This document shows positions 1 through 64,000 of a stretch of 64,000 bases of DNA, piece by piece. The DNA lies in contig NC_086107.1 in the NCBI RefSeq assembly GCF_963921235.1, positions 109,742,001-109,806,000 on the forward strand, read 5' to 3'. This DNA is from Mobula hypostoma (Eukaryota). Within the stretch, counting starts at the first letter, position 1. Every line of letters starts with the position of its first letter. Made by a program: the position numbers and the translations under genes. The notes beneath the pieces are model-generated. The model was not told the origin of the DNA and searched no databases. It worked only from the letters and a program-made list of their open reading frames with translations.

Positions 1-723
1 CCTACTTTCTGAAGTTGTACGATTTGGGCTAGTGAGTTGTACCAGAAGCATGGCGACAGTTGTGGGCTGCACAGTGTAACCTTTGCTGATTTGATTTTAC
101 ATTAATGATGCATTTCATTACATTTCGATGTATGTGTGACAAGTAAATATTTTTAAATAAAATCTTGAATTGTTTGGTTGAGAACACAGTTGGAACACCT
201 GCCTTCTCGTCCTCTGATTTCTGAAATCTGTACAAATGGAGCCTATGCTTGGCATCAACTAGTTCTTCCCTATTATCTTGACTAGCTTTTATCTCTCAAC
301 TATTAGTGCTATCCTGTTCCACAGAGCTAGGGTCTTCACCGCCAATTTTTGAACAGAAAAGGAAGCAATATGTCTCACTATTGCAATAAACTTGGGTTTA
401 GAAAGCATCTTTAATGTTCCAAAGCTTATCACAGGTCGGCTAGTGAGTAAGGGTCAGCTTAAAGTCTCTTGATTGTGCCAAGGTTCTCTCTGCCATGCAA
501 TCCCCCATTGTTACTTCCCCCATCTACCCTGAAGTCATTTTGGAAGGTTCAGTGGCCAACCAGGATGCTGCTCTAAGGTATCTGTTAGTGACACTTCTGA
601 GTAATGAGACCTATGAGCACTGGTTTATAATTTTGCCCTTGGTTTTCAAACATGAACGTGTAAAATGGGTACATATCTCATGGGGATATGTGGAAGCAGA
701 TTATGAGCTGCAGTGGCCTTCAT

Positions 724-1330
724 AAGTCAAGGTATTGTATGCAGGAGATGGGACATTATGTTGAAGTTGTGTAAGAAATTGGTGAGGCCTAATTTGGAGT
801 ATTCTGTGCAGCTTTGGTCACCTACCTGCAGGAAAGATGTAAATAAGGTTGAAAAGTATAGAGAAAATTTACAAGGATGTTGCCAGGTCTAGAGCACGTG
901 AGTTATATGGAAAGATTGAATAGGTTAGGACATTATTGCTTGAACGTAGAAGATTGAGAGGAGATTTGATAAAGGTATACAAAATTACGAGGGGTATAGA
1001 TAGGGTAAATGTAAGCAGGCTTTTTCCACTGAGGTTGGGTGGGACTACAATCAGAGATCATGGGTTGAGGGTGAAAAGTGAAAAGTTTAAGGGGAACCTG
1101 AGGGGAAACTTCTTCACTCAGAGGATCGTGAGAGTGTGGAATGAGCTGCCAGTGTAAGTGGTGCATGCAGGCTCAACATTTAAGAGAGGTTCGGGTAGGT
1201 ACATGGATGGTGGGGATATGGAGGGCCATGGTCCCGGTGCAGGTCGATGGGAGTAGGCAATTTAAATGGCTTTGACATAGACTTAATGGGTGGAAGCACC
1301 TGTTTCTGTGCTGTACTTTTTCTATGACTC
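724..1330 (+). mobile_element. CR1-clade LINE 3' fragment
   Basis: ORF2 C-terminal remnant (LERRRLRGDLIKVYKI...FFTQRIVRVWNELP) and tail ctgtgctgta..tctatgactct. Confidence 0.85.
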
Positions 1331-1749
1331 TCGTAAAGTGCATAATTCCCATGGAATTAACCTTGTTAAGCTTCTCTCCTTATTTCAACTGGCTGACAAT
1401 CTGAGTTTGGATAGTCTGGGTATAAAGCCACCAAATCTTCAGAACATTTTTAGTAATGCAAAAAGAAATGATTGTAAATATTACAAGTATATAAGAATTG
1501 TAGTAATGTTTCTCTGATACACTCAGGCTGTATATGGATATAATAGAAGTTTAAAAAAAAATTATACTGAAGTCTTTAATTTCTGTAAAGCGTTTGAGGA
1601 CGTTCCGAAGTGATTTGCAGTGAAGTATTTTGGAAGTGTAGTCGCTGTGGTAAGGTGGAAACTGGTGTGCACATTGCAATGTAACCCTGCCATGGGCGAC
1701 AGTGGAAGCAGATTCAATAGTGGTGTTCAAGAGGCTTTGATACAGGGGC

Positions 1750-2220
1750 ACACACAATGCTGGAGGAACTCAGAGGGCCAGGCAGCATCTACAGAAAGGG
1801 GTAAACAGTCAACATTTCAGGCTGGGACCCTTCTTCGGGACTGGAAAGTAAGAGTAAGAAGATGGGAGGAGGAGAGAGAGAAGAACAAGGTGGCAGGTGA
1901 TAGGTGAAACCAGGGGAGGAGGGCGGGTGAACTAAAGAGCTGGAGGAAGTTCCCTCTGGTGCTCCTCCCCCTTCTCCGACCCTTTATCTCTGTCATCAAT
2001 CAACTCCCCCCCACCCCTCTCACCTATCACCTTGTTCTTCATCTTCCCCTCCCTCCGCCTTCTTACTCTGACTTCTCCCCTACTTCTCCAGTGCTGAAGA
2101 AGAGTCTCAGCCCAAAACTGTTTACTCTTTTCCTTTGATGCTGCCTGGCCTGCTGAGTTCCTCCAGCATTTTGTGTGCGTTGTTTTGGATTTCCAGCATT
2201 TGCAGATTTTCTCGTGTTTA
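1750..2220. mobile_element. two inverted copies of a Penelope-type repeat (hammerhead-motif family)
   Basis: gatgctgcctggcctgctgagttcctccagcattttgtgtg on + (2137-2220) and its complement at 1750-1850, each with a decayed CTGAAGA-AGGG..CCC-GAAA block. Confidence 0.65.
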
Positions 2221-3200
2221 AGATAGGCATTGATTATGCTGGGAATAGAGGGATATAGAAGGGTTTAGGTTAATTTGGCATCATGCTCAGCATGGACATT
2301 GTGGGCCGCAGCACCTAATCCCTTGCTGTACTGTTCTTCAAAAACACAAGAAGGATCATCATATTGAGCAAATAATCTGTTTTAGAAAATGACAATTCAA
2401 TCCCTAAGCCATTTGGTCTTTGAAATAATGCAGTGAACTATTTTCTGTTCGCCTGAGAATAAGGGGTCCTCAGGTTAAAATCTCATCCAGACAATAGCTG
2501 TCTCAACAGTTTAACACACCTTTAGTCCTGCAGTGGAGTGTTGGACTGGATCCTTGCGCTCTGATCTTTGGAGTGAGATTCAAGCCCACAGCCTTGTGAC
2601 TTGGAGGCAACAATGCTGCTAACTGAGTCACGACTGAAGCTAATTATAAGTGGGGTGGGAAATGAACTCAGTAAAAAAAAATTACCTCGGGATGGTGAGA
2701 ACATGGAACTCTCCACAATAGGGTAGGCAAATAAACTGGGTATTTTTAATGGGAGCTAGAAAAGCACATCAGGAGGAAAGCAATAGATGGTTACACTAGA
2801 GGGAGAAGACCTGTAGGCAACACAGATTGGTGGACAAGCTTTATTGAACGACCCTTTTCTGTAACACGAAGAAAACACTGAAAATGTTCAGTCAGGGCAT
2901 CTATGGAGTTCACGTTTCAGGTTCGTGATCTTTCATCAAAGATCATCTTATTTTTACTCCAAATTTCCATCACCTGCAATATTTTTGCCCTTGTGTAGTC
3001 CCTGAACCTCCACCTCGAGCAATATCCACTATTCTCTGGTACTTTTCACAAATAAAAGGGTAAATTTAACTTCTACCTCTATGTTATATTAACTTGTCTA
3101 ACGCACCTTCTACATTAGACCTCCTGGATCAGTTTTGCTTACCCTTGTTCGTTTGCTGGTTTTTGTATTGAAATGTTTTAAATGAACTACTAACATAGGG

Positions 3201-3459
3201 CAGTGGTCCCCAACCTCTGGGCCACGGACCGATACCGTTCTGCGAAGCTTGCAGGGGTGCAGTGGTAGCCGGGACGCACCCAGCACATCTTTAAGAAAAA
3301 AGCCGAAATAAACAACCTAATTAATCAGGTGCCGCCCGGCACACTTGTTTATTTCGGCTTTTTTCTTGAAGATGTGCTGGGTGCATCCCGGCTACCGCTG
3401 CACCCCTGCATGCTTCGCAGAACGGTATCGGTCCGCAGCCCGGAGGTTGGGGACCACTG
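3201..3459. mobile_element. palindromic hAT (Charlie-like) MITE
   Basis: CAGTGGTCCCCAACC ... GGTTGGGGACCACTG termini, ~115-bp inverted arms, perfect 8-bp TSD ACATAGGG (3193-3200 and 3460-3467). Confidence 0.92.
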
Positions 3460-3545
3460 ACATAGGGGACCTGATGTTTCATCATGAAGGTTCTGGAATC
3501 GCAGTGAATTATTCTAAAACTGTGCATTGTTTCCATGTTCTACAG

Positions 3546-3667
3546 GTGCTGAGCAGGTACGCCTGATCCCACAGCCGCTGAGGCAGAGCACGCACAATAA
3601 TCGGTCTGAGTGCGGCACACCTCCGCAAGCTAACTGCAGAGATTCGCCATGTGGACAGCAGGTTAAG
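3546..3667 (+). CDS. SCAF1: SCAF1 putative internal coding exon (first in window)
   Basis: ttctacag| acceptor, |gtaagg donor; 122 bp open frame (xAEQVRLIPQPLRQ...GQQVK), phase 1 in / phase 0 out, compatible with the next exon. No recognisable protein homology, so assigned by splice signals and phase only. Confidence 0.6.
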
Positions 3668-3679
3668 GTAAGGTGGAGG

Positions 3680-3960
3680 GCAGAGCGGTAGTGTAATGGT
3701 CAGCACAACGCTTTACAGTACCAGCGACCCGGGTTCAATTCCCACCACTGCCTGTAAGGAGTTTGTACATTCTCCCCGTGACCACATAGGTTTCCTCCAG
3801 GTGCTTCAGTTTCCTCCCCAGTCCAAAGATGTACCAGTGGTAGGTTAATTAGTCATTGTAAATTGTACCTTGATTAGGCTGGGGTTGAATCGGGGGTTGC
3901 TGGGTGGCGCGGCTAGAAGGGCCTATTCCACACAATATTTCAATCAAAATATTATTAAAA
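3680..3960 (+). mobile_element. tRNA-derived V-SINE (HE1-like); related copies near 16965-17255(-), 17495-17750(+), 27035-27295(+), 27650-27890(-), 32990-33270(-), 55990-56275(-), 56705-56930(-)
   Basis: A-box-like gtagtgtaatgg, B-box gggttcaattccc, V-domain ggagtttgtacattctccccgtgacc...tttcctcc..gtccaaaga, AT-rich tail. Confidence 0.75.
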
Positions 3961-4507
3961 ATAAAACATAGGAGCACATTCAGCCCATTGAGTCTGCTCT
4001 GCCATTCCATCATGGCTAATTTATTATCCTTTTCAACCCCATTCTCCTGCATTCTCCCCACAACCTTGACTCCCCTTACTAATCAAGAACCTATCAACTT
4101 CGGCTTTAAATATACCAAATGACTTGGATACAGTTAGCCGTGTCCTGAAGAAGCGTTTCAGCCCGAAACGTCAACTGCTTATTCACTTCCATAGATGCCG
4201 CCTGACCTGCTAAGTTCCTATAGCAATTTATGTGTGTTGCTATGTCCTGATGTGTAGTAGGCATGGGACGGAAGGTTTGACTTCTCCCCAGGTGTTAACT
4301 GGTTAATTTGCTGAGCTGAGAATTTTACTTTTGGTTACTACTTTGTGCATAACTAGCCATTCTTAGTCCAGAAGATTAAAATGGGCTCAACTCCTTTAGT
4401 ACTGTGTTGACAAGCAGCCAGAAGAATTAATATGTCAGGTTGTTGAAAGATCCTTTCCAGCATTTCTAATTTTACTTATAATTTCTGCCCACAATATTTG
4501 GCTTTGA

Positions 4508-5010
4508 ATCAGAATCAGAATCTGTTTTCATGTCATAAAATTAGTTGCCTTCCAGCAGCAGAACAGTGCAATATATAAAATAAGCTACAATACGAAATAT
4601 TTTTAAAAAACAGTGCAAAAGTGTTGAGGTATTGTTCATGGGTTCATGGACTGTTCAGAAATCTGATGGCGGAGGGGAAGAAACCGTTCCTGAGTGTGCC
4701 TCCAGACTCTGGTACACTTCCCTGATGGTAGTCATGAGAAGAGGGAATGTCTGGGTGGTGGGTATCCTGAATGAATGCCGCCTTTTTGAGGCATCAGCTT
4801 TTGCAGGTGTCCTCGATGGTGGGGGAGGCTAGTGCCCATGATGGAGCGAGCTGAGTTTATAAATCTCTGCAGCTTTTACTGATCCTGTACAGTGACCCCT
4901 CCATACCTGACGGTGATGTGACAGCCATAATGCTCTCCATGGTACATCTGTCGAATTTTCTGCAGACTTCGGTGACTTGCCAAATCTCAAACTCGTAATG
5001 AAATATAGCT
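4508..5010 (-). mobile_element. Rex1/Babar-like LINE 3' fragment
   Basis: Starts with the (aatcag)n complement of the tail; homologous to the other Rex1-like copies in the window. Confidence 0.7.
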
Positions 5011-5175
5011 GCTGATTATCTGAATTTGATATTCTGATTATTCCTCCTCACTACTATCCTTCAGATACTGTCTCAGATCTCTTTACTCACTGATACTGTA
5101 ATCATGCTGTCTCAATGCAGACATAATGTTACTAAAGTAGATTGTCTTGACATTATCACATTGCTGTTTGTGGAA

Positions 5176-5670
5176 CATAGAACATAACACATAACACATT
5201 ACAGCACAGTACAGGGCTTTCGGCCCTTTTAACCATCTTTAACCTCCTACAAGGCCCTCCATTTTTTTAAAAATCATCCATGTGCCTATCTTGAATTCTT
5301 AAATACCGCTAATGTATCTGGCTCTACCTCCCCTGGCAGCGCATTCCGTGTACCCACTACTCTCTGCGTAAATAAACCTACCTCTGTACTTTTCTATCCC
5401 CTATACTTTTCTCCAATCACCTTAAAATTATACCCCCTCGTATTAGCCATTTCCACCCTAGTTAAAAAATCTGACTATCCACTCTCTCTGTGCCTGTTAT
5501 CATCTTGTACACCTCTTTCAAGTCGCCTCTCATCCTCCTTCACTCCAGAGAAAATCCCCAGTTTATCCTCGTAAGTCATGCTGTCTAGTTCAGGTGGTAT
5601 CCTGGTCAATCTCTGCACCCTCTCTAAAGCCTCCTATAAAGAGGCAACTAAATCAGAACACAATATTTTG
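5176..5670 (-). mobile_element. CR1 3' fragment
   Basis: acatagaacata tail complement followed by reverse-strand CR1 ORF2 C-terminal remnant. Confidence 0.75.
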
Positions 5671-6414
5671 ATGCCTCAAAAAGGTGGCATCCATCATTAA
5701 GGACCCCCGTCACCCAGGTCATGTCTTGTTCTCATTGGGGGTGAAGTAAAGAACTTGAAAGTTGATTGGTGGAAGAGATAAAGGGCTGGAGAAGGGGGAA
5801 TCTGACAGGAAAGGGCAGAAGACCATGGAAGAAAGGGAAGGAGGGAAAGTAGCTCTTTACTTCACCTCCTTCCCCTCTCCTGGTTTCACCTATCACCTAC
5901 CACCTTGTACTTCTTCCTCCCCCCACCCCCACCCCCACCTTCTTACCTATATTTTCTCTTCCTTTCCAGTCTCGACCCAAAATGTCAACTGTTTACTGTT
6001 TCCTATAGATGCTGCCTGGCTTGCTGAGTTCCTCCAGCATTTAGTGTGTGTGTTGCTTTGGATTTTCATCATCTGCAGACGTCCTCGTGTTTGAATTAAT
6101 TTGAAAGACAGCACTTCCTTGACTACATTGCACTGTCAGTAGTGGACAGGGAGCATTAGGTTAGATTTTGTTCTCCATCCTCTGGAGTAGGACATCTGGG
6201 TCTAAAGACCTCTCATTTAAGCAGTGATTGGCACTGAAGGCTATTAACATGTTCTTGTTCACGGTAACATCAGGCACTGTGAAGTAAAGTGGGTTGGGGG
6301 GAGGAGTGCTACCACGCAAAATAGCATGGAGGTCACCTCTGCATTCTGGATGAATGCAAATGACCTGACAGCATCATTTCATCTTCTGCTAATTGAAACT
6401 TATTTACATTTCAG

Positions 6415-6490
6415 AACTCCCTGCAGTGCTTAAGAGGCATGAACGTGGCCATTCGTGAACCAAATGACTGTGGGAAGATGTGCCAGCGAG
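6415..6490 (+). CDS. SCAF1: SCAF1 putative coding exon
   Basis: acatttcag| ... |gtatcc; 76 bp, NSLQCLRGMNVAIREPNDCGKMCQR, phase 0 to 1, joins in frame to 8123. Confidence 0.65.
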
Positions 6491-8122
6491 GTATCCGTCA
6501 ATGTCCTTTTAGTTTAAATAAGTAGAAATGTTGGAAAGTCTACTTTGTAGATGGAATCTGGGCTCTTTTTGTTTACTCGTATTTCGCACCAGCCCTGAGT
6601 AAGCCCAGTTAAGTTGGATAGATTCAGAGTAATTTTAGAAAGTCAGTATCTTCAAGAGTGGGGGAGAAAATTGTTGGGAGGATGGGGAAATTAGCCTTAA
6701 AATCTTAATAGTGATTGCAAAATAAAAGGGTTTGACCCAAAACATTGTCTTTTTTATTCCCCTCCATGTGCACTGCCTGACTTGCTGAGTTCCTCCAGCA
6801 TTTTGTGTGTGTTGTTCAGGATTTCCAGCACCTGCAGGATTTCCTGTGTTTGAGAGTGGCAGAGTAGTTACTATTCTCCATTTTAATGCCTTCATGTGCA
6901 AATTTGACCCCTTCAGTGATAGAACATGCTCTGGAGTACAAACCTTTGTGTTGCATTGTAAATGTAGCTGTATCATATCCACAAGTCCCTTCAATGCATA
7001 TGTGCACATCATGGACCAAAAGGAAGCCACTACACAGGTCGGCAGTAACCGTTTGGATTTCAGTCAAGAATGGTGATATTCACTTCTCAGCATCGAGTGT
7101 CTAAACTGACATTTGATGCCTTCCGTGTTCTCCATGCAGGGACATAGGCAAATAATTGCACGGTATTTGCAATACTCAGACCTAACCCTGATCATTCTCC
7201 CCCCACCCTCAAAATGTCCTCCATGTCTTTCTCTTCCCAATATTTTATCAAACATCTCCTTAAAACCATCAATGTTTGCCTCAGTTACTAACGTGATTAC
7301 AGGACCACTCGGACTAGAGAATATTTTCCTAATTCCCTCATCAGCAATGCTTATGAAGGTCCTCCATCTCAGGTGGTGTTCAGGGCTTCCTTCACCATGT
7401 CAGTGCTTTCTGTTTTCACTACTCTCAGTCATGCAAGTCCCAGATGGAGAATCAGGAATAATGTACTCATTGTTGTTTCCATAACAATTTTGTTTTACCA
7501 GGTTGTTAGCCCTGAGCTGAACCCCTGAACTTGGAGGACTGGTGGACGACTCTTACTCTGTCCTCTGCCCTTTGACCTGTTTTGCATGGGCGACCCCACC
7601 AACATCCATTAATGACAATCTGCATTTGTGGCTCTAGATTTAGACGCCCAGGAGAAATCTGATGACATTGGAGTGGGAAAGCTTACTAAATCTCCAATGG
7701 GGTCTATTAAAGGGACGAATATTGGCAGTTAAATAGAATCTCTTGCTGTGGTAATGTTTTCATTGTGGAAAGAAATTTGAGAAGCAGTCCTCTGGTGAAG
7801 TGAAGGTTAGGACAGAAATCACGAATACTTCTGATAAATTGTGAATAATTTTGAAGTAAGTATGATAAGCTTGTTAGACAGAAAAAACGGGTGTAAGATT
7901 GCCAAAAAAAAGCAGATGAATTTTATTTCCCATTACGAGTCTGAAAAGGACAGTAGAAGCCACTACAATAGCAATCTCTAAAAGACAATGGGATAGATGG
8001 TCAAAAAAAAGTTTACAGTTCTGTATGGAGAACAAAACAGAAGATAAGAGAAATTGGCGTCTCTCTCTTGGAGCTGTCCTCTGAGAAACTATGATTTCTT
8101 TTTGTGGCCCTTCTTCCTATAG

Positions 8123-8241
8123 ATTCCAGGAAAAAGAAGCAGATTAGACGACGAAAGGTGTGCATGCCTGTGGAATCCAACGTCGCCACCAGAAACTCGC
8201 CAGAGGCTGCAGTGCCCAGTCTCCATGGGAACGGGAACCCG
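8123..8241 (+). CDS. SCAF1: SCAF1 putative coding exon
   Basis: ccttcttcctatag| ... |gtaagg; 119 bp, DSRKKKQIRRRKVCMPVES...GNGNP, phase 1 to 0. Confidence 0.72.
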
Positions 8242-8544
8242 GTAAGGCTCCTGAGTGGACCCTTTGAAGATTAATTAGGGTTGATTGAATCCACCCTGTG
8301 AAGCATCTAAGAACATGAGGACTGCCCAGTAAGTTATCCAATTACCGTTCTCCCAATTGGAAAATACAACAGTAGTGAACCTGTTCGCTAATCATAGTAC
8401 TGAGAATTCACCAGTGAATCTACAGCAGGCACGGATCTGTGTGCTGGCCACTTTAGCCACCTGCTCCCGTGAAGCCATTCAGTGTTGCAAGTTGCTGATG
8501 CAGGTCCTCACCAGGTTACCAATGAGTCCTGTTCCTGTAAGCTG

Positions 8545-9510
8545 GTCAGTGCGGATCGACAATAGTATCTCCTCCTCACTGACATTCGGTGCAGGCATAC
8601 CTCAAGAACTTGTGCTTAGCCCACCGCTCAACTCCCTCTATACTTTTGACTGTGCTTCGGTACAGCTCATCTATAATTTTGCCAACTGTTCTGGCAGAAT
8701 CTCAGATGATGACGAAGAGGACTTACAGGAGTGAGATAGGATCAGCTGGTTGAGTGGTGTCGCAACAAAAATCTCACGCTCAACATTAGCAAGACCAAGG
8801 AATTGATTGTGCCCTTCAGGAAGGGGAAGTCAGGAGTACACACACTGAGGGGTCAGCATTGGAAAGGGTGAGCAGCTTCAAGTTCCTCGGTGTCGACATC
8901 TCAGAGGATCTATCCTAGGCTCAACATATTGATGCAGTCTCGAAGAAGACACGCCAGTGGCTATACTTCATTAGGAGTTTGAGGAGCTTTGTTATGTCAC
9001 CAAAGACTAGAACAGTACCACAGATGTACCCTGAAGAGCATTCTGAGTGGGATCGTCACCACAGATCTACTCTGAATGGGTACATCTGAGTGGGCTTATC
9101 CCCGTTTGGTGTGGAGGCTCTAATGGATCGCAAGAAGCTACAGAAGGTTATAGACTCAGCCAGCTTTATCACAAGCCTCCCCGCCATTGCAGACATTTTC
9201 AAAAAGTGGTGCCTCGAGAAGGCAACATCCATCATTGAGAGCCCTCACCATCCGAGACATGCCCTTGTTAGTCCCATCAGGGAGGAGGTACAGAAACCTA
9301 AAGAGAATGCACACTCAGCTGTTTTAAAAGCAGCTTCTTCCCTTCCGCCATCAGATTTCTGAACGGTCCATGAGCCTCATTATTCCTCTTTTGCACTATT
9401 TATTTATATCTTATTGCAACTTATAGTATCTTCGCCTTGCCCTGTACTGCTGCCACAAACCAACAATTTCACGACGTACGTCAGTGATAATAAACCTGAT
9501 TCTGATTTGG
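8545..9510 (+). mobile_element. Rex1/Babar-like LINE fragment (decayed RT)
   Basis: GIPQELVLSPPLNSLYTFDC-like RT remnant; 3' end aataaacctgattctgatt. Confidence 0.8.
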
Positions 9511-9973
9511 TTTGTAACTCAGATCAACCGAGTTCCCACAAGGCAGACGATGCCTGCAGCTCTGTAACAGCTGGTAGGTTCATCTCGCCCCAGAATGCTT
9601 GTTTCCATGTAAGGGCTGTACCTGAATTGGGTGTTTCCAACCTGGGGTGGACCTGCATTCCATTATTCCCCCCAAAAAATGTTCAAAGTAAATTTATTCT
9701 CAAAAGTACATATCTGCCACCATTTTCTTGCGGATATTCACAGTAGAACAAGGAAATACAATAGAATCAATGAAAAACTACACACAACCATGACTGATAA
9801 ATAACCAATGTACAAAAGATGACAAACTGTGCATATACAAGCAAAGAAAATTATAATAAATAATACAAAATTTGTTAAGAATAATAATAACAAAAAACAC
9901 TCCCCTTGACTTTGAGTGAATCAACAGTGCTTTCACTGATTACCTTCCTTCTCTGTATTTCCTCCCTTCAAAG

Positions 9974-10110
9974 GAGAAAGAAGTGGTATCAGTTCTACTG
10001 TCCCATCTCAGCAGTGCGCTACAGCACATCGGATCCACATATGGAGCCACCCTGCGGACACGGCTGAACCCGGAGCCTGAATCTGTTGCCGATCTGGGCC
10101 CCTCTTATTT
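9974..10110 (+). CDS. SCAF1: SCAF1 putative coding exon
   Basis: tttcctcccttcaaag| ... |gtaaga; 137 bp, EKEVVSVLLSHLSSALQHIGS...DLGPSY, phase 0 to 2, matches the phase of the 14840 exon. Confidence 0.72.
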
Positions 10111-11209
10111 GTAAGAACAATTTCTTTCTGAATCTGATTGAATCAAATCTCTCTTGTCATTTGCACATCCCCTGCAATGTATTTCAGTTCTGACTGAATA
10201 ATCAAGTAAGAACTTGCATTTGCGTATTTCCTTTCACAATCCCATAATGAAAAGAGTATCTAATTGTACCAAGTTCTGCTCAGCCAGTGAAGTGTTTCAA
10301 CAGCAGATTCACCATTCTACTGTAGGACACACCACAGCTGATGGACAAGTAGGCTTTTACAACCAGCAGTTTGGGATTTATTTTCTTGGGTGATTTTGGT
10401 TAAGAGAAAAATAACAGTTTAGTTTGGGTAGCCTCCAACCTAATGGCATGAATATCGATTTCTCCTTCTGGTAAAAAAAAATCACTTTCCCTTTACCTCC
10501 CCTCTTCTTCTATTTCCTCAAACTGACCTTTTACTTCTTTTCATCTGCCTATTACTTCCCCCAGGTCCTCTCCTCCTTCCCTTTCTCCTATAGTCCACTC
10601 TCCTCTCCTGTCAGATTTCTTCTTTTCCAGCCCTTTACCGTTCCTACCCACCTGGCTTCACCTGTTACCTTCCAGCTAGCTTTCTTCCCCGCTCCCCACC
10701 TTTTTTTATTCTGGCGTCTTCTCCAGAATGGGATGCCTGTTAGATTGATCACTGACCACCTTCTTATTTGGGGGCTTGTGGGTTAGAATCATACGTTGTA
10801 GAAACAAGCAATTTGGCCCCTGTCTCCGTATTGAGCATTCATACCCACCTCTACTGATCCCATTTGCTGGCACCAAGTCTGAAGTTTTCAGAGCTTTGGC
10901 TATTCTAGTGCTTTTTCAGATAATTAAGTGTCAGAGTATATCTCCATCAACCATGTTCGTGCCCAAAATCAATCATTGTCTATGTATTTATATGACATAG
11001 ATCATCTAGTCTCATTCTAGTTCCAGATAGACTTGACTTGCTTCATAGGGTCAGATTTGAAGGCCAAATACAGGGTTAATGGCAGGATTCTTGGCAGTGT
11101 AGAGGACCAGGGGGATCTTGGGACCCACATCAACTGCTCACTCAAAAAAGTTGCTATGTAAGTTGATATGGGTTGTTCAGAAGTCATATTGGTGTGTTGG
11201 CTTTCATAA

Positions 11210-12390
11210 GACATAGGAGCAGAATAAGGCCATTCAGCCACCAAGACTGTTCTACTGTTCCAGCATGGCTGATTTATTTTCCCTTTCAACCCCATTCTTT
11301 TGCCTTTTCCATGTAACCTTTGATACCTTTACTAATCAAGAGTTTCTGCTTTAAATATATCCAGTGATTTGGTCTTCACAGCCATCTGTGGCAATGAATT
11401 CCACAGATTGACCACCCTCTGGCTAAATAAATTCCTCTTCATCTCTGAAACATTTTTCTATTCTGAGGCTGTGCCCTCTGGTCTTAGAAGCACTATAGGA
11501 AACATACTCTTCTCATCCACTCATTTAGGCTGTTCAGTATCCGATAGGTTTCAGTCAGATCTCCCCTCGTTCTTCTGAACTCCATTCGAATACAAGCCCA
11601 GAGCCATCAAATACTCCTCATATGTTAACTCTTTCATTCTTGAGATAATTCTTGTGAACCTCCTCTGGATCCTCTCCAATGCCAGCATATCCTTTCTTAA
11701 ATTGCATTTGCCTTCCTTGCTACTGACTCATCTTGCAAATTAACCTTCAGGGAATCCTGCACAAGGACTCCCAAGTCCATTTGTACCTCTGATTTATGAA
11801 TTTTTTTCCCCTGTTTAGCAAATATTCTACACCTTTATTCCTTCTACCAAAGTGCATGATCATACACTTCCCTACACTATATTCCATCTGCAAAATCTTT
11901 GCCCATTTTCTTAATCTAAGTCCTTCTGCCTTCTCCCTCTTCCTCAACACTACCTGCCCCTCCATGATGTATAACATGAAAAGAGGTGGTCCCAACACCA
12001 GTCACTGGCAGCCAACCAGGAAAAGGCCTCCTTTATCCCCACTCTTTACCTCTTGCCAGTCAGCTAATCTTCTATCCATGCTAATATCTTTCTTGTAATA
12101 CCATGGGCTCTTGTTTAGCAGCCTTATGTGTAGTATCTTGTCAAAGGTTTTCTGAAATCCAAGTAAACAATATCCACTGGCTCTCCTTTGTCTATCTTGC
12201 CTGTTACTTTCTCAAAGAATTCCAACAGATTTGTCAGGCAAGACTTCCCCTTTAGGAAACTATTCTGACTTTGGCGTACTTTATCATGTGCCTCCAAGTA
12301 CCCCGAAACATCTTCCTTAATAATGGGCTCCAACATCTTCCCAACCACTGAAGTCAAGCTAACTTGCCTACAATTTCCTTTATTTTGCCT
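11210..12390 (-). mobile_element. decayed CR1 fragment
   Basis: TSVVGKMLEPIIK...KGKSCLTNLLEFFE...DIVYLDF remnants on the minus strand. Confidence 0.85.
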
Positions 12391-12394
12391 TATT

Positions 12395-12965
12395 TGTCAG
12401 GGGATTGAGTTCAAGAGCAGCGAGGTAATGTTACAGCTCAATAAAACCCTGGTTATTCCGCACTTCGAGTAACAGTTCTGATCACCGCATTACAGGGGGG
12501 ATGTAGATGTATTAGAGACAGTTCAGAGGAGATTTACAAGGAATCCTCTTGTACTAGAGGCTTATGGAGTTAGGTTGATAGAGCTAGAGCTTTTTTCTTT
12601 GGCGCAAAGGAGGATGAGAAGTGGTTTGCTAGTGGTGTACAAGATGCTAAGAGGCATAGGTCAAGTGGATAGCCAGAGACTTTTTCCCAGGGCGAAATGG
12701 CTATTACAAGGGGACAGAATTTTAAGGTAACTGGAGGAAAGTATATGCGGGATATTAGAGGTAAGTTTTGTTGCACAGAGTAGCAGGTACCTGGGATGCC
12801 CTGCCAGGGGAGGTAGAGACAGATACATTAGGGCCATTTAAGAGACGTGCACATGGATGATAGAAAAGTGGAGGGCTTTGTAAGAGGGAAGGGTTAGATT
12901 AATTTTAGAATAAGTTAAAATGTTAGCAGAACATCATAGGCCAAGGGGTCTGTACTATTGTACAT
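12395..12965 (+). mobile_element. CR1 3' fragment
   Basis: gggattgagttcaagagc...; homologous to the 52327-52955 copy. Confidence 0.75.
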
Positions 12966-12990
12966 TTTATAACTCCAACAGGAAAAAAAT

Positions 12991-13031
12991 GTCACTTCTT
13001 GGCCATTTGGTTAAGATCAAGTATAATATCT
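12991..13031 (+). pseudogene. 3'-truncated U2 snRNA copy (U2 nt ~1-41)
   Basis: gtcacttcttggccatttggttaagatcaagtataatatct aligns ungapped at 34/41 with the U2 5' end ATCGCTTCTCGGCCTTTTGGCTAAGATCAAGTGTAGTATCT. Confidence 0.8.
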
Positions 13032-13286
13032 ATAGAACCTCTCCAACTAAGTAAAATGTCCCAAAGGTTCTTGCAACATTGGTGTCAAACAAAATATTGA
13101 CAAGAAATCAAATGGAGATTTGATAGGACAGGGTGGTTTTAAGGAGAACCTTAAAAGAGGTACTAGAGGTTCAAAGGTTTATGGAGGGAATACCCAAGTT
13201 AGCAGCTGAAGATATGTTTGAAAGTGGTAAAGCAATTTAAAATACGTATGCATAAAGAGCCATAATTGAAATTGGGTTGGCTGCTT

Positions 13287-13732
13287 GTTTGTAGAGTTGT
13301 TTGCCGAGTTGGAGGTTAGGTTGCAAATGTTTCGTCACCAGTCAAGGTGACATTGTCAGTGCGCAGTTGAATGTTGTTTTTGCCGGGTGCTCATGTTTAT
13401 ATTGGTCTGACTCATTGTTCTGATTGGTTGGCTGTCATACTGGCCACTAGTCTCCACTGCCCTGTATTCCTGGATGTGATCGAATGACAAATGGGGCAAG
13501 AGAAAGGAAATTGGTAGGCAAGCTTGGTTCTCAATGGAGGACTCTTATTAACAAGTATATTGAACTAGATGCAATTTACAGACTTGTATGTCTGCGGATC
13601 AGGGCCAAGGGGTGAGCTGCAGACACCCGAGAAGTCAATGCTCACAACGATTGAAGCAACATTCAATTGTGCACTGAGGGTGACCAAATGCTTGTGACTT
13701 AACTTCCAGGCTCAGCGAACAACCCTACAAAC
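13287..13732. mobile_element. Penelope-like element remnant with inverted pseudo-LTR ends
   Basis: Imperfect ~85-bp inverted repeats (13287-13376 vs ~13658-13732); internal frameshifted QAWFS..S/INKYIELDAIY resembles the C-terminus of Penelope GIY-YIG ORFs; hammerhead-like motif in the repeat. Confidence 0.72.
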
Positions 13733-14839
13733 GAAAAGCAATAATTTCTTAAATCATCCAGTCATTTCTCGGCTGGAGGTAGATATGAAAATTGGGACAG
13801 GCTTGACATATGGGGTGATTGGAATACTCAACTTCCCTTTCTATAACATAGGTTATATAGATCCATAGATCAACCTGTGAGAACGATGACTAAATGAGTT
13901 GACAGGATACAGCGGGAAATGCTTTTTCCCTTGGGAAAGTGCAGAACGAGGTTGCACACCTTAAAATCAGAGTCTAGTCATTCAGGGATAATGTCTGCTA
14001 GCAACTCTTAAATGTTGATCTCTGTGGATAGGAAAGGCTGATGGGCCTAGGTTCTAATGGAAAATGTCAGACTAAGATTGAGGGATTTCTTTTTGAATTT
14101 GGTAATGACAGTGGAGCCATAACAGGGAGATGAGTTACAGTGTTGATCAGCTGCAGTGGCTTGGCAGAACAGAGCAGAGTGGTTGCCTTCTGCTCCTGTG
14201 GCTCTGATGTCTGGCCCAGCTCAGTGCTAGGTGATACCTCCGTCCCATTCATCATAAGGAAATAGATTTCCATCATTACCCAGTAGTAAGATGCAAGGTC
14301 AAGAGCTGTCTGTCTGCAGCTGAGTATGGTGGGTAAAGTTAACACAACACCACACACACAAAATACTGGAGGAACTCAGCATGTCAGGTAATATCTATGG
14401 AAATAAATAAACAACCAACGTTTCAGGTTGAGACCCTTCTTCAAGACTGACAAGGAAGGAGGAAGGCAGGAGGAGGAAAAGGTGGTGGTGGGGGGAGAAA
14501 AGAGGATTGCTAGAAGGTGATCAGTGAAGTCTGGTGGGTTGAAAAGATAAAGTGCTGGAAAAGGATGAATCTGATTGGAGAATGGACCATAGGAGAAAGG
14601 GAAAGAGGGGGGAACCTAGAAGGAGGTGATAGGAAGGTGAGATAAGAGGTCATGGAAGAAGAGGAGAGAGGCAGGGAAATTTTTACTGGAAGGAATAAAT
14701 CGATGTTCATGCCATTAGATTGGAAGCTACCCAGGCGGAATATAAGGTTAACATAGCTTGCTTTCATGTGGCTGAGGTCCGTTCGAGGGAAAACTCAACA
14801 TGTTGCATGCACTTCTTTGATGTCTGTGCTCCTATCTAG

Positions 14840-14976
14840 TGGCAGGTTAGAGCCAGAACACACAGAAGAGACGACAGATTTGCAAGAAGATGGTGTTTCC
14901 AGTCTTGGCATCCGTTTTGTACGTCACCCCGGGTTTGTTGTTAAGAGAGATCGGACCTGGCGATATAACAAGTCAG
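14840..14976 (+). CDS. SCAF1: SCAF1 coding exon
   Basis: ctcctatctag| ... |gtgggg; 137 bp, phase 2 to 1; ends RTWRYNKS|V, resembling human SCAF1 RAWRTGKT-V just before the large exon (from recall). Confidence 0.78.
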
Positions 14977-15119
14977 GTGGGGAAATGTTCCTTTTTTCTC
15001 TGTGCATGTGTGTCTCACTCTCACGTTCTCTTTTACTCCCTCTCAGTGCATTAAACACAGGCTGCAGTGAAGGTTTGAATGTTTAATGTACAGTAAGATA
15101 CTTTTGTTTTTAATTGCCT

Positions 15120-15520
15120 ATTACTCCCCTGACAATTAGGGCAGCAATGAAGATCCTCCATCTGTGACGGTGTTCACAGCTTCCTTAATCGTTTCAGTAG
15201 ATTCCTCTCCGTTTTCACCACTGTCAGTCATCCAAGTCCCGGTGGAGACTCAGGAAGACCATCACACTCAGATGTAGAAGGATTCTTCATTGCTGTTTCT
15301 GTAACAATTTTTTTTTTGACCAATCAGGGTTGTTAGCCCCAGCTCCGAACCTGGGCGATCAGTGGACCACTCTTAGTCTGGCCTCTACCCTTTGACCTGT
15401 TTGGCATGGGTGACCCAACCAAGAGCCAAAACACAAAGCCCTGACTTCAGCCAACATAGTTCTCTGAGTCATTGAGGCGCGCAAGCCTCCAAACTCTACA
15501 ACAAGGTTGTGGTCCTCTTG
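15120..15520 (-). mobile_element. RTE-derived non-autonomous element; other copies ~7340-7600, 25041-25430, 49259-49660
   Basis: Shared ~400-bp sequence (ttagggcagcaatgaag.tcctccatct ... ttagtctggcctctaccctttgacctgtttggcatgggtgaccc); RTE-like 3' end with (taag)-type tail on the minus strand. Confidence 0.65.
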
Positions 15521-15816
15521 CAGGACATTAAGATAATTGCACTATAATTCTGTGTTGTAAGCATTATACCTAATATTTTTGCACCATTCCTCTATTCTTA
15601 CTCTTAGAGTATAAACTGTTAATTTTATTTTTATTTGTTTAAGGTTGTCCTGAGCAGACTTCAAATGTCTGACATGTATGATTGTCATTGTTTATATAAA
15701 AAGAACATTTTAATATCTGCTGCATGTGTTTACTTGGCTGCTTATTCTGGCTAAACATGTAGCCACTGGAAAGGGATTTTTATTTTTCAAATTATGTTTC
15801 CCATTGTATAATCATA

Positions 15817-16310
15817 GACTCAGTGGCCACTTTATTAGGCACGGAAGTGGAATCTGCGTGGTCTTTTACTGCTGCCGGGCTCATCCACTTCAAGGCTCAA
15901 CGTGTTGTTCATTCAGAGATGCTCTTCTGCACACTACTGTTGATTATTTGAGTTACTGTCACCTTCCTGTCAGCTTGAACCAGTCTGGCCATTCTTCCCT
16001 GACCTCTCATTAACAAGGCACTTTCACCCACAGAACTGCTGCTCAATAGATGTTTGTTTTTCGCACCATCACTGTGAACTGTAGAGACTGTTGTGTGTGA
16101 AAATTGCCCTGCCTAGCACCAACAGTCATTCCACAGTCCAAATGTGATCTCTGAGATCACATTTCTTCCGCATTCTGAAGTTTGGTCTGAACAACAACTG
16201 AGCCTCTTGACCATGTCTGCATGCTTTTATGCATTGTTGCTGCCACATGATTGGCTGATTAGATATTTGCATTAACGAGCAGGTGTACCTAATAAAGTGG
16301 CCATTGAGTG
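15817..16310. mobile_element. non-autonomous Tc1/mariner element; related copies 31088-31600 and 62834-63100
   Basis: TIRs actcagtggccactttattagg / cctaataaagtggccattgagtg with TA on both flanks. Confidence 0.85.
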
Positions 16311-17799
16311 TAATTACCAGCAAGTTTACTTGGGTGCTTTCTCTGGCTAAACACTTTGATGGAGACTATGGAAATGGAATTTTAGTTATTAAATTGTTTT
16401 TCCTGTTGTATAATCATATGCTAGAAAAAGTGAAGTAGCCTTAAGGAAAATCAAAGTTCAATTCATGGTCTAAACTTTTTGTTTAGCAGTGTAACTAGGG
16501 ATTTGGCAATGTAGTGTAATTCCTGCATCAGGTGAGACTCAGTTTGCTCTTTGCTGTATTGTTCTTCAACGTTAAATAACTTAGTTATTTAATCTTGTAG
16601 GGTATTTATTTATTTAGAGGTGCTGCGCAAAGTTGGCCCTTCGAGTTGCACCGCCCCAGCAAACCCCGACAACCCCAATTTAACCCTAACCTAATCACTA
16701 GCTTGTGTTGGGAATTGCTTATGTCACGTGCCCCATGTTTTTTTTATCATGCCTCGGTGTTAATTCTAGATATTCCAAGATGTCCAGGCAATTTAATGCT
16801 CTTAAAATGAGGTTCCCTTTCTAATGTAAGGCTGGAACTTTTGACCACTTGGTATGATGGCTAGTCATTGTATACAAGGTGAATTCTGGATTCAAAGCAG
16901 TAAGCACCTTTTTTTTTAATACAGTAGGTCCGCCTGGTTTTTGACTTATCCAACCCAATTCTATTTATTTATTTAGTGATACCATATGGAATAGGTCTTT
17001 CCGGTCCTTTGAGCCACGCCACCCCATCAACCCCACAACCCCCAATTAACCTAACCTAATCATGGTACAATTTACAATGACCAATTAACCTACCTGGTAT
17101 ATTGTTGGACTGTGGGAGGAAACCGGAGCACCTGGGAAAAACCCACACATTCCACGGCAAGGATGTACAGAGACTCCTTGCAGAAGACGACGGAATGGAG
17201 CTCCAATGCCCCAAGCTGTAATAGAGTCGCGCTATCTGCCGCACTACTGTGGCTCCCTCTAGTCCAGAAGCAGCGTATATTGTTTTAGGGTAAGATATCA
17301 GCCACTCAAGATTGAAATTCCCTCAGATATCTGGAAACCTTTGGCAAGACCAATAAAATTCAGATGAAAATTACGCTTGAGGGGATTGATCAAGAAAGTG
17401 GAATTTTAAGCAAAGATCAGATTAGCTGCAATCCTGTTGAACCCCACAATTGGTATGAGGGTCCGAGTGACGACTCCTGTTGTAATCACTGGGGTCTCCA
17501 TAGCGTAGCGGTTAGCACAGTGTTTTTACAGTTGTGAAGTTCAGGGTTCAGTTTCGGTGCTGTCTTTACAGAGTTTGTAATGTTCTCTCTGTGACCACTT
17601 GCATTTTGTCCGGGTACTCCAGTTTCTTCCCGCCATCAGTTAGCAGGTTAATTTTTCTGTAATTAGGCTAGTGTTTAATAGGTGGGTTGCTGGGCAGTGT
17701 GGCTCTTTGGGCCAGAAGGACCTGTTCCGCGCTGCCTCTAATTAAATAAAATGTAAATTAAAAAATATGGGAATAGTTAAGGCTTTGGACAAGAACTTG

Positions 17800-18197
17800 T
17801 GCCCAGGCATTGACTTGATCGAGGTGTACAAGGTGTTAAGAGGCTTAGATTGGGTGAACAGCCAGACCTTTTCCCAGGGTGGAAATGGCTAATACGAGAA
17901 GTACAAGAAATGGAAATGGCTAAAGTGATTGGAGGAAAGTATAGGAGGTGGGTCAGCGGTAAGTTGCTTTTTTTTTTATTACATGGAGAGTGGTGAGTGT
18001 GTGGAACGCGCTGCCAAGGCTGGTGGTAGAGATAGATACGTTCGGGACACTTAAGAAACTCTTGGATAGGCACTTGGATGATAGAAAAATGGAGGGCTGT
18101 GTGGGAAGAGTTAGACTGAATCTTAAAGACAGGTAGAAAGTTTGTCACAACATCATGGGCCGAAGGGCCTGTACTGTGCAGTACTGTCTATGTTCTA
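17800..18197 (+). mobile_element. CR1 3' fragment
   Basis: Ends gggccgaagggcctgtactgtgcagtactgtctatgttctatg. Confidence 0.78.
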
Positions 18198-18463
18198 TGG
18201 CCTCCGGTGACTCAGTCACCTTACCCAGTATATTTCAGAGAAACTATGGGTGGACCTTGTGTTTGGCAGATACAACACCTCCTCGTGACTTGAGACTCTT
18301 GTCATCACAGCTGAGCACCACTACAACTCAGGAGGCTTGGGCAAACTGCCTCAAGATAAGATTCCTCTGTGTTCTATAGAAGCGGTAGAATAGGATTGAG
18401 GGAAGGTGAACCCACCACGTCTTTTCGGATTGATGCTAAGTTTTTCTTTGTTTCTCCTTGCAG

Positions 18464-21400
18464 TGTCCAGTGGCTTTCCATCTCCGTCACTGAGGGTACC
18501 GTCTCAGAGCATCGTAAGGGAAGCTTTACCTTTCAGGAATTGCTTATGCAGTGGTGGACTGTCCAACACAAGGAACAGCGGAAGCCATTCCATGGAATCC
18601 CACGGCATGAAGAAGGCGAACGATGGGTTGGGTCTGTTGGATTCATACGCTTTGTCACCAGCATCCTTGGACTGCCTGAGGCAAGGGTTGCTGAGAAACA
18701 TGGGTAATCTGGAGCAAACTGAGACTTTGGGGGACTCGAGAACGAGAAACCCCGATACAAGGACAGAGAAGAGTAACCAGCCAGTGGCTACAGGCTTCAA
18801 AGCATCCGTTTTCTCCCCCAATGTAGACTTGACAATGAAAAGAAGGCTGGATCCATTGGGGGTAGATCTCATTTGCCTATCACCGAGAAGCAACAGGCTC
18901 GGTGTGCTTGTGAATCCGAGCACAGATCAAAAGCCGATGGCTGATTCTCCTATAAAAAGGCTTGTGGGTACTACCCAGGGCTTGCATCCCTCTGAAGGGG
19001 TCAGTTGGGGCATAGTCCTTGGCAACGGTAGTGGTATCTCAAATGGTCAGCAACGGCCATTAAACGGAGGTGGCTGCTCCAACTCAGGGAACCAACCCAG
19101 CTCATCTAGCATGCCTCAAACGTGTGAAAAGACAGAGTCCAGTTCAGTCCCTTGCCACCAGAGCGTCACTAATCGGATTAGTTGTTCTGACAGTCGACTG
19201 AGGCCTGAAGCCTATGACCCATTCAATCCAACTGATGAAGAAAATATTAACGGAGAGTTTATAGGTGGTGACTTTTCGCCGAAAGAAAGGACGGGCTTGG
19301 ACGATGAGGAGGAGGAACCCGAGGAGGACGACGAGGAGAAGTATGACCCGTTTGACCCTACGGGTTCCATCGCAAGTTCAAACAACTTGAGCCCAATGGG
19401 AGATGACTCCGAAGGTGAGCTGAAAATTGTTAGCGATGCCGGGCTAACCGAGGAGGAAGAGGAGGAGGACTGCATGAGCCCTGAGTACGAGATGGAACGG
19501 TCCCCAGAGTCGACGACGTGCGTGTCATCAGATGTAGAGCTACGGCCTGACTGTGGGCATGCGGTCAAGTCAAACCTAGAACCTGACCTCTACAGTTCGC
19601 CCGAGTGCGGAGACGCACAGCCGGAGTCCCACGCCAGCTTTACAGAGTTAAGCTCCACGATCGAACCTGATTCTAAACTTCAGAGTGAGGCTCAGCTTGA
19701 CTCAATCTCTCAACCAGACTCCAACTCGGTTGACTCAGAAGATGATACTCAGTCCCAGAATGAACTGATGATAGATGAAACAGCCTGTGCAATGTTTGAA
19801 GGTGAAGAGCCAGTGTCATCACCAATGGATTTTAGCTTGATGCATAATCCTGATCCAAAGATGAAAGAAGAGCCTGAGTCATTAAAGGTTATGGAGAAAC
19901 AGGTCCATCCCTTGGAAGAGGGTGACCCTTGGAAAAGTGAACAAGCGAAGGAGCCAAGCCTTAAAGGAAAGATGAGCACTGGTCCCACAGAAGCTTCCAA
20001 ACACAAAGTGGCTTCAGATCTGCAGAATGCACCCAGGTATCAGAAGGACTCTGAAAAGGTGGAGTCTGAGATGGCAGGAACACACAAATCCCAGAGCCGG
20101 TCTGCAGAAAAGATGAGCTCAAGTGGTCGGGTGGGATCAAAGTCGGCGTTGAAGCAGCGCTCGAGAGCTGAAGCCGTACGGAAGGATAAATCTGGTGGTA
20201 AGGGGCACTCGAAGGCAGAGCACAAAAGCAAGTCCTCTTCTACTTCCAGGTATCACCACAAGTCCCACCGTACCGTGGAGAGAAAAGACAACCTTGTCTT
20301 CACGGTGAATGTCTCCAAGTGGCCAGACGATGCACACAAGTACGAAGATTCTGAAATCGAAGAAGGTGAGATTGTCCAACAGGATGAAGAGAACTTCAGC
20401 CCGGCCAGGACCTTTCGCACTCGAGGGCGGATTTTTGAGCGTCTAAGAGGAGTTGAAGGGGACGATTTTATTTCCCTTCATGCCGACTCTGACGAGGGGG
20501 CGTTGCAGATTGACCTGGGTGAAAACTCGACGGAGGGTGGACGGAAGAAATTAGACCGCAGGAGAAAGGTGACAAATCAACAGAGAGAGAAGGTGCCGAA
20601 ACACTCGAGGTCACCAGCAGAATCCAAAGGCCAGTCCGGCTCCCACTCGGAGTCCAGCTCCCGCAGCCGGAAAAAACGCAAGCGGGAACACAAGAAGACC
20701 CGATCGAAGGACCGGAAGCGATCCAGGTCCCAGTCTCGTGAGCGCAAAAGGTCCACGTCCCGAAGCAGATTGCGAATCCATCACAAAAAGTCCCGGTCGA
20801 GATCCAGGTCCTGGGAACGAAGGCGGTCGAGCTCCCGATCACGTCATAAGGTGTCCCGGTCTCGCACCCGTTCCAGGGAGCACCGAAGGTCTAGATCCTG
20901 GTCACCCTCCATCAGCACCAGCATGTCGGCTCTGGGCTCCATGAGAGCTTCGGCTGAGAGGTGGAAGGGCCGCCCGCCCCCGTCAAAGGAAAGTGGGTCA
21001 TTCCACCGTTCCCGCTCGAGCAGCAAGTCCAGGAAGGAAAGGCGCAAGAAGGAGAAACATCGAGAGGTGGAAGCCTCAAAGCGCCGAAGGCATTCAAGGT
21101 CAAGGTCCAAGGAGAGGTCCCAGAGGGAGAAGAGACAGCCCAGCCCTTCCCCTAGAAGGTCAAAAGAAAAGAGCGAAAAAGAGAAGGACAAGAGTAGAGA
21201 GAGAAATCCTGTGAGTGAAAAGAAACACGAGAAAACTACAAAGGGAAGGCGTGACAGCAGGATAGTGGTTCCTCCTTCGATTCAGGAGCTGAATGATGAT
21301 GACATTCTAATTAAAGCTCGCTCTATTACCAGAACCATTACTGTGAACCCAGGGGAGGCCATGGAAGACCAAGACGATTCAATGGAAGTGGCAGCCCTCT

Positions 21401-22501
21401 CCCCAAACCGGGAAGCCATTTATGACTCGGATGAATTGGGCTTTGAGAACAGCTTCTCCGATGTGGAACCAGCTGACCACTTGCAGGAGGGCAGGGTGCC
21501 GGGGAAGGGGCCAGACGGCAAGAATGAGAGGAGGAGTGTTCACGAGAAAAGCCACCGAGTGGGAGAGACTGGCGCTAAGCTGACCAAAGTGAAGGACCGA
21601 AAGAGAGCTCACCCGGAAGAGAAGCCTACCAAGGAGAAGCGAAGGAAGAAGCTAACCGAAGGGCAAAAGGGGCCAGTTGCGACAGACAGCCTGAAGACTG
21701 AAAAGAAGGCTAAAGAGCATTTAATCGGTGGTCAGTCTGCCAAGAAAATCAAGGCACCATCCAAGGAAAGCAAGCAACAGGTGCCTCGGAAAGTCAAACT
21801 CCAGTCAAAGGTAGCCGTTCTCATCCGGGACGGAGTGAGCTGCGCTGCCTCGATGAAGGAGGACCGCGGGAAGGGGGGAGGTTTAATCGGCGTGAAGTTC
21901 AGCCGGGACAGGGAGAGCAGGTCACCGTTCATGAAGACCGAGGAGAAGGTCCACGACTCGAAGCCCAGCCGGCACCGGGCTGAGAGCTCGGACAGCAAAA
22001 GCACTCCATTGCGGGTAGTGAAGGGGAAAGCCACGGTGAAGCAGCGGTCGGCAGCAAAGAAGGCCAAGGCAGCTGGTGGGAAGGCCAAGGGCTCTGGGAA
22101 GAAGAAGAAGGAGGCCAAGGCCAAGATTGCCCTGAAGAAGGCTGCATCTGATAGCAGCAGCAGCAGCAAGGACTCCAGCCCCTTCAGGAACAAGGAAGAG
22201 CTGCAGTGGTCTTCCTCGGAGAAATCTGATGACAAAGTGAACCTCCCGAGCCCTGTGAAGGACACGGTGGAGCAGGGACTGTCCCCCCTCTCTCAGATCT
22301 CCGAGAGTACCTCCCAACCCCTGGAGCCGGCCTTTGTGCCAAAGGAGCCCCCACAGCACCAGCCTCCTCCACCACCCCTCCCTCAACAACCGAAGGATTA
22401 TCATGAGCACAGCGACACTTCAAAGGTCAACGGGGATAAACCAAGAACACTGAACAAACCACTGTCATGGGACCTCCAGACAGGAGGAGGAATGTTAGCA
22501 C
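18464..22501 (+). CDS. SCAF1: SCAF1 giant exon (acidic, RS-rich and Lys-rich low-complexity regions)
   Basis: Strong acceptor tttttctttgtttctccttgcag| and donor |gtaagt; 4038 bp open frame containing SCAF1 signature blocks YDPFNPTDE, YDPFDPTGS, SEIEEGEIVQ, EGDDFISLHADSDEGALQIDLGE, VVPPSIQEL, KVKLQSKVAVLIRDGVS, IGVKFSRDRESRSPF. Confidence 0.95.
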
Positions 22502-22595
22502 GTAAGTATTCTTGGCAAGAAGTGTACTCTTTTTTGAAGAAGAACAGTGGGAGGGGGATGTTCTCATTGAAACTTATTGAATATTGAAACATCTA

Positions 22596-24713
22596 CAGTA
22601 CTATGTAAAAGTCTGAGACACATATACAGTGCCTATAAAAAGTATTCATCCTCCTTGGAAGTTTTCTTGTTTTATTATTTTACAAAATTGAATCACAGTG
22701 GATTCAGTTGGTTTTTTTGACACTGATAAGCAGAAAAGACTCATGTCAAGATGAAAACAAATTTCTACAAATTGCCCTAAACTTATTCCAATTATTAAAC
22801 ACAAAATAATTTTTTTCCATAGTGGGGGAGAAAAGCCTTTTTCCCTCAATTATTGATTATTTATTTAACTCAAAATAATTGATTGCATAAGTGATTACAG
22901 CCTTGAGTCTGTTTGGATAGGTCTATCATCTTTGCACATCTGAACACTGCAATTTTTCCCCATTCTTCTTTACAAAACTGCTCAAGCTCTGTCAGATTGC
23001 ATGGGGATCGTGAGTGAATGGCCCTTTTTAGTTCCAGCCACAAATTCTCAATTGGATGGAGGTTTGGACTCTGACTTGGCCATTCCAGGACATTAACTTT
23101 GTTGTTTTTAATCCATTCCTGTATAGCTTTGGTTTTATACTTGGGGTCATTGTCTTGCTTGAAAACAAATCTTCTCCCAAGTCACAGTTCTCTTGCAGAC
23201 TGCATCAGGCTTTCCTCCAGGATTTCCCTGTATTTTGCTGCATTCATTTTACCCTCCACCTCCATAAGCCTTCCAGGGCCTGCTGCAGTGAACGTCCCCA
23301 CAGCATGATGTAGCCACAACCACGCTTCACGGTAGGGATGGTGTGTTTTTGACGATGTGCGGTATTTGGCTTACACCAAACATCACGTTTAGTCTGATGG
23401 CTAAAAAGCTTAATTTTGGTTTCATCAGACCATAGAACCTTCTTCCAGCTGACTTCACAGTCTCCCACATGCCTTCTGCAAACTCTAGCTGAGACTTCAT
23501 GTGAGTTTTTTACAACAGAGGCTTTCTCTTTGCCACTCTCCCATAGAGCTGCGACTGGTGAAGCACCCGGGCAACAGTTGTATGTGCAGTCTCTCCCATC
23601 TCAGCGACTGAAGCTTGTAACTCCTCCAGAGTTGTCATAGGTCTCTTGGTGGCCTCCCTCACTAGTCCCCTTCCTGCACAGTCACTCAGTTTTTGAGGAC
23701 GGCCTGCTCTAGGCAGATCTACAGCTGTGCCATATTTTTTCCATTTCTTGATAATTGACTTAACTGTACTCCAAGGAACATTCAGTGACCTGGAAATTTT
23801 CCTGTATCTATCTCCTGACTTGTGCTTTTCAATAACTTTTTCACAGAGTTGCTTGTTGAGTTCTTTTGTCTTCATGGTTTAGTTTTTGCCAGGATATTGA
23901 CTCACCAGCAGTTGGACCTTCCAGATACAGGTATATTTTTACTACAACTTGACTGCACATGGGTAGTCCCCATTTAACTAGTTAGGTGAGTTCTAAAACC
24001 AATTACCTGCACCAGTGATGATTTGGTGTGTCATATTAAAGGGGGCGAATCCTTATACAGTCAATTATTTTGTGTTTATATTTGTAATTAATTTAGTACT
24101 TGCAGAGAACTGTTTTCACTTTGACATGAAAGAATCTTTTTCTGTTGATCAGTGTCAAAAAAGCCAAATGAAATCCACCGTGATTCGATGTTGTAAAACA
24201 ATAAAATATGAAAACTTGCAAGGGAGTGAATACTTTTTATAAGCACTGTACATAGCTGGGGTGCCCAAGACTTTTGCACCGTACTGTATTTGCCATCATA
24301 GAGCGGAGAGCGAGTTTGTAAATCTGGCAGGAGAAAGGATGTTGGGAATGGTGAGGGTGGATGCCACAGCAGGGTTGCAGGACAGGTGACAGGGAAGGAT
24401 GGGGTGGTGCTGGTGTAGACACACTCAGCCCTGAGACACGAGGCAAACAGCTGGTTTATTGATTATTACAGAATGACTCTCTGGTGCTTCCTGCTCCCTC
24501 CCCTCTCCCCAACCATGATTCCCTTCTTCCTGCCCTCTTCCCACTCTCAGTCCTCAATAGAGACCCATATCAGAATCAGGTTTATCATCATTCATATATG
24601 TCATGAGATTTGATTTTTTTTATTGCGGTAGCTGTACAGTGTAATACATAAAATTACTACAGTACTGCGCAAAGGTCTTGGGCAAAAGGCCTAAGACTTT
24701 TGCACAGTGCTGC
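22596..24713. mobile_element. Tc1/mariner-type MITE with palindromic ends (host of the 22627-24248 Tc1)
   Basis: cagtactatgtaaaagtct...agacttttgcaccgtactg split by the Tc1; second palindrome cagtactgcgcaaaggtcttggg...cctaagacttttgcacagtgctg at ~24660-24713. Confidence 0.65.
22627..24248 (-). mobile_element. Tc1-family DNA transposon, both ends present, transposase disrupted
   Basis: TA|CAGTGCCTATAAAAAGTATTCA ... TGAATACTTTTTATAAGCACTG|TA, long sub-terminal inverted repeats; minus-strand MKTKELNKQLCEKVIEKHKSG...(HTH) and WKKVLWSDETKIKLF (DDE) pieces. Confidence 0.93.
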
Positions 24714-27700
24714 AGATGAAGTGGATGTGGAGAGGAAGTTTATAATAGTGTGGGAGGGGAACGCACATAATAGTGTAGGACCAGGACATCAAGGACATCC
24801 CTTTAGAACAGAGATGAGGATGACTTGCTTGAGACAGAGCGTGGTGAATCTGTGGAATTGATTGCCACAGACGGCTATGGAGGCCAAGTCACTGGGTATA
24901 TTTAAAGTTCGAGGTAATAGGTTCTTGATTGGTGGGGTTGTCAAGGTTTGTGGAGAGAAGGGAGAGTAAGGCTGAGAGGGATAATAAATCAGCCATGACG
25001 GAATGGTGGAACAGGTTCGATGGTCCTATGTCATATGTGTTACTGCCCGTCACATGCTGGTGTTTAGGGCAGCAATGAAGATCCTCCATCTCTGACGGTG
25101 TTCGGAGCTTCCTTCATCAGGTCTTTAGCACCCTCTCAGTTTTCACTACTGTTAGTCATGCTGATAATGATGGAGACTCAGAAATATCGTCACACTCAGA
25201 TGACGTAGAAGGATTCTTCATTGCTGCTTCCAAAACAGTTTTGTTTTACCAGTCAGGGTTGTTAGCCCTGAGCTGAACCCACATACCTGGAGGTCTGGTG
25301 GGCCACTCTTAGTCTGGCCTCTACCCTTTGACCTGTTTGGCATGGGTGACCCTACCAAGAGCCAAAGCATAAAGCCCTGACTCCAGCCAACATAACACTC
25401 CGGGTCACTGAGGCACACAAGCCTCCAAACCACATGAGTTTCCTCCAGGTGCACTAGTTTCCTTCCTCTTTCCAAAGACCTATGAGTCAGGGTTGTGGAC
25501 ATGTTGTGTTGAAACAAGGTGATACTTGCAGACTGCTCCCAGTGCAACCTCAGACTGTGCATTTTTATACTCTTCAATTATGTAGTGTATTTGACCCTGG
25601 ATCTTAGAAGGATATACAAAATATTGGAGGAACTCAGCACATCAGGCGTCAGGCAGCAGCTATGGAAGGGAATAATCTTATGGGCCAAGAACCCTTCTTC
25701 AGTACTGGAAGAGATTTCTAAGATAAGATGCTAACTGCTCTCCCTAAAAAGCTGGGAAGATATTTAACATCTCTCTTTCTGGCTTCTTCCCCCTTTCTTT
25801 CCAGTCCTGATGAAGGGTCTCAGCCCAACCAGTAGATTGTTTATTCCTCTCCATGGATGCTGCCTGACCTGATGAGTTCCTCCAGCATTTTGTGTCTATC
25901 ACTCTGGATTTCCAGCATCTGCGGATTCTGAAGATTCCTTTTTCTTCAGCCCTTTACCTTTTGCACGTATTACCTCCCAGATTCTTACTTCATCACGCTC
26001 ACCTGGTTTTACCTATCACCTGCCAGGTTATACTCCTTCCCCTCCCCCTCTTTCTTATTCTGGCTTCTTTCCCTCTTCCTTTCCAGTCTTGAAAATCGGT
26101 CTCAGCCTGATATGTCAACTGTTTATTCCTCTCCATTAATACTCAAAGTTCAAAGTAAATTTTATTATCAAAGTACATATATGTCACCATATACAACCTT
26201 GAGATTCATTTTCCTGTGGGCATACTCAACAAATCTATAGAATAGTAGCTGTAACAGGATCAATGGAAGATCAACCGGAGTGCAGAAGACAACAATCTCT
26301 GCAGATATAAATAAATAGCAATAAATAACGTGCATGAGATAATAAGAATAGAGTCCTTAAAGTGAGATCATTTGTTGTGGCAGCATCTCGATGGATGGGC
26401 AAGTGAGTGTAGTTATCCCCTTCAAGAGCCTGATGGTTGAGGGATAGTAGCTGTTCTTGAACCTGGTGGTGCAAGGCCTGAGGCTCTTGTACCTTCAACT
26501 TGATGGCTGCCTGACTTGCTGAGTTCCTCCAACGTTTTGTGTGCTTCTGAGGAAAAATGTTTGCAATTTTCTCCAGCACAGAATGGCATGCATTAAGTAT
26601 GAGTTTCAGTGATCACCCAAACTGATCCTGGTCCTTGGCCATGCTTACAGTTTTATCATGACTGGAAGGAGGGAACTGGGCTTGATATCTCTTCCCAGTA
26701 GGTGCAGAGAAGATGGTAATGTTGTCACCTGTCGCTCAGCTTGGTCCCACCCCTGCTGGCTGTGAACCGCGCTCATGCCTTTGTGTGTGTTCATTGTAGG
26801 GATTCATTGTAGCATTTAATATTGTTCTGCTATCTCCACGAGGAAGGGGTCATGGCAGCGTTTTATTATTCAATACAACACACTCCATTCAAGCTTATTT
26901 TATCAACAGTAACGAAATAGATTGAAAGCCATATGCAACATCAGTGACTATGAGCCCAACACAACATCGATGTGAGTAATGCCATCTGTTTAGCAGAATG
27001 AATAAAACCCAGCTTCTGTTGAAAACCTGGTAGTGGTGCCACAGTAGCGTGGTGGTTAGCATGACATTAATACAGCCTGTGGTGTCGGAGTTCGAAGTTT
27101 AATTCCTACGTCACCTGTAAGGAGTCCATACATCCCCTCCATGGAATATGTGTCCGGGTGCTCCGGTTTCCTCCCACAGTCCAAAGACTTAACTGGTTGG
27201 TAGGTTAATTGGACGTTATAGATTGTCCTGTGATTAGGCTATAGTTCTCGAGTGACCAGAGGGGCTTGTTTCGCATTGTATCTTTAAGTAAAATAAAATT
27301 CTGGTGAACGGTTGAGTGGAAGGAGAACTCGTTTCTTTAAGTTTCTTGGACCTGTTTGTCTTGTTGGTCATTCCTAGCTGGACCAAGACGAGGTTCTGTT
27401 ATAACTGGCTTCATATTTTATTGTGCTTCAGTTGTTATTTCTAGATATGCCATGATTTCCAGGCTCACTTTTAAAATGGGCTTCCCCTTCTAATGTAGCG
27501 CTGCAACTTTTGATCACTTGTTATGGTGGCTAGTCATCCTGTATTGGATGAATTCTAGATTCAAAGCAGTAACCACCTTCAGTACAGGAAATCTGACTGA
27601 TTTTTGACTTATCCAATCTAGCCCAATTTTTCTTTTCCCCCCTTGTAGTTATGTATTTAGCTATAAAGTGTGGAATAGGCCCTGCCAGCCCTTCGGGCCA

Positions 27701-28642
27701 CCAGTTCCACCAACCCCACAACCCCGATTGAGCCCAACCTAATCACAGGAAAATTTACATTGACCAATTAATTATCCAGTACATCTTTGGACTTGGGGAA
27801 AACCAGTGCATTCCATGGGCAGGATGTACAGAGACACCTTACAGAACGTCGCAGGAATTGAACTCCAAACTCCAGAACGCTCCAATACCAAGATCTTTAT
27901 TGAAACTGCATCATTGTAAGGGAATGTCCAGTTTTTTTGTTTTTACTCTTCCTTCATCCCCCAGAAAACTGCATAAGTTTTGTTGCTCAGTCCATGGAAT
28001 TGTTGAATGGTCCAGTACAGGAGGAGGCTGTTTAGACCACCCAGTGAAAAACGTTCCTTTTAACCTGTCTTTTTCCTTTCATCATAGTCCTGGATTATTA
28101 TATTATATATTAGTAAGATAATATATGCAGCACCAGTGGTGTCCTGGGTTCAATTCTGCTGCTGTCTGTAAGGAGTTTGTACATTCTACCTATGGTCTCC
28201 TCCATTTTCCCACATTCCAAATGGTTTGTATGTTAATTGGTCACATAGGTGTAATCGGGAGGGGTGGGCTCGTTGGGATGGAAGAGCCTGTAACTGTGCT
28301 TTATCTCAAATAAATAAATTAGTTTTCCTTCCTGTTTATCCAAATCCCATTTAGGCAGGAAGTGCCCACACTGGGCTGTTGTTCAGTGAACTCCCCACTG
28401 GGAATCTCAGTGAGAAGCTGGTGCTTAAATTCTACCAAACTGGTGCAGAAACAGGCTTTTGCTGCCAGACCTTTGTCCACAATATAATTCTACTTGTTCA
28501 CTGGGCTGTGGCAACCTCGTAGTGACTTGACTTAACAGCTAGAATTCTGGGCTGTTACCTCTATTATGGCAGCTGAGGAATTTAAGATTCTGTTAATTAA
28601 ATATGGATCTTATTTAATAGAAAGAAATCTTATCTTGGTTAT

Positions 28643-30859
28643 AGAAACATAGAAAATAGGTGCAGGAGTAGGCCATTCGGCCCTTTGAGCCTGCTCCACC
28701 ATTCAGTATGATCATGGCTGATTATCCAACTCAGAACCCTGTACCATCCTTCCCTTCCATACCCCCGATCCCTTTAGCCACAAGGGCCATATCTAACTCC
28801 CTCTTAAATATAGCCAATTAACTGGCCTCAACTGTTTCCTGTGGCAGAGAATTCCACAGATTCACCACTCTCTGTGTGAAGAAGTTTTTCCTCATCTCGG
28901 TCCTAAAAGGCTTCCCCTTTATCCTCAAACTGTGACACCTCGTTCTGGACTTCCCCAACATCGGGAACAATCTTCCTTCATCTAGCCTGTCCAATCCCTT
29001 TAGGATTTTATACGTTTCAATCAGATCCCCCCTCAATCTTCTAAATTTCAACGAGTATAAGCCTAGTTCATCCAGTCTTTCATCGTATGTAAGTCCTGCC
29101 ATCCCAGGAATCAATCTGGTGAACCTTCTTTGTACTCCCTCTATGGCAAGGATGTCTTTCCTCAGATTAGGGGACCAAAACTACACACAATACTCCAGGT
29201 GTGGTCTCACCAAGGCCTGTACAACTGCAGTAGTACCTCCCTGCTCCTGTACTCGAATCCTCTTGCTATAAATGCCAGCATACCATTCGCCTTTTTCACC
29301 GCCTGCTGTACCTGCATGCCCACTTTCAATGACTGGTGTATAATGACACCCAGGTCTCGTTGCACCTCCCCTTTTCCTAATCGGCCACCATTCAGATAAT
29401 AATCTGTTTTCCTGTTTTTGCCACCAAAGTGGATAACTTCACATTTATCCACATTAAATTGCATCTGCCATGAATTTGCCCACTCACCTAACCTATGCAA
29501 GTCACCCTGCATCCTCTTAGCATCCTCCTCACAGCTAACACTGCCGCTCAGCTTCGTGTCATCCACAAACTTGGAGATGCTGCATTTAATTCCCTCATCC
29601 AAGTCATTAATATATATTGTAAACAACTGGGGTCCCAGCACTGAGCCTTGCGGTACCCCACTAGTCACTGCCTGCCATTCTGAAAAGGTCCCATTTATTC
29701 CCACCCTTTGCTTCCTGTCTGCCAACCAATTCTCTATCCACATCAATACCTTACCCCCAATACCATGTGCTTTAAGTTTGCACACTAATCTCCTGTGTGG
29801 GACCTTGTCAAAAGCCTTTTGAAAATCCAAATATACCACATCCACTGGTTCTCTCCTATCCACTCTACTAGTTACATCCTCAAAAAATTCTATGAGATTC
29901 GTCAGACATGATTTTCCTTTCACAAATCCATGCTGACTTTGTCGGATGATCTCACCGCTTTCCAAATGTGCTGTTATCACATCTTTGATAACTGACTCTA
30001 GCAGTTTCCCCACCACCGATGTTAAGCTAACCGGTCTATAATTCCCTGGTTTCTCTCTCCCTTTTTTAAAAAGTGGGGTTACATTAGCCACCCTCCAATC
30101 CTCAGGAACTAGTCCAGAATCTAAAGAGTTTTGAAAAATTATCACTAATGCATCCACTATTTCTTGGGCTACTTCCTTAAGCACTCTGGGATGCAGACCA
30201 TCTGGCCCTGGGGATTTATCTGCCTTTAATCCCTTCAATTTACCTAACACCACTTCCCTACTAACATGTATTTCCCTCAGTTCCTCCATCTCACTGGACC
30301 CTCTGTCCCCTACTATTTCCGGAAGATTATTTATGTCCTCCTTAGTGAAGACAGAACCAAAGTAATTATTCAATTGGTCTGCCATGTCCTTGCTCCCCAT
30401 AATCAATTCACCTGTTTCTGTCTGTAGAGGACCGACATTTGTCTTAACCAATCTTCTTCTTTTCACATATCTGTAAAAGCTTTTACAGTCAGTTGTTATG
30501 TTCCCTGCCAGTTTTCTCTCATAATCTTTTTTCCCCTTCCTAATTAAGCCCTTTGTCCTCCTCTGCTGAACTCTGAATTTCTCCCAGTCCTCAGGTGAGC
30601 CACTGTTTCTGGCTAATTTGTATGCTTCTTCTTTGGAATTGATACTATCCCTAATTTCCCTTGTCAGCCACGGGTGCACTACCTTCCTTGATTTATTCTT
30701 TTGCCAAACTGGGATGAACAATTGTTGTAGTTCATCCATGCGATCTTTAAATGCTTGCCATTGCATATCCACCGTCAACCCTTTAAGTGTCATTTGCCAG
30801 TCTATCTTAGCTAATTCACGTCTCATACCTTCAAAGTTACCTTTCTTTAAGTTCAGAAC
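28643..30859 (-). mobile_element. young 5'-truncated CR1 LINE with largely intact RT ORF
   Basis: 539-aa ORF 29207-30826 (KSPGPDG, GVPQGSVLGP, KFVDDTK) plus a frameshifted C-terminus; (ttctatg)-type tail; perfect 14-bp TSD CTTATCTTGGTTAT at 28629-28642 and 30860-30873. Confidence 0.95.
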
Positions 30860-31629
30860 CTTATCTTGGTTATGGTGTAATAACCTTCAGGGAGAGAAAT
30901 CTGCCATTAGTATAACTCCATTTCACCTATGTAGTTGATCATTGAATGATTCAGACCATAGGAAGTGGGAAAGGGCCAAAAAAGCTTGCTTCATTGTGAT
31001 CATGGTTGAACTTTTACCTCAGCTATTTTCTCCCACTATTTCCCCATTTCACTTAGTTTTCTTAAGTGAAATAAAATGCTGATGAACGGTACAGGAGTGG
31101 AACCCGGTGTGATCTTCTGCTGCTGTAGCCCATCCACTTCGAGATTCAATGTGTTGTGCATTCAGACATGCTCTTCTACACAACACTGTTGTAATGCATG
31201 GTTATTTGAGTTACCGTCACCTTCCTGTCAGCCTGAACCAGTCCAGCCATTCCCCTCTGTCCTCTCTCATTAACAAGGCATTTTCGCCCACAGAACGGCC
31301 ACTCATTGGGGTTTTTTTTTTGGTTTTTCCACATCATTCTCTGTAAACTTTAGAGACTGGTGTGTGTGAAAACCCCGGGAGATCAGCAGTTTCTGAGATG
31401 CTCAAACCACCCCATCTGACACCAAGAATCAAAGTCACTTAGATCACATTTCTTCCCCTTTCTGATATTTGGTCTGAACAATAACTGAGCTTCTTGACCA
31501 TGTTTGCATGCTTTTATGCATTGAGTTGCTTCCACATGGTTGGCTGATTAGATAATTTGCATTAATGAGCAGGTGTACCTAATAAAGTGGCCACTGAGTG
31601 TATATTGAATAGTCTAACAACTTAGTTAG

Positions 31630-32940
31630 AATTGGAATTGGTGTTATTGTCACATTAAATGAGGTACAGTGAGAAGTTTCGTTTTGTCTGCTATCCATGC
31701 AGATTATTAGATTTGAGACAGTGCATTGAAATAATACAGGGGAAGGTTGTAACAGAATGCCGAATGAAGTGTAACATACAGAGAAAGCACACTGCAGGCA
31801 GACAGTAGGATACAAAGCCATAACAAAGTAGATTATTAAATCAAGAGTCCATCTTAACATACTAGGGAATTGTTCAATAGTCTTATTATAATGGGGTGGA
31901 AGCTGCCCTTGAGCCTGATGGCACAGGTCTGCAGGCTTTCGTAGCTTCTGCCCGACGGGAGGAGGCATTGGAGTGTATTTACAGAGTGGGAAATCAAGCT
32001 GGCTGCTTTAGTGAGAAATGTAGACAGAGTCCCTGGAAGCGGGGAGGGTGGTCGAGTCACTGCAGTTTCTTGCAGTCCCAGGCAGCGCAGTTACACATCT
32101 GCACATCTGGTTAGGCTGGTACATCTGTATAAACTGGTGAGAGTCACTGGGGGTATGTCAAATTTTTTTAGCCTCTTAAGGAAGTAGAGGTACCGGTGAG
32201 CTTTTTTGCTCCTGACATCTATGTGGTTGACCTCAACACCACTGATGAAACCGGGAGTATGTGCACCCTCCTCCCCACCCTGATGTCAATAACTAGACAT
32301 TGAGGGAAAGGTTGTTGTCAGGGTCTGTCCCCACGCTCTGCCACACTGGGCTCAGCCTTCGAGTGCATTTGGGATGGGGAACTCATAGTCTTGCTGGTGC
32401 ACTAAGATCTCCTTCTGGTACTCCAGCTCTTCGTTAGCCACCTTCTGTACTGGAGGCCCACTTTTGGTGGTATCAGGAGTTCTCAAGCTTTTTTTTAATG
32501 CCATAACCAATACCATTAAGCAAGGGGTCCATGGGCCGCAGATTGTGAGCCCCTGCTGTAGATAAATAATCTGGCTCCTATAAGTGTAGAGGGGCTGAAA
32601 TCTTGTGGTGCACCAGTATTGGGGGTACTTGTAGCAGAGTGGTTTCTGCCTGTCCTTACTGATTGCTGTCTGTTTGTCAGTGAAGGATCCACTTGCAAAG
32701 GGAGATGTTGAATCCTGGATGTAAGAGTTAGTAGATGAGTTTCTTGGAATTATAGTTTTGAGGTTGAACTGTGGTCAATAAACAGTAGCAGGAGTCTTTA
32801 CCGTCCGGATGTTCCAGAAGTGAGTGTAGGGCCAGGGCTTCCGCTGTGGACCTGTTTTGGCAGTAAGCAGATTGCAGTGAGTCGAGGTTGTCTGGGAGGC
32901 TGGAGTTGACCAGCCTCTCAAAGCACCTCATGGTGGTGGA
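31630..32940 (-). mobile_element. decayed Rex1/Babar-like LINE containing a short hAT MITE (~32475-32555)
   Basis: MRCFERLV...LDSLQSAY..NRSTAEA and NTGAPQ remnants on the minus strand. Confidence 0.7.
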
Positions 32941-33980
32941 TGTCAGAGTTAGGTGGTAGCCATTAAGACTAAAATTACCGTATTTTTTTTTTTATTGACA
33001 TATATTGTGGGGTAGGCCCTTCTGGCCCTTCGATCCGCACTGCCCAACAATCCCCTGATTTAACCCTAGCCTAATCACGGGACAATTTACAATGACCAAT
33101 CAACCTACCGATCGGTATGTCTTTGAACTGTGGGAGGAAACCGGAGCACCCAAAGGAAACCCACGCGGTCACAGGGAGAACGTACAGACTCCTTACAGGC
33201 AGTGGCGGGAATTGAAACCAGGTCACTGGTACGGTAAAATGTGCTAACCACTACGTTACAGTGCCACTCCAATTTTTCTTAGGTACCTAAACAGGCAGCC
33301 TGATTTGGCAGAGAGGTCACTTAATCAGTTCAGTATCAGCACTATTATCAGGATAACAATCATGTTTATTATGTGTTGTGAAATTTGTTGTTTAGTAGCA
33401 GCAGCACAGTGCAATATATAAAATATACTATAAACGACAATAAGAAATATATACTGTAGAAATTAAATAAGCAGTGCCAACAGAGATTGAGGGAAAGTAG
33501 TGAGGTAGTTTTCATGGGTTGATTGTCTATTCAGAAATTTGATGGCAGAGGGGAAGAAGCTGTTCTTAATACGTTGAGTGTGTCTTCAGTCTCCTTTATA
33601 TCCTCTCCCATAATGAGATTGAAGCAGTCAGAAAAGGGCATTCCTGGATGCTGAGGGATTTAATGATAGATGATAGATATTTGAGGCATCACCTTCTGAA
33701 GTTGTCTTGGATGCTGGGGAGGCTAGTGCCAATGATGGGGCTGGCCGTAGTTTTTTCCTATCCTGTGCAGTGTACCCTCCGTACTAGATGGTGATGCAAA
33801 CAGTTAAAATGCTGTCCACGATAGAAGTGTAGGAATTTGCCAGAGTCTCCAAATTGATGTTCCAAAGCCTCCACACTGCCTCAACTTAGACATTGCTGCA
33901 GCCTCTTAGTGACTCCTGTGAGGGGTGTTTCTTCCTTTTGAATGTAATTCTGGGCTCTTACTTTGTGTTTCAATGTTAAG

Positions 33981-34054
33981 TTACAGCACTGCTGTTCAAG
34001 ATGGAGGAAGCCAACCGCGCAAAAGCCCAGGACTCTTTTCAAGCAATCACTCAG
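33981..34054 (+). CDS. SCAF1: SCAF1 coding exon
   Basis: gttaag| ... |gtactg; 74 bp, LTALLFKMEEANRAKAQDSFQAITQ, matching SCAF1 LTALLFKMEEAN..RAKAQ; phase 1 to 0. Confidence 0.92.
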
Positions 34055-35350
34055 GTACTGTAGCCGAAACACCACCTGGTTTTGCTTCCAAAGTCTTCCC
34101 ACTGTCTGTCGCCTCCAAATCGGGACAAAGTTGACTATTTCTCCCATGCGTGTCTTGACTTTGAAATCTCCCTTAATGTCAGCTGCCTTTGGGATCCGCC
34201 TGCTCCCCAGAGCTGACCACAGAAATCCACACTGATGTTCCAGGGATGTCCCTTTCCTTTCTGGGTGATGCGTTGAGCTCCAATAATTGGTAAAGAACTT
34301 ACAACTCCTCATGGATGCAAAGAAGGCAAATTCTCCCCATTGAAATGTAACCAGTATTTTACAACCCGATCACTGACAATCCCATTGAAACTTAACATGT
34401 TACGCTTTGAAAGAGCTTGCGGTTCAAGTTCCAGTTTATTGTCATTCAACCGTACACATGTATACAGCAAAACGAAACCAAGGTGCAAAACACAGTACAT
34501 ATAGTCACACACAGCACAAGTAATTACAATCAAGTACACACAGTCACAAAATAATATTAGCATACCTGGCATTATTATAATAAAACAAGCTTTTACGGTG
34601 TTACAGTTGTGCGATATTTCAGTAACTAAAGCACTTTGAAAGAAACTTTATATTGGGCTTTCCTCTATTCCTGCCCTCTTTCCCATATCACGGTTAGCGT
34701 TTCAAATCCCACTGCAGTCTGTAAGGTGTTTCAATGTTCTCCCCATGGCCAAGCAAGTTTCCTTCCACATTTCAAAGATGTACAGGTTAGTAGGTTAATT
34801 GATCACATGGGTGTAATTGAGCGGTGCGAGCTCATTGGTCTGGAAGGGCCTGTTACCATGTCTCGATAAATTTTTAAAAATTAAATTACAGGAAAATGAC
34901 CCAGCTTGTGTAATATATCTCATTATAGCTTCACCTGTTGAGTTACAAATCAGCAAAATCTACTCTGCACCCCCTCCAGGACCTATGAGTGCTTCCAAAG
35001 AGGTTATTGCAACTAGTCACAGTACTCTAGACCTAGGACAATCTCTGTCTACTCCCTCCCACACATAGTATTCTTGGTTGCCACAAGCCTGTCAGTTTTC
35101 CTCTTCTATTCATGTTTGCAATAAATGAAGCTGTAAGTGGCAACAAACAAAAACCGTCACATGAGGAATTTCACAGAATATGATGGAATTGTTACTGCAT
35201 TTAAAAACTTGCTAGGTAGTGCATGACAATGGGACTAGCCCACAGTGACCAAAGGACTAACGGGTTTGTCCTGTCGTCAGCTCCACCCTCTGCCTCTGCA
35301 CTATTTCACTATGAAGTGAGCAACAGGATAACCGATTGTTTGCTCTGCAG

Positions 35351-35614
35351 ATTCTCAGCCAGGCAAAGCCCCCTGCGTCTCAAGTGCCGACTAGCCTCTC
35401 CAGCCACCTCCCTGCCAGCCAGCCCACACCGAAGTTTCTCCGCCAGGGCTCCTTGTCGATGCTGGGCACGTCAGCAGGACCGCCCACGTTGCCGGGATCT
35501 GCCAGTCAGCCCCCTGCCACCACCTCCGGGAAACTCTACGGCATGTTGGACAGCGGCGAGGTGGCCAAGGTAGAGGGGACCACCAGCTTTGATGCCAACA
35601 TGGATAGTGACCGG
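35351..35614 (+). CDS. SCAF1: SCAF1 coding exon
   Basis: tttgctctgcag| ... |gtaagg; 264 bp, ILSQAKPPASQ...NMDSDR, phase 0 to 0. Confidence 0.9.
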
Positions 35615-36070
35615 GTAAGGCTCTCAAGTGATCTCCAGCAAATCGTTCACTGCTCAACCGTATCTTTCATCTGTAGTTATCTTTAAAGCAGTAAGCCTTG
35701 TCTCCGAGACACTTCTGCAACCATTATCCTATGAGGTATTGGGTCAGGTGACTAAATGCCCTGTCAAGAGGGTAGATCTTAAGATGTGTTTAAAATGCAG
35801 GAAGAGAAAGAGGTTTCATGGAGAGTTTCAGAGAATTAACTGTAGGCTACCAGTTGGCCAGATTAAAGGGCATAGGGCAGGAGAATTATGGAAGGCGATT
35901 CAACAGAGATGGAAGCAGGTAAAAATGTTGATATTGAAGTGTTACTTGAGTACTTTGCTTTGAAAGAGGCTCTAGTATTTTCACAGGAGGTCACAAAAGG
36001 GAGACACAGGACACAGTAGCAGAATTAGGCCGTTTTGGCCCATCAAGTCTTCACCATCTATCATGACTGA

Positions 36071-36692
36071 ATTAGATTATGAAGACACGTAGTTCCCTTT
36101 TATTGTCATTTAGTAATGCATGCATTAAGAAATGATACATTATTTCCTCCGGTGTGATATCACAAAACACAGGACAGACCAAGACTGAAAAAACTAACAA
36201 AACCACATAATTATAACATATAGTTACTACAGTGCACAATACCATAACTTAATGAAGAAGTCCATGAGCACAGTAAAGTTCAAATTTTCTCAATGTCCCA
36301 CATCTTACGCAGACGGGAGAAGAAAGAAAAACTCTCCCTGCCATGCCGACCACAATCCGACTCTGAGTCGTTCAAAAACTTCGAGCTCCGATCAGCTCTC
36401 TGATACCGAGTACTGAGCGGCATCTCTGCCCGAACGATTCGACCTCCTTCTTGGTCGCCAAAAGCAGGCAAGGCCGGGGATTTTGAGGTCTACCCTCCGA
36501 AAGATTCACGACCACACAGTAACGACAGCAGCGAACGGGCGTTTCAGAAATTTCTCCAGATGTTCCTCTGTGCTTTCACGTCCATTCTCCATCAAATCAG
36601 AATTGTCCACGGCCCCTATTTAACAGATATGACATCATTTTTCACCAGAAAGCTGCGCACGCACGGTGTGCTGCCATCTTCTCCTCCCGTCG
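36071..36692 (-). mobile_element. non-coding LINE-dependent element inserted in a CR1 3' fragment
   Basis: Minus-strand head ggaggagaagatggcagc, tail aatgacaataaaagg...ataatctaat; interrupts CR1 tail sequence catcatgactga|...|gatttattagccctctc. Confidence 0.5.
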
Positions 36693-38482
36693 AGATTTAT
36701 TAGCCCTCTCGGTTATTAGCATTCTGCTCTCTTCATGTAACCTTTGATGCCCCAACAAATCAGGAATCTACCTACCTCCACTTTAAATTTATCCAACGAC
36801 TTGACCTCCATAGCCCGTCAGTGGCAATGAATTTCACAGATTCATCACCCTCTCTCTGGCTTAAGAAATTCCTCTCATCTCTGTTCTAAAGGGAAGTTCT
36901 ATTCTGAGACTCCTCGACTATAGGAAGCATCCTCTCCACAGCCACTCTATCTAGGTTTTACAATGTTCGATAGTTGCAGTGAGGTTCCTCCCACCTGCCC
37001 TGCCCCCCACTCATTTTTCTTAACTCCGGTGAGTAGATGCCCGGCTATCAAGCACTCTTCATACTCCCAAACACGAGAAAATCTGCAGATCCTGGAAATC
37101 CAAAGCAACACACACAAAGCACTGGAGGAACTCAGCAGGTCAGGCAGCATCAATGGAAAAGAGTAAAACATTTCAAGCTGACACCCTTCATCAGGAAGGG
37201 GGGGAGATGCTAGTGTGAAAAGGCAGGGGAAGGTGCAGGAGACTAGCTGGAAGGTGATTGGTGAAGCCAGGTGGGTGGGAAAGGTCAAGGTCTGTAGAAG
37301 GAGGAATCAGATAGGAGAGGAGGGTGGACTACAGGAGAAAGGGAAGGAGGAGGGCACCCAGGAGGAAGTAATAGGCGGGTGAGAAGGTCAGGGTGTAAAC
37401 GTAACTTTGCTGGATCAAGTATCGACAGCACAAAAAGATCGTTATTTATCTTTTCACCCGTTTATTTCTTCGAGCTCAGCTGGTGAGTGAACTTGGACCC
37501 GACATCAGGGAGGGACCCTTTCTCATCTCCCCGGTAGTTCTACAAGTTCACTGCCCGATGTCCGAATTGTCAGAAGTTATAAGACCACCGATACAAAAGA
37601 ACAATCAGTTTGACAGCCATTCTGGTCAAGTCAATGGACTATTGATACAAAAGTCCAATTAATTTGTTAGACACTCCAGCCACCTTAATTAAAGAAAGGA
37701 ATGTCCTACCTGGTTTGCTGGAGCCACAACTTAATTACAAAGATAAGAACATCCGTAAAATTTATGCTTTAATTAGGAAAGGAATGTTCTGTCTAATTTC
37801 CATCAGATACTGCTTTTTGTCAAAATGAAAAGGTGTGAAAAGCCCAGAGACATCTATGTGGATCTGGGCGAACTTTAATCCTAATCTTGCTCCAAAGAAA
37901 GCAGCTGTGAGACATTATTCAAACACACTGCAGTCACAGACATAGTCAGTACTGAATCCATTGTTTACAGGGATCTGAAAATCCCCCTTTCCCTTAAACT
38001 TTATCAAGGGTAGGGAATAGAGGAAGGGGGGGGTAGATTTGTTTACTGGAAGGAGAAATCGATGTTTAAGCCATCAGGTTGATGGCTATCCAGGTGGAAT
38101 ATAAAGTGTTGCTCCTCCACTCTAAGAGTGATCTCATCATGACACAAGGGTAGGACATTCCTGAGATCAGTGTCGCTCATCCCATTTCATTGTCCAGCCT
38201 TGTACACTCAAGCAGGGTATTGGCAGAGCAAGCTGAGAGTTGCAGCCAGTTTCAGAAGAGACTTCCCTTCTCTGGCAATCTATAATTCTGTTACCCACAG
38301 TGCACAGTCCGGCCCACTCTCCACCCAGACAAATGCAGGAGCACGCCTGATCCTCGGTTTGGTACCAGGACTAACCCCTGGTTTCAGCTCCACCCTCTGC
38401 CTTGTTCCATCACCCTGCCAGCTTTGGCGCAATTCAACCGTCCCGGGCTAGGAGTCTGATTCTGTCTGTCCGCCCCTCACAG

Positions 38483-38611
38483 TACCTGAAGAAGCTGCAC
38501 ACGCAGGAGCGAGCGGTGGAGGAGGTGAAGCTGGCCATCAAGCCCTTCTATCAGAAGAAAGAAATCAACAAGGAGGATTACAAGGACATTCTCCGCAAAG
38601 CTGTACATAAG
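38483..38611 (+). CDS. SCAF1: SCAF1 coding exon, first half of C-terminal CTD-binding (SCAF1/SCAF11/PHRF1-type) domain
   Basis: cccctcacag| ... |gtgagt; 129 bp, [43 protein letters not shown]. Confidence 0.96.
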
Positions 38612-39830
38612 GTGAGTACTCTTGCTCATTGATGTTTACTGTTTTGTTTTAGTGCAGTGTTGTTGCAGCCAATATTATTCACCCTCCCCCTTTATTTTCG
38701 TTGACTGAAGCACTAATATTGAAAAAATTGCTTATTCGGTGCTAATCCTTTCTTGTCCCTCCTCTGTTTAATGGCTTTGTAGCATCCTAGTGCTTTATAC
38801 CCATAAGGTCCTCCACTGGTCAGAGTTGACCATGAATATCGTATCCCAACTGTCACGTGAGGGCAGTATGAAATGGAGAGCAAGCTGTTGCCTATGCAGC
38901 AGGCTCCCCCTGTCCACGCAGCTGATAAATCCAGAAGGATGGCAAGAGACCAATATGGTTTCAAAACCATAAGGTATAGAAGCAGAATTAGCCTTATAAT
39001 CAAGGTATGCTCTGCCATTCGGTCATAGCTGATTCACTGGAAATTACAAATGTCCTCTCTAAATCCATTCTATCTATGCCTTTCAATATTCAGTCGGTTT
39101 CAATGAAATATTACTCCACCCCCACCCCCTGTTCTTCTGAACTCCAATAAGTACGTTCTGGAGATCACTGCCTGGCTAAGAGTTGGAATGGTGTTCGCTC
39201 ATGAGCTTCGAGAGGGAGCTGGATGGTCCACTTGATGGAGAAGGAGGCAGCAGTGTCGGCTGGGTCATGATGGGGAGTGGGACAGGGTGTCTGGCTCTGA
39301 CAGAGTTGGCTTGTCGGGCTGAGGGAGCTGCGTCAGGGCAGCCATGAACGGCAACGCTCGCAGCAGCAAGAGTGTGCTTGCTCTTCCTGATCAAAAAACT
39401 GAAATCGTCACCACCTTCTCCAATTAAGAATGGCCAATACATATTTGTATCTTATGAATGAATAATGGAGGTATGTGGCATTCGATGGGGGAGAATGTCC
39501 AAGTTCGGTTTATTGTCATTAGACTGTACATACAGTTGCAAGAAAAAGTTTGTGAACCATCTGCATTAAATACTCAAAAAATATGATCTGCTCTTCATTT
39601 ATGTCACAATCTGCCTAAGCTAACAACACACAAACAGTTGTACTTTTCATGTCTTTATTGAGCATATTGTTTCATCATTCACCATCCAGGCTGGAAACAG
39701 TATGTGAACCCTTGTATTTAATAACTGATAGAATCTCCTTTCACAGCAATAACCTCCACCAAATGTTTCCTGTAGCTGTTGATCAGATTTGCACGATGGT
39801 GAGGAGGAATTTTACACCATTCCTCCATTA

Positions 39831-40383
39831 CACTATTACACCGGCACCTCTTTCACCTCAGACAGCTGAAGAAGTTTGGCATGAGTCCCAAATCCTAAGG
39901 AGCAGGGGCACAATTGAGAGCATCCTGACTGGCTGCATCACTGCCTGGTGTGGGAGCTGTGCTTCCCTCAATCGCAGGACTCTGCGGAGAGTGGTGCGGA
40001 CAGCCCAGCGCATCTGTAGTTGTGAACTTCCCACTATTCAGGACATTTACAAACACAGGTGTGTAAAAAGGGCCCGAAGGATCATTGGGGACCCAAGTCA
40101 CCCCAACCACAAACTGTTTCAGCTGCTACCATCCAGGTAATGGTACTGCAACATAAAAGCCAGGACCAACAGGCTCTGGGACAGCTTCTTCCACCAGACC
40201 ATCAGACTAATTAATTCACACTGATACAACTGTATTTCTGTTATATTGACTGTCCTGTTGTACATACCATCTATTACAAATTACTGTAAATTGCACATTG
40301 CACATTTAGATGGAGGCGTAACAAAGATTTTTACTCCTCATGTATGCGAAGGATGTAAAAAATAAAGTCAATTCAAATTCAAA
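39831..40383 (+). mobile_element. Rex1/Babar-like 3' fragment nested in Tc1
   Basis: GTIESILTGCITAWCGSC...DPSHPNHKLFQLLPS; tail aataaagtcaattcaaattcaa. Confidence 0.85.
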
Positions 40384-41141
40384 TACAAAACTGTTTTCAG
40401 TTCATCAATATTTCTGGGTTACCTTACATGAATAGCCCTCTTCGGATCATGCTACACCATCTCAATTGGGTTAAGATCTGGACTCTGACTTGGCCATTCC
40501 AAAACATGGATTTTCTTCTTTTTAAACCATTCTATTGTTGATTTACTCTTGTCTTTTGGATCATTGTCTCATTGCATCATCCAACTTCTGTTGAGCTCCA
40601 GATGATGGACCGCTAACCTAACATTCTCCTGTAAAATGTCATGATACAATTTTGAATTCATTGTACCCTCAACGATTGCAAACTGTCCAGCCCCTGAGGC
40701 AGCAAAACAGCCCCAAACCATGATGCTCCTTCCACCATGTTACACAGTCGGGATGAGGTTTTGGTGTTAGTGTGCAGTGCCCTTTTCCCTCCAAACATAG
40801 CAGTGTGCATTTCTGCCAGAAAGTTCAACTTTTGTCTCATCTATCCACAGAACATTGTCCCAGAAGCATTGTAGAATATTCAGGTTCTTTTTGCAAACTT
40901 GAGATGTGCAGCGGTTTTTTTTTTTGGAGAGCAGTCGTTTCCTTCATCCTTCCATAAACACCATTTTTATTTACTGTTTTTCTTACAGTGGGCACAAGAA
41001 CAGAGATTTTAGCAAGTTCTAGAGATTTCTGCAGGTCTTTTGCTGTTACACTGGGGTTCTTTTTCACCTCCTTCAAAATTGCAGGTTGTGTTCTTAATGT
41101 GACCTTGACAGTATGCCCACTCCGAGGGAGAGTAGCAGCAG

Positions 41142-42660
41142 GATCAGAATCAGCTTTATTATCACCGGCATGTGACGTGAAATTTGTTAACTTAGCAGCA
41201 GCAGTTCAATGCAATACATAATCTAGCAGAGTGAGAGAAAAAATAATAAATAAAATAAAACATAATAAATAATCAAGTAAATCAGTTACGTATATTGAAT
41301 AGATTATTTAAAAAATGTGCGAAAACAGAAATACTGTATCTTTTTTTTTAAAGTGGGGTAGTGTCCAAAGCTTCAAAGCCCACTTAGGAATCGGATGGCA
41401 GAGGGGAAGAAGCTGTTCCTGAATCGCTGAGTGTGTGCCTTCAGGCTTCTGTATCTCCTACCTGATTGTAACAGTGAGAAAAGGGCATGCCCTGGGTGCT
41501 GGAGGTCCTTAATAATGGACGCTGCCTTTCTGAGACACCGCTTCCTAAAGATGTCCTGGATACTTTGTAGGCTAGTACCCAAGATGGAGCTGACTAGATT
41601 TACAACCTTCTGCAGCTTCTTTTGGTCCTGTGCAGTAGCCCCTCCATACGAGACAGTGATGCAGCCTGTCAGAATGCTCTCCATGGTATAACTATAGAAG
41701 TTTTTGAGTGTTCTTGTTGACATACCAAATCTCTTCAAACTCCTAATAAAGTATAGCCGCTGTCATTTTTATGGCTACATCAAAATGCTGGGACCCGGTT
41801 AGATCCTCAGAGAGCTTGACACCCAGGAACTTGAAGCTGTTCACTCTCTCTACTGCTGATCCCTCTATGAGGATTGGTATGTGTTCCTTTGTCTTACCCT
41901 TCCTGAAGTCCGCAATCAGCTCTTTCATCTTACTGACGTTGAGTGCCAGGTTGTTGCTGCGACACCATTCCACTAGTTGGCATATCTCACTCCTGTACAC
42001 CCTCTCATCGCCTGAGATTCTACCAACAATAGTTGTATCATCAGAAAATTTGTCGATGGTATTTGAGCTATGCCTAGCCATACAGTCATGAGTATACAGA
42101 GAGTGGAGCAGTGGGCTAAGCACACACCCCTGAGGTGCGCCAGCGTTGATCGTCAGGTGAAGAGGATATGTTATCATCGATCCGCACAGACTGTGGTCCT
42201 CCGGTTAGGAAGTTGGGGATCCATTTGCAGAAGGAGGTACAGAGGCACAGTTTCTGCAACTTCTCAATTAGGATTGTGGGAATGATGGTATTAAATGTTG
42301 AGCTATAGTCAATGAACAGCATCCTAGATGTTTGTGTTGTCCAGGTGGTCTAAAGCCGTGTGAAGAGCCATAGAAATTGCGTCTGCCATTGACCTATTGT
42401 GACGATAGGCAAATTGCAATGGGTCCAGGTCCTTGCTGAGGCAGAAGTTCAGTCTAGTCATTACCAACCTCTCGAAGCATTTCATCACTGTCGATGTGAG
42501 TGCTACTGGGTGATAGTCAATAAGGCAGCTCACATTATTCTTCTTAGGCACTGGTATAATTGTTGCCTTTTTAAAGCAAGTGGGAACTTCTGCCGGTAGC
42601 AGTGAGAAGTTGAAAATGTCCTTGAATACTCCTGCTAGTTGGTTGGCCCAGGTTTTCAGA
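41142..42660 (-). mobile_element. Rex1/Babar-like LINE, 5'-truncated
   Basis: [44 protein letters not shown] in several frames; (ctgatt) tail at the left end. Confidence 0.9.
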
Positions 42661-44950
42661 GAACTAGTATATTCACAGATATCTTCAACCTCTCACTCCG
42701 GCAGTGTTTGGTAACCCGCCTCTAAGACTATCGCCCAATGGCACTTACATCCACAGTGATGAAGTGTTTTAAGAGGCTAATGTTGAAGAATATCAGCTCC
42801 TGTCTGAGTGGCAACTAGATCCGCTACAATTTACCTACTGAAGCAATGGGTCTACAACAGATGCCATCTCATTGGCTCTTCACACAAACCTGGAGCATCT
42901 GGACACAAAAAGATGCATACATCAGGAAGCTCTTTATCGATTACAGCTCATCCCCTCAAAACTAATCAGTAAACTCCAAGATCTGAGGCTCAATACACCC
43001 TTGTGCAATTGGACCCTGAATTTCTTCACTTGTAGACCCCAGTCAGTTGAGATTGGCAAGAACATCTCCTTCACAATCTCCATCAGCTCAAGAGCACTGC
43101 ATGGATGTGTGCTTAGCCCCCTGCTCTGCTCACTTTACACCTATGACTATGAGACTAAGTACAGGTCCAACACCATATACAGGTTGACCACCGATTTTCC
43201 AGCACCATCAGTTCCTGGGCCTTGCTGGATTAAAAGAGATCATGCAATAATAATGGCAAAAATGAACTGTAGAAGCTTTAAAAGGATTATTAAACCAAAA
43301 AAATGTAAATTTATTAATTACTGTGCTTACAAAGAATATTGCTTCTTGGTTATCTTTTTAAACATTTCATCCAGGAAAAGTTGGTTCATGTGTTTGATCT
43401 CTTGCTGTATAATGTTTCTTGCAACAAATAAAAATTCGTTAGCTCTTGTTCTGTCACGAAAGTACGTTTCTAACCCTTTGATAAAATCATCAGCAACTCA
43501 ATTAACTTGTCAATAATAATCGTTCAGTTTCATCATCGCTGCCATCTTCATCACTTGCAGTGTTTTTATCAGCATTCAGAATGCTGTCTGTAATTTGAGT
43601 CTGTAAGGTGATGCACAACAAGTGTTTCATTGTCAACAATTATCCACTCACGTAGATTTTTTCATTAAGACTACTTGCTAGATCTTTGAAAGCAGGTCCT
43701 GCAACACTTTTTGCATACACAAGCAAATCATGAACATTTACTTTGTGCTTTGATACACGGAATCTTGAAAAATCATCGTCAAGCTTTTTTTCAGGCACGT
43801 TATCAAACATCAAGGCAGGCCACAATTTGTGCCAGCCATTCTTTCGTGTTGAAGGTTCTACCTTCTTCTGTCCTCGAGCAATGGACCAAAGAATGTCCTT
43901 CATGTTAAATTCTTTAATAAATGTGTGTACAGAATTGCCAACATTCACCTCATCTGACAGACGTTTCATGAAAAGTGAGTGATACTTGGCCTCGTAATTT
44001 CATCCAGATTAAAAGAGGTGCCAAATCGTCAGTTTCTAGAAGATCGGTGGTCAACCTGTACTGTTGTGGGCCGTATCAAAGGTGGTGATGATACAGGAGG
44101 GAGATTGAAACTTTGGCTGAGTGTAATAACAATAACCTCTCACTCAATGTCAATAAGATGAAGGAATCAATTGTAGATTTCAAGAGAGGGAAACTGGAGG
44201 GCCATGAGCCAGTAGTCATCAGAGGATCAGAGGTGGAGGGGGTCAGTAACTTTAAATTCCTGGGTGTCACTTTTTCAAAGGACCAGTCCTACACCTATCA
44301 CATAAATATAATTGCAAAGAAAGCACAACAGCGCCTCTACTTCCTCGGGATTCGGCATGTCATCAATAAATGTTGACAAACTTTTATAGATGTGTGGTGA
44401 AAAGTGTGTTGACTGGCTGCATACCGGCCTAGTGTGGGAATACCAGTGCCTTTGAGCAGAAGATCCTAATGGACTCAGCCCAGAACATCGAGGGTAGAGC
44501 CCTCCCAGCCACTGAGCCCATGAAATGTTGCCGTAGAAAAGCAGCATCCATAGTCAAAGATCCTCACCACCCAGACCTTGCTCTTTTCTCACTGCTGCCA
44601 CCAGGTGGAAAGTACGAGAGCCTCAGGGTTCACACCACCAGGTTCAAGAGCAGTTACTACCACTCAACCATCAGGCTCTTGCACAAAAGGGGATAATTAC
44701 ACTCATTCTACTTCTGATGTTCCCACAACCGATGGTCTCAGTTTAAAGATGCTTTATTTTGTTGTTTCATGCTCTCATTATTTATTGCTATTTATTTATA
44801 TACATCTGCATTTGCAGTTTTTTGTCCATTGATCCTTTTTGCATTTACTGTTCTATAGACTTGCTAAGTATGCTGCAGAAAAAGAATCACAGGGTTATAT
44901 GTGGCCCACATGTATGTACTCTTGATAATAAATTTTACTTTGAACTTTGA
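42661..44950 (+). mobile_element. Rex1/Babar-like LINE, 5'-truncated, interrupted by a pogo element
   Basis: [17 protein letters not shown]...NLSLNVNKMKE..VDF; tail aataaattttactttgaactttga. Confidence 0.85.
43180..44058 (-). mobile_element. internally deleted pogo/Tigger-like DNA transposon
   Basis: TA|CAGGTTGACCACCGAT ... ATCGGTGGTCAACCTG|TA perfect 16-bp TIRs; minus ORF with FNMKDILWSIA...STRKNGWHKLWP, typical of the end of a Tigger DDE_1 domain. Confidence 0.88.
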
Positions 44951-46420
44951 TCTTTCCTCCATTTGTAGACAATTTCTCTTACTGTGGACTGATGAACACT
45001 CAGGTCTTTAGAGATGCTTTTCTAGCCTTTTCCAGCTTCATGCATCTCTACAATTCTTCTAAGGTCCTCTGAAAGTTGTTTTGATCGAGGCATGGTGCAC
45101 ATAAACAGATCTTTCTTGAGAAGAGCAGACTCTGTCAGTAACCTGACTTCGTCATTTTTTTTTATATAGGGCAGAGTACCTCTACAACCCACACCTCCAA
45201 TCTCATCTCAGTTATAGGAGCACCTGACTCCAAATAGCTTTTCTAGAAGTTATTACCCCGGAGGTTCACATAGGTTTTTGAACCTGGACTGTGATTATTT
45301 AAATGGTGTACTCAGTATTGATAAGAAGAAGTACAATTGTTTGTGTGTTATTAGTTTAGGTGTTAGTCTATTATTGTGACTTAAATGAAGATCAGACCCA
45401 ATTTTATGAGTAATTAATGCAGAAAACCAGGTCATTACAAAGGGTTTGCATACTTTTTCTTGCAACTGTGTATACAACCAAATGAAACAACATTCCTCCA
45501 GACTACGGTGCAGCCACAAAACATATCAACACAGCACATAAAACAAACTATTGCCATCAATAAGTTATTAAAGTATAATTCAAAATGCATGTAGTGTGCA
45601 GCACAAATAAACAGTAAGCAGCTCACTGTCCTCATGGCGAGACCTTGGTGGTGGCAAAGTATTCATTAGTTTCACAGCCTGTTACCTAGTCCTGATGCTC
45701 CTGTACCTCCTTCCTGACGGTGGTAGGGATCCTCAACGGTGTCTTGGGCTCTTTGTCTACAATGCTGCCAGTGAGTGTCACAAAATAGGTGGGAGGGAGA
45801 CCGCTAATATCAAGTATCTGAAAGGAATATAGATGGCACAGGTGTATATGGTGTGGGACTGGGGTTGCTCTCGTGCAGCAGGCATGGACCTTTTGTTTTA
45901 CTTAATTAGAAATACATCGCTGTACAGGTCCTTCCAGCCCAACCAGCCCGCACTGCCCAAACAATTAACCTATTAACCTGAACGACTTTGGAATTTGGGA
46001 GGGAACCAGAGAACCCAGAGGAAACCCTCACAGTCACCGGGAGAACGTACTATTGGGATGAGGAGTTCTCCAATCTGGGCAATTTATTTGTAAACGTTTC
46101 ATCACCGTGCACGGAGGCTTTGCCAGTGCGCTATTGATTGTGATGTGTTCTCCGAAAGCTGAAGAGCAGACAGCGGCAGAACTGGACCTGGTTTGCTGGC
46201 ACTGCGATAGCGTTACGCTGCACCCTTGGGGGGCTAAATGGCCTTCCCTGTGGTGTAACCTTCCCATGACTTTATCGGTGAGGTGAGAATGGGGATAAGG
46301 AGGTGGATGGTAAATTGCACAGTGAAAGCAGAGGGCTCTCTCAGTGAACAAGGGGTTAACTTCTGATGGCCTTTCTGCATCTCTCCTCTCATAACATCAC
46401 TCACCAACTCGTCTTCCCCC

Positions 46421-46568
46421 GCTCAAATTCATCGAGCCATTCTCCCCCACTCAAGTTCACTGAACCATTCTCCATCGCTCAAATTCACCGAGCCATTTTT
46501 CCTCCTCACTCAAATTCACTGAGCCATTCTTCCCCCGCTCAAACTTACTGGGCCATTTCTTCTCCCCC
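46421..46568 (+). repeat. five-copy ~28-32 bp tandem repeat abutting the last SCAF1 acceptor
   Basis: Units of consensus RCTCAAATTCACYGAGCCATTCTYCCCC read directly from the sequence. Confidence 0.9.
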
Positions 46569-46573
46569 TGCAG

Positions 46574-46756
46574 ATCTGCCACAGTAAAAGCGGTGAGATC
46601 AACCCCGTTAAAGTTGCCAACCTGGTGAAGGCTTACGTGGAGAAATACAAGTATGCCCGGAGGCACAGCAAGAGACCAGAGGACAGCAGTCTCCAGAGCA
46701 ACGGCAAGGAGGCCGGGAAGTTAGAAAAACACGGCAAAGTCTCGGCACAGACGTAA
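46574..46756 (+). CDS. SCAF1: SCAF1 terminal coding exon
   Basis: ttcttctccccctgcag|; [30 protein letters not shown]...SAQT then TAA at 46754-46756. Confidence 0.96.
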
Positions 46757-49215
46757 ACCAGATCAAGAGACAGTTTTTAATGAGTTACCAGAATTCAATA
46801 ATTTTGAGCACCTCTCCTCGTTTTATTTTTCATTTTAATAAGTGTGAAGACATTTTTTTTAAAAGACGAAAACTTTAGAAGTCCATCTGACGTTCCTGGG
46901 TTAATCTCATTGTGGCAGTGCCTACTGATCCTGAATTAGATGGAAGAAACTTGGGACACTTTTAATGAAATACAAAGGGGGGGGGAGGGTGGTGGGGTGG
47001 CAGAATATTCTTGGAAAGTTTAAAAAAATCACTTTTAAAAACTGTATACTGTATCTCCCAATTGCTGTATATAAGATAGGAGCCATCGGCAAGCTTTCTC
47101 ATCTCCTTTCTGACTTCTGTTAATATTTTGTTTTTAATCTCCTCCCGCACCTCCCATCCCAATCCCTGAACTCCCTTGCCCTCCATTTTCTTTCTGCATG
47201 ACGTTCCCTTTTCTAGGTCAGTGAATTCTATATGGTTTTAACCAGAAATAAATGATATTACTTGCTCAGTGATCGAGAGAAGGCAGTGTATTAGAGAGGA
47301 CCTGTCTGTCCTGTTGATGTCTATGCTATTCGTTATTCTTTTAAAAAAAGATTATATATATATAGTTCAACGTTGAAGAAAAGCAGACGAGAGTCGATGT
47401 TTTCTCATTTGCACGTTTTAATTAGGTAAGAGATGGGGGATTGAACCTGTGACCACTGTCTTCGGAACGTGTTTCTCTTTATGTAAATGTATTTACTTTA
47501 GTCATGCTTCCTGACACTGTAGCTGGTCCTTTGAGGCACCCGGGGTGGAATTCTTTCATCCAATGCAATTACTGTTGTAAAGTTGAGTGTTGGGGAGTGC
47601 TCTTGGGGAGGGAAGGAGGAAGGACATAGGGTTGATTCGGCCTGTGTCACTGGACTGCCTAATCACACGTGTCCACCTTTTCATCACCTGCCACTGCCCT
47701 CGGTTTTCTTTCCTATTTCCATTCGTGACCGCGATGCACCGGATGCAGAGGCTTGGGAGACTTGCTTTGGGCTCCCTAATGATTTTTCCTCCCCCTTCCC
47801 CACCTCGACAAGTGTGTATGTGGTTCGTATCATCTGCTATCGTGTCAAGCCAGTTTTGCCCGCGCAGAGGAATAAGGCAAATGGTTGACGATCATCCTTA
47901 TCTTTATTTCTTTAATTTATTTTTTCAGCAGGAAGTGTATCTGATATTTGGCCCACACCGTGAGCTGCTCAGGAGATGGGTGATACCCTCCTCGCCCCTT
48001 GATTTGGGGGAGTTTGTATTTTAATTCCAGAGCTATTCATTGGTACCCTCCCCTTCCACCCCGCTGCCATCGCCCCAGTTTGCTGCCAAATCATGTTAGA
48101 CATAGGATTAATTCGGGCCGCTCTCCTATCATGCTGCAACCCTGTTGTGCCCTCCCCCCCCCCCGTGCTCCCCACTCCTCACCCACGGCCAAATTGACGC
48201 ACCTGACCCCCGTGTACCACTGCGCTTCAGATTTAGTTCCTGCACGTCCAGGGTAGGACAGTCGTCTTGTAGGCGTGAATTGCTCTGTATCTCAACTGGC
48301 AGTGTTACATTGAGGGGGAAGAAAGGTTTGCAGTCTGACTTTGTCTGAACCTTGTATGTGGTGTAATTACAAGAGGAGGGTATATAAACGATTGACAAGT
48401 GTATCCACTGTTCTAATTTCAGTCTGAAGCAAGCTTGACTAACTATTGTTTGGTGTCATTTGGTTTTGAATGGGTTTGCAAGTACGCCTGGTGGATGAGG
48501 TTATGTGAATGTGTATGTGTGTATATACGTACACTGGGGAGTTGGGGTAGGGAGGGGATAGACTGGGTTTCACACACCCAAGAAGTACATATATATTGAT
48601 AATTGGAGTTTTGCTGGCCATTTTAAATACTAGATAACATAATACTCATTTAGAAAGAGGCAAAGTAGTCCCTCTTGTGACATTACTGAATCTCGTCATT
48701 TAAAAAGGAAACATTTTTTAATTAAAAAAAAATAAAGCCTCGAGAAAATTGGACAAATTGTTTTGTAAAACAACTAATTTATTTGGGTTGTTTATATTTG
48801 CAGTTGAGGGGCCCGCCCTAGTGTTTCTGCATCTCTAACCTGAAGGAAAAGAAACTATAAACAGTATTAGCACAGTTGAAGTGAGGAGCACGCCAGCGTT
48901 AGGTAATGGCTTACGAGGAAATGGGAGATGGGTTGTTTTCAGTATTTTATGTTGAATAATCCCCTGTGTTCTTTCACACAGGCGACTATAGAAATTCTGA
49001 ATGAGTGGGCAGGGCAGGGGAGGGCAGGTGGATGGTTGTTTGAGAAGGTGAATTTCATTGTGATCCTTGGAAGTTGGAGTGATAATAGGCATCTCATCAC
49101 TAGGGGTACATGTGGTTGGGTTATGGTAATACCACTGTGCTCTTTCAACTGTGCTAATATTGTACATCTGCCTGTTGTTGAGAATATTGTATAAATAAAA
49201 AAATGAGATTGTTAC
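46757..49215 (+). other. SCAF1: probable SCAF1 3'UTR with poly(A) signals (AATAAA at 48731 and 49194)
   Basis: About 2.4 kb with no recognisable transposon, ending at AATAAA 49194-49199 just before repeats resume at ~49260. Confidence 0.65.
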
Positions 49216-51359
49216 AGAACAGAAGTGCTAGTTTCTTTTAAACAGTCAGATCCAAGTTGCTTACTGCCCATTACGCCATTGGCATTTAGGGCAGCAATGA
49301 AGGTCCTCCATCTCTGGTGGTGTTCAGGGCTTCCTTCATCATGTAAGTAGCTTCCTCTTGGCTTTCACTACTGTCAGTCATGCAAATCCCGGGTGGAGAC
49401 TCAGGAATACCATCACACTCAGATGTAGAAGGCTTCTTCAGTGCTGCTTCCGTAAGTTTTGTTCCCCCCTCAGCTGAACCCCCTTGTACCTGGAGGACCG
49501 GTGGACCACTCTTAGTCTGGCCTCTACCCTTTGACCTGTTTGACATGGCTCCCTACCAAGAGCCAAAGGAGAAAGCCCTGACTCCAGCCAACGTAGCTCT
49601 CTGGGTCATTGAGACATGCCAGCCTCCAAATCCAAGGTGTACGGTCCTCTTGGGGGGGTCAACTCCAAGCACGTGGTTTTACCTAAGCTCTCTCACTTTT
49701 CCTGAGTCTGGTTAGTAGAGTGTGGAGTGTGGTCAGGGTCACTCAGGAGGGAGGGAGTGTTCTCTGCCTGCTTGCTACTGAATGACCTCCTGTTCAACAC
49801 CACACATTGGGTCAGCAAGCAAGGGCAAGACTGGGGCTTGGCACTGCATTGCAGTTGAATAGCCTGTCACAATGACATGAATAAATCATAGAACCATACA
49901 GCATGGAAGTGAGCCCTATAGCCCGATTGTTCAGTGCCAACCCATCAAAGCTTATTCCAGCATGGATCCCCTACAATTAACCAAGTGGTCCGTGGACCCC
50001 CTGTTCTGAAACCTCACCAATCTATATACCTGTCCAATTATCTTTTAAAAGTTGTTTTTGTACCTGCCTCAGCCACTCCCTCTGGCAGCTCATATCATGC
50101 TTTGTGTGTTTTTAGGAGAAAAAAAATAGTTGCCCCTCAGTCTTTCCCCTTTCACCTTAAAGCTTTAATCTCTAGATCTTGAGTCCCCAACCCTAGGAGA
50201 AAGACTGTGCATATTGATCCTGTCTATGCCTGCTCATGATATCCTAACTTCCATAAGGATTGAAGTCATAGAGCACTACAGCAAACAAACAGGCCCTTCA
50301 GACATACCTTGTGCCCAAGTTCTAGCCTGTCCAATCTCTCCCTAGAACTCAGTCCAAGTCTTGGCAACAACCTTGTAAATCTTTTCTGCACTCTTGATGC
50401 CAGTCAAAATGCAGAGCAGAGAGGGTCCTGCTACCCAGCCTGGTTGGAGAACGTTACGTGTACCTCAGGTGGGGAGAGGAAGGAAGATAATGCCAGTTCT
50501 CCATGTAAAGTGCTTGTACTTCCAGTCATATGACCATAAGAGATAGGAGCAGAATTAGGCCATTCCATCGTGGTTGATTTATTATCCCACTCAACCCCAT
50601 AATCTTGCCTTCCCACTGTAACCTTGAATGTATTTACTGATCAAGAACCTATCAACCTCTGCTTTAAACTTACCCATTGACCTGCCCTCTACAGCCACTG
50701 AACGCAACAGATTCCCACACTCTGGCTAAAAAAAATTCATCCTCATCTCTGTTCTAAAGGGACTTCCTTGCATTCTGAGGCCACGCCCTCTGGTTCGAGA
50801 CTCCCCCACTATCGGAAATAGTCCTGCCCTCATCTACTCTGTCTAGGCCTTTCAATATTCAACAGATTTCAACGAGAAACCCCCCCCCCCGCCATTCTTC
50901 TAAACTCCAAAGAGTGCAGGCCCAATCAATGCTACTTCATAAATTTGAGAAGCCCAAATGTTCTTTAAGTACTTTTAGGTGTTATTTACCAAAAGCACAT
51001 TCCGTGCCCATTCCAGTTGTGTCACTAAAGGTGTTTGTTTGCTTATTTATTTATTTAGAGGTACAGCATGGAAACAGGCCCGATAAGCCACATGACCAAT
51101 TAAATTACCTGGTACATCTCCCAGAGGAAACCAACTGGGTGACAGGTAGAACGTACAAACTCCTTGGAGAGAGGGCCAGGATGAACCCAGAACTCCCCGA
51201 GCAGTAACAGTGTTACGCTAACCACCAGGCTACCGTGGTGCCTGCTTCATCAGGGCACTATCTTGGTTTTACAGCAGGCTTCCACACAGCTGGAAGAACT
51301 TGCTGAAGCTCCAGAGGGGCTTGCCAAGGATCGGCTGAGAGGGCAGCCTGGATCTAGGG

Positions 51360-51440
51360 AAAGGGTTCCCAACCTTTTTTATGCCATGGACCCCTACCAT
51401 TAACTTGGTGGTCCGTAGATCCCCAGGTTGGAAACCCCTG
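51360..51440. mobile_element. 81-bp hAT MITE
   Basis: (a)aagggttcccaacct ... aggttggaaacccctg termini with 8-bp TSD ATCTAGGG (51352-51359 and 51441-51448). Confidence 0.85.
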
Positions 51441-52004
51441 ATCTAGGGGATACAGTCCCAGATGCAGGTGAGGTGCAATCCTATCAAAGCCATGAATCGT
51501 TGAATTTCTGCCTCAGGTAGGCACGGAAACCGTTGGGTACTTTCAAGGTCAAGTTCAACCTTTGGTCTCCAAGAAAGAGGAGGCCAATGAGTAACAGGCA
51601 AGAAAATGGAGTTAGAGGCCCATGATTTTACAGAAAAGTTTGAGGGACTACGTGACCCTATTTTGTCATTCTGTTGGAGTATGGCTGAACTAATAACAAC
51701 AGGCTAGTGTCTGAGTGAAAACAGAGCACGCCGGGCTGCATCTGTGGGGAAAGAAAACCAGGTAATGGCCCATCCCAAACAAGGTCGAAGCAGCCTGCTT
51801 GTTAGATACCCCCCATCAATCTTCGGACCATGTTTGTCATTGATTCAGATGACACATTTCACAGCATGTTTCGATGCACATGTGATAAATAAAGCTGGTC
51901 TTCATATAAATCTGGAACTCCCCGACCTAAAGCACCACCTTCACTAAAATGACAACAATGATTCAAGATCACCACCAGTTACTGCCTGCTACAGGAAGTC
52001 ATTG

Positions 52005-53491
52005 GAGTTCTATTCAAAAGGTTCAAAGGAACATCTAAACAAGCCTGATGCATTTTAGAAACAAGTCCTGTGGACTGATGAAGTTAAAATAGAAGTTTTT
52101 GGCCACAATGAGCAAAGGTATGTTTGGAGAAAAAAGGGTGCAGGATTTCATGAAAAGAACCCCTCTCCAACTGTTAAGCACGGGGGTGGATCGATCATGC
52201 TCTGGGCTTGTGTTGCAGCCAGTGGCACGGGGAACATTTCACTGGTAGAGGGAAGAATGAATTCAATTAAATACCAGCAAATTCTGGAAGCAAACATCAC
52301 ACCATCTGTAAAAAAGCCAAAGATGATAGGGTAGTTAGAAAGCTTATGGGGTGTTAGCTTTCATAAGTCGAGGGATAGAGTTTAAGAGTCGCGGGGTAAT
52401 GATGCAGCTTTATAAAACTCTGGTTAGGCCACACTTGGAGTACTGTGTCCAGTTCTGGTTGCCTCACTACAGGAAGGATGTGGAAGCATTGGAAAGGGTA
52501 CAGGTATTTACCAGGATGCTGCCTGGTTTAGAGAGGATGGATTATGATCAGAGATTAAGGGAGCTAGGGCTTTACTTTTTGGAGAGAAGGAGGATGAGAG
52601 GAGACATGATAGAGGAGTACAAGATATTAAGAGGAATAGATAGAGTGGATAGCCAGCGCCTCTTCCCCAGGGCACCACTGCTCAGTACAAGGGGACATAA
52701 CTTTAAGGTAAGGGGTGGGAAGTTCAAGGGGGATATTAGAGGAAGGTTTTTAACTCAGAGAGTGGTTGGTGCGTGGAATGCACTGCCTGAGTCAGTGGTG
52801 GAGGCAGATACACTGGTGAAGTTTAAGAGACTACTAGACAGGTATATGGAGGAATTTAAGATGGGGGGTTATATGGGAGGCAGGGTTTAAGGGTCGGCAC
52901 AACACTGTGGGCCGAAGGGCCTGTACTGTGCTGTATTATTCTATGTTCTATGTCTATGAAAAGAGGATGGCTTCTACAACAGGATAATGATCCTAAACAC
53001 ACCCCAAAATCCACAATGGACTACCTCAAGAGGTGCAAGCTGAAGGTTTTGCCATAGCCCTCACAGTCCCCTGACCTAAACATCATTGAGAATCTGTGGA
53101 TAGACCTCAAAAGAGCAGTGCATGCAAGACGGCCCAAGAATCTCACAGAACTAGAAGCCTTCTGCAAGAAGAATGGGCAAAAATCCCCCAACAATAATTG
53201 AAAGACTCTTAGCTGGCTACAAAAAGCAATTACAAGCTGTGGTACTTGTCAAAGGGGGTGTTACTAAGTACTGACCATGCAGGGTGCCCAAACTTTTGCT
53301 TCTGGCCCTTTCCCTTTTTTGTTATTTTGAAACTGTAAAAGATGGAAATAAAAGTTTTCTTACTTAAAATATTAAAGAAATGTGTCATCTTTAACTTCAT
53401 GCCTTTTGGAAATCAGTTCATCTTTTACTCGCTTAGCTATTCACAGTAACAGAAATTTTGACTGGGGTGCCCAAACTTTTGCATGCCACTG
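52005..53491 (+). mobile_element. 5'-truncated Tc1 element interrupted by CR1
   Basis: VLWTDEVKIEVFG, TVKHGGGSIMLWAC, QDNDPKH and [14 protein letters not shown] remnants; right end ccaaacttttgcatgccactg|TA. Confidence 0.88.
52327..52955 (+). mobile_element. young CR1 3' fragment nested in Tc1
   Basis: Uninterrupted 179-aa ORF2 C-terminus (52351-52890), ttctatg tail, ATGA duplicated at both flanks. Confidence 0.9.
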
Positions 53492-53769
53492 TATATAACT
53501 ATATAGGAATCTTTTTGTAACTGATAGTACTTTTTATGTATTTCACTCTTCTGTGGCAAAACAACAAATTTCACAAAGGTCGGTGATAATAAATCTGATT
53601 TTGATTTTGACAGGCTGAATGGCCTAATTCTGCTACTGTACCCAAGGGTCGACCAAGGATATTGCATTCGAGCTGTCTATGTGATACGCAAGCCGGGACA
53701 GTACGATATGGAGAGCAAGCTGTTGCCCATACAGCAGACTCTCCAGATAGGGATGATAGGGAGAGTTAG

Positions 53770-54830
53770 AATGTAGAAATCTACAGCACATTACAGGCCC
53801 TTCGGCCCACAATATTGTGCCGACCATGTAACCTATTCTAGAAACTACCCTACCGTCTAGCCCTCTATTTTCCTAAGCTCCATGTACCTATCTGAGAGTC
53901 TCCTAAAAGACCGTTGTATCCCCCTCTATCACTGTCACCAGCAGTGCATTCCACACACCCACCACTCTCTGTGTGGAAAAACTTAGCCCTGACATCCCCT
54001 ATGTACCTACTTCCAAGCCCCCTCTCATGCTAGCCATTTCAGCCCTGGGAAAAAGCCTCTGGCTAGCCACACCATCAACGCCTCTCGTCATCTTATACAC
54101 CTCTCATCCTCCGTCGCTCCAAGGGGAAAAGGCCGAGTTCACTCAACCTATTCTAATAAGGCATGCTCCCCAATCCGGGCAACATCCTTGTAAATCTCCT
54201 CTGCACTCTCTCTACAGTATTCACATCCTTCCTATAGTGAGGTGACCAGAACTGAGCACAGTACTCCAAGTGTGGTCTGACCAAGGGCCTTCACCCCCCT
54301 CCCGTATCCTTTCATGCCCTGACCAATCAAGAATCTATCAACTTCTGCCTTAAATATACAGTACATACAGACTTGGACTCCACAGGCGCCTGTGGCAACA
54401 AATTCCAGATTCACCAGTCTCTGGCTAAAGAAATTCCGCCTCATCTCCTCTCCATTCTGAGGCTGTGTCCTCTGGTCCTAGCCTCTCCCACCATCTGAAA
54501 CATCCTCTCCGCATCCACTCTGTCGGGGCCTTTCAACATTCGATAGGTTTCAATTAGGTCACCCTCATTCTTCTGAATTCCAGTGGATACAGCCCCGGAG
54601 ACGTCAAACGCTCTTCATATGACAAGCCGTTCAGTCCTGGAATTATTTTCGTGAACCTCCTTTGAACCCTCTCCAGTTCCAGTACATCCTTTCAAAGATA
54701 AGGGGCAGAAAATTGCTCACATTACTCCAAGTGAGGCTTCACCAGTGCTTTATAAAGTCTCAATGTTACATCCTTGCTTTTGCATTCTAGTCCTCTTGAA
54801 ATGAATGCTAACATCACACTTGCCGCCTTG
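53770..54830 (-). mobile_element. two tandem CR1 3' fragments
   Basis: Reverse-strand CR1 C-terminal remnants (MRRNFFSQRLVNL) and tail complement atgtagaaatctacagcaca. Confidence 0.75.
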
Positions 54831-56954
54831 TCGCTGTTTGCGTGATTTTTTTTGCGCGCGGGGGGGAGTTGATGATCTTGTTGCCATTTGTATGATTTGA
54901 TTTTGCTTTTCGTATGTGTGTGTGTGTGTGTGTGGGGGGGGTTGATGTTTTTCTCTGAACAGCTTCCGTGGTTTTCTTTGATTCATGGCTATCTGGAGAA
55001 GACAAATCTCAGAGTTGCAAACATACTTTGATAATAAAAGTACCCGGAATCCTGAACCTTGAAGTCGAGGATCCAGTTGCAGAGGGGGCCAAGTTTTGAA
55101 GTCTGATGATTAATACTGAGGGACGAACACTGAACGGTAACCAACATATAACAGCCGGAGGTATGTCTTGCTGTTGTCTAGATACAGAGCCGAGTGGAGA
55201 GCAAGTGAGACGGCGTCTGCTGTTGACCTGTTGCAGTGACAGGCAAGTTGCTGAGAGTCCATGCCCTTGTTAAGGCAGGAGTTAATTCCAGCCATAATCA
55301 ACCTCTCAAAGCACCTCATCACAGTAGATGCGAATTCTATGGTGCAACAGTCGCTCAGGCAGTTCACCCTGCTCTTCTTGGGCACTGGTATGATTGAATC
55401 AGCCGAGAACTTCAGACCACAGCAGGGAGAGGTTGAAGGTGACCTCGAACACTCCAGCCAGTTGGTTTTCAGTACCTGGTCAAGAACGCATTCGATGGTT
55501 GGATGCAAACACGAGGAAATCTGCAGATGCTGGAATTTCAAGCAACACACATCAAAGTTGCTGGTGAACGCAGCAGGCCAGGCAGCATCTCTAGGAAGAG
55601 GTACAGGCAACGCTTCGGGCTGAGACCCTTCATCAGGATGAACTGAAGGAAGAGCTAGTAAGAGATTTGAGAGGGGGAGGGGGAGATCCAAAATGATAGG
55701 AGAAGCCAGGAGGGGGAGGGATGGAGCCAAGAGCTGGACAGTTGTGGAATTCACTCAGGAGTAGAGTTATTCTCCCTTTCAAAAACGAAGAAAGTGCGAG
55801 AAATGTGTAAACGTCTCAGTTTGGCTGTAGCTATATTTACACTAGAATGTGTAGTTAAAGAGTCAAGATTCAACGTGTAGTTAGACAGCCCATGTGGGCT
55901 GTATATTTCTACAATTCTGCAATCTCAATTGGGTGTGTGTGTGTGTTACCATTACAGAGTACAAGTTGACCACAAGAGTTTTGAGGCAGATTTTTATTTT
56001 TATTTAGAGCTACAGTGTGCAAAAGGCCCTTCTGGTCCTCCGAGCCGTGTCGCCCCAGCAACCCCTGATTCAACCCAGACCTAATTAAAGGTCAATTTAC
56101 AATGAATAATTAATCTCAAAACTAGAATGCCTTTGCGCTGTCGGAGGGAGCTGGAGCACCCGGAGGAAGCCCACGCATTCTACGTGAATACTCCTTAGAG
56201 ATGATGTCGAAATTGAACTCCGACCTCCGACGCCCCAAACTATAATAGCATTGCGCCAACCACTAGGCTACCGTGGAACAATAGTGCGACAGAAAGAAAG
56301 CATGTATTATGAAATTGCTATTTGACCCCATGCAGTATTATTGAGACCCCTTTAAATATTCAGAGCCAGCAAATGGCAGAAGATGACAGCTGATTAATTG
56401 AGTGGCTGCCTTTAAGTCAAATGAACAGCAGAGTGAAGCGTTACAGGAACCTCCCGGTCAAATCACAACGCTAACATTTCAGTTGCGGCACGGTGGCTCG
56501 TTTGGCTCCGACGCCGTGCTGCCGAGAAGTGGCCAGTACCAGAAAGTGCACTCGCAGAGCCTGCCCCTGTGCCGGGCCACAAACCTGTGTGCGACATAGA
56601 GCGAGGACTGTCCAGCACTGGGGTCTTCTCATCCGTCCAAGTGTCTCATCGGCCCACCCACAGCGTTACTGCAGCTGCCGGATTTCCAGCTTCACCATCG
56701 GCGCTATTTTATTTAGCGGTTCTGCACGGAGTGGGCCCTTTTGTCCCTTCGAGCCGTCCTGCCCCCCCCCCCCAGCAACCCCCACAACTCCAACTAACCC
56801 TAACTTAATCATGGGACAATTTACATTGACCAATTAACTGACCCGGCACGACCTCGGACCGTGAGAGGACCCGGAGAAAACCCACGCATTCCACGGGGAG
56901 GACGTACGGAGACTCCTCGCGGAACCAAACTCCGAAATTGCTGGGACGTGTACG

Positions 56955-57692
56955 GTCATGCACTTTGGCGGAAGAAATAAAAAGCAGAGACTATTTTCTA
57001 AACGTGAGAAAATTCAAAACTCTGAGGTACAAAGGGACCTGGGAGTCCCTGTGCAGGATTCCCTAAAGGTTAACTTACAGGTTGAGTTGGTGGTGAGGAA
57101 GGCAACTGCCATGTTAGCACTCATTTCCAGAGGACTATAAAGCATTATAAAGCGCTGGTGAGGCCTCACTTGGAGTATTGTGAGCAGTTTTGGGCCCCTT
57201 ATCTAAGAAGGGATATGCTGACATTGAAGAGGTTTATGAGAATGACTCCAAGATTGAAAGACTTTCATATGAGGATTGTTTATGGCTGTGGGCCTGTACT
57301 CACTGGAATTCAGAAGAATGAGGGGGATCTCACTGAAACCTACTGAATGTTGGAAGGTCTCGATAGAGTGGATGTGGAGAGGATGTTTCCTATCGTGGGG
57401 GAGTCTAAGACCAGAGGACACAGCCTCAGAGCAGAGATGAGGAGGAATTTCTTTAGCCAGAGAGAGTGAAGAATCTGTGGAATTCATTGCCAAAGGTGGC
57501 TGTGGAGGCCAAGTCATCAGGTACAGTATATTTAAGGCAGAGGTTAATAGATTCTTGATCAGTCAGGGAATGAAGGGAGACAGGGAGATGACAGGAGACT
57601 GGAGCTGAAAGGGAAATGGATCAGCCACGATGAAATGGCGGAGCAGACTCGATGGGCCGAATGGCCTCATTCTGTTCCTGTATCTTATGGTC
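56955..57692 (+). mobile_element. CR1 3' fragment
   Basis: MHFGGRNK...VQRDLGV..QDSLKV; RPHLEYCEQFWAPY; tail tcttatggtcttatgg. Confidence 0.85.
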
Positions 57693-58699
57693 TTATGGAA
57701 TTGAACTCCGAGCTCCATTTGCTGAGAGCCAATCATTTTCAGCCATCTTTGTCAGGTTAATGGACTGGGGGGCATCTATTCCGCACCCTTTGCCACCCCC
57801 AAGAAGATGATGAGGAACCGTCTTTGGAAACCACAGGAGAACCCATTGGCTTGGTTGGACAGTTAGATCGGACTCACGTATAGACCAGATAGGATAAGCT
57901 TTCCTTCCATAATGACAACAGTGAATCCATTCAATTTTCAAAACAGCATTCCAAATTTTCTGATGAAGGGGATCCGAGTGGAAACATTATCTGTGCCTTT
58001 CTCTATAGATGCTGCCTGACCTGCTGAGTCATTGAGCACTACAGTTCCAAAAAGGCCCTTCAGCCCATCTAGTCCATGACATACTATTACTCTGCCCAGT
58101 CCCATCGATTTGCACCCGGACCAAAGCTCTCCACACCTGTTCCATCTGAACCCTCTCCAATGTCAGCATCTTTCAAATGTTGATATTGAGCCTCGTCCAC
58201 TACTTCTGCTGGCAGCTCATTCCACACTCTCACCACCCTCTGAGTGAAGAAGTTTTCCCTTAAACATTACCCTTAACACAACACTTCTAGTTCTAGTCTC
58301 ACCCCTCAGTGGAAAAAGCCTATCTATACCCCTCATAATTTTGTATACCTCCATTAAATCTCCCCTCACTCCCCTACACTCCAGGGAATAATGCCCTAAC
58401 CAATTCAACCTTTCCCTATAATTCAGGTTCTCAAGTCCAGGCAACATCCTTGTAAATTTTCTCTGTACTCTTTTAACCTTATTGCTATCTTCTGGTGGTG
58501 ACTCGTGCAAGCAGCTTCAATGGAAATCATCACATATTCCTGTTTTAGATTGACACAGCTACAGCCATGGACAATGCAGTAAGCAACATCACTTTAAGGT
58601 ATTTAAAAACTCTATCACTACTCAAAAGTCGACAAATCTCAGACAGTAGTCTCCAGTTGCAAGTGCAGTTCCCCTTTAAGACAGTGGAAGAGAGGATGC

Positions 58700-61045
58700 T
58701 GTGCTGGATTTAAGATGATGAGGGTTCCAAATTCCACCTCCGTCCGTTCTGCTGGCAGATGTACAGTCTCTGGAAGATAAAACTGAAGACGTCACAGCAA
58801 GATTGCTGTACCTGGGGGTTATCAGAGGCTGTTGTGTTTTTTGTTTCACGGAGACTTGGCTATCCCCCGTCATTCTGGACGCAGCCATACAGGTTGCTGG
58901 CTTCACGACCAAGATAGGACTGCTGACTCTTTTGAAGGCAGAGGAGGTGGAGTACGCTTTATGATTAACTCCTCCTGGTGCACAAACGTGGTGGTTCTGC
59001 TCACTCAACCTGGAACCTCTAGCAATCATTTTATCTGACGTGGAAGTTTCCAGCCATCATGTTGTTAGCAGTGTATATTCGACCTCAGGCCCGTGTCAAA
59101 CGGGCTCCAGACGACCTGAGCAGTGTAATCAACAGGCTGGAAACAGCACATCCTGATGCCTTCCCCATCACTGATTTCGATAGAACCTGTGTGGATGAGT
59201 GTGTGCCTACGGGAACATATCAGACATACCTGAGTCAAGTGCCATGGATGAACCAGGAGATTCATGGTCTGCTGAGAGCTAGGTCTGTGGCTTTCAAGTC
59301 TGGAGATCCAGGACTGTACAAGAAGGCCAGGTATGACTCACGGAGGGCCACCTCAAGAGCAAAAGAACAATTCCGAAAGGGTTGGGGGCGACATCGGATG
59401 CACATCAACTGCGGCAGGGTTCACAGGCCATTACCGCCTACAGAGTGAAACCCTAACACCACGAATGGCTGTGATGCGTCACTCCCAGACGAGCTTGCTC
59501 GCTTTGAAAGGGAGAATAAAACGACAGCTATGAGGATCCCTGCAGCATCTGGTGAACCTGTGATCTCTGTCCCAGAGGCCGACGTCAGGCTTTCTTTCAG
59601 AAGGCTGAATCCTCCCAAGGCAACTGGCCCCGATAGTGTACCTGGTAGGATGCTGAAAACCTGGGACAACTAACTGGCAGGAGGTGCTCAAAGACATTTT
59701 CAATCTCTTATTGCTGCAGTCAGAAGTTCCCAACTGCTTCAAAAGAGCAACAATTATACCAGTGCCCAAGAAGAATAGGGTGAGCTGCCTTAATGACTAT
59801 CATTCAATAGCACTCACATCTACGGCGGTGAAATGCCTTGAAAGGTTGGTCATGGCCAGAATCAACTCCTGCCTCAGCAAGAACCTGGACCACCGCAATT
59901 TTCCTATCGCCACAATAGGTCTACAGCGGATGTGGTCTCAGCAGCTCTTCACAAGGCCTTGGGTCACCTGGACAATACAATACCCATGTCAGGATGCTGT
60001 TTATTGACCACATCTCAGCGTTTAACACAATCATTCCTACAGTTCTGATCAAAAAGTTCTAAAACCTGGGCCTCTGCAACAGGATCTTTGACTTCCTAGC
60101 CGGAAGACCACAATCTGTGCGGATCGGTAATTAACATCACCGTCTCGCTGGCGGTCAACGCTGGCACACCTCAAGGATGTGTGCTCAGCCCACTGTTCTA
60201 CTCCCTCTACACCCATGACTGAGTGACTAGGCAAAGCTCGAATGCCATCTACAAATCTGCAGACAACACAACTACTGTTGGCAGAATTTCAGGTGGCGTA
60301 CAGGAGCGAGACAGATCAGCTGGTTGAGTGGTGTCGCAACACCAATCTCGCACTCAACGTCAGTAAGACCAAAGAATTGACTATGGCCTTCAGGAAGAAT
60401 AAGACAAGGGAGCACACATCAGTCCTCATCGAGGGACCAGAAGTGGAAAGAGCGAGCAGTTTCAAGTTCCTGGGCGTCAACATCTCTGAGGATCTGTCCT
60501 GGGCCCGACATATTGATGCAGTTACAAAGACAGCGGCTCTGTTTCATTAGGAGTTTGAGGAGATTTGGTTTGACACCGAAGACACTCGCAAATTTCTACA
60601 AATGTACCGTGGAAAACATTCAGACTGGCTGCATCACCATCATGCACGGTGGGTGGATCGAAATAAGCTGCAGAAAGTTGTGAACTCAGTCAGCTCCATC
60701 ATGGGGACCAGCCTCCCCAGCATCCAGGGGATATCTTCGAAGAGTAATGACTCAAAAAGGCAGCGTCCATCATTAAGGACCCCCATCAGCCAGGGCATAC
60801 CCTCTTCTCATTGCTACCATCAGGAAGGAGGCACAGGAGCCTCATGATTCAGAAATCTCCTCTTCCATCAGATTTCTGAGTGAACATTGAACCCATGAAC
60901 AGTTTCTCAATGCTTTTTTTTTGCCTTACTTACTTAACTTTATAAAAAATATATATATACTGACTGTAATTTACAGGTTTTGTTATTATGTATTACATTG
61001 TACTGGTGCCACATAACAACAAATTTCAGTGATATTAAACCTGAT
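58700..61045 (+). mobile_element. long decayed Rex1/Babar-like LINE (endonuclease and RT remnants)
   Basis: FCFTETWL (APE endonuclease), [51 protein letters not shown]; many frameshifts; tail attaaacctgattct. Confidence 0.88.
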
Positions 61046-61297
61046 TCTCACTCTGGTCTCTCCTGTAGGTAAACAACCAGAACTGCACACAATACTCCCA
61101 ACTAAGCCTCACCAATTGAATTTCCTAACTCCCGTACTGAATATTCTGATAGCCAAAGTGCCAGAAGCTTTAAGATCCTTTCTCCTGTGACACCTGAAGT
61201 GCTGACTACAGTTTTCTCAAGGTTTACTTTGTTAATCCAGGCGGGACTTGAGTTTCGGATGAGGCTCCCGTGCCGCTCCCCGGACGACAGGGCCCGT

Positions 61298-61450
61298 CTA
61301 GTCCAGGTCCATGTACTCCTCCAGTACCGATAAAAAGCTGCTGGTGCAAAGCTGGTTGGAGAACTGCAGGTTCATTTCATCGCTCCTCAGAGACGAGGCT
61401 CCAATTCCGAGAGCCAACTCGTGCAGCAGCTGGAAGGATACAGGGACCAC
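61298..61450 (-). CDS. IRF3: IRF3 terminal coding exon (serine-rich regulatory tail)
   Basis: Minus strand ctccctcccttcgtccag|; VVPVSFQLLHELALGIGASSLRSDEMNLQFSNQLCTSSFLSVLEEYMDLD then TAG; contains the GASSL motif; phase 0 matches the previous exon. Confidence 0.88.
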   Translation of the reverse strand: MVPVSFQLLHELALGIGASSLRSDEMNLQFSNQLCTSSFLSVLEEYMDLD

Positions 61451-61809
61451 CTGGACGAAGGGAGGGAGAGCCCATCAGCACAGTACCTGCATCGCATTCG
61501 CAATAACGAATTACCAAAGAACAAACGCACGCACACACACAAAACGCTGGAGGAACTTAACAGGTCAGGCAGAGGGAAATAAACAGTCGACGTTTTGGGC
61601 CAAGACCTTTCATGCTTCTACACACTTCCTTTCCAGCCCTGGTGAAGGGCCTCGGCCCGAAACGCCAACTGTTCATCCGTTTCCATGGATGCCGCCTGGC
61701 CCGCTGAGTTCCTCCAGCATTCCATCTGTTTCTCAGAAACCGCACATCCCTTCACATGCTCACCACAACTCACAAAGCAGAAGGTAAAATTGACTGTTAG
61801 CATTATGAC

Positions 61810-62420
61810 CATAAGACCTGGGAGAATTAGGCCATTCGGTCCATTTAGTCTTCTCCACCATGCCATCATGGCTGATTTATTTTCCCTCCCAATCCCATTC
61901 TCCTCCCTTCTCCCCAGAACCCTTGACACCCTTGCTAATCAAGAACCTATCAACCTCTGCTTTAAATATACCCAGTGACTTTGCATCCACAGCCATCTGT
62001 GGCAATGAATTCCACAGATTCACCACCTCCTGGCTACAGAAATTCATCCTCCTCTCTGTTCTAAATAGACGTCCCTCTATTCTGAGGCTGTGCCCTCTGG
62101 TCCTCGACTCCCCTAATGTAGGAAACATCCTCTCTAGTCCTGACTAAGGGTCTCGGCCCGAAACATCGACTGTACCTCTTCCTAGAGATGCTGCCTGGCC
62201 TGCTGCGTTCACCAGCAACTCTTATGTGTGTTGCTTGAAACTCCAGCATCTGCAGATTTCCTCGTGTTAACGTCCTCTCTACGTCCACTCTACCTAAATC
62301 TTTCAAAATTCGGTCTGCTTCAATGAGATTCGCCCCTTCATGCTCCTAAACTCCAGCGGGTTCAGGCCCAGAACCATCATGATTAACCCTTTCATTCCTG
62401 GGATGATTCTCGTGAACCTC
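61810..62420 (-). mobile_element. CR1 3' fragment in the last IRF3 intron, containing a 132-bp insert
   Basis: MFPTLGESRTRGHSLRIEG...VVNLWNSLPQ on minus; resumes after 62281. Confidence 0.85.
62137..62268 (+). mobile_element. 132-bp Penelope-type insert beginning at a hammerhead ribozyme motif
   Basis: Flanked by AACATCCTCTCTA (62124-62136) / AACGTCCTCTCTA (62269-62281); begins GTC-CTGACTA-A-GGGT-CTCG-GCCC-GAAAC-ATC-GAC. Confidence 0.8.
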
Positions 62421-62518
62421 TCAAGTACCAACACCTCCTTTCCCTCTCCCCATGGGGGGGAGGGGGAGCTCGGTGCGGTATCCCGGCGGGACGATGCGCT
62501 GCCCACAAACCAACTTAC

Positions 62519-62640
62519 CCGGACCATGATCATCTTCTTGTTCCAGGGCCTACCATCGGGATCAGGCCAAAGCTCTCCAAAGCACAACCAAATCGTGTAC
62601 TGCGGAGAGCCGCCGGTGGAGTTCACAAAGTCATGGAGCT
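62519..62640 (-). CDS. IRF3: IRF3 penultimate coding exon (IRF association domain)
   Basis: Minus strand cttcctctgcag| ... |gtaagt; 122 bp, [41 protein letters not shown], similar to IRF3 GRSPRYALWFCVGESWP..PWTKRLVMVK; tail-to-tail with SCAF1 as in human. Confidence 0.88.
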
Positions 62641-63382
62641 CTGCAGAGGAAGAGTAGAATTTAGTCATTCAATCCGGGCCGCCAGTGGCTTTAAACATCT
62701 TTCAAATCTGCTGAAGTAGGTGTGGGTCCCCTTCCTGGACAACTGCTCTCTGCCTGGTGAAGGTGGTCCCAGGCTAGCTGGGAGGAAACACCAGAATTTA
62801 CACCGGTAACAATGAGAGACCAGAAATATACTCAGACACCACTTTATAAGGTACACCTGATCCCAGGAGATCAGCAGTTTCTGAGATACTCAAACCACCC
62901 CATCTGGCACCGACAATCATCTCACAGTCAAAGTCACAAAGATCACGTATCTTCCCCATTCTGATGTTTGGTCTGAACAACAACTGAACCTCTTGACCAT
63001 GTTGGCATGCTTTCACGCACTGAGTTGCTGCCACATGATTGGCTGATTAGTTATTTGCAACAACGAGCAGGTGTACCTAATAAAGTGGCCACCGGGCGTA
63101 TGTTCGAATTGCACTGTATTTTGTAGGTGGAACACAAAGCTGACACAAGAGTGGGGTGAGTGAATTCTGATGGTGGTGAATGAGGTACCAATCAACAGAA
63201 CGTCTCTGTCTGAGGTGGTTCTGTTTGTCCCAGGGTTATTGGAGTTGTGTTCACCCAGGTAAGTAGAAATTATCCTGCTTCACAGCTGGCCTGAAATGGA
63301 CTTCATCAAGCAGTCCTTAGGCTGTAACCTGAAACTGAAGGTGGGCACTCGAATATGGTTCATGTACCCAATGCTCTAGATG

Positions 63383-63685
63383 GTGGGATGGAGATACGTC
63401 TCACCAATGGAGGTGTAAGGCACTCCTTCCCTCCGCTAGCCTCCACCTGCTTAGCCCCCCAATCAGGGTCACGTCAAGCCATGGGAGCAGGTGGTGGATG
63501 GTCGTATGAGCAACCGGTGCAGATCACAAGTCCTGGTTATGCGACCGCTGACGCCAGGCAGACAATCTCTGAAGAGTATTGATAATGGCTGGGGTCACCC
63601 GATTTGTAAAGACACCGTCCAGAACGAGGCAATGGCATATCACTACTGTAGAAAAATTTGCCAAGAACGATCATGGTCATGGAAA
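63383..63685 (+). mobile_element. probable SINE with RTE/BovB-like 3' portion
   Basis: ggcaatggcatatcactactgtagaaaaatttgccaagaa resembles the BovB/RTE 3' motif gaaatggcaaaccactccagtat..ttgccaagaa (from recall). Confidence 0.45.
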
Positions 63686-64000
63686 GGCGCCGTATTGCAC
63701 AGCTGATAACGAGCGAATAAACCCAACGTTACCCATTTCACAACATACAGCCTACTGGCTTGCAGCTAAGGGAATCCGGCCTGAGTTACACACACAAAAT
63801 GCCGGAGGAAATCAGCAGGTCAGGGAGCATCTACAGAAAAGAATAAACAGTTAACCATTTGGGCCGAGACCCCTCTTCAGGACAGGAAAGGAAGGGGAAG
63901 ACACCAGAATGAAATGGTGGGAAAGGGGAAGGAGGACAAGCTAGGAGATGCAGGTGAAGCCAGGAGGGTGGGAAAGGTAAAGGGCGGGAGACAAAGGAAT

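Follow-up and report, generated by a model that had tools for sequence, protein, structure and literature searches.

The stretch of DNA analysed here (64,000 nucleotides from Mobula hypostoma, called the window below) contains ten mapped coding exons of SCAF1 on the forward strand and the last two coding exons of an IRF gene on the reverse strand. The large SCAF1 exon is 100% identical to a Mobula hypostoma protein (P0131), of which residues 1-31 were not found in the window; relatives in sharks and amphibians go by the name SCAF1 or splicing factor arginine/serine-rich 19. We take the IRF gene to be IRF3, from its tail-to-tail position beside SCAF1, as at the human locus. Interspersed with the exons are copies of one dispersed repeat. 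Ten copies were used to build a profile, which finds 17 repeat segments in the window but gives no match when the window is reversed; a divergent copy at 2885-2940, read by hand, brings the total to 18 pieces, among which the piece at 26500-26547 is the split-off end of the copy at 26089. A preliminary description had listed about 14 copies. All 14 are real: 13 are among the profile segments, and the one at 2910-2940 lies under the cut-off and was recognized by hand. Four further pieces (5969+, 6726+, 25702- and 26500+) were absent from that list. The statement that no copy in the window is perfect holds as well, as none has the core, both stems and the palindrome all intact. The genes and copies are as follows, with the position of the first core base given as C3 where it is known.

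3545..46753, forward strand: SCAF1, ten mapped coding exons (residues 32-1790 of P0131)
61298..62640, reverse strand: IRF gene, last two coding exons, with an IRF-3 domain; gene end at about 61298
1748..2222: back-to-back pair; 1748-1948 (reverse strand) without tail, C3 at 1838, U4 changed; 2005-2222 (forward strand) with tail, C3 at 2094, a 6-nt deletion, G12 lost
2885..2940, reverse strand: short divergent copy (U3, G17)
5845..6093, forward strand: repeat copy (the 5969+ piece)
6726..6855, forward strand: copy truncated within the core; sense in SCAF1
10418..10716, forward strand: frame end and 3' region, stopping short of the hammerhead
14345..14750, reverse strand: longest copy, with the last frame codons, a pyrimidine-rich 3' region of about 240 nt, the hammerhead (C3 at 14444, U3 variant, all helices pairable) and the 3' end; antisense to SCAF1
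25603..26547: complex insertion of an inverted copy, 25603-25728 (reverse strand), a copy with tail, 25774-25927 (forward strand), and a partial-tandem copy, 25930-26143 (forward strand), which a 355-bp unrelated repeat separates from its 3' part at 26500-26547; three cores, all broken
37066..37390, reverse strand: copy with 3' region and tail; core 12/12, deletions damaging both stem I strands
38020..38150, reverse strand: protein-coding fragment, C-terminus of an RT and GIY-YIG protein, without hammerhead
55505..55740, reverse strand: younger-subfamily copy with tail, between the SCAF1 and IRF genes; the reference for the public contigs
57960..58030, forward strand: short divergent copy starting at C3, between the genes; core 12/12, helices lost
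61532..61739: back-to-back pair in the last IRF intron; 61532-61613 (reverse strand) truncated within the core; 61625-61739 (forward strand) with A6 and U16.1 lost
62135..62270, forward strand: younger-subfamily copy, antisense to the IRF gene, starting at the outer edge of stem I and without G8 and G16.2
63775..64000, reverse strand: copy in an IRF intron, sense, reaching past the window end; without G12 and A15.1

Insertion hallmarks and neighbouring repeats

The copies are variably truncated at the 5' end, and they include three back-to-back pairs and one partial tandem. Only one partner carries a tail in two of the three back-to-back pairs, and this optional tail is the 37 nt between two 3' ends. 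Target duplications of 10-13 bp (p up to 0.02) accompany four of 14 units: the copy at 4142, which is discussed below, the longest copy at 14345..14750 (10 of 11 letters), the fragment at 38020..38150 (10 of 10) and the copy at 62135..62270 (12 of 13). The two short copies delimited by such duplications both start at stem I or at the first core letters. By eye, about six of the 17 pieces start between -5 and +8 of C3 (4142, 57960, 62135, 2940, 61613 and 6726). In the long copies, a pyrimidine tract followed by CAG resembles a 3' splice site and ends inside the 5' strand of stem I (25800-25804, 61632-61636 and others); among the joints listed for the outside contigs described below, none corresponds to splicing at this CAG.

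The segments 55505-55641 and 62135-62270 are about 92% alike and form a younger subfamily, with a U-G outer pair in stem I and mostly C at N7. The copy at 26089-26095 combines U3 with A8, as does the paired core variant reported for Schistosoma elements, and has lost A14; the combination is likely to represent two chance transitions.

Other mobile sequences occupy the window. Remnants of Tc1/Sleeping Beauty-type transposases (HTH_SB, HTH_Tnp_Tc3_2 and DDE_3 domains) lie at 22870-23880 and 40840-41205 on the reverse strand, and an inverted repeat at 3196-3464, with 120-nt arms that are 93% complementary and 29 nt apart, is similar to a miniature DNA transposon. A second dispersed repeat at 3680-3950, with copies near 17013-17185, 27668-27847, 32982-33254, 55995-56171 and 56763-56869, presumably belongs with the tRNA-derived SINEs and appears HE1-like to us. 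A match to the 5' part of U2 snRNA at 12991-13113 on the forward strand (33.5 bits, below Rfam's 46) is likely a truncated pseudogene. In a SCAF1 intron, a fairly intact LINE fragment on the reverse strand at 29207-30886 contains an open frame of 559 amino acids, in which an RVT_1 domain is recognised at E 2.7e-34. This frame was ruled out as the parent of the repeat, as none of 120 Penelope proteins matches it.

The parent element

The proposed derivation of the repeat from a Penelope-like pseudo-LTR is borne out by a reading-frame end that is continuous with the repeat and matches proteins with reverse transcriptase (RT) and GIY-YIG domains. A single profile match, 14749-14341, runs from the frame end through the hammerhead, and in the longer copies a pyrimidine-rich stretch upstream of the motif leads back to the frame end, with the motif about 240 nt behind it. 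The frame in the window comprises the last 40 or so codons only, and within the window we found neither a full-length parent nor two pseudo-LTRs around one frame. The fragment at 38046-38150 has 11 protein matches in a full HMMER search, eight of them at 56-69% identity; the other three (P0001, P0002 and P0009) are repeat-rich surface proteins and were set aside. A word-based protein search with the 47-aa fragment gave no matches.

In P0008, a protein of the ray Hypanus, the RT motif reads YIDD, and both a GIY-YIG motif and a CX2-5CxxC linker are present. The closest relatives of P0008 are ray and shark proteins; it matched no Pfam family at E 0.05 and no solved structure. The whale shark protein P0018 matches RVT_1 and GIY-YIG, and the Mobula protein P0012, to which the fragment at 38020..38150 is 64% identical over 42 amino acids, matches GIY-YIG slightly below Pfam's cut-off. 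In the zebra-shark protein P0021 the frame continues past GIY-YIG into a peptide matching the translation of the motif. The CX2-5CxxC linker, common to the Neptune and Nematis clades, is found in P0008, in P0012 and in 63 of 120 relatives; 73 of these relatives have the GIY-YIG motif, among them all 63 with the linker. Since a preprint found Neptune and Poseidon in vertebrates, the parent likely belongs to Neptune, an assignment made from the linker and that survey.

Four host gene models, P0003, P0007, P0014 and P0016 (GEMIN8-like, VKOR-like and two named ray genes), contain pieces of the element frame, either through faulty annotation or because copies were exonised. A 28-letter stretch of the repeat had no exact match in viral and metagenome contigs, and a scan of contig collections with P0012 returned 29 distant loci, none of which matches the repeat profile; ray DNA was absent from the results of these scans. 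At one of them (L013:1615, reverse strand) a minimal hammerhead-like motif with a 7-bp stem II lies on the strand opposite a distant Penelope RT fragment. The Atlas provided leads only, all under 0.9.

The hammerhead motif in the window and in outside contigs

The family motif consists of a 5-bp stem I, CUGANGA, one extra base, a 4-bp stem II, GAAA and a palindromic ACGU. The preliminary description had read this as a minimal type I hammerhead of the dimer type, and the core, the helices and the palindrome agree with that reading, as do outside contigs that restore the family letters. Each of the 12 core positions is kept in 10-14 of the 14 copies that hold both core halves, and every base of CUGANGA ... 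GAAA, U16.1 and H17 is the majority letter among these 14. Helix I has 5 bp, helix II is closed by G10.1-C11.1, an extra base follows A9, and helix III is absent, the ACGU palindrome being the family majority. A strict descriptor of core and stem II matches twice in the window; across 100 first-order Markov controls the mean was 0.01, and no control reached two. In an Rfam search up to E 10 we obtained 18 weak matches to other families and none to a hammerhead; the Rfam hammerhead models expect a stem III.

Energy calculations predict the hammerhead as the lowest-energy fold of the family motif, at -10.5 kcal/mol and with a probability of 0.59. The predicted double hammerhead (-19.3 kcal/mol) lies above two monomers (-21.0) and above the best dimer fold (-24.2), so the energy models do not favour a double-hammerhead dimer. 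Three pair types occur at the last pair of stem II, but the covariation score of these 14 decayed copies, which 66 of 500 shuffles reach, is not above shuffles. The C-G pair that had been pointed out in stem II of the 61634 copy is real; however, it results from a one-sided change in a copy without A6 and U16.1. Similarly, the consensus letters given earlier describe the motif well overall, but C17-G1.1 is not a strict majority in the window: positions 17 and 1.1 read CG in one, TG in three, CA in three and other letters in two of the nine indel-free window copies. The split columns trace to four CpG sites, among them C11.1-G12 and C17-G1.1, and C17-G1.1 is a CpG-aware reconstruction, which the outside contigs confirm.

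The copy at 4142, on which the preliminary description had centred, is composed of the following features.

4142..4241, forward strand: 5'-truncated Penelope-like 3' end in a SCAF1 intron, sense; it stops at the shorter 3' end, without tail
4145..4172, forward strand: hammerhead core with 12/12 core bases, three of four stem II pairs and the family cut site after 4172
4137..4148, forward strand: left candidate target-site duplication, with 10 of 12 letters in common with 4239-4250, eight of them exact in a row
4239..4250, forward strand: right candidate target-site duplication, paired with 4137..4148

In this copy C3 is at 4145, CUGAAGA at 4145-4151, stem II at 4153-4164, GAAA at 4165-4168 and C-G-U-C at 4169-4172, with the ACGU palindrome at 4168-4171. 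It had been described as keeping the whole core on weak stems, and we agree: all 12 core bases are present, and stem I retains two of five pairs and lacks the 1.1-2.1 pair. The pairing probability predicted for both helices is at most 0.01. The loss of stem I appears to be due mostly to truncation at this point. The left duplication (p 0.02 when compared with 3000 random pairs) extends over stem I and into the first letters of the core; if the two segments are a target duplication, then the 5' strand of stem I is mostly host sequence, a full stem I was never present, and the junction may have formed through a short match between target and element. It is likely that this copy was cut short inside stem I at insertion and so never folded. 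The copy at 62140 likewise begins at the outer edge of stem I.

As a family-wide test of the consensus, contigs from four public runs (four of 22 listed, representing four organisms and four studies; 5429, 5963, 840 and 1974 contigs aligned) were aligned to copy 55636 on the reverse strand, which departs from the hammerhead at five places. All four runs restore the hammerhead letter at four of these, and three of the runs also restore it at the fifth, C17, so the expectation that the family consensus keeps the hammerhead was upheld. Measured by depth, the hammerhead letter accounts for 95-98% at A15.1, for 96-100% at the two 5' positions of stem I (55639 and 55640) and for 81-99% at position 1.2 (55607) across the four runs; C17 is read in 84-90% in three runs and in 33% in the run X14. 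The 80% cut-off used for the alignments disfavours changes from the reference, which makes the restored letters a conservative result; the same cut-off favours the motif wherever the reference agrees with it from the outset, and depth in contigs does not equal copy number.

N7 varies freely across the outside contigs. The change of G12 to A reaches 7-12% in three runs and 28% in X14, and the change of C11.1 to U, which retains a G-U pair, reaches 31-41% across all four (32% in X14); at other core places no change of 10% or more is seen among the rows listed. These two changes affect one CpG, at 55616-55617, and the first base is changed three to five times more often than the second in three runs and about equally often in the fourth, an imbalance that hints at selection on catalysis in parent lineages. 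Two 3' ends, 37 nt apart, are indicated by loose contig ends, at 55503-55507 in four runs and at 55542-55543 in two. None of the listed runs is recorded as RNA, and the contigs therefore carry no information on expression. A ten- to twenty-fold step in depth near the cut site was set aside, given that the reference has three mismatches there and that contig depth cannot show RNA ends.

Retrotransposition, cleavage and the host genes

We hold with high confidence that the repeat is the 3' pseudo-LTR end of an EN+ Penelope-like element, that its motif is a minimal type I hammerhead, and that the copies are truncated and mutated leftovers. By analogy with published elements, the parent would be transcribed from its pseudo-LTR and its GIY-YIG domain would nick the target. 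The hammerhead would cut after C17 only if two motifs pair through the ACGU palindrome or if a protein of the element aids folding, and the ray parent may cut weakly there, either as a dimer or with its own protein. Single minimal hammerheads were reported to be inactive and dimers to have low activity (PMC4209133), and cleavage in PAc, a Penelope element of the anole, required the element protein (PMC11167929). Reverse transcription probably begins at two internal positions of the RNA, located 66 and 103 nt behind the cut site; this would yield copies with or without the 37-nt tail, and copying would usually end early, often at or inside the hammerhead. The copies span the cut site, which implies that the template is uncut or re-joined RNA. 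Decay after insertion is fastest at the four CpG sites, one of which includes the catalytic G12. The in vivo role of minimal hammerheads is described as still open (PMC8557442, PMC11167929).

The likeness to a hammerhead could be due to chance in an unrelated repeat, a notion to which the Rfam result and a covariation score within the range of shuffles lend something, but to which we give almost no credence. The outside contigs, the Penelope protein matches and the descriptor controls contradict it. Both helices and the full core occur together with the palindrome, G10.1-C11.1 and the additional base that follows A9, all at the site which the motif occupies in Penelope elements, and Fig. S3 of PMC4209133 contains layouts almost identical to this one. 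An alternative that is compatible with both the Penelope and the hammerhead identity is that the parent retains the motif mainly as a folding, docking or splice signal and that self-cleavage is incidental. In the experiments described for PAc, core mutants still inserted in vitro and no RNA-seq read started or ended at the cut site (PMC11167929), the ray copies also extend across the cut site, the starts of the two duplication-delimited short copies coincide with stem I or the first core letters, and the pyrimidine tract with CAG in stem I resembles the Drosophila virilis Penelope intron, which ends at helix I (PMC4209133). However, the catalytic bases are retained in the outside contigs, the tolerated change of C11.1 exceeds that of G12 within the same CpG in three runs (in X14 the values are 32% and 28%), and none of the 11 joints listed skips from stem I to a point upstream, the loose ends at 55638 being read as unspliced. 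We consider this explanation rather unlikely. The short copies might also form a non-autonomous family of their own, similar to SINEs or retrozymes, whose members start at the hammerhead and rely on the Penelope enzyme. The cluster of starts around C3, two of them fixed by target duplications, would fit such a family, and retrozymes derived from Penelope ends have been reported, including one in a cartilaginous fish (bioRxiv 10.64898/2026.07.22.740005). Yet other copies begin at many points as far back as the reading frame, the short copies fall into two or more subfamilies, and we saw no fixed monomer repeated head to tail in the window, where the sole tandem is partial and decayed; a separate family therefore appears very unlikely.

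The intronic copies were previously thought to give SCAF1 and IRF3 pre-mRNAs potential self-cleavage sites. The placement is largely correct: 15 of the 17 hammerhead-bearing pieces lie within the two genes, eight in sense and seven in antisense orientation (three placed by inference, upstream of the first mapped exon), but 55636 on the reverse strand and 57960 on the forward strand are intergenic, between the SCAF1 stop (after 46753) and the IRF stop (at about 61298) and outside coding-region introns. The idea that these sites are usable is not supported. A copy can act only from the strand of its host gene, each of the eight sense copies is without stem I, some of the core or a catalytic base, and the only close pair on the same strand (25807+ and 26089+, 282 nt apart) has both cores broken. 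With CpG sites left out, mismatches to the majority amount to 12 of 90 in the core and 33 of 264 in the downstream block (p 0.86; nine indel-free copies, eight for the downstream block); the equal decay of core and flank indicates that the copies decay without visible selection after insertion. A comparison of sense and antisense cores had been suggested, and the three best-kept copies are indeed all antisense; however, the full-span copies number only five in sense and seven in antisense (one-sided p 0.09), and a p of 0.015, obtained when three truncated sense copies are scored as zero, reflects a choice made after the data were seen. Sense copies are not depleted, and single minimal motifs are inactive in vitro (PMC4209133). 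That the intronic copies work as self-cleavage sites affecting SCAF1 or IRF3 pre-mRNA is thus hardly credible, and, every sense copy being broken, the window copies likely do not cut host RNAs.

The preferred reading, decayed ends of a Penelope-like element with a minimal hammerhead, places the repeat close to systems that are already known. Like the minimal hammerheads of Cervera and De la Pena (2014; PMC4209133), the motif is of type I without helix III, has a helix I of 4-5 bp, an extra base between 9 and 10.1, the G10.1-C11.1 pair and a palindromic 15.2-16.2, and it is preceded by a pyrimidine-rich flank; that study also noted copies that are mostly single and truncated, and pairs on opposite strands separated by 100-700 bp. 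In its Fig. S3, Acropora (Neptune) and Ixodes are shown with the same GAAA-C-G-U-C layout. The ray family differs in that cartilaginous fish are absent from Table S1 and Fig. S3 of PMC4209133, its 4-bp helix II is at the short end of the range given there, and its density is high (17 pieces in 64 kb). As in PAc, a Poseidon element of Anolis carolinensis (Frangieh et al. 2024, PMC11167929), stems I and II lie in the pseudo-LTR, two internal reverse-transcription starts, putative in the ray, bound a tail of 30-40 nt, and insertions cover the cut site. Unlike PAc, the ray parent has the linker of Neptune and Nematis. Protein-assisted cleavage was demonstrated for PAc. The Neptune-clade EN+ elements of Craig et al. 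(2021, PMC8557442) share the RT, the Zn-finger-like linker and the C-terminal GIY-YIG, together with the Penelope hallmarks of 5' truncation, partial tandems, an inverted 5' partner and a tail at one end.

Animal non-LTR retrozymes (bioRxiv 10.64898/2026.07.22.740005) are similar in being hammerhead repeats from Penelope ends, with one cartilaginous fish genome among those reported, but they are described as tandem arrays with at least two complete motifs, whereas the ray copies are dispersed, continuous with a frame end and broken, and their one partial tandem has two broken cores. The intronic hammerheads of amniotes (RECK and others, PMC6155905) are likewise of type I and thought to derive from retroelements; these are canonical, conserved and found at single loci, in contrast to the minimal, multi-copy ray motifs, which have no helix III, match no Rfam hammerhead and decay at the rate of their flanks.

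The arrangement of a Penelope pseudo-LTR with a minimal hammerhead was already described in 2014, and the novelty implied by the preliminary description was too high. In our literature search, to which subscription papers, repeat libraries and preprint supplements were mostly external, we found no account of this ray family, and the association of minimal hammerheads with Penelope elements is here extended to a family from a ray. In kind the family is ordinary, but its copy number in the ray genome allows simple tests. Such a copy-rich genome could be used to test the strand bias of intact intronic cores, to compare tolerated with lethal changes at one CpG, and to compare the starts of short copies with stem I. 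A further thought, which we regard as quite unlikely, starts from a great abundance of the Penelope hammerhead in rays: intronic sense copies that are young and intact would cleave the host pre-mRNA in the presence of the element protein or of a second copy, and selection would remove or break them. If this were true, then rays would show a genome-wide antisense excess of intact cores, and their genomes would provide a direct, population-scale test of minimal hammerhead cleavage in vivo.
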